From the sequence record SRR2962707_2507: DNA of 36,801 bases. The stretch is one strand, 5' to 3'. Positions 1-36,801 of the stretch are shown piece by piece. Numbering within the stretch: the first letter of the stretch is position 1; the number at the start of each line of letters is the position of its first letter. A program made the translations under genes and the position numbers. The notes beneath the pieces are model-generated. The model made no database searches. It was not told the origin of the DNA and saw nothing but the letters and a program-made list of their open reading frames with translations.

Positions 1-1098
1 AAACGTCTGATCATCAAGGTCGGCTCGGCCCTTCTGGTCGATGAAACCACTGGCAAGCTTCGCCGTGCCTGGCTCGAAGCCCTGGCCGATGACATCGCCC
101 TTTTGCGTGAACGCGGGGTAGAGGTCATTGTCGTCTCCAGTGGTGCCATTGCCATGGGCCGACGCTTGCTGGGGCTTGACCACCGCACCATCAGTCTGGC
201 CGATAAACAGGCCGCCGCAGCCACTGGCCAAATCAGCCTGTCACAGGTCTGGCAAGAGGCGCTTGGCCGCAATGGCCTGACCATGGCGCAGGTGCTGGTG
301 ACGCTGGAGGATATGGAAGGCCGCCGTCGCTATCTCAATGCACGCGGCACGCTCAATGCGCTGCTCGCCCACGGTGCTGTCCCCCTGATCAACGAAAACG
401 ATACCGTCGCGACCGAAGAAATCCGCTTTGGCGATAATGATCGTCTGGGGGCCAAGGTCGCGCACATGATCTCGGCCGATACGCTTGTGTTGTTATCCGA
501 TATCGATGGCCTTTATACCGCCGACCCGCGCAAGAACCCGGATGCAAAACTGATCCCCGAAGTCCGTGAGCTCACCCCGGACATCATGGCCATGGCCGGT
601 GCGGCCCCGACCATGTATAGCTCGGGCGGGATGGTGACCAAATTGCAGGCGGCTGAAATCGCCATGAAATCGGGCTGTCGTATGATCATCGCGCGCGGCA
701 CGATCTATCATCCGCTCAAAGCCCAGCTTGAAGGTGGACCCAATACCGTCTTTTTGCCCAGTGAAAGCCCGCTTGCTGCACGCCGCCACTGGATAGCAAC
801 GTCGCTTTCGGCCCCCGGTGCAATCATTGTCGATGACGGGGCGGCCAATGCGATGCGGGCAGGCAAAAACCTGTTACCGGCCGGTATTCTCAGCGTTCAG
901 GGCAGTTTTAATCGAGGAGATACTGTGCGGGTGCTTGATCTCGGCGAAGTCGAGATGGCACGTGGCATTTCTGCCTATTCTGCCGAAGAGACTCGTCAGA
1001 TCAAGGGGCGCGGCAGTCAGGATATTGAAGCGACGTTGGGGTATGTTCGTGGCAATGTTGTTATTCATTCCGACGATTTGGTTATATCCCTAATGTAG
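1..1098 (+). CDS. proB: Glutamate 5-kinase with C-terminal PUA domain (5' end truncated by the window)
   Basis: Frame 1 is open from base 1 (KRLIIKVGSALLVD...). Motifs VVSSGAIA, KQAAAATGQ, PLINENDTVATEEIRFGDNDRL, LLSDIDGLYTADP, GGMVTKLQAA and PUA-type IIVDDGA...LLPAGI...F.RGD are present. Confidence 0.97.
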   Translation, partial: KRLIIKVGSALLVDETTGKLRRAWLEALADDIALLRERGVEVIVVSSGAIAMGRRLLGLDHRTISLADKQAAAATGQISLSQVWQEALGRNGLTMAQVLVTLEDMEGRRRYLNARGTLNALLAHGAVPLINENDTVATEEIRFGDNDRLGAKVAHMISADTLVLLSDIDGLYTADPRKNPDAKLIPEVRELTPDIMAMAGAAPTMYSSGGMVTKLQAAEIAMKSGCRMIIARGTIYHPLKAQLEGGPNTVFLPSESPLAARRHWIATSLSAPGAIIVDDGAANAMRAGKNLLPAGILSVQGSFNRGDTVRVLDLGEVEMARGISAYSAEETRQIKGRGSQDIEATLGYVRGNVVIHSDDLVISLM

Positions 1099-1323
1099 GT
1101 GATGTTTGTTGCAGCTTTGATTTCTCAGTGTTTCTTATTAGTATCCAAGATACCTGTGTCATACAAAAAGCAATTTTATTCGGAGTGGGTAAATCGAAGG
1201 TAGGCTTGTTTCGTTTTATCTATGGATGAAGAAAATGCGACTGAGGGAAAGTGCGGGATATTATGAAATCATTATAAAAGTAGAATTAATGATTTAATTG
1301 TAATGATTGTTTTGAGGGTTGTA

Positions 1324-3174
1324 ATGGAAAACGATTTTTGTGTTGCTTCAGGTGTGAATAAAGAAATTTCCCATTTGAAAATCCTGAGTAAATTAATTTT
1401 TGTTATTAAGTTTCAGCACAAATGTATGTTCATTTTAATATTGTTTAATGCTCTTGTGATGTCTATTATTGAGATTAGTGGAATTGGTGTAATATTTTTA
1501 TTTATGAAAGTAGTATCTGATCCTAGTCAAATTCAAAAATCTGATTTACTATTTTATTTTTATGATTTTTTTAAATTTTCAAGCACAGAAAGATTCCTTG
1601 CCTTTATTGGTGCAGCGGCATTTTTTATTATAGTATTTAGAAGTTTTTTTGGGGCTTTTGAGGCATGGTTTCGTCTTAGATTTGTCAGTGAACTTCAGTT
1701 GTATTTTTCTACTGGTCTACTTAAGACTTATATGCATCGAAATATTTTATTTTTCCATAATAATAATACTTCATCATTAGCAAAAAATATTTTGGAAGAA
1801 ATTAACAGATTTGTTGGTGGTTACATTATGGAGGTTTTGTCAATTGTCAGTGATTTTTCTGTGTCAATAGTTGTTCTATCATTTTTAGTATTAAATGAAC
1901 CTGTCTTGTCAATTTCAGCGATATTTAGTATCGGTTCGGCATATTTATTAATATATTTTCTGCTTAAGAAGAAAGCAGAGAAGATCGGGCGGGATAGGAT
2001 GGTTGCAAATGATCGGCGTTTCATTAATGTAAACGAGGCTCTTGGTGGGATAAAAGAAGCAAAGTTACTTTCAATAGAAGATTTTTTCATAAATAAATTC
2101 AATAATAATAGTAAGATATTTTATGATACGACTGTAAAAGTAAAGCTATTCCAAGTGATTCCGAGATTTTTTCTCGAGGTTATTGCTTTTGGCGGGATTG
2201 TTATTTTTATTACTTATATGATTATTGCAGGGGAGCCGTTGGCAGGGTTGATGGGATCATTGACCTTGTTTGGGTTGGGGCTTTATCGTGCTTTTCCAAG
2301 ACTTGATGGTGTGTTGAAAGGGTTCTTAAGTCTTAGCTTTGATAAAAATGTAGTGTTATTGATTCTTGAGAGTTTTGAGATCCGATCAGATGATTGGGAA
2401 GACGCGGATCCTTTTAGGGTTGCGCTTCCATTTGTTAAGCAGATTAGTTTGGTAAATGTTTCATTTAGGTATCCAGATGCAAGTCAGGATGCCATATTTG
2501 TGCCCAATTTATCTATAAAGCACGGTTCGTCTGTTGGGATTGTTGGTAAAACCGGGGCCGGAAAGTCGACTTTGATGGATTTGATTACTGGGCTTATGGA
2601 GCCTACTCAAGGGGAGCTTAAAGTCGATGGTAAGGTTGTGAACCAAGTTAGTGTTAGGTCGTGGCAAAGAAATATTGGATATGTGCCGCAAACAATTTTT
2701 CTAAAGGACGGAAGTGTTTCTAGTAATATTGCGTATGGGGTTTTGGACAATAAAATTGACACGGAGGCAATTATAAGGGCTGCTAAAGCAGCGCATATTC
2801 ATGACTTCATCGTAAATGAATTGCCTCAAGGTTATGAAACTGAAGTTGGTGAGCGCGGGGTGCGTTTGAGCGGGGGGCAACGTCAGCGTATTGGGATTGC
2901 TAGGGCTTTATATATGGAGCCCAAAGTTCTTGTTCTGGATGAAGCGACTAGTGCGCTTGATAATGTTACTGAAGCTTCAGTAACTGCAGCGATAAAGGAG
3001 TTCTCGGGAAAGCTAACAGTTATAATGATCGCGCATCGTTTGTCGTCAGTAAGAGACTGCGATCAAATATTTTTTGTTGACCGGGGTGTAGTTGCTGGAA
3101 GCGGGAGCTATAGTGATCTTTTGGAAAACGAAAGCAAGTTTCGTGAGCTGGCGCAGGCGGATCTACGAAGCTGA
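1324..3174 (+). CDS. ABC exporter half-transporter (TMD+NBD), PglK/WlaB/MsbA-like lipid-linked oligosaccharide flippase
   Basis: Hydrophobic N-terminal half; Walker A GKTGAGKST, Q-loop GYVPQ, signature LSGGQRQRIGIARA, Walker B LVLDEATSALD, H-loop IAHRLS. The ORF is open from 1303; ATG 1324 follows GAGGG (1314-1318) and is the likelier start. Confidence 0.9.
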   Translation: MENDFCVASGVNKEISHLKILSKLIFVIKFQHKCMFILILFNALVMSIIEISGIGVIFLFMKVVSDPSQIQKSDLLFYFYDFFKFSSTERFLAFIGAAAFFIIVFRSFFGAFEAWFRLRFVSELQLYFSTGLLKTYMHRNILFFHNNNTSSLAKNILEEINRFVGGYIMEVLSIVSDFSVSIVVLSFLVLNEPVLSISAIFSIGSAYLLIYFLLKKKAEKIGRDRMVANDRRFINVNEALGGIKEAKLLSIEDFFINKFNNNSKIFYDTTVKVKLFQVIPRFFLEVIAFGGIVIFITYMIIAGEPLAGLMGSLTLFGLGLYRAFPRLDGVLKGFLSLSFDKNVVLLILESFEIRSDDWEDADPFRVALPFVKQISLVNVSFRYPDASQDAIFVPNLSIKHGSSVGIVGKTGAGKSTLMDLITGLMEPTQGELKVDGKVVNQVSVRSWQRNIGYVPQTIFLKDGSVSSNIAYGVLDNKIDTEAIIRAAKAAHIHDFIVNELPQGYETEVGERGVRLSGGQRQRIGIARALYMEPKVLVLDEATSALDNVTEASVTAAIKEFSGKLTVIMIAHRLSSVRDCDQIFFVDRGVVAGSGSYSDLLENESKFRELAQADLRS

Positions 3175-3212
3175 GAGAGATTAGATTTTTTCTCTGATTA
3201 AATTATTAGGAT

Positions 3213-4270
3213 GTGAACTTGGATAGGGCGTTTCTTGTCACGGGTGGTGCGGGCTTTATCGGGGCGGCCTTAATTCGTCAATTGATAGGCAAGGGTGTGC
3301 GGATTGTTAATGTTGATTGCCTTAACCTATGCAGGCAATCTCGAATCACTTGATAATGTTGTTGATTTTCCAAGCTACATCCATGAAAAGGTTGACATTC
3401 GGGATGCTGCTTCAGTCCGGCGGCTCTTTGAATGTTATCGTCCAAATGGTGTATTCCATCTTGCAGCCGAATCTCATGTCGATAGATCAATTGATAACGC
3501 TTCCGATTTCATTTCAACGAATGTTTTTGGCACGTATGTTCTTTTCGAAGCTGCGAGAGCGTACATAGAGACGGCTGATAAAGATGATTTTCGGTTCTCG
3601 CATGTTTCGACAGATGAAGTGTTTGGCTCTTTAGGGGGGGCAGGACGATTTAATGAAAAGACGCGATATCAGCCGCGTTCTCCTTATTCAGCGTCAAAGG
3701 CCTCACCCGATCATTTGGCGCGGGCATGGTTTGAGACATGCGGTGTCCCAGTAATTGTCTCGAATTGCTCAAATAATTATGGCCCTTTTCAATTTCCAGA
3801 AAAAGTTGATTCCTTTATCAATTATCCGCGCCCTGTCCTGCGAGACTATCCCGGTCTACGGTGATGGTAAAAATATTCGCGATTGGATATTCGTGGAGGA
3901 TCATGTTTCGGCATTGATATTGATCATAGAAAATGGCAGGGTCGGCGAAACTTATGCGATTGGTGGAAATAGAGAACTTACAAATCTTTCTGTCGTAACT
4001 GAGATTTGTAAGGTGCTTGATGAAATGCGACCAAGGGCTGATAGAGGCCTATACGTAGAGAGTATCCGGTTTGTTAAGGATCGGCCTGGACATGATTTTC
4101 GCTATGCGATTAATAGTGGTAAGTTGTCCTCTGAGCTGGCGTGGGAGCCTCGTGAGAGCTTTAAGACAGGGCTCAGGAAGACAGTTGCATGGTATATGGA
4201 AAATGAAGCTTGGGTAAAGAATGTTTTGGATGGTAGCTACTGCGATCAAAGATTAGGGGCCTTAAAGTGA
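3213..4270 (+). pseudogene. rmlB: dTDP-glucose 4,6-dehydratase disrupted by two +1 frameshifts
   Basis: Three frames join into RmlB: FLVTGGAGFIGAA...VNVD, then ALTYAGNLESL...HLAAESHVDRSI...HVSTDEVFG...YSASK...NCSNNYGPFQFPEK, then LIPLSI...VYGDGKNIRDWIFVEDH...DRPGHDFRYAI. There is an extra T at ~3318 and an extra A in the A5 run at 3800-3804. Confidence 0.93.
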
Positions 4271-5160
4271 TCACCAAAGGGATTATTCTTGCAGGTGGGG
4301 CCGGGACTCGTTTGTATCCAGCTACAAAATCGGTAAGTAAACAGCTCCTGCCCATATTTAATAAGCCAATGATTTATTATCCGCTCAGCACACTCATGCT
4401 TGCGGGCATCCGGGAGATTTTGATTATTACTCGACCGGAAGAGCGAGCATTGTTTCAAGGTCTTTTAAAAGATGGAAAGCAGTTCGGGGTAAGTATCTCA
4501 TATGCTTGTCAGGAGCATCCAAGAGGGCTGGCTGATGCATTTATAATTGGCCGCGACTTTATTGCGGGAGATCCTGTATGTTTGATACTCGGGGATAATC
4601 TGTATTACGGAGAAGGTTTGGGACGTGTTGTTCGTCAATTGGCGACGAAGACTGAAGGGGCCTCTTTGCTGGCGTATTATGTGAATGACCCGGAAAGATA
4701 CGGGGTTGTTGAATTCTCTTCCGATATGAAGGTCTTGAGTCTTGAAGAGAAGCCCGCGCAGCCGAAGTCTTCTTATGTAATAACCGGTATGTATTTTTAT
4801 GGGCCAGACGTATGTGAAATTGCAGCTTCGATAAAGCCATCCGGTCGTGGTGAATTGGAAATAACATCAATTAATCAGATATATTTTGAGCAAGGAAAAT
4901 TATCTGTTGAAGTCATGGGGCGCGGGTTTGCGTGGCTAGATACTGGAAGTCACGAGTCAATGTTGGAAGCGAGTAACTTTGTTGCAAGTATTGAGCAACG
5001 GCAAGGATTGTTAGTATCTTCACCGGAAGAAATAGCCTACCGACTTGGTTTAATAGATGCCGATATGTTGCGGAACCTAGCCTTACCTATGAGTAATACT
5101 GATTATGGTAGTATGTTGTTACGTGTTTTGATCGAGAAAAAACAATATGTGAGTAACTGA
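4267..5160 (+). CDS. rmlA: Glucose-1-phosphate thymidylyltransferase
   Basis: GIILAGGAGTRLYPAT..VSKQLLPIFNKPMIYYPLSTLMLAGI, LILGDN, EEKP, SGRGELEIT, GRGFAWLDTG. The GTG start overlaps the rmlB stop. Confidence 0.96.
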   Translation: MITKGIILAGGAGTRLYPATKSVSKQLLPIFNKPMIYYPLSTLMLAGIREILIITRPEERALFQGLLKDGKQFGVSISYACQEHPRGLADAFIIGRDFIAGDPVCLILGDNLYYGEGLGRVVRQLATKTEGASLLAYYVNDPERYGVVEFSSDMKVLSLEEKPAQPKSSYVITGMYFYGPDVCEIAASIKPSGRGELEITSINQIYFEQGKLSVEVMGRGFAWLDTGSHESMLEASNFVASIEQRQGLLVSSPEEIAYRLGLIDADMLRNLALPMSNTDYGSMLLRVLIEKKQYVSN

Positions 5161-5166
5161 GAGACT

Positions 5167-6324
5167 ATGAGAGAAAATTTTTTGGTATTTGGTAGTCCGC
5201 AAATCGGTCAGGACGAGATTGATGATGTCCGTGCAGTTATGGAAAGTGGCTGGTTGGGGACAGGCCCTCGAACAGCTCAGTTCGAAAATGATTTTAGCTC
5301 TTATATAGCTAGGCCGAACGCTGTAGCATTAAACTCTTGTACCGCAGCTTTACATCTTTCTGCCCTCGTTGCGGGGTTGGGTCCAGGGGATGAGGTGATC
5401 ACGACACCGCTGACATTCTGTGCCACCGTAAATGCTATTATTCATGTAGGGGCAGTTCCGGTTCTTGCGGATATCAATCCGGTTACTTTAAATATTGATC
5501 CAACTGAAATAGAAAAGAAAATTACTAGTAATACCAAGGCGATTGTGCCTGTGCATTTTGCGGGGCATCCGTGTGATATGGATGCGATCGTCGGGATTGC
5601 CCAACGGCATGATCTTGTGTTGATTGAAGATTGTGCGCATGCCATCGAAACCCTTTACAAAGGCCAGCATGTTGGGACGTTTGGCAGGTTTGGTTGTTTT
5701 AGCTTTTATGTCACCAAGAACATTGTGACTGGGGAAGGTGGGATGGTGACAGCTTCTGAACTGCAAGATGCCGATCGTGTTCGCAAACTGTCACTTCACG
5801 GAATGAGTCGGGATGCTTGGAAGCGTTTTGGGAGCGCAGGGTATCGTCATTATCAGGTCGAGGAAGCAGGTTTCAAATACAATATGATGGATCTGCAAGC
5901 TGCGATTGGAATACATCAACTGGCGCGTGTCGAGGCAAACCATGCGCGAAGAGGAATAATTTGGGAAAGATACAATTCCGCATTCGGAGGACTTCCAGTG
6001 AAGTTGCCAGCTGAAATTGAGCCCGGAAACCGGCACGCATATCATCTTTATACCCTGCAATTAGATGAGGAGCGTTCTCCGTTGAAACGCGATGTATTTC
6101 TTGATGCGATGACGGCCCGTAATATAGGGGTTGGGGTTCATTATCTAAGCTTACCAGAGCATCCTTTCTATCAGAATACTTTTGGATGGAAGACTGCCGA
6201 CTATCCGCATGCTATGCGTGCGGGGAGAACAATAGTAAGTCTGCCTATGTCAGCCAATCTTTCAGACAAAGATGTCTCCGACGTGATCACTACCGTCTCC
6301 GAATTGCTCTCGGATCCTAAATAA
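5167..6324 (+). CDS. DegT/DnrJ/EryC1/StrS PLP-dependent sugar aminotransferase (SpsC/ArnB-like)
   Basis: SGWLGTGP, NSCTAALHL, IVPVHFAGHPCDMD, IEDCAHA, FSFYVTKNIVTGEGG (PLP lysine), GFKYNMMDLQAAIG. Confidence 0.93.
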   Translation: MRENFLVFGSPQIGQDEIDDVRAVMESGWLGTGPRTAQFENDFSSYIARPNAVALNSCTAALHLSALVAGLGPGDEVITTPLTFCATVNAIIHVGAVPVLADINPVTLNIDPTEIEKKITSNTKAIVPVHFAGHPCDMDAIVGIAQRHDLVLIEDCAHAIETLYKGQHVGTFGRFGCFSFYVTKNIVTGEGGMVTASELQDADRVRKLSLHGMSRDAWKRFGSAGYRHYQVEEAGFKYNMMDLQAAIGIHQLARVEANHARRGIIWERYNSAFGGLPVKLPAEIEPGNRHAYHLYTLQLDEERSPLKRDVFLDAMTARNIGVGVHYLSLPEHPFYQNTFGWKTADYPHAMRAGRTIVSLPMSANLSDKDVSDVITTVSELLSDPK

Positions 6325-7148
6325 TGCCAGAGAATAAGCAAATGCAAAGTTACGGTCGATATTCCTTGGCGAGTTTGTTCGATCTGGACGGACAAGTGAT
6401 TATGGTTACTGGTGCCGGAGGGCAGATAGGTGGTGAAATTGTGGCAGCTGCCCTAGGATTAGGAGCACAAGTTGTGGCCTCTGATGCGAACGAAGAAGTA
6501 TTGCTCAATCGAGCATCAGGCGCTGGCTGGCCGGACGACAAAGTATTATTGGCATCTTGTGATATCCGCTTTAAAGATCAAGTTCGTGATTTGTTTGAAC
6601 GCGGAGAGGAGAAATTTGGGACGATAACTGCTTTGGTGAATAATGCCGGGGTGAGTGTTTTTGAACCGTTTTTAGAGCGTGACGAGGCTGCGTTCGACTG
6701 GGTAATGGATGTAAACCTCAAAGGGACATTCTGGTGTATTCGAGAATTTATTGAACGGTCCAACAAGGAACAGAAGCGCCGGATAGTGAACGTTGCTTCT
6801 CATTATGGTTTAGTAAGCCCGGATCCCCGCATTTATACGGATTGTGCCCGCCGAAATTCAGAAGTCTACGGAGCAACGAAAGCTGGTGTTATACAAATGA
6901 CGCGGTACTTTGCGGTGCATGCGGCTGAGTATGGCGTCAATGTAAATGCTATTGCGCCAGGGGGGGTCCGCAACCCTTGGGACCCGCAAGGTTCGGATTT
7001 TCAACACAATTATGGTTTTCGCAATCCGATGGGTCGCATGGCTGAATTGGATGAAATTCCAGGTGCTGTTGTCTTCTTACTATCGCAAGCAGCGAACTAC
7101 ATTAACGGCCAAACGATTGCTATTGATGGCGGCGCGACGGCTTGGTGA
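6324..7148 (+). CDS. SDR-family NAD(P)-dependent oxidoreductase (PtmA/ElaC-like, nonulosonate-cluster type)
   Basis: TGAGGQIG, NNAG, YGATK catalytic motif, VNAIAPGG, YINGQTIAIDGG. The segment SHYGLVSPDPRIY is typical of SDRs in NulO loci. Confidence 0.88.
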   Translation: MPENKQMQSYGRYSLASLFDLDGQVIMVTGAGGQIGGEIVAAALGLGAQVVASDANEEVLLNRASGAGWPDDKVLLASCDIRFKDQVRDLFERGEEKFGTITALVNNAGVSVFEPFLERDEAAFDWVMDVNLKGTFWCIREFIERSNKEQKRRIVNVASHYGLVSPDPRIYTDCARRNSEVYGATKAGVIQMTRYFAVHAAEYGVNVNAIAPGGVRNPWDPQGSDFQHNYGFRNPMGRMAELDEIPGAVVFLLSQAANYINGQTIAIDGGATAW

Positions 7149-7179
7149 AAATCTAATTTAAATCGGAGGTTATTAGAGA

Positions 7180-8037
7180 ATGGCTGGAAAAGTACTGAGT
7201 TTCGGTGGTCGCAAAGTCGGTGAAGGATTTCCTGTCTTTGTGATTGCAGAAGTCGGGATTAATCATGATGGGGATATGAACTCGGCTGAGAAGCTGTTGG
7301 TTGAAGCTGCCAAAGCGGGTGCAGATGCCGTAAAGCTGCAGACATATATCACCGAGAAGCGCGTAGAACGCGACAGTCCAGTATATGATATCTTAAAAAA
7401 ATGCGAGCTTAGCTTCGACGAACAAGAAAGATTGTTTGAATTGGGGCGCGAGCTTGGGGTCATGGTTTTCAGCACCCCGTTTGATGATGAGGCCGTTGAT
7501 TTTCTTGAGAGTGTAAACACGCCTGCCTACAAGGTTGCTAGCTTTGATTCTGTGAATAAGACGTTGTTGCGGAAGATCAGTGCAACGAAAAAGCCTGTTA
7601 TAATGTCTACCGGGATGACCAGTCTCGAAGAGCTTGGTGCTGCATGGAAAGCTCTGGGCGGGAAGGAAGACGGGACTGGATGTGATTTGGCTCTGTTGCA
7701 TTGCGTTTCGTCTTATCCACTAGACGACAAGAAGGCCAATCTTGCTGTCGTGCCTTATCTTCACGAACTCCATGGTGGGCCTGTTGGTTATTCGGACCAT
7801 ACCATAGGTATTGAAGTTCCTGCCTTGGCTGTTGCAGCAGGCGCTCAACTAATCGAAAAGCATTTCACGCTTGATACTTCAGCAAGTGGGCCTGATCATG
7901 CGATGTCAGCTGACCCAAAAACCTTGCAGGTAATGATTGAAAAAATTCGTTGGGTCGAAAAAGTGATGGGTGTAAGGACCTTGGGTGTTCGGGAAACGGA
8001 AACCAGTATCGTTCCTTTCCGTCGAATGACGGATTAA
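7180..8037 (+). CDS. NeuB-family nonulosonic acid synthase, short form lacking the SAF/antifreeze-like domain
   Basis: VIAEVGINHDGD, GADAVKLQT, FSTPFD, YKVASFD, IMSTGM, LLHCVSSYP, GYSDHT, IEKHFTLD..GPDH. The protein is only 285 aa. Confidence 0.93.
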   Translation: MAGKVLSFGGRKVGEGFPVFVIAEVGINHDGDMNSAEKLLVEAAKAGADAVKLQTYITEKRVERDSPVYDILKKCELSFDEQERLFELGRELGVMVFSTPFDDEAVDFLESVNTPAYKVASFDSVNKTLLRKISATKKPVIMSTGMTSLEELGAAWKALGGKEDGTGCDLALLHCVSSYPLDDKKANLAVVPYLHELHGGPVGYSDHTIGIEVPALAVAAGAQLIEKHFTLDTSASGPDHAMSADPKTLQVMIEKIRWVEKVMGVRTLGVRETETSIVPFRRMTD

Positions 8038-8049
8038 CCGCAAAAGAAG

Positions 8050-9087
8050 ATGACTTTAATAACGTTTCGATGTGATGGCGCGACTTTACCGGAAATCGGA
8101 ACGGGCCACGTAATTCGTGATTTGACGCTTGCAAATGGGCTGGTTTCGCTAGGAATTTGCCAAAGAGAAGATATTCTATTTGCTGTTCGTAGCGAAGGTC
8201 CATATGCCGTGGGTGCAGATATTATCGATCAGGCTGGTTTTTCAAAACTGGCATGCGCCGATAGTGACTTAGACCCCAAGGGAGCCTCCGAAGGTCAAAC
8301 ACTATCCGATACGGGCGCCAAGGTAATCATTTTTGATCGGTTAACTACCGACCGGGCAACAATAGAAGCTGCTCGAGAGAAACGCGCAAAGATTGTTTCT
8401 TTTGATGACCTGGGGAGTGGAAAGGGTGCCGTCGACCTTGTTGTCAACGCAATTTTGTATTCTGCAATGGGGTCATGCGACCGTATGCTTTCGGGCTATG
8501 ACTACTTGATCCTTCCGGAAAGTACGCCAAACTGGCGTCAGAGAAGCGGTCCCGTCGACCGCATCCTAGTGAGTTTTGGGGGTTATGACCGGAATGACTT
8601 AAGCGGGCAGTTCTTGGACGCTCTACCGCATTTGTCTTCCAGTGCCCGAGTTGACGTCGTAATCGGTGAAGTTGAAGGAAAAGGCCTCAATGCGTTGAAG
8701 CAGAAGGCCACGAGGTTGGGGAGCGGGCGCGTATTTCTTCACCGCCGACCGAAAAATTTCGGTTCTTTTCTGGATGCTGCTGACATGGCCATTGTTGCGG
8801 GGGGATTGACAATTTTTCAGTGTGTCGCTGCGGGGGTACCAGTAATTGGCTTTTCTCAGTATGATCATCAACGCACGACGCTCAAGCGGCTAGCGAAGCT
8901 TGGGGTAATAGAAAATGGTGATGCTTGCATGCATCCACAAAAAGCATTTGTTGATAGCGCGAATAAGTTACTTTCATCAGATAGCTTGCGTCGTGTCTTA
9001 TCTAAGACGTGCGCTAAGACGATAGACCATGATGGATTACCCAGGGTCATTTCTGCTATTACCAAATTACTAAGCGGAGAAGTTTGA
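8050..9087 (+). CDS. PseG/SpsG-family nucleotide-sugar hydrolase (GT-B fold)
   Basis: FRCDG...IGTGHVIRDLTLA, VSFDD, ILVSFGGYD, ADMAIVAGGLT...GVP. Confidence 0.85.
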   Translation: MTLITFRCDGATLPEIGTGHVIRDLTLANGLVSLGICQREDILFAVRSEGPYAVGADIIDQAGFSKLACADSDLDPKGASEGQTLSDTGAKVIIFDRLTTDRATIEAAREKRAKIVSFDDLGSGKGAVDLVVNAILYSAMGSCDRMLSGYDYLILPESTPNWRQRSGPVDRILVSFGGYDRNDLSGQFLDALPHLSSSARVDVVIGEVEGKGLNALKQKATRLGSGRVFLHRRPKNFGSFLDAADMAIVAGGLTIFQCVAAGVPVIGFSQYDHQRTTLKRLAKLGVIENGDACMHPQKAFVDSANKLLSSDSLRRVLSKTCAKTIDHDGLPRVISAITKLLSGEV

Positions 9088-9851
9088 GTTTGGCGCTAGA
9101 TCAAGAAAAACTGGTAAGTAATGATATTGTTTGCTTGCTTCCTTGGGATTCAAATTTTTTTGGGTTCCCCGTGGCTCAGGTAACCAGTGAACGATTAACC
9201 GCCGAGGGTATGACCAGGGTCTTGGAGTTTTGCCGCGAGTGTGACGTTAAGCTCCTTCAGTTCAAATGTGATGCGCATGATCGGCAGAGTATTCTTCTGG
9301 CCGAGCAACATGGCTTTCATTTTGCAGACATACGAATGACCTTTACCTGCAAGACATCCAACGCGGTTAACGCCTTGGTGAAGCCTTCAAAAGTCGTTTT
9401 TCGTAAAGCTGAAGAGCATGATATTGAATCGCTAATGGCGATTGCCGAAGATTTGTATCTGCATAGCCGTTACTATTTTGATATCAACTTCCCTAGGGAC
9501 AGAGTACGCGATTTTTACAGGGATTGGGTTCGAAAATCGGTGGGTGGTGAGTTTGATGATTTCGTATACGTCTTGAGTAACCGGGGTCGACTTGTGGCAT
9601 TTTGTACAGTTAAGCTTGGTAGAAAAGAGGCGAGTATCGGATTGGTTGGGGTGGACCCCCAATTCGCAGGGCAAGGTTTTGGTCGAAAACTGATAAAGAT
9701 TGTGTTGAGTGAAATCTTTGTAAGTGGCTTTGGTCAAGTTGGTGTAGTTACTCAAGGACGTAATTATTCTGCGCAAAGATTGTATCAAAGTGTTGGATTT
9801 ACAATGCAGCACCTGCAAATTTACTATCATAGATGGCAAGAAATTAATTAA
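9084..9851 (+). CDS. GNAT N-acetyltransferase, WecD/RffC (dTDP-4-amino-sugar acetyltransferase)-like
   Basis: LLPWDSNFFG, SRYYFD, acetyl-CoA motif VDPQFAGQGFGRKL, VVTQGRNYSAQRLYQSVGF. Confidence 0.85.
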   Translation: MSLALDQEKLVSNDIVCLLPWDSNFFGFPVAQVTSERLTAEGMTRVLEFCRECDVKLLQFKCDAHDRQSILLAEQHGFHFADIRMTFTCKTSNAVNALVKPSKVVFRKAEEHDIESLMAIAEDLYLHSRYYFDINFPRDRVRDFYRDWVRKSVGGEFDDFVYVLSNRGRLVAFCTVKLGRKEASIGLVGVDPQFAGQGFGRKLIKIVLSEIFVSGFGQVGVVTQGRNYSAQRLYQSVGFTMQHLQIYYHRWQEIN

Positions 9852-9864
9852 TTATTGAAAGGAA

Positions 9865-10563
9865 GTGATAGTGTCGCACTTAGCAATTATTCCATGTAAG
9901 CGGAATTCTTCACGGGTGAAGGATAAAAATATCAGAGACTTGTATGGTTTGCCATTGTTTGTGCATTCATTCCAGCAAGCTAAAGAATCTGGTATCTTTA
10001 GTGATATTCTCATTTCAACAGAGTCCGATTACATTGTTGATCTGGCAAGTAATTACAATATAGATATTCCGTTCAAGAGATCAGATAAATATACGCACGA
10101 TGACGTCACGCTTGGTGACTATGTTATTGAAGCTCTTGATCGGTTCAAGGAGATGGGAAAGGACTTTGAGTTTGTTACTGTTCTGTTCGCTACTTCTCCA
10201 CTTAGAACTCCAAATGATATTATTTCATGTTTTAATATGATTGATAAAGATATCGATGGGAGTGTGAGTATTGTAAAGTATAATTATCCCGTTCTGCATG
10301 CATTAAAGCAAGATGGAAATTTGGTTATTCCTCTCTATCCCGAATATACGGATGTTATTGAACAGCACCACCCGAAGTGTTTTGCTGATAATGCTTCCAT
10401 TTTGATGATGAGAGTTGAAAAGTTCAGAAAGACTAAGAACTTTTTCGTTGGAAATATTGCCGGATATATTATGCCATCCAACCGCTCAGTCGATATTAAT
10501 ACCGAAGAAGATTGGGAGATGGTCGAGTTTCTCTTCCCAAAGACTCGTGAGGTAACAGATTGA
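9865..10563 (+). CDS. Acylneuraminate cytidylyltransferase (NeuA/PseF family)
   Basis: AIIPCKRNSSRVKDKNIRDLYGLPL, ATSPLR, SVDINTEEDW. Confidence 0.9.
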   Translation: MIVSHLAIIPCKRNSSRVKDKNIRDLYGLPLFVHSFQQAKESGIFSDILISTESDYIVDLASNYNIDIPFKRSDKYTHDDVTLGDYVIEALDRFKEMGKDFEFVTVLFATSPLRTPNDIISCFNMIDKDIDGSVSIVKYNYPVLHALKQDGNLVIPLYPEYTDVIEQHHPKCFADNASILMMRVEKFRKTKNFFVGNIAGYIMPSNRSVDINTEEDWEMVEFLFPKTREVTD

Positions 10564-11294
10564 AAGTCGTAGTTACTATTGAAGCACGAATGTCTTCGCG
10601 CAGGCTGCCGGGAAAAGTGTTGTTGCCGGCAGCTGGTAGGCCATTCTTGAGCCACATGATAGAGCGTGTAAAACAAGTTCCCGGGATAAGTGAAATTGTT
10701 ATTGCAACAACGGATAACCCAGCTGATTCAATCCTGGAGAAATTCGCTCAGGAAAACTGTGTGTCTGTTTTTCGGGGTAGCGAAGAAGATGTGATGGGGC
10801 GTGTCTTAGCTGCGGCGGAGATGGTATCTGCAGATGTAATAGTAGAGTTGACTGGAGACTGCCCGATCATTGATCCAGCGATTATTGATGATTGTGTACA
10901 GTTATATTTGAGCAGTGACTGCGATTACGTAAGCAACTGTGTGGAACGCAGTTATCCAGACGGGATGGATGTTCAAGTATTTTCTGTAGATGCTCTGAGG
11001 AAGTCTGCGGACATGACCGTTGATCCGTTTGACCGAGAACACGTAACTTTACATATTCGGCGAAGTCCTGACATATTCAAGATGTGCGATCTGGTTGCTC
11101 CTAAGGAGCTTACTTGGCCTGAGCTTGGGCTTACGCTAGATGAGCAAGCTGATTACGAGATGTTGAAAGTAATTACAGAGGAGTTATACATTTCCTCTCC
11201 GTTTTTCAGTTGTGAGGACGTAATTGACTTTCTGCGACGACGTCCAGAGGTGAGAGCCTTGAATCAGACTGTTTCTCGGACTGTTTACGAATGA
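10560..11294 (+). CDS. SpsF-type cytidylyltransferase-fold protein
   Basis: TIEARMSSRRLPGKVL, IATTDNPAD, FRGSEEDVMGR, ELTGDCPIIDP, YPDGMDVQV, REHVT, LTLDEQADY. Confidence 0.9.
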   Translation: MKVVVTIEARMSSRRLPGKVLLPAAGRPFLSHMIERVKQVPGISEIVIATTDNPADSILEKFAQENCVSVFRGSEEDVMGRVLAAAEMVSADVIVELTGDCPIIDPAIIDDCVQLYLSSDCDYVSNCVERSYPDGMDVQVFSVDALRKSADMTVDPFDREHVTLHIRRSPDIFKMCDLVAPKELTWPELGLTLDEQADYEMLKVITEELYISSPFFSCEDVIDFLRRRPEVRALNQTVSRTVYE

Positions 11295-12271
11295 CCAAAT
11301 ACTCTGTAGTTGTCGTCGGCCTTGGCCAAATTGGTATGGGATACGATTATGAAGACTACGCCGGTGAGATGGCTCTTACTCATTGTTCGGCCTTCAAGAG
11401 GCATCCGGGGTTTAACTTATTAGGTGGCGTTGATAAGTCAGCTCAAAAGCGTGCCCGTTTCGAGCATAAATTTGGTTTGCCTGCGCATGAGACACTAGGT
11501 GGTTTTCTAGAAGTGTCTGTACCTGACGTAATCGTTGTGGCGGTACCTACTCAGTTTCATGGGAAGGTTTTTGAGGAAGCACTCTCTTGCGAGCCTAGGC
11601 TGATAGTCTGTGAGAAGCCGTTGTCCAGAGACTATGATGAGGCCCGGCATTTCATTACCCAAGCCGCTAACGCGAATGTTAGTGTATTCGTCAATCATAT
11701 ACTACGTTATGAGCCTTCCCTATTGAAAATCAAAGCCTTGATTGATAGGGGGGGCTTTGGGAAGATATATAAGGGAAACGTTTGGTATGCGAAAGGCCTT
11801 TTGAATAACGGGTCTCATTTTGTGGATTTGTTGGCTTTCCTTTTTGGTGAAATGTTTGATGTGAGAGTCTTTAATGCTGGCCGACTTTGGGCTGATGTCG
11901 ATCCAGAGCCTGACTTCCAAATAACTTGTGGAAATGTTGACGTTGTTTTTCGTTCAACGCGTGAGGAAGAGTTTTCGTTTGCGCAAATGGAGTTGGTCGG
12001 TGAGAAGGGATTGATGCTCTACTCAACGACGAACGGTGCATTTATTAGAAACATTGTCTCCGATCCGCTGTTTCCCGGCTACAAAATATTAGGGGATGAG
12101 CAGCGATTGACTCTAGGTTTGGACACTGTTCAACTGAATGTAGTTGAAAACTTATATGCTCATCTTACAGATGGTGAAAAGTTGAGGTCGGATGGTGAAA
12201 GTGCTCTTGCCACCCTCAGCTATGTGAGGGAGGTTCTGAGTTGTCGGTCCAAACTACTAAGCACGTTCTAG
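11291..12271 (+). CDS. Gfo/Idh/MocA-family NAD(P) oxidoreductase
   Basis: VVGLGQIG, VAVPTQFH, IVCEKP, GLLNNGSHFVDL. Confidence 0.9.
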   Translation: MTKYSVVVVGLGQIGMGYDYEDYAGEMALTHCSAFKRHPGFNLLGGVDKSAQKRARFEHKFGLPAHETLGGFLEVSVPDVIVVAVPTQFHGKVFEEALSCEPRLIVCEKPLSRDYDEARHFITQAANANVSVFVNHILRYEPSLLKIKALIDRGGFGKIYKGNVWYAKGLLNNGSHFVDLLAFLFGEMFDVRVFNAGRLWADVDPEPDFQITCGNVDVVFRSTREEEFSFAQMELVGEKGLMLYSTTNGAFIRNIVSDPLFPGYKILGDEQRLTLGLDTVQLNVVENLYAHLTDGEKLRSDGESALATLSYVREVLSCRSKLLSTF

Positions 12272-12275
12272 GCAA

Positions 12276-13214
12276 ATGAAAACTCTTCTAGTGTCCGGGA
12301 ATCCTGGCGGTGCAAGAATTCTAGCCTCTTGGGCGGCTAGGCAGTTAGAGAAACATTTTGAATTCTTTCTCTCCTCTGCTGCAGAGGATGTGTTCGCTCG
12401 ATATTTCAGTAATGTTGTTAATAAGAGGGGCCTTGTCCCCCTCGATAAATTGCTTTCAGGTTGCGATGAGCTAATATGTAGTACCAGCGTGACTGGAGAG
12501 CCCCTCGAGAAAGATGCAATCGCTTTAGCAAAGATGATGGGGGTTCCTTCTGCAGCATATCTCGACCATTGGGTATCTTACCGACAAAGATTCGTATCAG
12601 AAGGTGCCCCAGTGTTGCCAGATGAAATCTGGGTGGGTGATGTTTATGGGCTTGAGATTGCCAGATCTGAGTTTCCTGCCAAAGATATTAAGCTTGTGCC
12701 TAACAATATATTTTCAAGCATCAAATCATCATGCTTCTCAGTTCCTAAATTAAGCCAGCGACCGAAAGATATAAAAGTACTGTACCTCACTGAGTACAAC
12801 GATTTAAAGAGAGCCTCCGGAAATTCTTTAACTGCTAATTCTAGGTGGGATGAGAAGGAAACGGTGAACTTCTTTTTATCAAATGTTATAAAAATCTTGC
12901 CAGAGTCGAGAATAGAAAAAATAGTCTTCCGAGTTCACCCGCTGGAGATTCAATCTGACTATGAGTGGATACTTAAATCTTATCCGACACTGCCGTTGGA
13001 ATTTAGCGAGGAACGTGATCTAGAACGAGATTGTAGATTAGCTGATCTCATCGTAGGTAGGGAAACCATGGCTATGGTGGAAGCGCTTTATATGGGAAAG
13101 ACGGTGATTTCTTGCGTGCCGCCGAACTCTGTTCCTGGGTGTCTTCCTTTCAAAAGCATACTAGATTTTGCTAGTTTGCTTAGCGGGAGGCAGGAACTAC
13201 CACAGCACTTTTGA
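12276..13214 (+). CDS. Hypothetical GT-B-like protein, possible CMP-ulosonate transferase
   Basis: 312-aa ORF inside the operon. It carries PGGA, LDHWVSYRQRF..LPDEIWVGD, FRVHPLE (HP motif) and ADLIVG..TMAMVEALYMGK.VIS, a GT-B C-terminal pattern. Confidence 0.6.
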   Translation: MKTLLVSGNPGGARILASWAARQLEKHFEFFLSSAAEDVFARYFSNVVNKRGLVPLDKLLSGCDELICSTSVTGEPLEKDAIALAKMMGVPSAAYLDHWVSYRQRFVSEGAPVLPDEIWVGDVYGLEIARSEFPAKDIKLVPNNIFSSIKSSCFSVPKLSQRPKDIKVLYLTEYNDLKRASGNSLTANSRWDEKETVNFFLSNVIKILPESRIEKIVFRVHPLEIQSDYEWILKSYPTLPLEFSEERDLERDCRLADLIVGRETMAMVEALYMGKTVISCVPPNSVPGCLPFKSILDFASLLSGRQELPQHF

Positions 13215-13269
13215 GAAGTGTTAAGTATTGGGTTGTTCGACTCAAGTGAATTACGGATGAGGTGATAAG

Positions 13270-14574
13270 GTGAAGCTTGCAATAAATGGCGGAAATAAGG
13301 TTGCGACTGAACCGTTTCCCCCGAGTAACTACATCGGTATGGAAGAAAAGGTGGCCGTCAATGAAGTCTTGGACAGTGGCGTTCTGTCGCGTTTTCTTGG
13401 GTGCTGGGATCCAGATTTTTATGGAGGTTCAAGAATTCAGACATTGGAGAATGATTGGGCGAATTTCTTCGGGGTGAAGCATGCAATTGCTGTTAACTCA
13501 TGTACATCTGGCTTGCAGTGTGCGGTAGGCGCAATTGGTCTAGAACCCGGAGATGAGGTAATTGTTACGCCGTACACCATGTCTGCGTCGGCTTCATCAA
13601 TCGTCGCATTCAACGGAGTGCCAGTGTTTGCTGATGTTGAGGAAGACTATTTCTGTATAAACTCTGCCGATATTGAGAAAAAGATTACCTCCCGTACAAA
13701 AGCAATAATGGCAGTGGATTTGTTTGGTCTACCTATTGCCGGACAAGAAATAAGATCTTTGGCTGACAAACATGGACTGTTTGTAATTGAAGATGTCGCT
13801 CAAGCACCGGGTGCAAAGTACCATGGTGATTATGCCGGAACATTGGGCGATGTAGGCGTTTTTTCGCTCAATTATCATAAGCACATTCATTGCGGTGAGG
13901 GTGGGGTAGTTATCACAGACAATGACGAATTGGCTGAACGTATCAGACTGATTCGTAATCATGCTGAAGCCGTTGTGGCCGACAAGGGGGAAACAAATCT
14001 AGTCAATATGGTAGGCTATAATTTTCGGATGACAGAGATAGAAGCGGCAATAGCTGCTTGTCAGCTAAAAAAGCTACCGGATTTGATTCAAGCGAGGGTA
14101 GAAAATTGTAGATACCTAGAGAGCGGACTTGAAGAGATGCTGGGTATAACGCCAGCTAAAGTGAGGCCAGGCTGCTCACACGTATATTACGTTCATCCTT
14201 TCTTGTTCGACGAGAAGCAGGTGGGGGTACATAGAGATGTGTTTGTTGAGGCTGTCAAAGCAGAGCTACCTGTTACGACTCTTCGAGAAAACGAGGGCCC
14301 TTTGCTAGCGGCTGGATATGAAAAGCCACTCTATAAGCAGCCAATGTACCAAAAAAATATTGCATATGGCACTCAGAGATTCCCCTGGAGCTTTAACAAG
14401 CAGAGTAATTCGAATCCTTATCTCAATGCTAGTTGCCCTGTTGCCGAAAAACTTCATGGAAGCAAGCTGTTTTTCCATGAAATGATGAGGCCCGGAATGT
14501 CGAGGAGTGATTTGGACAAAGTTATTGAAGCATTCTTGAAGGTGTATAATAATCTAGATGAGTTGCGAAAATGA
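13270..14574 (+). CDS. Second DegT/DnrJ/EryC1/StrS aminotransferase
   Basis: MKLAINGG, VNSCTSGL, GDEVIVTPYTMSAS, IEDVAQAPGA, FSLNYHKHIHCGEGG, GYNFRMTEIEAA. Confidence 0.93.
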   Translation: MKLAINGGNKVATEPFPPSNYIGMEEKVAVNEVLDSGVLSRFLGCWDPDFYGGSRIQTLENDWANFFGVKHAIAVNSCTSGLQCAVGAIGLEPGDEVIVTPYTMSASASSIVAFNGVPVFADVEEDYFCINSADIEKKITSRTKAIMAVDLFGLPIAGQEIRSLADKHGLFVIEDVAQAPGAKYHGDYAGTLGDVGVFSLNYHKHIHCGEGGVVITDNDELAERIRLIRNHAEAVVADKGETNLVNMVGYNFRMTEIEAAIAACQLKKLPDLIQARVENCRYLESGLEEMLGITPAKVRPGCSHVYYVHPFLFDEKQVGVHRDVFVEAVKAELPVTTLRENEGPLLAAGYEKPLYKQPMYQKNIAYGTQRFPWSFNKQSNSNPYLNASCPVAEKLHGSKLFFHEMMRPGMSRSDLDKVIEAFLKVYNNLDELRK

Positions 14575-15308
14575 ATTTTGACAAAGAAATATCCACGATT
14601 GTAATCGCAAGTTTTAACGCCTATCCATGTACCGAGATTCTTTATAAGTGCAGTAAAAGAGGGATTCCGATCGAGGCTGTTGTCTTTGTTGGGGATGCTG
14701 TTAATTATAAAACAAGGAGCATTACTTGGGAATACACAAATTTTGAGGCGGGTTTAAGAATTGTTGATTTAGAAGATTTACATGTGCCCTGTTATTTTGT
14801 GAAGGATATTAATTCGGCGAATGCTAGATCGTTGTTGAGTAAATTGAAGCCCGATGTGATTTTACAGGGCGGCGTGGGGATTCTCAAAAGCGATATCATC
14901 GAAATCCCTTCTATCGGGATACTGAATTCTCATCCAGGAAAGTTGCCAGACTATCAAGGGTGCATGGCCGTTGAATGGAGTATTTACAATGATGATCCGG
15001 TTTGCTCGACTTGTCATTTCATTGATGATGGGATCGATACAGGCCCAATCATTACGGTTCGTGAACTCGAAATAAAAAGTTACATGGATTATCATTCAAT
15101 TCGCCGTAAAGCGCTTTCGCACAGGGTCGACGTGCTGCTTGATGGACTTGAGCTGGTGTTAGCTGGTTTTCGTAGAGGTGATGCCTTTAAGCAAGGTGAA
15201 GGAACCTACTACAAGCCAATGAAGGAGGGCGAGATGGCGAAAATGCTGAAGATGATAGAAAATGCAACTTATAGTCATTTCAAAGATAAGATGGGTAGTA
15301 TAACGTGA
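14571..15308 (+). CDS. Formyltransferase (N10-formyl-THF-dependent sugar N-formyltransferase-like)
   Basis: ILNSHPGKLPDYQG and TCHFIDDGIDTGPII supply the Asn/His/Asp formyltransferase signature. Confidence 0.88.
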   Translation: MNFDKEISTIVIASFNAYPCTEILYKCSKRGIPIEAVVFVGDAVNYKTRSITWEYTNFEAGLRIVDLEDLHVPCYFVKDINSANARSLLSKLKPDVILQGGVGILKSDIIEIPSIGILNSHPGKLPDYQGCMAVEWSIYNDDPVCSTCHFIDDGIDTGPIITVRELEIKSYMDYHSIRRKALSHRVDVLLDGLELVLAGFRRGDAFKQGEGTYYKPMKEGEMAKMLKMIENATYSHFKDKMGSIT

Positions 15309-16138
15309 CTGTAGATGTTAGTTCCCGCCTTAATCTTGAGGCCTACAATGGTGTCGAGAATCTAGCTAATTTTACTTCTCAAAAGGGCATAGAGAATTAC
15401 CGCGAAGAAAGACTGAGGTTTTCTGAGCCTTACGTACGATGTCTGGTGAATGAGCTCGGGCAGGGGTTCGCAAAATGTTGTCTTGATTTAGGGTCAGGAA
15501 GCTCTGCATTCTTGTATGCTTTGAAAAATGCAGGCCTTATTCAGCAAGGCGTGGGTGTTGAAATTTCCACTACCAGAAATGAATTTGCTGAAAAATGGCG
15601 AACGGATTGCCAGTATGAAAATATTTCAAACATTTTGGGGGATGTTGCAGATATTCCCTCAAATGTTCAGGCAATAGATCTATGTACTATTCTAGATAGC
15701 ACATTTACGTACTTCTATCCGATAGACAGACATTTTCCGAAGAAAGTTCTTAAAGATGTTTGGCAGCGTCTTAATTTTGGTGGGTGGCTGTATTTAGAGT
15801 TTCCTACTTTCGAGGAAGCAAAGCGACAGTGTGTCTCTACTGGTGAATACTTTGAATGGTCTGAGCTTCCTGAAAGCAATGCATTCAAGTATTCAATGTA
15901 TCGTACTGATCTTGATGAAGTTAACGGTCTACTCAAGAAAACCAGCGTCTACACATTTCGTGATAAGCTTGGAGATACTTCAAAAACAGAGGTGACAAAG
16001 ATTTACTCTTCTGCTGAAATAGAAGACCTTTTAACATCTGCTGGCTATAGTAATCTGCGGGTATATGGAGGGTTGGATCGTGTGGAGTACATTAAGGGCG
16101 TTTCCGAGAGCATTGTAGTGTTTGCTCAGAAGGTGTGA
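15305..16138 (+). CDS. Class I SAM-dependent methyltransferase
   Basis: LDLGSGS, GVGVEIS, GDV, LNFGGWLYLE, YS..EIEDLLTSAGY. Confidence 0.82.
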   Translation: MTVDVSSRLNLEAYNGVENLANFTSQKGIENYREERLRFSEPYVRCLVNELGQGFAKCCLDLGSGSSAFLYALKNAGLIQQGVGVEISTTRNEFAEKWRTDCQYENISNILGDVADIPSNVQAIDLCTILDSTFTYFYPIDRHFPKKVLKDVWQRLNFGGWLYLEFPTFEEAKRQCVSTGEYFEWSELPESNAFKYSMYRTDLDEVNGLLKKTSVYTFRDKLGDTSKTEVTKIYSSAEIEDLLTSAGYSNLRVYGGLDRVEYIKGVSESIVVFAQKV

Positions 16139-16139
16139 T

Positions 16140-17264
16140 GTGAAGAAGAAGCTGTTTTGCATTTTGCCAGATAGGTTGGGTGGGGTCGATATGGTCGCGC
16201 CAATAATCGCCGAGGCCAAACACAGAAATCCCGAGCTTGAAATTGTGCTGGTGTTTTGGAGTAGAAGCACTTTCGAGCTATATCAGAGGGCAGGCTTTTT
16301 AAGGCAGGCAATTGATGGTGTCGTCACTAAGACTCTGTGGGTAAATGACGATGTTTTCCCTAAGTTTAAGAAGATCAAGAAGATTGTGAGTTTGCTGAGG
16401 ATTTTGTCTGAGGTGTTAAACTCTCGACGTCCGGTGTTGCTCCATGCTCAAACAATGGGCGAAAAATTTTACAAGACAATCATCAAAGCGATTAGATTCA
16501 AGGGCGGTACATCGTTTGCCCACCCTAAAAGTTTGGTTCTAGTTCATGGTCGGACGTCGGAAGGGTTGAGCAATTTTCGAGATGACGATGGTTTTCTTTG
16601 CTTTAGTGAAAAAGAAGTCGGATTTTACTCGGAATCAGGAACCCGTAACGTTGTTCCAATCGGATACACGAGGTTCTACCGGAGTTGGTTAACCACAGTG
16701 GTGAGGTTATCAAGGCAAAACTTTGACAAAATTAAAGGTGACGAATTTGATGAAAGCTTGAAGACTGTTTTGCTACTTCTTGGGTCAACGGTTGAAGGTA
16801 TTTTTGATCTTGATGAATTGGAGGAGTGGGTTTCTACAGTGTTTTCAACCTTGGGTAATGTGTTTGGTAAAGCCAACATCATTATTAAACCTCATCCTTG
16901 TCAGAATATGGCGCATTTAGATAAGGTACTTTCTAGTTATCGGCAGGAATATAACATTATTGTAACATCCCAGCATCAATCTGTCCTCTCTGAATGCTCA
17001 GATTTAGTCATCTCGCATCATACATCTGCTATGCTTGACGCTGCAGCTATGAAAAAATCTTTGATATTCTATTTTGAGCCCACACAAAAGTGGATAGATA
17101 CTCATAAAGATATTTGTTTTATTTATTCTAATATTGGGATTCATTGGTCTAAGAATAAACGTGATTTCTACGACTCAGTCTTTAGATCTTTGGGTGAAAA
17201 AATTGATAACAGTTTTGTTGAAGTAATGGGCCACAAGGAAAATATTAGTCATCTGGGTTTGTAG
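16140..17264 (+). CDS. Hypothetical protein, possible sialyl/ulosonyl-transferase-like GT-B enzyme
   Basis: ORF open from 16122; GTG 16140 lies just after the upstream stop. Motifs IGYTRF, IIIKPHP and SDLVISHHTSAMLDAAAMKK. Confidence 0.6.
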   Translation: MKKKLFCILPDRLGGVDMVAPIIAEAKHRNPELEIVLVFWSRSTFELYQRAGFLRQAIDGVVTKTLWVNDDVFPKFKKIKKIVSLLRILSEVLNSRRPVLLHAQTMGEKFYKTIIKAIRFKGGTSFAHPKSLVLVHGRTSEGLSNFRDDDGFLCFSEKEVGFYSESGTRNVVPIGYTRFYRSWLTTVVRLSRQNFDKIKGDEFDESLKTVLLLLGSTVEGIFDLDELEEWVSTVFSTLGNVFGKANIIIKPHPCQNMAHLDKVLSSYRQEYNIIVTSQHQSVLSECSDLVISHHTSAMLDAAAMKKSLIFYFEPTQKWIDTHKDICFIYSNIGIHWSKNKRDFYDSVFRSLGEKIDNSFVEVMGHKENISHLGL

Positions 17265-17272
17265 GTGTTGTC

Positions 17273-18127
17273 GTGGGAAAATTATTCTTTACTACCGGAT
17301 CTTTTGTTTTTTGGGATGAGAATTATAACATTAATGAAGTTATAACTCAAATGTCACAGTTATGTCTTCCGATTGACGGAGTAGATATTAGTTTTAGTGA
17401 TGTTCGCGACAGGAGCATTGATATTGATGATTATGTAGCGTCATATTTGTGCCGCTTTGAGGAAAATGTACTTCATATTAGTTTTGATGATATAGACAGA
17501 AGAAAAAGCATAGATTTACTTGATTTCGACAAAAGAATCAAAAGAAACTATGCTCTTAGTAAAAGAATTAATGCCTCAAATCTTGTTCTCCATCCAGACT
17601 TTATACCTGAAAATCCAGAAGCTGTTTGGGACGTGATTTTTCAGTATTTTCACCCAAAAGACGTAAGCATTGAATTGATGGACCCAAGGAAGTCTTTTGG
17701 GGGGCGTATCGAGGATGTGTTAAATCTTCTAACTGTTCATGAAGAACTAGGGTTTGTACCTGACACTGCGCACATACAAGAGTGGACGCATTTGTATGGT
17801 TGGGATGACGTTTACCAAAACGCGAACCTGATTGAGCGTCTAAAGATGTCTCATGTTAGTAATTCAGATGTAGCTGATGTGGATTGCAACTTTGCCGCTT
17901 TTACGGGCGGCAATCTAAAGAGCACGCATGTTCCGTGCCTCTGCAACACACTTGCCATTCCAGAGTCTGTTTTGGAGCTGAGTAGAGCAGCGCCGATCGT
18001 GTTGGAAGGTACGATTCCTAAATCACCTTTAGGGGTGGAGTTGGCTAGGTTGGAGTTGGCGTTTGTGCGTGGAGCTATCTCTCAGGAAGAAGCTAAAGAA
18101 AAACTAGATTCTATTAGGTTGATTTAA
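17273..18127 (+). CDS. Xylose-isomerase/AP-endonuclease-2-like TIM-barrel protein (possible sugar epimerase/isomerase)
   Basis: Spaced metal-ligand strands VLHIS, LVLHPD, SIELMD, PDTAH, SHVSN, THVP, IVLEG. Confidence 0.6.
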   Translation: MGKLFFTTGSFVFWDENYNINEVITQMSQLCLPIDGVDISFSDVRDRSIDIDDYVASYLCRFEENVLHISFDDIDRRKSIDLLDFDKRIKRNYALSKRINASNLVLHPDFIPENPEAVWDVIFQYFHPKDVSIELMDPRKSFGGRIEDVLNLLTVHEELGFVPDTAHIQEWTHLYGWDDVYQNANLIERLKMSHVSNSDVADVDCNFAAFTGGNLKSTHVPCLCNTLAIPESVLELSRAAPIVLEGTIPKSPLGVELARLELAFVRGAISQEEAKEKLDSIRLI

Positions 18128-18816
18128 TGACAAACTTGGCGATTGTACCAGTTCGGACAGGTTCGAAAAGAATCCCGAACAAGAATACTCGAGATTTTTT
18201 TGGGAAACCATTGTTTACATATACGATGGATTGCGCACTGAATAGCGGAGTGTTTGACGATATTGTGCTGACAACAGAAGCCGACAGTGTCATCAAGTGT
18301 GCTAAAAAATACGGGTACTCCGACACCATTAAAAGGCCTGCCAGCTTAGCGGAGGATCACATATCGCTCGAGCCGGTTTGCGAGCATGTTTTAGCTGAGT
18401 TAAAAAAAGATAATAGAACTTACGATAAGTTCTGCTTGCTTTACCCAACGGTCCCAACTCGAACAACAGCAGATATTATTGGCTCTTACAAAATGCTCGA
18501 TGAAAGTGTCGAGAGTGTCTGGTCTGTTACGGATTTCAATATAACGCCTTTCTGGGCTTTGAGTGTAGACGATGAGGGGTGTATGAAGCCAACGTTCGGT
18601 TCGTACTACGGTTTACAAAGTCAGGATCTACCACCCCAACCGGTTGTGGATGCTGGATCTATTTATTGGTATTGGACTGAAAGCTTTTTAAAGCACAGAA
18701 AGTTCTTATTGGAAAAGACGCGTGCATATCATATCGAGAGAAAAAGATCAGTAGACCTTGATACATTCGAAGATTGGGACGAAATGGAAGAAGTTTACAA
18801 GAAATATTTTCTATAA
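18127..18816 (+). CDS. Second acylneuraminate cytidylyltransferase (NeuA/PseF family)
   Basis: AIVPVRTGSKRIPNKNTRDFFGKPL, KRPASLAED, LYPTVP.R, SQDLP, DAGSIYW, SVDLDTFEDW. Confidence 0.92.
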   Translation: MTNLAIVPVRTGSKRIPNKNTRDFFGKPLFTYTMDCALNSGVFDDIVLTTEADSVIKCAKKYGYSDTIKRPASLAEDHISLEPVCEHVLAELKKDNRTYDKFCLLYPTVPTRTTADIIGSYKMLDESVESVWSVTDFNITPFWALSVDDEGCMKPTFGSYYGLQSQDLPPQPVVDAGSIYWYWTESFLKHRKFLLEKTRAYHIERKRSVDLDTFEDWDEMEEVYKKYFL

Positions 18817-19020
18817 GTTTATTAGATGACTTTTTCTTCTGCTTCTCATCAAGTTAGATGACTAGAGATCGATTTAAGGCTGAAATATCGAAAGTGTTTA
18901 AATGATACTACAGAGTAAATTCATACTGTGCCATATTTTGTTTTGGTTTCTGTCTGAATTTATATGCTCGCTTGGGCGCCAGCTGGCTATGATCAATTGT
19001 AATCTAGGGATAAGGACGTC

Positions 19021-20343
19021 GTGGCGATGAAGTATAGTGCTGAAAAAGCGACTGGACTTAGTTTAGAGCGCGGTAACGCGGCTTGGAGCGAAACGCTTTC
19101 TCTGATTCCAGGAGGAGCACAAACCTTCTCTAAAATGCCTATGCAGCATGTGGATGGGGTGTCTCCTAAATATATATGCAGAGGCAAGGGTTGCTACGTT
19201 TGGGATTTGGATGGAAATCGATACATCGACTACATGTGTGGTTTAGGTCCTGTCATTTTGGGACACGCCGATAGCGAGATTAACCATGCGGTATTTGAGC
19301 AGATGGAGAATGGTATTTCTCCGTCTTTGCCGAGTTTGTTGGAGACGCAGCTTGCTAGAAAACTTGTTGAACTGATCCCATGTGCTGAAATGGTTCGTTT
19401 TGGAAAAAATGGATCAGATGTCACATCTGCCGCAATTCGAGCGGCTAGGGGGATTACGGGAAGAGAGAAAGTGGCTATTTGCGGCTATCACGGTTGGCAG
19501 GATTGGTATATTGGAACAACATCTCGGAACAAAGGTGTTCCAAGGGCCGTTCAGGACCTAAGCCTAACGTTTTCCTATAACGACATAAGCTCGTTGGAAA
19601 AACTATTTGCTGATCATCAAGATGAAGTGGCCGCTGTAATTTTGGAGCCCGTCAACTTCTATGAACCTGCAGGTGATTTCCTGAAGAAGGTTCGCGAAGT
19701 TACGCATGCTGCAGGAGCACTTCTTATCTTTGATGAGGTCATTACAGGTTTCCGGATGGGGTTGGGAGGGGCTCAAAAACATTATGGTGTTACGCCAGAC
19801 CTAGCCTGTTTTGGGAAGGCCATGGCAAATGGCTTCCCCATATCCGCCGTCGTAGGAAAGCGCGAATATATGGAGGTGTTCGAGGATATCTTCTTTTCTT
19901 TTACTTTTGGTGGAGAGACGGCTTCCATAGCTGCGGCATTGGCTACAATTGAGGCCATGGAGCGGCGTAATACAATCGATCATATTCGGAGTGCAGGTGA
20001 CCAACTGATGTCTGGGTACACCGAGATTGTAGCTAAGCTAGGGTGCGGAGCTATGACTCGAATGATTGGGTTCCCTTGGTGGCCAGAGTACCTGTTCTTT
20101 GATCTTGACGGAAAACCTTCTCTCGAAATCCAGTCCTTGTTCCAACAAGAGATTGTTCGCCGGGGCATCTTGACCCGCGCGGGTATGATGATTACCGGTG
20201 CACATCAGGTGGCTGACATTGACCAGACGCTTCAAGTGTTTGATGAAGCGCTGGAGGTTGTGTGGACAGCTGTTTGTGATGGTAAGGTTCTTGAGTTGCT
20301 GGACGGAGAAGTTATTCAGCCAGTAATTCGACAGGTTGACTGA
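19021..20343 (+). CDS. Class III PLP aminotransferase (HemL/glutamate-1-semialdehyde aminomutase-like), glycan-cluster type
   Basis: IPGGAQTFSK, RGKGCYVWDLDGNRYIDY, GPVILGH, VRFGKNGSD, GYHGWQDW, LIFDEVITGFR, PDLACFGKAMANG. Confidence 0.92.
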   Translation: MAMKYSAEKATGLSLERGNAAWSETLSLIPGGAQTFSKMPMQHVDGVSPKYICRGKGCYVWDLDGNRYIDYMCGLGPVILGHADSEINHAVFEQMENGISPSLPSLLETQLARKLVELIPCAEMVRFGKNGSDVTSAAIRAARGITGREKVAICGYHGWQDWYIGTTSRNKGVPRAVQDLSLTFSYNDISSLEKLFADHQDEVAAVILEPVNFYEPAGDFLKKVREVTHAAGALLIFDEVITGFRMGLGGAQKHYGVTPDLACFGKAMANGFPISAVVGKREYMEVFEDIFFSFTFGGETASIAAALATIEAMERRNTIDHIRSAGDQLMSGYTEIVAKLGCGAMTRMIGFPWWPEYLFFDLDGKPSLEIQSLFQQEIVRRGILTRAGMMITGAHQVADIDQTLQVFDEALEVVWTAVCDGKVLELLDGEVIQPVIRQVD

Positions 20344-20518
20344 TTTGATAGAATACGCCGTCGTGTAAGCGGCGCTTTGGATGTATTTTTTCAAGTGTAT
20401 CCTTCTCAATCAGGCATCTGTCACATAGAGCGACCGTTCTGTGGCTCTTTCCATTAAAGTTTGATGAGTTTGCGCTTCAGTGCGCGTAAAAAGAGAAACT
20501 ATCTGGAGGCATAGGCGA

Positions 20519-21535
20519 GTGAGCGTGTTTAAGTCTAAGAAAAACAAGGTGCTTTATATTGCTGAGATAGGCGGCAATCATGAGGGTGATTTTGAATACG
20601 CAAAAAATCTGACATCCCTTGCGGTCGAGTCTGGAGCGGATGCGGTTAAATATCAATTTTATACGGCGGACACTTTAGTTAGTAGTGTTGAAAGCCCTAG
20701 TCGCAATGAGCACTTTAGGAAGTTTTCGCTTGAAAACGGTCAGTACGTAGAATTGATGAACCTTGTGTCCCAATCTGAAGCCTTGCCTATGGCTTCGATT
20801 TGGAGTGAGGCGATGTTGGCTTGGGCTGATCCATACATTTCGATTCATAAAGTCGGGTCCGGAGATCTTACCTGCTATCCTCTTTTGAAGGCGCTAGCTG
20901 CAACAAACAAGCCGATAATTTTGTCAACTGGGCTCTCCGATCTCCGAGAGATTGCAAGTGCTGTTGAATACATTGAAAGCTGTAATCCTTCCTATATCAA
21001 GGAACGTAAGCTGGCGTTGTTACAGTGTACGTCATCCTACCCAACGCCGGATCAGGATGCGAACATCAATGCAATGCTTTCTATGAAGCATGAGTTCGGA
21101 TTGCCTATCGGTTACTCCGATCACACTTTAGGTCCAGAAGCGATTGAAATCGCCGTTTCGATGGGGGCCGAAATTATTGAAAAGCACTTTACAGATAACC
21201 GCGATGGAAAGACTTTCCGAGACCATTTGATCTCACTCACTCGTGACGAAGTCATCGATGTTTTGAAAAAGATAGAACGAATTGTCACACTGTGCGGTAA
21301 CGGTGACAAAAGATTGATGGACTCCGAAGCCCAAGCAGAACACCATATTTCGTTTAGAAGAAGTGTATACGCCGCGCGCGATATTTCTGTAGGGGAGCAA
21401 TTATCTCTTGAAAATCTTACAGTATTACGGCCAGCACATGGAGTTTGCGCCAGCAGATTCGATGATGTTATGGGGAAAAAAGCTATGCGTTTCTTAAAGC
21501 GCCACGATGTTGTCAGGGAGGGCGACTTTGGCTGA
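20519..21535 (+). CDS. Second NeuB-family nonulosonic acid synthase, full length with SAF domain
   Basis: YIAEIGGNHEGD, ADAVKYQ, KVGSGD, ILSTG, LLQCTSSYP, GYSDHT, IEKHFTD, then FRRSVYAARDI..GE.LS.ENL.VLRP..G (SAF). GGAGG at 20505-20509 favours GTG 20519; the ORF is open from 20480. Confidence 0.93.
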   Translation: MSVFKSKKNKVLYIAEIGGNHEGDFEYAKNLTSLAVESGADAVKYQFYTADTLVSSVESPSRNEHFRKFSLENGQYVELMNLVSQSEALPMASIWSEAMLAWADPYISIHKVGSGDLTCYPLLKALAATNKPIILSTGLSDLREIASAVEYIESCNPSYIKERKLALLQCTSSYPTPDQDANINAMLSMKHEFGLPIGYSDHTLGPEAIEIAVSMGAEIIEKHFTDNRDGKTFRDHLISLTRDEVIDVLKKIERIVTLCGNGDKRLMDSEAQAEHHISFRRSVYAARDISVGEQLSLENLTVLRPAHGVCASRFDDVMGKKAMRFLKRHDVVREGDFG

Positions 21536-22103
21536 TGAGGGTAAAACTTCTAGGGTCCCAAGCGCTGTTCGTGCGTACTCAAAATACTCATTATGGCATT
21601 CTATTCGGCGCAGGTGGGTTCTCCGTGGCGCTGGCTCCGTCGGTGAAAAAGTGTATGTTGAGCGGAATGTCGAGCTGCAGAGGCACCCGGAGAACGTTTT
21701 CCTAGGTGCCGGGGTGCTGCTTAAGGAAGGCGTGCGTATATGTCCGACCCATGAAAACGTCAGTATTTCGATTGGGGATTGGACGACAGTAGGGCACCAT
21801 ACATTCGTATTTGCCAAGGGTGATGTAGAGATTGGTAGCGATTGTCTGATCGCTCCTTTTTGTTATTTGGTCGATAGCGATCACGGGACTGCTTCTGGAG
21901 AGTTGATCCGTAATCAGGACATGGTTGTTGCTCCTATTCGAATAGGTAATGGTGTTTGGCTTGGCGCCGGTGTGGTCGTAACAAAGGGTGTTACAATTGG
22001 TGACGGGGCTGTTGTCGCCGCGCGCTCAGTGGTCACAAAAGATGTGCCAGCTAATGCTGTTGTGGCTGGGACTCCTGCAAAACTTGTCCGTTACCGAGTG
22101 TAA
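21528..22103 (+). CDS. Hexapeptide-repeat (left-handed beta-helix) O/N-acyltransferase
   Basis: IGDWTTVG, VEIGSDCLIAP..YLVDSDHG, IRIGNGVWLGAGVVVTKGVTIGDGAVVAARSVVTKDVP..VVAGTPAK. GGGAGGG precedes TTG 21528. Confidence 0.92.
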   Translation: MADEGKTSRVPSAVRAYSKYSLWHSIRRRWVLRGAGSVGEKVYVERNVELQRHPENVFLGAGVLLKEGVRICPTHENVSISIGDWTTVGHHTFVFAKGDVEIGSDCLIAPFCYLVDSDHGTASGELIRNQDMVVAPIRIGNGVWLGAGVVVTKGVTIGDGAVVAARSVVTKDVPANAVVAGTPAKLVRYRV

Positions 22104-22115
22104 TGGATTCGTATC

Positions 22116-22832
22116 ATGAATGTTGGTGCAGTAATTCTGAGCCGTTTGGACTCAACTAGGCTACCAGGCAAGGCATTAAGGTTGGTTCATGAGCGGCCAT
22201 TGTTGGAGTACGTCATCGATCTGTGTAGGCAGATTGATGGGGTATCGGTTATCGTGCTCGCAACATCTGATCGTCCGGTGGATAATCCGATTGCGGAATT
22301 TGCTGAGAAAGCGAATGTTCACTGCGTGCGCGGTTCTGTAGAAGATGTCGCTGGCCGCTTTTTGTCGGCGATGGAGCAGTTTGAACTCGACGCAGCATTG
22401 CGGGTAAATGGTGATAGCCCTCTCAATGACCCGAAGCTTCTTAGCCGAGGTGTTGAGATTATCAAATCCGGGGCCTATGACCTGGTAACCAATGTTCCAG
22501 GACGGACGTATCCTTTCGGGATGAGTTTGGAAGTGGTCCTGCGTGAAACGATGCGTAAAGCCTACGCATCTTTCCAGGATGCGGGGTGCTTTGAGCATGT
22601 AACAAAGTACTTTTATGATTACCCGCAGCATTTCCGTATTCGCAAAATTCTGTCAGAGTGTCCTGCTTTCACGGGGGTTCAATTGTCGGTGGACACGATG
22701 GAGGACCTGATGCGTTTTTCTTGGGTTGTGGAACAGTTAAATGGTTCTCCGTCATCCTGTAGTCCCGAATATGTGGTGCATCTGATGCGCCAATGTCCAG
22801 ACTTTGGGTATGATGCGCAGACTAGCGAGTGA
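22116..22832 (+). CDS. Second SpsF-type cytidylyltransferase-fold protein
   Basis: ILSRLDSTRLPGKAL, LATSDRPVD, RGSVEDVAGRF, RVNGDSPLNDP, TYPFGMSLE, EHVT, LSVDTMEDL. Confidence 0.9.
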   Translation: MNVGAVILSRLDSTRLPGKALRLVHERPLLEYVIDLCRQIDGVSVIVLATSDRPVDNPIAEFAEKANVHCVRGSVEDVAGRFLSAMEQFELDAALRVNGDSPLNDPKLLSRGVEIIKSGAYDLVTNVPGRTYPFGMSLEVVLRETMRKAYASFQDAGCFEHVTKYFYDYPQHFRIRKILSECPAFTGVQLSVDTMEDLMRFSWVVEQLNGSPSSCSPEYVVHLMRQCPDFGYDAQTSE

Positions 22833-22838
22833 TAAATA

Positions 22839-24239
22839 ATGTCGTCTAACCAAGAAATGGCCTGCGAGCCTGTTGTTACCGTATACATAACAAACTACAA
22901 TTATGCAGAATATATCGAGCAAGCGATAGAAAGTGTCTTGTCGCAAACTTTTCTCCGGTACGAAATTATTATCATTGATGACGGATCTACTGACGGGTCC
23001 CGAGATATAATAAAGCGATATATTGGCTGTCCAAATGTTCGGGTAATTTTTCAACAGAACAAAGGACTGAATACGTCAAGTAATATTGCCGTTCGAGCCG
23101 CGCACGGAAAGTATGTTATGCGCCTTGATGCAGACGACTATCTTGATGAAAATGCCATGTTAGTAATGGTTAATAAAATGGAGTCAGAGAGCGATCTGGC
23201 TCTTGTTTTTGCGGATTATTACTATGTGGATAAAAACGGTAACGTAACGGGCCAAGAGCGCCGTCATGATTTTAAGGATGCCGTGACGTTACTCGACCAA
23301 CCTGCACACGGTGCGTGCACCCTGGTTCGCCGCGATTGTTTGTTGGAGGTTGGATCCTATAATACCGCCTTTACGTGCCAAGACGGTTGGGATCTTTGGT
23401 TGAAAATGACCGAGCGTTTCAAGGTCGGCAACGTGAACTTACCATTGTTCTACTACAGGCATCACGGTCGAAATCTGACGACAGATAGTGAACGCATACT
23501 GCGCACTCGGGCTGACATTGTGAAAGCACATGCTGAAAATGTTGCGCCAAGTCAATTTCGCTGTATCGCAGTTTTGCCGGTTCGTGGTCGAGCAATTGAT
23601 CCCAGCAGCCACGTAGAGAGCGTTTTGGGGGGGCGGAAATTAATCAACTGGACAATCGATGAGGTTCTGAAGGTTCCTCAAATTGAAGAAGTCATTGTTA
23701 CGACACCGGATGATGAGCTGTCTTCTTATTTGAAGGAAACTTACGGAGATGCCTTAACGCTGTGCCATCGGGACCCTCACGATGCTTTGGAAAACACTTC
23801 TTTCGACCAAGCTGTGATTCAGGCGTTGGACTCTCGACAGTCGACTTTTGAGCCAGACGCAATAGTCGATTTGACGGTGGATACGCCATTTCGTTCATCA
23901 TTTTACATCGAAAAAGCAATCAATACGATGCGAGTGCATGGTGTTGACGTTGTGCTCGGTGTGATGCCGGAGGATGATATGTTCTATCATCATGACGGCA
24001 CGGGATTGAAGCCTATTGGAAACAATTCGCATGTTAGTGAACTGCGCTTGGAGCGTGAATACATCTATCGGCAGTCAGGGGGGCTGACTGTTATGAAATG
24101 GAAGCACTTTGTTGAAAACAAGGGGCTATTAGACGGACAGGTCGGGCATTGTGTCCTGACTCAGCGGGCTGCAATGCGGGTTAGAAATGCCTTCGAATTT
24201 CGTATGGCTTGCGCTGCTTTGGACGAAAACGAAAGATAA
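22839..24239 (+). CDS. GT2 glycosyltransferase fused to a C-terminal degenerate cytidylyltransferase-like domain
   Basis: N-half: VTVYITNYNY..YIEQAIESVLSQT, IIDDGSTD, MRLDADD, QDGWDLW. C-half: IAVLPVRG...LGGRKLINWTI...VIVTTPDD...DTPFR...YRQSGG. Confidence 0.88.
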   Translation: MSSNQEMACEPVVTVYITNYNYAEYIEQAIESVLSQTFLRYEIIIIDDGSTDGSRDIIKRYIGCPNVRVIFQQNKGLNTSSNIAVRAAHGKYVMRLDADDYLDENAMLVMVNKMESESDLALVFADYYYVDKNGNVTGQERRHDFKDAVTLLDQPAHGACTLVRRDCLLEVGSYNTAFTCQDGWDLWLKMTERFKVGNVNLPLFYYRHHGRNLTTDSERILRTRADIVKAHAENVAPSQFRCIAVLPVRGRAIDPSSHVESVLGGRKLINWTIDEVLKVPQIEEVIVTTPDDELSSYLKETYGDALTLCHRDPHDALENTSFDQAVIQALDSRQSTFEPDAIVDLTVDTPFRSSFYIEKAINTMRVHGVDVVLGVMPEDDMFYHHDGTGLKPIGNNSHVSELRLEREYIYRQSGGLTVMKWKHFVENKGLLDGQVGHCVLTQRAAMRVRNAFEFRMACAALDENER

Positions 24240-24245
24240 ATTCCG

Positions 24246-25169
24246 ATGGTTGTATCTTCTATGATTGATGTCCCGTGCTATTTATGCCAGTCTAATAATC
24301 GGAGTGTTCTCTTAACTCAAAAAGGTGCTGACGATTATCTAAGTCTTGTGGATAAAAGTTATCACTCTATCGAGAGAAATTGGTTCGTCTGCAATGATTG
24401 TGGGTTTGTTTACAGGTCTCCGGTTCTGACCGAAGAAGACTGTAAGCGCTTGTATGAAAATTACGAGAAAGATGCTCTAAAGAATACGGATCCCAATGAG
24501 TTCTTTGATAAGATCATAAACCTTCCAGATGAAGAGTCGGAGAACCACCAAAAGTTAAAATGGCTATTGGGGGTATTGTCTTCGACATCAGGGGAAGGCT
24601 TGTCCAAAAAGGAATTCTCCTTTTTAGACGTCGGCTGTGGTTCTGGACTTTTGATGTTCTCGTTAAAAAAGGAATGTCAAAATGCCAATGGGTTTGGCGT
24701 TGAGTTAAACCCGCAATATGCAGCTTTAGCGTCAGCCAGAAGTGGTGGGACAGTAAAGCAGGGGCTGTATCAATCAGGTCTCTTTGATCATGATTTTAGC
24801 TTGATCATGCTTACCAAGGTATTAGAGCATGTCCCTGACCCCTTGGTTCTTATTTCTGAAATGGCGCGGGATTTGAAGTCGGGTGGCTTCCTGTTTATAG
24901 AGGTTCCCGATGTCATTGACTTCAAAAGTCTTGAAGCTGACGACCCTCGTTTTTTCATACCGCATATTTATTTTTTCAGTGCTGCTACTCTTGGCGAATT
25001 AGCACGTAGGACAGGGTTGCGCGTTTTGGAAAGTCGCACGATTGTGACGCACCGCGGGCGTTCGTATTTGCAGATGGTTTTGGTCAAAGCCGATGTAAGT
25101 GATGATGTGGTGGAGCTTCCATACGATGATCCGAAGTCTTTGTTGGCGCTGGTGAAGCTGGATGATTAA
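24246..25169 (+). CDS. Class I SAM-dependent methyltransferase with N-terminal CxxC...CxxC zinc-binding motif
   Basis: CYLC, CNDCG, FLDVGCGSG, GVELN, VLEHVPDP, LKSGGFLFIEVP, HIYFFS. Confidence 0.9.
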   Translation: MVVSSMIDVPCYLCQSNNRSVLLTQKGADDYLSLVDKSYHSIERNWFVCNDCGFVYRSPVLTEEDCKRLYENYEKDALKNTDPNEFFDKIINLPDEESENHQKLKWLLGVLSSTSGEGLSKKEFSFLDVGCGSGLLMFSLKKECQNANGFGVELNPQYAALASARSGGTVKQGLYQSGLFDHDFSLIMLTKVLEHVPDPLVLISEMARDLKSGGFLFIEVPDVIDFKSLEADDPRFFIPHIYFFSAATLGELARRTGLRVLESRTIVTHRGRSYLQMVLVKADVSDDVVELPYDDPKSLLALVKLDD

Positions 25170-26808
25170 GGCTTTTGCAGGGGATGTTGCTGCAGATACC
25201 GATTTGACGGTCGACATCCAAAAAATAAAATACGATGCCAATGGGGTTAAAAACTTCTATTGGCCAGTAAAAAGGGAGGCATCAGCTTCTGTTTGTGAAG
25301 AGGTTGTAAGCGAACTTGCGCGAGAGTTGAGTATTGTTGGGGATGCTGGTGTGGATCCGAGTATTCAGCGCGGGTCGCAGGTTCTCTTTAAATGGTTGAT
25401 TGCTTTGAGTGTTCGGCTGTTTGATGCTGAGTTACTTTGTGGAGAATTGAAAAAAAATCCCCGTGAGATAGATGTGCCGGGAAACTACCGTATCTTGCGT
25501 TCACTTCTTGTGGGTGATGTTCCTTATATCGGTATGTTCGAGGCACAATCCGCAGGTGTTTCTGTTGGTAGGAATATCCCTTGGTTCCTTAGGCGGATAT
25601 ACTTTGAAGCCCGTTTGAACGGGCTGAGCTTGAAAAACATGTTACCCCGCTTCGGAAATGCCAAGAATGCTGTTATGGATGCAAATGCGTTGTTGTTTCA
25701 GCATGCTTACGAAAAAAGTGTTTATCTTGAGTACGATCACTACGCGCAGTGGTTCGGTCCCGTTCGCAAGTCGGCGTTGTCAAGCGCAGTTGACAAATTG
25801 GATGCTTCCAAGCTTGAGGCAATAGACCGCTTAACTGGTATTATTAAGACTGCTTTCGCAAACGGTGGATTGCAAATGTCCGGGCTTGTCGAGCAATCCC
25901 TTGGAATTTGGTTTGCACAGGCATCAGTCTTCGTGGATCACCACTTAGATAGTATTTCGGCGAGAAAGCAGTTCTTACCCGAAAGATTATGGGTTGGTAG
26001 CGTTGGATCGAATATCTGGACGCGGATTTTTGCGAGGGCGATGTCCGAGAACGGTAAGGAAATAATCGCGCATGACCATGGTTTTGGAAATGCGCATATT
26101 GATCAAACCGGCAGTGCAATAACCGAATTTAATGATGTTAGCGAGTATTGGACCTACAATAAACGTCAGGCTCAGAAAAAACGCGAGGCAATTCGCCCAG
26201 ATCTCCTGTGGGGCCAGCGCGAGCCAGGAGTCTATGCTCTAAAGGAGGAGGGGCTACAAGAGGACGGGGAGGCCGTTACCCGCCAAACGGCATTTTCGAA
26301 GCCGCTTAAGCGCATCATGTATGTGGGTACCGCATTCCATGGTGAAGCATCGAGGCTTCGTCCCATTAATTCAGATGTTATGTATTTTGACTGGCAAGTC
26401 CGGTTAATCAGCTTCCTCGTTAAGCACGGTTTTGAGGTACTTTATAAACCTCATCCGGAAGGGCAAACGAGGCCGCCTGTTGATTTTGCGGAAAAGCTTG
26501 GTGCAAAGACGATCAACAGTAAATTTGAAGATATCCATCAAACAGTAGATGCTTATGTTATTGACTTTATAGCATCAACAACAACTGCAACTGTTCTGCA
26601 ATCAGATGTTCCAGTTATTTACTTTGATGTTGGCTTCCCGAAAATCCAAGATGACGCCAGAGAGCTGTTAGGGCGCAGGTGTTCAATTATGCCAGTGTCG
26701 GTGTCTGCCGAAAACAGGATGTATGTCGATTGGGAAGCTGTCTATGACAGAGTTACCGACGAAAACTGGAATTTTGATTATTCATTTTGCGATGTTTACT
26801 ATTCTTAA
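25162..26808 (+). CDS. Hypothetical protein with GT-B-like C-terminus, possible ulosonyl-transferase
   Basis: 548-aa ORF overlapping the upstream gene; motifs IIAHDHG, VLYKPHPEG, DAYVID..STT...L.SDVPVIYFD. Confidence 0.6.
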   Translation: MIKAFAGDVAADTDLTVDIQKIKYDANGVKNFYWPVKREASASVCEEVVSELARELSIVGDAGVDPSIQRGSQVLFKWLIALSVRLFDAELLCGELKKNPREIDVPGNYRILRSLLVGDVPYIGMFEAQSAGVSVGRNIPWFLRRIYFEARLNGLSLKNMLPRFGNAKNAVMDANALLFQHAYEKSVYLEYDHYAQWFGPVRKSALSSAVDKLDASKLEAIDRLTGIIKTAFANGGLQMSGLVEQSLGIWFAQASVFVDHHLDSISARKQFLPERLWVGSVGSNIWTRIFARAMSENGKEIIAHDHGFGNAHIDQTGSAITEFNDVSEYWTYNKRQAQKKREAIRPDLLWGQREPGVYALKEEGLQEDGEAVTRQTAFSKPLKRIMYVGTAFHGEASRLRPINSDVMYFDWQVRLISFLVKHGFEVLYKPHPEGQTRPPVDFAEKLGAKTINSKFEDIHQTVDAYVIDFIASTTTATVLQSDVPVIYFDVGFPKIQDDARELLGRRCSIMPVSVSAENRMYVDWEAVYDRVTDENWNFDYSFCDVYYS

Positions 26809-26855
26809 TTTTAATATTTTAAATGGTAAATTATAAATTCAGCGTGGCATCATAA

Positions 26856-28517
26856 ATGGAAATAGCACTATCTCCTGAAATATCTGTCGATATCGGGCGC
26901 GGATGGTCGTCAGACATTGTTGGCGAGTTTAAGGTCTATGTTTCGGGGGCCTGTGAAGGGCTCAATGAAATATTGGAAACTCTCGACGGTAATCAGGGGA
27001 TTTCTGCCGAACATGTTTCTCGAATACTTAAAAAGGAGCATGGGTGTTTTGGCGTCGTTATTTTGGGGGCAGGTGTTTTCTTTGCTTCTGTCGATAAAAT
27101 CCGCTCATCACCAGTATATTATCTGATGGATGGGGGGCGTCTGGCCGCCATTTCGAACTCCGCACGACTTATCCAGCATTCTCATGGTCTTGTAGAGCAG
27201 AATGATTTCGGCACTTTGGAGTTCATGATGTCCGGGTACGTCTCCGGAAACCAGACTCTTTATAAGGGCTTGTATCAGCTCCAAGCTGGAGAGTGCATCA
27301 TTGGGGAACGTGATCAACTCGGGGAAAACTATTCGTTATCGCGATACTACCGGTATCTTCCAAAGCCACAGAAAGAATTTGATAGCGAGGCTGTTGTCGA
27401 GGAACTCGGTGCTATTTTGGATCGTTCAATTCAGCGAGCTATGGAACATGCCGGAGGTGATCCAATATGGGTGCCTCTCAGTGGGGGCTTGGACTCACGT
27501 TTAATTCTAGCGAAGCTCGTCGAGCATGGTTATCCGTCTCTGCAAAGTTTTAGCTATGGGATTAGGAATAACCAAGAAGTTCAGGTTGCAAGAGCGATGG
27601 CGAAGAAGTTAGGGGTCGATTGGATGCATTATCCAGCCCGCCCCAAACGCGCTCGCCGTCTGTATGAAAGCGATATGCGGCGCGACTACGACTGCTTCGC
27701 AGACGGTTTGTGCACGATGCCAAAGTACCTGGACTTTGAGGCGTTCCACCACTTGGTGTCCGAGAATGTAATTCCAAAACAGGCGGTCATCATCAATGGG
27801 CAGTCAGGTGATTTTATTACCGGCGGACATGTGCCTCAGAAATTGATGGCGCCGGAGGCGACGACAAGGGATTTACTGGATGCCGTTATCGATAAGCACT
27901 ATTCGCTATGGCCGAATTTAAATACAGATATCAAGAATAAGAAAGTTTCAGCCAAGATTCTTAGCTTGCTACCGGCTGTTGATGTAGGCTTGTCGAGCCA
28001 AGATAAACTCTGCGCTCAGTATGAAAGTTGGGAGTGGCAGGAGCGTCAGTGTAAGGCAGTGGTGAATGCGCAAAAAATTTATGAATTCTTCAATCTCAGG
28101 TGGTCGTTGCCGCTGTGGGATGGCGAATTGATGAACTTTTATGAAGCAGTTCCATATTCTTTCAAGTCGCGTCAGGCGCTTTATGTGGCGTATCTGAAAA
28201 AATACAATTTCAAGGGTGTGTTTGATACTTTACGTTTTCCTTCGTCAAGTTGGCCTCCTCATCGCCGATGGATACCGTGGTGCGCTCGCGCTATGGGGCT
28301 TCTTTTCGGAGCCGAACAGAAAGAAAAATTCTACAAGCGCATGTCATATTACAACAACTACGAAAATCAATACGCGTTGTTTGGGCGCAACTATTACTTA
28401 AAGAATTATAATGATGCGCGCGGGGTTACATCTTTTGCCGTCGATCATTGGCTAATTGAAAATAATTTTCCACGTCCGTCCGAGCCGAATGGTGTGGATT
28501 GTGATGATGGACTTTAA
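26856..28517 (+). CDS. Asparagine-synthetase-like ATP-dependent amide ligase (glycan modification) lacking the N-terminal catalytic Cys
   Basis: Ntn-like strands (VDKIRSSPVYY, TLYKGLYQLQAGE), PP-loop VPLSGGLDSRLI, FSYG, INGQSGDFITG, WEWQERQ, LPLWD. Confidence 0.85.
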   Translation: MEIALSPEISVDIGRGWSSDIVGEFKVYVSGACEGLNEILETLDGNQGISAEHVSRILKKEHGCFGVVILGAGVFFASVDKIRSSPVYYLMDGGRLAAISNSARLIQHSHGLVEQNDFGTLEFMMSGYVSGNQTLYKGLYQLQAGECIIGERDQLGENYSLSRYYRYLPKPQKEFDSEAVVEELGAILDRSIQRAMEHAGGDPIWVPLSGGLDSRLILAKLVEHGYPSLQSFSYGIRNNQEVQVARAMAKKLGVDWMHYPARPKRARRLYESDMRRDYDCFADGLCTMPKYLDFEAFHHLVSENVIPKQAVIINGQSGDFITGGHVPQKLMAPEATTRDLLDAVIDKHYSLWPNLNTDIKNKKVSAKILSLLPAVDVGLSSQDKLCAQYESWEWQERQCKAVVNAQKIYEFFNLRWSLPLWDGELMNFYEAVPYSFKSRQALYVAYLKKYNFKGVFDTLRFPSSSWPPHRRWIPWCARAMGLLFGAEQKEKFYKRMSYYNNYENQYALFGRNYYLKNYNDARGVTSFAVDHWLIENNFPRPSEPNGVDCDDGL

Positions 28518-29181
28518 GACGGTCGAATTTTTTGGGTTGTGTGGTGCGGGCAAGACAACGTTTCTTGATCAGTTGCCGCAGTTTCTGTCACCACAGGGGC
28601 GTGAACTTCTGCTCCAGCGATTTGAGGCTCCTGTTGGGCGCAGTGCAAGTTTTCACTCCTATAGTGTTTTGCTGCAAACGGCGATCAGGTCCCCTATCGA
28701 CACATTTAGGTTGTTGGCCCTCGACAGTGGTGGGCTCAGTTTGTTTCAGAAAATCGGCTACCGATTAGCCGGTCTTGCTGGAAACAAGGAGGGCGGAACC
28801 CGTGTGCTTATTGATAGCGGCGTTATTCAGCCGTTGATTACTTATCTTGTAGAAGATCAGAAAGGAGGGTATCCCTTGCCTGTTGCTGCTCTGTTAGAAG
28901 CATTGCCGATTCCTCGCCTGGCTGTTTACTTTACCGTTAGCCCTGAAGCAGCAATGAAAAGATATGTTGAACGTGAAGCCCAAGATCTTGCTCGGCCGCG
29001 CAGGCGTAATTACGGTGGAGAGGATTTTATTGAGCGATTTAACAAAGGGTTGATTTTATGTGAAACTTTGGCGGCGTCTTTGCAAGAGCAAAACGTCCGT
29101 TTAATCAAAGTGGATCTTTCCCATGATTTTAGAGAGTGTGATTTCGTCTCGTTGGCTGAAGAAATTGACGCGATCATTTAG
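28504..29181 (+). CDS. P-loop kinase (nucleoside-monophosphate/thymidylate-kinase-like fold)
   Basis: VEFFGLCGAGKTT Walker A, LIDSG, lid-like VYFTVSPEAAMKRYVER. The ORF is open from 28456; ATG 28504 or 28507 overlaps the upstream gene end. Confidence 0.75.
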   Translation: MMDFKTVEFFGLCGAGKTTFLDQLPQFLSPQGRELLLQRFEAPVGRSASFHSYSVLLQTAIRSPIDTFRLLALDSGGLSLFQKIGYRLAGLAGNKEGGTRVLIDSGVIQPLITYLVEDQKGGYPLPVAALLEALPIPRLAVYFTVSPEAAMKRYVEREAQDLARPRRRNYGGEDFIERFNKGLILCETLAASLQEQNVRLIKVDLSHDFRECDFVSLAEEIDAII

Positions 29182-29218
29182 TTTAATATGCGATATTTGT
29201 GAATTGGTGGAAGAAAGA

Positions 29219-29932
29219 ATGATGTTATCCGCAATAAAACGGTGGGCGCGGAAGTGCATTTATGTTTTGGACAAGACTTTTTTGTCGTTAAAACTATTTC
29301 TACTTAGAAATATGGGGGGTATTCATAAATATCAGGCCAACCCATTTAATAAGACCGATGGAAATATTTCGGGACGGCATTGCGGCGACCGATTTGCGGA
29401 GTTTAACAGCAGAATACCAGAGGGGCTGGCGCCCTCAGTCTTGGATATCGGCTGTAATGAAGGTTATTTTACCTTCAAAATGGCTGAGCGTGGAGGTGTT
29501 TGTATCGGTATTGATTGGGGAGCCGATCAGATAAATAATGCGAAGGATTTAGCAAAGCACCATAACGTTCCAAATGCTTTGTTTGCGCGGATGGATATTA
29601 ATGAACAAACGATCTCGGGGTTGCCTGGTGTCGATTTGGTCATCTGCATGTCGATTTTTCATCATTGGGCGCGGAAAGACGGCGAAGCTGCAGCGCGATC
29701 AATTTTGCAAAAACTCTGTGCGAAGGCAACCTGTTATTTAGTTTTTGAGACCGGACAACCTGATGAGAAAAAGGCAGATTGGGCTGATAGAGTATCGTTT
29801 ATGGGGGGGGACCATGAGGAATACGTAAAGTCAATGCTTCAAGAGTTTGGATTCAAGAGCGTAACTTCTTTGGGGCTGTTTGGCACGACAGTGTCCGATG
29901 AGCCAAGAATTCTATATTTTGCTGAAAAGTAA
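29219..29932 (+). CDS. Class I SAM-dependent methyltransferase, resembling the WbdD-type MTase domain
   Basis: YQ..P, VLDIGCNEGYFTFKMAERGG..IGID, DLVICMSIFHHW, LVFETG, R.LYF. The ORF is open from 29123. Confidence 0.85.
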   Translation: MMLSAIKRWARKCIYVLDKTFLSLKLFLLRNMGGIHKYQANPFNKTDGNISGRHCGDRFAEFNSRIPEGLAPSVLDIGCNEGYFTFKMAERGGVCIGIDWGADQINNAKDLAKHHNVPNALFARMDINEQTISGLPGVDLVICMSIFHHWARKDGEAAARSILQKLCAKATCYLVFETGQPDEKKADWADRVSFMGGDHEEYVKSMLQEFGFKSVTSLGLFGTTVSDEPRILYFAEK

Positions 29933-29961
29933 AATGCGGATCGAAGTGGCTGAATGTTCTG

Positions 29962-31110
29962 ATGCGCAAGGTTATTAAAGTTCTCTATCCGTTTGTCGGT
30001 GATACCGTGGGCGGTAGCCATATTTCTACGCTGGCTTTGATACGTGGCTTGGACCGTGAGCGGTTCGAGCCTGTCATTTTGCTCCACGTGGATGGACCAT
30101 TGGGCGCGGTAATGCGAGAACAGAATGTGCCCTATACAGTGTGTGGCGACGTGTCGGTTATTTGCCGCGATAGCATTGGAAAAGAGCTTTCAAACATGGT
30201 TCGTGTTGCCGTGCCTGTATGTCGGCTTCTGCGGCGTTTGGATGTGGATGTTGTGCACACGAATGACCAAAGAATGCATTTGACGTGGGGGCTCGGTGCT
30301 CGTTTGGCGGGCTGCGGATTTGTTTGGCATCAGAGGACTGGCGATGATTCCCGACGAAATGCAGTATACTCAAAGTTGGCGCACAAGGTTCTTACGATAT
30401 CAGACTACTGCAAGTCGATTATGCCAACGGGCATGAGAAGGCGTGCGGAAGTTTTGTATAATCCATTCGAGGTGGAAGATCACCGAAACGCTCGAAATCT
30501 CGCACGAGCACGGTTAGCGGCAGAACTTGTTCCTTCTTCAGGTGGGGCCAAAGACGAAGTGGCAATTGTTGGTTTTGTTGGCAACTTGCAGGATCAGAAG
30601 CGACCTCTGGTTTTCTTGGAGGTTGCGCGACGGGTTGCCGCAGCCCGCGCTGGCGTGGCGGTTTTCCCCATGTTTGGCGAAAAGCGTCCGGAAGTTCTTG
30701 CGCGGGTTAAGGATCGGATCTCGATGCTGGGACTAGATGATAGGGTGATGTTGATGGGGCAGCGTGTGCCAATTACACCCTGGATTTCCGGATGTGATGT
30801 TATCGTTGCGCCAGCAATCAATGAGGGGTTCGGACGCGTTCTCGTAGAATCCATGATGGCCGGGGTGCCGGTTGTCGCTTCTGATCACAGCGGGCACCGC
30901 GAGATTATCAAATCCGGGGAAACCGGGTTTTTGGGACAGGCGGAAGATCCCGAAGATATGGCCAGTTACGTGCTGAAACTCTTGAGTGATGCGGAGCTTT
31001 CTGCTGCGATTTCCAGCGCGGCACACGCGGCCGTGTGTCAGCAGTTTTCTTCGGAAGTTCATGTAGGTCGAATGGTTCAAATTTATTCTGATTTGGGCTC
31101 TATCGTATGA
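29962..31110 (+). CDS. GT4 glycosyltransferase
   Basis: VGGSHIS, VVHTND, FVGNLQDQKRP, EGFGRVLVESMMAGVPVVAS (EX7E), ETGFL. Confidence 0.92.
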   Translation: MRKVIKVLYPFVGDTVGGSHISTLALIRGLDRERFEPVILLHVDGPLGAVMREQNVPYTVCGDVSVICRDSIGKELSNMVRVAVPVCRLLRRLDVDVVHTNDQRMHLTWGLGARLAGCGFVWHQRTGDDSRRNAVYSKLAHKVLTISDYCKSIMPTGMRRRAEVLYNPFEVEDHRNARNLARARLAAELVPSSGGAKDEVAIVGFVGNLQDQKRPLVFLEVARRVAAARAGVAVFPMFGEKRPEVLARVKDRISMLGLDDRVMLMGQRVPITPWISGCDVIVAPAINEGFGRVLVESMMAGVPVVASDHSGHREIIKSGETGFLGQAEDPEDMASYVLKLLSDAELSAAISSAAHAAVCQQFSSEVHVGRMVQIYSDLGSIV

Positions 31111-32213
31111 AACATGAACAGGCATACGATCTGGCTTTGGTGATCAGTGATTTGGGGGCAGGAGGCGCGCAGCGTGTTCTTGTAACGCTTGCTAATGAAT
31201 GGTCGCGAACTGGCCGGTCGGTTGTCGTCATTACATTTAGTTCTCCTGAAAGTGATTTCTTTACGTTAAGTGACTCTGTCACGCGCAAATCGTTGAATGT
31301 TGTGGGGGCAACAAACGGATTTTGGGGGGCGATAACGGCAAATGTTAAACGTGTTCTTGTTTTGCGGAGATGTTTGATTGATCTCCGCCCCAGCAGTGCG
31401 CTGGGCTTTATTGCTGCTACAAATGTGCTTTTGATTTTGGCCACAATCGGTTTGAGACTGCGGGTTATCATCTCCGAGCGGAATGACCCGGCAAAGCAAT
31501 CCCTTGGGCGATTTTGGGGGAGGCTGCGCCGGCATTTTTATCGCTACGCAGATGTTGTAACAGCCAATTCCGTAGCGGCACTTGATGCTCTTTCAGAATA
31601 TGTGCCAAAGCAAAAGCTGGCAATGGTAAAGAACCCTGTTTTAGTTTCAGTAGATGACCTACCTGCAAAGCCGGAGACAGAGGGCCGCATATTACTCGCT
31701 GTTGGGCGGCTTTACCCTCAAAAGGGGTACGATGTTCTGTTGCCGGCGTTTGCATCGTCTCTCTTAGCTCGTGATGGCTGGAAACTCAGGGTTTTAGGTG
31801 AAGGCCCGCTTCGTGCAAGTTTGGAAGAACTGTCTGGTAAGCTGGGGATATCTGGCGATGTTGAATGGTTGGGGATGAAAGCAGATCCGCTCCCTGAATA
31901 CAGAGCAGCAGATGTTTTTGTGCTGGCGTCTCGTTTTGAGGGTACGCCGAATGCGCTTCTGGAAGCTATGAGTTTTGGTATTCCTGTTGTTGTTACTGAT
32001 GCATTGCCGGGAGCTCTTGACTTTGTAACACATGGAGAGACGGGGTTGGTGGTTAAGGTGGAAGACCCCGACGAGTTAGAAAAAGCTTTAACTTCGTTGG
32101 CCAATGATGCCCAATTGCGTATGCAATTGGGAGTAAATGGGCGTGAACGTGTTGCAGAAAATTCCCTTGATAACGTTTTACACGAATGGGAACGCATTCT
32201 TGGATGGGTATAG
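31107..32213 (+). CDS. GT4 glycosyltransferase (PglJ/PglH-like)
   Basis: LGAGGAQRV, IISERNDP, AVGRLYPQKGYD, ASRFEGTPNALLEAMSFGIP. Confidence 0.92.
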   Translation: MKHEQAYDLALVISDLGAGGAQRVLVTLANEWSRTGRSVVVITFSSPESDFFTLSDSVTRKSLNVVGATNGFWGAITANVKRVLVLRRCLIDLRPSSALGFIAATNVLLILATIGLRLRVIISERNDPAKQSLGRFWGRLRRHFYRYADVVTANSVAALDALSEYVPKQKLAMVKNPVLVSVDDLPAKPETEGRILLAVGRLYPQKGYDVLLPAFASSLLARDGWKLRVLGEGPLRASLEELSGKLGISGDVEWLGMKADPLPEYRAADVFVLASRFEGTPNALLEAMSFGIPVVVTDALPGALDFVTHGETGLVVKVEDPDELEKALTSLANDAQLRMQLGVNGRERVAENSLDNVLHEWERILGWV

Positions 32214-32232
32214 GAACTGAGAAGTAATTTTT

Positions 32233-33399
32233 ATGAAGAAGATCAATATTTTTGCCAGCAAAAATGCGATTACAACTTATACATTGGCTCCTATCAGGCT
32301 TAATAAGCGTAGATTGTATGATCGTGGATATCGCGTAAATATTTTTTACAAGATGAAACCGGAATTGTTGGATTGTGATGTCTTGTGCCTGGTATCAAAG
32401 CCAACCCACATGGCGCTCGGTGGTCACGGGCCGCTATATCAAGAAGATGGCGAGATCATAAAGTTCCTGCTTGAAGCGCGTAAGACTGCTGGGCGAATTG
32501 TTTGGATGGACGATTCCGACAGCACCAGTGTGACGCACTTTGAATTACTGCCATACATCGATTTATATTTGAAAAAACAAATATTAAAAGACAAGAACCT
32601 ATATAAAAGTCCCTACTACGGTGGGAGAATATTTAGTGATTACTATCACAGAAATTTCAAAGTCTGTGATGATATCGTTTTTGATCAGTTTTACCCATTA
32701 AATGAATCTGATTGGGATAAAGTCAAAGTCTCGTGGAACATTGGCCTTGGCGATATGAGGAATGCATTTACATGGCGAACGCCAGTGCAAAGAATGTTTC
32801 CTGACTATTTCTTGCCCAGTCCTGATGTTAAGTTTGTATCACCATCTCAGGATCGACCTGTCGATCTATTTTTGAGGACGTCCGCTAATTTGTCTCGCAA
32901 GTCAATTGCATTTCATCGACAAGAGATGTTGCGGCGGTTGGATGCTATTCTTACTCAGTCGACAAAGTTTTCCGGTATGGTGGGGAATACAGTTCAGCGA
33001 AGAACTAAGGTCGCCGAGAAGCATTTGCCTGAGATTGGCGGGCGGCTTTCAATGGCTACTTATCGCGACATTGTGGCACATACCAAGATAGCGCCCAGCC
33101 CTTTCGGTTGGGGGGAGATTGGAGTAAGGGACTACGAAGCCTTCATCTACGGAGCACTACTCCTAAAACCAGACGTTTCGCATATGGCGACTTGGCCCGA
33201 TATTTTTGTTGAGGATGAAACTTATGTTCCGGTGGATTGGTCTTTTGATAATCTTGGCGAGCGCATAGACGAACTGGTGTCAAATTCAACCAAGCGCTTG
33301 CGCATTTCGCGCAATGGTCAGGATGCCTATCGAGAATCAATATCCATGTCCGGGATGGAGAAGTTTTGTGATTGGTTCCTTCGGCAGATAGGGGAATAG
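32233..33399 (+). CDS. Putative glycosyltransferase (Glyco_trans_1_2/exostosin-like C-terminus)
   Basis: DDSDST, LYLKKQ, YRDIVAHTKIAPSPFGWGEIGVRDYEAFIYGALLLKPD, ETYVP, ISRNGQ. Confidence 0.72.
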   Translation: MKKINIFASKNAITTYTLAPIRLNKRRLYDRGYRVNIFYKMKPELLDCDVLCLVSKPTHMALGGHGPLYQEDGEIIKFLLEARKTAGRIVWMDDSDSTSVTHFELLPYIDLYLKKQILKDKNLYKSPYYGGRIFSDYYHRNFKVCDDIVFDQFYPLNESDWDKVKVSWNIGLGDMRNAFTWRTPVQRMFPDYFLPSPDVKFVSPSQDRPVDLFLRTSANLSRKSIAFHRQEMLRRLDAILTQSTKFSGMVGNTVQRRTKVAEKHLPEIGGRLSMATYRDIVAHTKIAPSPFGWGEIGVRDYEAFIYGALLLKPDVSHMATWPDIFVEDETYVPVDWSFDNLGERIDELVSNSTKRLRISRNGQDAYRESISMSGMEKFCDWFLRQIGE

Positions 33400-33401
33400 A
33401 G

Positions 33402-34109
33402 GTGCTAGAGCGGAACAAGATTGTCGAAGATCACTTTGATAAGGTGATTGGAGAAAAGGCTCGTCTTAAATATTCATTTGACCCTAGTTCAATGAGTTTG
33501 AAGGACCGTTGTATCATGAGGCTCTTGAAACAGAATGGTCTCGATGGAAAAGCTTGTTTGGATATCGGTCCTGGAACAGGGCGCTGGCTTGACTTCATGA
33601 GGCAATGTGGTGCGCATCATTTGAGTGCAGTTGACATCTCAAGCGCAGTTTTGGACCGGTGTGCAGAGTTATGCGATCAAATTCAGAAATGTGACTTGGA
33701 AAAAGATCCACTGTTGCTGGATACTGATTCAGTTGATGTGGTGGTAGCGATTGAAGTGTTGGAACACTTGCAGAATCCATCAGTGTTTTTATCAGAAATA
33801 GTTCGTGTAACCAAACCCGGTGGAACGGTCCTTATGACGTTGCCAAATGTTACGTCATTTATATCGCGAATACGTATGGTTTTGGGGATGCTTCCTGTGG
33901 TCATGGTATCCGACCCTACGCATGTGGGATTTTATCGCCAAAAGGATCTAATGTCATTGATGGCTCCTTTTGGGCTGGTCCCAGAATTTCATGCAACTTC
34001 GTTTTCTTTAAACCCTATGAAGCCGAAAAGTCGTATTCGACTGCCCTCTTTTGGTAAATTGTCAAATTTGGATGATAGTCATATCTTGACCATACGCGTG
34101 CCAAGGTAA
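33402..34109 (+). CDS. Class I SAM-dependent methyltransferase
   Basis: CLDIGPGTG, AVDIS, CDLE, DVVVAIEVLEHL.NP, RVTKPGGTVLMTLPN. The ORF is open from 33372; GTG 33402 lies after the upstream stop. Confidence 0.9.
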   Translation: MLERNKIVEDHFDKVIGEKARLKYSFDPSSMSLKDRCIMRLLKQNGLDGKACLDIGPGTGRWLDFMRQCGAHHLSAVDISSAVLDRCAELCDQIQKCDLEKDPLLLDTDSVDVVVAIEVLEHLQNPSVFLSEIVRVTKPGGTVLMTLPNVTSFISRIRMVLGMLPVVMVSDPTHVGFYRQKDLMSLMAPFGLVPEFHATSFSLNPMKPKSRIRLPSFGKLSNLDDSHILTIRVPR

Positions 34110-34176
34110 GATCATTTTTGGGGTAAGCAGAGGGCGCGTCCAAGGTGCTGTTGATGCCGAGGTGTAGGAATTACTT

Positions 34177-35370
34177 TTGGTTCGTGTACTATATATTATA
34201 GGAAGTATGAATATAGGGGGGGCTGAGCGTCATCTGTCGCAAGTTCTGCCCCGGTTGCGGCGCAATGGTGTGTCGCCCACTATTTATACTATTAGTGCTA
34301 GGGGGCAATTGGCCCCGCTATTAGAAAAGGCAGGAGTGCCGGTCATATCTCCACCCTTTTCCGAGCTGTTACATTCATGGCCGCGCTTGATTGGGCGCCC
34401 TCTTCTTATGATAAGCTCAGCTTTGCGTCTCTTTCTGTTAATGCGAGCATATCGGCCGGATATAGTTCATTTCTTCCTTCCGCAAGCCTATGTTTTCGGT
34501 GGGATCATTAATTTATTGGCAGGACGAGCTTCTTGTATTATGAGCCGTCGAAGCCTTAACAACTACCAAAAGTCACGGCCCGTATTTGCGAGGATGGAAA
34601 AATTTTTGCATCGCTACTTAGATGCGGCATTAGGTAACTCTCAAGCGGTTTTGGAGCAGCTATCATCCGAAGGGATTGACCAGTCTCGCTTAGGTTTGAT
34701 TTACAATGGACTTGACTTGGAGATTTTTGGAGAGGCCTCCAGTGCTAAGTCGACCCGTGTAGGGCTGGGTATAGCAGATGACGCATTAGTCCTCATTAAG
34801 GTAGCCAACCTTATATCCTATAAGGGGCATTCCGATTTGTTGCTTGCTTTGTCTATGATCAAGAATCAACTGCCGCACGATTGGCATTTGTTTTGTGTTG
34901 GGCGCGATGATGGTATTGGTCTTAGACTACAGGCCGAGGCCCGCGAATTGGGAATTGCCGACAATATATTATGGTTGGGGCAACGTTTCGATACAGCAGA
35001 CTTGTTTGCGGCTAGTGATATTGGGTTGTTGGTTTCACATGAAGAAGGTTTTTCTAACAGTATTCTCGAGGGTATGGCGGCTGCAGTGCCGATGATTGTT
35101 ACGGATGCTGGTGGAAACTCAGAGGCAGTTGATTATGATCGGTGCGGCGTCATTGTGCCAGTAAAAGACAGCGCTTGCTTGGCGAGAGAAATACTTTGTC
35201 TGTCCGGCGATCGATACTTACGTCGAGAAATAGGAAAGGCAGGGCAGATGAGAGTCAAAAATTTTTTCAATATTGATCGCTGCATTCTTGAATATTGCTG
35301 TTTGTACCATAGTATTGCGTCTGGGAAAAAACAGAATATTCGTGACGCTATAAGGGGTGGAACTCATTAA
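34177..35370 (+). CDS. GT4 glycosyltransferase
   Basis: IGGAERHL, IYNGLD, VANLISYKGH, EEGFSNSILEGMAAAVP..TDAGGNSE. Confidence 0.92.
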   Translation: MVRVLYIIGSMNIGGAERHLSQVLPRLRRNGVSPTIYTISARGQLAPLLEKAGVPVISPPFSELLHSWPRLIGRPLLMISSALRLFLLMRAYRPDIVHFFLPQAYVFGGIINLLAGRASCIMSRRSLNNYQKSRPVFARMEKFLHRYLDAALGNSQAVLEQLSSEGIDQSRLGLIYNGLDLEIFGEASSAKSTRVGLGIADDALVLIKVANLISYKGHSDLLLALSMIKNQLPHDWHLFCVGRDDGIGLRLQAEARELGIADNILWLGQRFDTADLFAASDIGLLVSHEEGFSNSILEGMAAAVPMIVTDAGGNSEAVDYDRCGVIVPVKDSACLAREILCLSGDRYLRREIGKAGQMRVKNFFNIDRCILEYCCLYHSIASGKKQNIRDAIRGGTH

Positions 35371-35929
35371 TGCTTAAGTGGCTTGCTGGTTGGGAGGCGT
35401 TCACAGGCGTTTCGGATTGTAAAGAGCCGTTTTGGACTCTTTGATGATCAATAATGGTCTCATCAAACCAATCTTGGCCTCCCGTGCAGCGGGAAGGAGG
35501 AAGAAAGACGGGCTGTATATTATCAGCGGCATCATTCGACTTCCACAATTAGGTCGTCGCTTGGACGAATTTCCCTCGGGATTGCTGTGCGCGGACAACA
35601 TTTTGCAATTGTTACAGCCTTTGGTTTTTGAAAGGATATCTTGCAGTATCTTTTCGCATAGCCGAAAGCTTCACTGGTATTGGTCCTTGATGGAATTTGC
35701 TTTGGTAGTACGGGTATCATGTTGCACCGCTGTGCAAAAGAGATGAAAGGGGGGCTTATGCTCAGGTAATTGGCCGCACAAAAGGCCGGCGCAATACCAA
35801 GGCAGACCGAGTACAACATTACCTCCTTGCAGAACAGCATTAACCATGCTCGCACGTAAACCTGATCAAAAACCTTCGGCGTAGATGCTGGGCTTCTCAT
35901 CCAATCTCTAGCCTGAATTACAGCGAGAT

Positions 35930-36400
35930 TGAGAATGATCCGCCGACGTCAAGCCAAAGATTGACCGCACTGATTCGGCCAAGGATCTGACAGTCATCTT
36001 CCAGATGCATTTACGACCAATTTCAACAAAACCGCGAAAGCGTTCCTGTGACTCGATCAAAATATCAGAACCCTGGCGGTGCGTTTTGATCCAAACCCTT
36101 CCCTCGCCAAAATGTTGTGATTACCAATGCGGATGAGTCCGTCTGTCGTAGTGATGGCCGTGCCTGCATAAAAGACGTTGTAATAGCCAGCGCAAAGTAT
36201 CTCCGGTGCGCCTGCGGCAGTGTTGGGACAAAACAAAACACCTTCCCCACACCAATAACGGCATCGACCCAAATCAAAGTCGAGAACGGATCGAGGATTA
36301 CATTGCCTTGACCCACCAGCACCATGGTTTGCGGGATGGTTCGGCACTTGCGATCCCGACGTGGGCTATCAAGCATGTCAAAAACGACGTCGCGTATCAT
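35930..36400 (-). pseudogene. Frameshifted remnant of a left-handed beta-helix (hexapeptide-like) protein
   Basis: Four segments separated by three frame changes join into one coherent sequence: GNVILDPFSTLI..DAVIGVGKVF / YNVFYAGT..TDGLIRIGNHN / FGEG..IKTHRQGSDILI / CQILGRISAVNLWL. It has IG-x-x-N-x-F repeats. The family is recalled from memory only. Confidence 0.55.
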
Positions 36401-36455
36401 GGTGGCTATGGTGTTGTTTATGTGTCTGTGGAATACACAATGAACTAATCAGGTT

Positions 36456-36637
36456 TTGGCCCTGAATGCCACAGCGGCCCTACGTCTGCGTATTGGTCAG
36501 TTCGCCTTTTTCAACCTGATCAACAACGGCCAGTTTAAAGCCTATGTTGTAATCTCGTTGCGTGCGCTTACGACGCACTTTGCCTGAAGTAGACATTGTT
36601 AGCTCCTGCAGGTGATAACGTATTTCAGGACTAGACA
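36456..36637 (-). mobile_element. IS3-family insertion sequence remnant (left end plus truncated OrfA)
   Basis: The minus strand starts TGTCTAGTCCTGAAATACGTTATCACC (5'-TG end), then RBS CAGGAG and ATG 36596. Translation is MSTSGKVRRKRTQRDYNIGFKLAVVDQVEKGELTNTQT*GRCGIQG, matching the IS3 OrfA pattern KRTQRDYxxxFKLxVVxxVEKGExTxxQAQxxYGIQG, with a stop at 36480-36482. Confidence 0.8.
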
Positions 36638-36644
36638 AAGGCAC

Positions 36645-36683
36645 AAAAAAAGGCTGCCCCCATCATAGGGGCAGCCTTTTTTT
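36645..36683. terminator. Bidirectional rho-independent terminator
   Basis: AAAAAAAGGCTGCCCC-CATCATA-GGGGCAGCCTTTTTTT is a perfect 16-bp inverted repeat with A7/T7 tails, 28 bp downstream of the minus-strand gene stop. Confidence 0.9.
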
Positions 36684-36710
36684 CGGTGGCGCTAAATCCG
36701 GAAACCGGAT

Positions 36711-36801
36711 TTACGCAGCCTGATCAGCAAGAGCACGGGCCATCTGGCTCAGAGCTTCCTGATGCTTTTCATGCTTGATGCTGGCAAAGTTACGGGCCAG
36801 T
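36711..36801 (-). CDS. 3' end of a probable XRE-family helix-turn-helix regulator (partial)
   Basis: Reads LARNFASIKHEKHQEALSQMARALADQAA* with host-like codons and is followed by the terminator. It resembles the C-terminal LARNFxxIxxExHQEALSQxAR of small alphaproteobacterial XRE proteins (from memory). Confidence 0.65.
   Translation of the reverse strand, partial: LARNFASIKHEKHQEALSQMARALADQAA

Follow-up and report, generated by a model that had tools for sequence, protein, structure and literature searches.

To our knowledge, all known routes to nonulosonic acids begin at UDP- or GDP-GlcNAc, or at ManNAc or mannose. The Pse pathway of Campylobacter and Helicobacter (PseB, PseC, PseH, PseG, PseI, PseF) shares with the gene block described here the logic that follows the dehydratase: an aminotransferase, a GNAT, a PseG-type hydrolase, a NeuB-family synthase and a cytidylyltransferase, and the GxGH motif of PseG is in register with the PseG-like protein of the block. 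In contrast to that pathway, the block has no PseB, its five homologues all score below the curated Pse cut-offs, its GNAT is WecD-like, its NeuB is devoid of a SAF domain and there is an extra SDR; its relatives, moreover, are linked to RmlA, RmlB and WecE and not to UDP-GlcNAc enzymes.

In Bacillus subtilis a distantly encoded UDP-GlcNAc dehydratase, SpsM, feeds SpsC, SpsD, SpsG and SpsE as well as SpsF and leads to legionaminic acid (excerpts of PMC7439481). The resemblance to the Bacillus sps genes seen in an earlier note on this DNA is real as far as gene families go, given that DegT, GNAT, PseG-like, NeuB-like and cytidylyltransferase genes stand there beside rmlA and rmlB, with the dehydratase outside the cluster; it does not extend to the feed, as by the same excerpts the rml genes (spsI-L) include rmlC and rmlD and make rhamnose, while SpsM supplies the UDP-GlcNAc-derived intermediates (PMC7439481). 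Our block lacks rmlC and rmlD, its relatives have WecE-type DegT proteins, and its NeuB is farther from SpsE (PDB 1vli, 153 bits) than from its nearest PDB entry, 6ncs (183 bits), which is likewise SAF-less with 290 aa.

The dTDP-Fuc4NAc branch of enterobacterial common antigen (ECA) synthesis (RmlA, RmlB, WecE, WecD) uses the same four enzyme families; RmlA, RmlB and WecE exceed the curated cut-offs in marine relatives of the block, and the GNAT aligns with WecD over its full length. In ECA the dTDP-sugar passes to a glycosyltransferase, whereas the block interleaves a NeuB, a cytidylyltransferase and a PseG-like hydrolase that frequently forms one protein with the GNAT; in the DNA studied here a DegT of another clade takes the place of WecE, and the rmlB gene is broken. 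Fusaminic acid of Fusobacterium nucleatum, by its title 5-acetimidoylamino-3,5,9-trideoxy-non-2-ulosonic acid (title cited in PMC7371886), is a naturally occurring nonulosonate that combines a single amino group and a single hydroxyl with a 9-deoxy end; its amino group is on C5 and its hydroxyl on C7, the reverse of the product proposed below. Our search found no literature naming a 5-hydroxy-7-acylamino pattern.

With a probability of roughly 0.45, we consider that the block belongs to a conserved and so far uncharacterised pathway from an NDP-4-keto-6-deoxyhexose to a CMP-nonulosonic acid, the precursor most probably being dTDP-linked in the family.

Gene content and boundaries of the block

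The window, by which we mean the whole analysed stretch of 36.8 kb, yielded 37 ORFs that were scanned against Pfam and NCBIfam. All genes of the block lie on the plus strand, and their coordinates and profile matches (Table 1) bear out the eight-gene order, rmlB to NeuA, read earlier from the sequence: rmlB-rmlA-DegT-SDR-NeuB (without SAF)-PseG-like-WecD-like GNAT-PseF-like cytidylyltransferase. Also upheld was the absence of other feeding enzymes, since none of the 37 ORFs matched PseB (the inverting UDP-GlcNAc 4,6-dehydratase, PF02719/TIGR03589) or PglF, LegB, the NeuC-like hydrolysing 2-epimerase LegG, RmlC or RmlD; extended-SDR dehydratase families were matched by the rmlB pieces only. For the aminotransferase LegC and the synthase LegI of the Leg pathway, the family matches in the window are below the cut-offs given further down.

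Table 1. Position and family assignment of genes in the window.
Feature	Position	Strand	Evidence
PglK/MsbA-like ABC exporter, head of glycan island	1303..3174	+	NF050066 306 bits (below cut-off), PF00005, PF00664
rmlB (dTDP-glucose 4,6-dehydratase) pseudogene	3213..4270	+	three-frame translation; pieces 3295-3864 and 3755-4270 match NF007582 (211 and 199 bits)
rmlA, glucose-1-phosphate thymidylyltransferase, intact	4267..5160	+	TIGR01207 447.6 bits (cut-off 360.65)
DegT-family NDP-4-keto-sugar aminotransferase, ArnB/PseC-like clade ("P-type")	5167..6324	+	PF01041 404 bits
Classical FabG/PtmA-like SDR	6324..7148	+	PF13561, PF00106; NF006619 147 bits (below cut-off)
NeuB-family PEP-condensing synthase without C-terminal SAF, 285 aa	7180..8037	+	PF03102 only
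PseG-like NDP-sugar hydrolase, GT-B fold	8050..9087	+	TIGR03590 104.6 bits (cut-off 153.55)
Two-domain WecD-like GNAT N-acyltransferase	9084..9851	+	NF008212 106.4 bits, residues 16-247 (cut-off 219)
PseF-like CMP-ulosonate synthetase	9865..10563	+	TIGR03584 135.9 bits (cut-off 205.7), PF02348
KdsB-like cytidylyltransferase	10560..11294	+	PF02348 95.6 bits
Second DegT and formyltransferase	13270..15308		formyltransferase 47 bits, weak, to dTDP-4-amino-4,6-dideoxyglucose formyltransferase family
HemL-like class-III aminotransferase	19021..20343	+	NF004856 438.9 bits (cut-off 486)
Second NeuB, with SAF domain	20480..21535

At the boundary of the exporter gene the GC content falls from 0.59 to 0.32-0.49; this gene also lies ahead of the module in L080, the closest relative of the window (77% identity), and in L003, L010, L091 and L096. 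The end of the block, formerly placed at 10563, has to be moved, as the KdsB-like and HemL-like genes farther downstream belong to the same conserved module elsewhere. Copies of the former, with 33-42% identity, come after the module in L001, L003, L004, L006, L007, L009, L010, L081, L091 and L096; this is the type of cytidylyltransferase accompanying the module in other genomes. The HemL-like aminotransferase, whose PDB relatives include sugar C-6' aminotransferases, is found in most module loci, and L003 and L081 encode the two as one fused protein (704 and 678 aa, respectively).

As to rmlB, its position and order in the block stand, but not its being an open gene: it can be read through only with two frame changes, a +1 near 3324 and another in the A5 run of 3800-3805. 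Contigs of X1 span both sites at a depth of about 65 with 0 differences and 0 gaps; as X1 is possibly the source run of the window, their match counts as a re-assembly rather than as independent sampling. In the reads the G7 tract at 3634-3640 varies in length (-1 at depth 16.9 and -2 at 14.6, of 120.5), and at 3600, 3630 and 3763 X1 contigs have loose ends that resemble another rmlB of canonical type; one such end, translated by eye, reads RTYGLPTIVT. With the rmlB of the block dead, a route that is still dTDP-linked would need its keto-sugar from a second rmlB located elsewhere in the genome. The start of rmlA overlaps the rmlB stop, and of the pathway to dTDP-4-acetamido-4,6-dideoxyhexose (RmlA, RmlB, WecE/VioA, WecD) the window holds an intact RmlA and no intact RmlB.

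The two frameshifts and the heterogeneous G7 tract would fit a decaying, non-functional remnant in the strain of the window, with rmlB as the first visible casualty. We regard this as very improbable, for the remaining ORFs of the block that were scanned all match their family profiles over the full length, and the L080 orthologues are open and 58-92% identical.

The aminotransferase and the downstream enzymes

The window DegT falls below all NCBIfam cut-offs (ArnB, 348.2 against 631; PseC, 335.6 against 423.5; the WecE-type model NF008687, 271.2 against 375; TIGR02379, 217.4 against 434.85; the LegC family, 229.9 against 420). Its nearest solved structure is ArnB (1mdo, 290 bits; WecE, 4piw, 178.5 bits). 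The protein is not a WecE-type dTDP-sugar 4-aminotransferase, a point missed in the earlier note: judged by its sequence, it belongs to another clade, nearer to the UDP-sugar enzymes ArnB and PseC. WecE-type DegT proteins above the cut-off do occur in related loci (L004, L087, L090, L091, L096 and L102). The adjoining SDR (top PDB match 6uh2, 163 bits) is a regular component of the module; copies 41-56% identical stand next to DegT in module loci.

The NeuB-family synthase covers positions 1-271 of 329 in TIGR03569 (NeuB_NnaB; 265.2 bits against 399.65) and reaches 248 bits against the PseI cut-off of 340.25; the C-terminal SAF domain that follows the TIM barrel in NeuB, PseI and LegI is missing. 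Among the best 120 homologues listed for it, nearly all measure 275-306 aa and SAF occurs in one. A quick tree places it in a supported clade (SH-aLRT 98) of 13 rows, 8 of them from WecE-type modules, separate from the canonical PseI group.

Compared by its family profile, the PseG-like protein matches 3hbm, the PseG of C. jejuni, and the GxGH motif is in register; G17, T18, G19 and H20, which align to GFGH of 3hbm, are invariant or nearly so in 22 homologues. The His of this motif has a catalytic role in PseG. The GNAT is aligned to NF008212 along its full length and, weakly, to the full length of WecD (PDB 2fs5), and no other sugar N-acyltransferase family is among the matches listed for it; its relatives, at 75-136 bits, likewise fall short of the WecD cut-off. 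The two proteins are fused in L003, L007, L009 and L010, and 29 of 120 PseG homologues among the matches listed have 553-600 aa with GNAT domains. Because GNAT, PseG, NeuB and cytidylyltransferase are all below the curated cut-offs, no step can be assigned by equivalence.

Recurrence in other loci and genomes

A neighbourhood survey, suggested in the earlier note as a check, turned out in favour of a dTDP feed for the family. The PseG-like gene was present at 30% identity or more in 45 of 138 fetched loci, 25 of which could be assessed, as they had SDR and DegT in the vicinity and no less than 2 kb of sequence upstream. Of these 25, 13 have rmlB and rmlA next to the block or within it, 1 has rmlA alone, 1 has remnants and 10 have neither; the exact eight-gene order of the window recurs in 7 loci (L083, L090, L093, L095, L097, L102 and L105). 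The carriers are diverse, including SAR86, Prochlorococcus, Omnitrophota, Elusimicrobia, Micrarchaeota and many marine contigs, with 26 clusters at 70% PseG identity among 28 loci.

RmlB of the rml-linked loci reaches 442-483 bits against a cut-off of 365.1, and RmlA 400-476 bits against 360.65; rmlB is intact and above the cut-off in all 13, and neither rmlC nor rmlD was seen in the scanned parts. The DegT proteins of L087, L090, L091, L096 and L102 exceed the cut-offs of both NF008687 (487-505, cut-off 375) and TIGR02379 (451-465, cut-off 434.85), so that all five of the rml-linked loci tested encode the WecE type. The archaeal L007, with RmlB at 403 bits and a long-form RmlA at 394 bits, both above the cut-offs, combines rmlB/rmlA with the DegT type of the window and a PseG-WecD fusion. 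RmlB was above the cut-off in five of five genomes tested.

These scores bear on a dTDP-linked 2-acetamido route, in which RmlA and RmlB would take GlcNAc-1-P and dTDP-GlcNAc and a 5,7-diacetamido nonulosonate would result, a caveat already entered when the block was first noted. In Campylobacter, PtmA and PtmF supply a dedicated GlcN-6-P pool. The PtmA-like SDR and PtmF-like GFO genes of the window would suit such a route, and both names are listed for a Leg cluster (excerpt of PMC4481668). We nevertheless think it very improbable: RmlA and RmlB of the family exceed equivalog cut-offs for the glucose enzymes, WecE-type DegT proteins indicate 2-hydroxy substrates, and the block has no GlmU-like or mutase gene.

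More weight is due to an ordinary 5,7-diacylamino nonulosonate of the Pse or Leg type, for which a PseB/PglF/LegB-type HexNAc 4,6-dehydratase outside the window would feed the ArnB/PseC-like DegT with a UDP- or GDP-4-keto-6-deoxy-HexNAc, as SpsM does. The rml genes would then be relics, or have served another dTDP sugar, for example through the second DegT and the formyltransferase, whose weak family match is in keeping with this; the B. subtilis precedent has rml genes beside such genes without feeding them, according to the excerpts (PMC7439481). Apart from the affinities of the DegT, the broken rmlB points the same way, as does L080, where rmlBA is reduced to remnants while the module is intact and open (identity to the window: DegT 84%, SDR 84%, NeuB 92%, PseG 67%, GNAT 58%), which implies that local rml genes are dispensable in this lineage. 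The DegT type of the window also occurs without rmlBA nearby in four assessed loci (L003, L006, L099 and L110), and in L006, L007 and L009, whose DegT is of the same clade, a LegB-like dehydratase (448-470 bits, near the cut-off of 475) lies about 5-24 kb from the module. A PF02719-type or LegB-like dehydratase is encoded somewhere in seven of ten module-bearing genomes. On the side of the dTDP feed, the whole genomes G005, G006 and G010 have no clear PseB/PglF or LegB. Against an ordinary product, no curated Pse or Leg model is passed, the acyltransferase is WecD-like, the SAF-less NeuB nests with those of WecE-type, rml-linked modules, the 36.8 kb of the window and 21 kb of L080 contain no PseB/PglF/LegB-type dehydratase, and a Leg route would lack its NeuC-like 2-epimerase. 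We hold this explanation to be possible, if doubtful.

The idea put forward earlier, that RmlA, RmlB, DegT and GNAT feed the PseG-like enzyme and NeuB, thus gains from the cluster family through rml linkage, WecE-type DegT proteins, the absence of rmlC and rmlD and the fusions, and is weakened for the window by the rmlB pseudogene, the L080 remnants, the other DegT clade and the three LegB-like neighbours. In sum, these comparisons support a dTDP-4-acylamino-4,6-dideoxyhexose route for the family and do so less strongly for the genome of the window.

Proposed pathway and product

The enzymatic steps, the nucleotide and the product given here are predictions made from the observed gene content, order, frameshifts, family memberships and synteny statistics. 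In the pathway we favour, DegT would aminate C4 of an NDP-4-keto-6-deoxyhexose, in the family most likely dTDP-4-keto-6-deoxyglucose from RmlA and RmlB; the WecD-like GNAT would acylate the C4 amine, the PseG-like enzyme would cleave off the nucleotide, the SAF-less NeuB would condense the free 4-acylamino-4,6-dideoxyhexose with PEP, and the cytidylyltransferase would activate the ulosonate. The family product would be a 5-hydroxy-7-acylamino-3,7,9-trideoxynonulosonate, in its N-acetyl form C11H19NO8 with a calculated mass of 293.11 Da. Further tailoring may be the task of the PtmA-like SDR and the HemL-like enzyme, for instance by oxidation of a hydroxyl and subsequent transamination.

The dTDP-glucose-fed route is a candidate variant within a known type of pathway. 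If it exists, it would bring a new core structure and new enzyme specificities, in that a PseG-type hydrolase would act on dTDP-sugars and a SAF-less NeuB on a 2-hydroxyl sugar, and in many ocean microbes the block would appear to be wired to dTDP-glucose in place of the usual GlcNAc precursors. We tentatively go further and suggest that there may be another core class of nonulosonates, 7-acylamino, 5-hydroxyl and 9-deoxy, made from dTDP-glucose via RmlA, RmlB, a WecE-type or related DegT, the WecD-like GNAT, the PseG-like protein as a dTDP-sugar hydrolase and the SAF-less NeuB. Ocean bacterioplankton (SAR86, Prochlorococcus, low-GC marine lineages), Omnitrophota, Elusimicrobia and DPANN archaea may commonly display it on their surfaces; SDR and HemL-like enzyme could turn a hydroxyl into an amine and so give GlcNAc-independent diamino nonulosonates, and the window might represent a lineage caught rewiring, its DegT swapped and its local rmlBA decaying.

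Marine metagenomes contain the cluster family in great abundance (among 7999 scored candidates, 7474 are short-NeuB relatives at E ≤ 1e-40), so that its product is probably a major, unrecognised surface sugar, which would be relevant to phage recognition and glycan profiling. As the predicted mass equals that of a deoxy-Neu5Ac, existing DMB-MS or CMP-sugar methods should apply directly.

Gene content and the cluster family

All genes in the 36.8-kb window lie on the plus strand, and Pfam and NCBIfam scans of 37 ORFs provide the map in the table. The scans bear out both the gene order that an earlier note had read and its list of absent genes: none of the ORFs scanned matches PseB/PglF (PF02719), LegB, NeuC, RmlC or RmlD. 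The proB gene (1-1098) has a GC content of 0.59, which drops to about 0.32 directly after it; values of 0.32-0.49 prevail from the ABC exporter on, and the remainder of the window therefore looks like an acquired glycan island.

Features of the window; downstream genes are listed in order after position 10563
Feature	Position	Strand	Basis or remark
PglK/MsbA-like ABC exporter	1303-3174	+	Pfam/NCBIfam scan
rmlB	3213-4270	+	Pfam/NCBIfam scan; reading frame broken
rmlA	4267-5160	+	passes TIGR01207 (447.6 bits, cut-off 360.65)
DegT	5167-6324	+	Pfam/NCBIfam scan
FabG/PtmA-like SDR	6324-7148	+	Pfam/NCBIfam scan
NeuB	7180-8037	+	Pfam/NCBIfam scan; 285 aa
PseG-like gene	8050-9087	+	Pfam/NCBIfam scan
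WecD-like GNAT	9084-9851	+	Pfam/NCBIfam scan
PseF-like cytidylyltransferase	9865-10563	+	Pfam/NCBIfam scan
1st-3rd: KdsB-like cytidylyltransferase, GFO/IDH/MocA oxidoreductase, ORF without family		+	
4th-6th: second DegT, formyltransferase, methyltransferase		+	
7th-9th: further ORF without family, TIM-barrel protein, second PseF-like gene		+	
10th-13th: HemL-like aminotransferase, second NeuB with SAF domain, hexapeptide acetyltransferase, further cytidylyltransferase		+	
Last: glycosyltransferases, methyltransferases, AsnB-like protein		+	

Among the matches listed, just two resemble the window's PseG-like protein closely (70% and 67% identical), other full-length relatives reaching at most 37%. 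PseG-GNAT fusions of 553-600 aa make up 29 of the 120 PseG-like homologues listed, and this joining of hydrolase to acyltransferase argues that the two handle consecutive intermediates in a single pathway. Querying metagenomes with the window's PseG-like protein alone gave 119 pattern matches, none of them confirmed; with an alignment of 22 PseG-like homologues, 79 loci were retrieved from genomes and 59 from metagenomes, and all 138 were probed by tblastn with the window proteins. Of the 138, 45 encode a PseG-like protein of at least 30% identity. They have in common DegT, SDR, NeuB, a cytidylyltransferase and a HemL-like aminotransferase, whereas the WecD-like GNAT may be present or absent. 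The carriers include SAR86 (L001, L004), Prochlorococcus (L002), Omnitrophota (L003, L010), Elusimicrobia (L006) and Micrarchaeota (L007, L009), as well as many marine contigs of 25-41% GC, and the loci are diverse (26 clusters at 70% PseG identity among 28). The cluster family to which the window block belongs is large and unnamed.

Linkage to rmlBA and the predicted route

The earlier note had proposed that RmlA, RmlB, DegT and WecD feed a dTDP-linked sugar to the PseG homologue and NeuB, giving a Kdn/Leg-hybrid nonulosonate. The cluster family supports this reading through its rmlBA linkage and its WecE-passing DegTs, whereas the window itself, with a dead rmlB and a DegT of another clade, weakens it. 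The neighbourhood survey that the note had proposed as a check drew on 25 of the 45 loci, those in which SDR and DegT lie close to the PseG-like gene and the sequence extends 2 kb or more upstream. In 13 of them rmlB and rmlA adjoin the block or lie within it, always on its strand (L007, L009, L081, L083, L090, L091, L093, L095, L096, L097, L100, L102, L105), one has rmlA alone (L087), one has remnants of the pair (L080), and ten have neither gene (L001, L002, L003, L004, L006, L010, L098, L099, L101, L110). Three further loci, cut at a contig end and outside the 25, begin with rmlA or rmlB (L082, L084, L103). The window's eight-gene order is repeated exactly in seven loci.

NCBIfam scans of the rml-linked loci tested placed RmlB (442-483 bits) and RmlA (400-476 bits) above their cut-offs, and the DegT proteins of L087, L090, L091, L096 and L102 pass both WecE models (487-505 bits against 375; 451-465 against 434.85). 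The GNATs of the relatives are all WecD-like, at 75-136 bits, below the cut-off of 219. No RmlC or RmlD was found among the upstream ORFs of the rml-linked loci scanned, nor anywhere in the stretches of L081, L083 and L095 that were scanned. As judged from family assignments, the rml-linked loci hold a full predicted enzyme set for dTDP-4-acetamido-4,6-dideoxyhexose, with genes for a nucleotide hydrolase, a PEP-condensing synthase and a CMP-transferase placed in between. We consider it probable (about 0.7) that the members with a WecE-type DegT use dTDP sugars; the family is a candidate for a widespread dTDP-linked nonulosonate module, of which the window would be a rewired copy with a dead rmlB.

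DegT would aminate C4 of an NDP-4-keto-6-deoxyhexose and the WecD-like GNAT would acylate the amine; the PseG-like enzyme, in which the GxGH motif is conserved, would hydrolyse off the nucleotide, NeuB would join the free sugar to PEP in a condensation, and the cytidylyltransferase would activate the product with CMP. With dTDP-glucose as origin, the product would be a 5-hydroxy-7-acylamino-3,7,9-trideoxynonulosonate, with a predicted mass of 293.11 Da in its N-acetyl form as against 334.14 Da for a diacetamido nonulosonate. Every module contains the SDR, and most contain the HemL-like aminotransferase, whose relatives include sugar C-6' aminotransferases; with low confidence, the two may form a tailoring pair that oxidises and then transaminates.

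The front half of the module matches the ECA branch RmlA-RmlB-WecE-WecD. The Pse pathway follows the same logic as the module, but the window proteins miss every curated Pse and Leg model. The sps locus of Bacillus subtilis is similar in appearance, yet was resolved otherwise: SpsM, encoded at another locus, dehydrates UDP-GlcNAc, SpsC/D/G/E/F lead to legionaminic acid, and the rml genes are described as encoding separate dTDP-rhamnose enzymes (PMC7439481). Fusaminic acid shows that a mono-amino 9-deoxy nonulosonate exists, with a substitution pattern opposite to that of the proposed product. No description of a nonulosonate route through dTDP sugars, or of a 3,7,9-trideoxy nonulosonate, came up in our literature search; subscription journals and bioRxiv supplements lay outside its scope, and one may be in print. 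Unassigned CMP-ulosonic acids from environmental bacteria are reported in a 2026 preprint, so products of this kind can be detected.

The window's rmlB, DegT and NeuB

The rmlB gene lies where the earlier note had placed it in the block; it is not an open gene, two +1 frameshifts having been overlooked. ORF calling splits it into 3295-3864 and 3755-4270, and three-frame translation gives a full-length RmlB only with a +1 shift near 3324 and another at the A5 run 3800-3805, the first frame stopping at 3351-3353 and the second at 3862-3864. Logan contigs of X1, a sequencing run that is possibly the window's source, span 3100-3610 and 3656-4400 at a depth of 65-69 with zero differences and zero gaps; the frameshifts therefore exist in the reads, the agreement being that of a re-assembly and not of an independent isolate. 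The G7 tract of the pseudogene (3634-3640) has -1 and -2 length variants in X1 (depth 16.9 and 14.6 of 120.5), which may reflect slipped-strand heterogeneity or an error in sequencing the homopolymer. Programmed frameshifting was rejected in view of the two separate +1 sites and the deletion of rmlB in L080. At loose ends of X1 (3600, 3630, 3763), contigs match the conserved rmlB core only and diverge on both sides, one reading RTYGLPTIVT when translated by eye; the run therefore contains another rmlB-like gene, of canonical type. The seawater run X2 shares with the window only short conserved rmlB/rmlA stretches of less than 90% likeness, and is uninformative on the window's organism.

The closest relative, L080, is part of a 454-kb contig that shares the obg-proB-ABC junction with the window. 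Its module is conserved (identity to the window: DegT 84%, SDR 84%, NeuB 92%, PseG 67%, GNAT 58%), and the 830 bp between the ABC and DegT genes lack any ORF of at least 100 aa and contain pieces that align to the rmlB 3' end, the rmlA 5' start and the rmlA 3' end. The local rmlBA pair is therefore decaying in the window/L080 lineage, with the module kept under constraint. A second rmlB elsewhere may have made the local pair redundant, of which the X1 loose ends give a hint; a switch of precursor along with DegT in this lineage also fits.

The window's DegT belongs to an ArnB/PseC-like (P-type) clade, scoring 348 bits with ArnB, 336 with PseC and 271 with WecE-type models, all under the cut-offs; its nearest solved structure is ArnB. 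An octulosonate made from a UDP-4-keto-pentose by an ArnB-like DegT was considered and dropped, the module having no UDP-GlcA decarboxylase and the relatives carrying WecE. The P-type clade recurs in L003, L006, L099, L110, L007, L009 and L080. Four of these (L003, L006, L099, L110) have no rmlBA nearby, and a LegB-like dehydratase (448-470 bits, cut-off 475) lies about 5 kb from the module in L007 and L009 and about 23.5 kb from it in L006. Supply of the window block by a distant HexNAc dehydratase, giving a Pse/Leg-type sugar, is possible but less likely than not. The archaeal blocks L007 and L009 combine a P-type DegT with bona fide RmlB and long-form RmlA.

Searches of ten carrier genomes (G001-G010) for such dehydratases were equivocal. 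RmlB is above cut-off in all five tested (G001-G005). A true PF02719 member (at least 338 bits) occurs in G001, G002, G003 and G009, with a weak match in G006 (132 bits) and none in the MAG or single-cell assemblies G004, G005, G007, G008 and G010; LegB-type genes of at least 448 bits occur in G002, G003, G004, G007, G008 and G009. No recognised HexNAc 4,6-dehydratase was found in three of the ten (G005, G006, G010), an absence that is weak evidence because all are MAGs or single-cell assemblies.

The window's NeuB consists of the NeuB domain alone, its match to TIGR03569 stopping at 271 of 329; the best solved relative, 6ncs, has 290 aa, and short-form homologues are very numerous, almost all of those listed having 275-306 aa. 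An arginine of the SAF domain holds the N-acetyl group of the substrate in the meningococcal enzyme, and the absence of this domain would fit a substrate that carries a 2-hydroxyl. A quick tree of 61 sequences, in which the L083 row is a paralogous NeuB2-type gene picked by score, sets the module NeuBs apart from the canonical PseI group and places those of the window and L080 in a 13-row clade (SH-aLRT 98) with eight WecE-type and four P-type modules; the DegT type switches at least three times on this tree. The window's NeuB thus shares its ancestry with those of rml-/WecE-linked clusters, and this kinship mildly favours the same substrate class. That the window still uses dTDP sugars has, in our estimate, slightly less than an even chance.

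Other gene combinations on the island and in relatives

The obg-proB-ABC junction opens the island in the window (1-3174) and in L080 (1971-6290) alike, which suggests a single insertion site common to this lineage. The window region 11291-16138 encodes a GFO/IDH/MocA oxidoreductase, a 312-aa ORF without family and the second DegT, followed by a formyltransferase and a methyltransferase; the first three also adjoin canonical pse clusters in L037, L063, L065 and L070 (26-30% and 43-48% identity), and the genes of the region may form a set for tailoring by oxidation, amination and formylation. The HemL-like aminotransferase, SAF-bearing NeuB, hexapeptide acetyltransferase and KdsB-like cytidylyltransferase at 19021-22832 are conserved together, at 77-91% identity in L080 and 50-67% in L083, L087, L093, L097 and L115, and appear to form a mini-pathway of their own that leads to a different CMP-ulosonic acid.

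Among the relatives, L003 (11668-13782, 704 aa) and L081 (12134-14170, 678 aa) encode a CTP_transf_3 cytidylyltransferase fused to a HemL-like class-III aminotransferase. After its PseG-like gene, SAR86 locus L001 carries an ArnA/Fmt-like formyltransferase (11031-11960) in the place of the WecD-like GNAT, a swap that points to an N-formylated form of the same sugar.

Within 26856-29181 of the window, the AsnB-like protein matches the synthetase domain only, with no GATase domain match listed, and the end of its gene runs 62 bases into the ORF that follows (28456-29181, no family), possibly a second case of a frameshifted gene. A 466-aa protein (22839-24239) combines a GT2 glycosyltransferase domain with a weakly matching CTP_transf_3/NTP_transf_3 domain, and would couple sugar activation and transfer in one chain.
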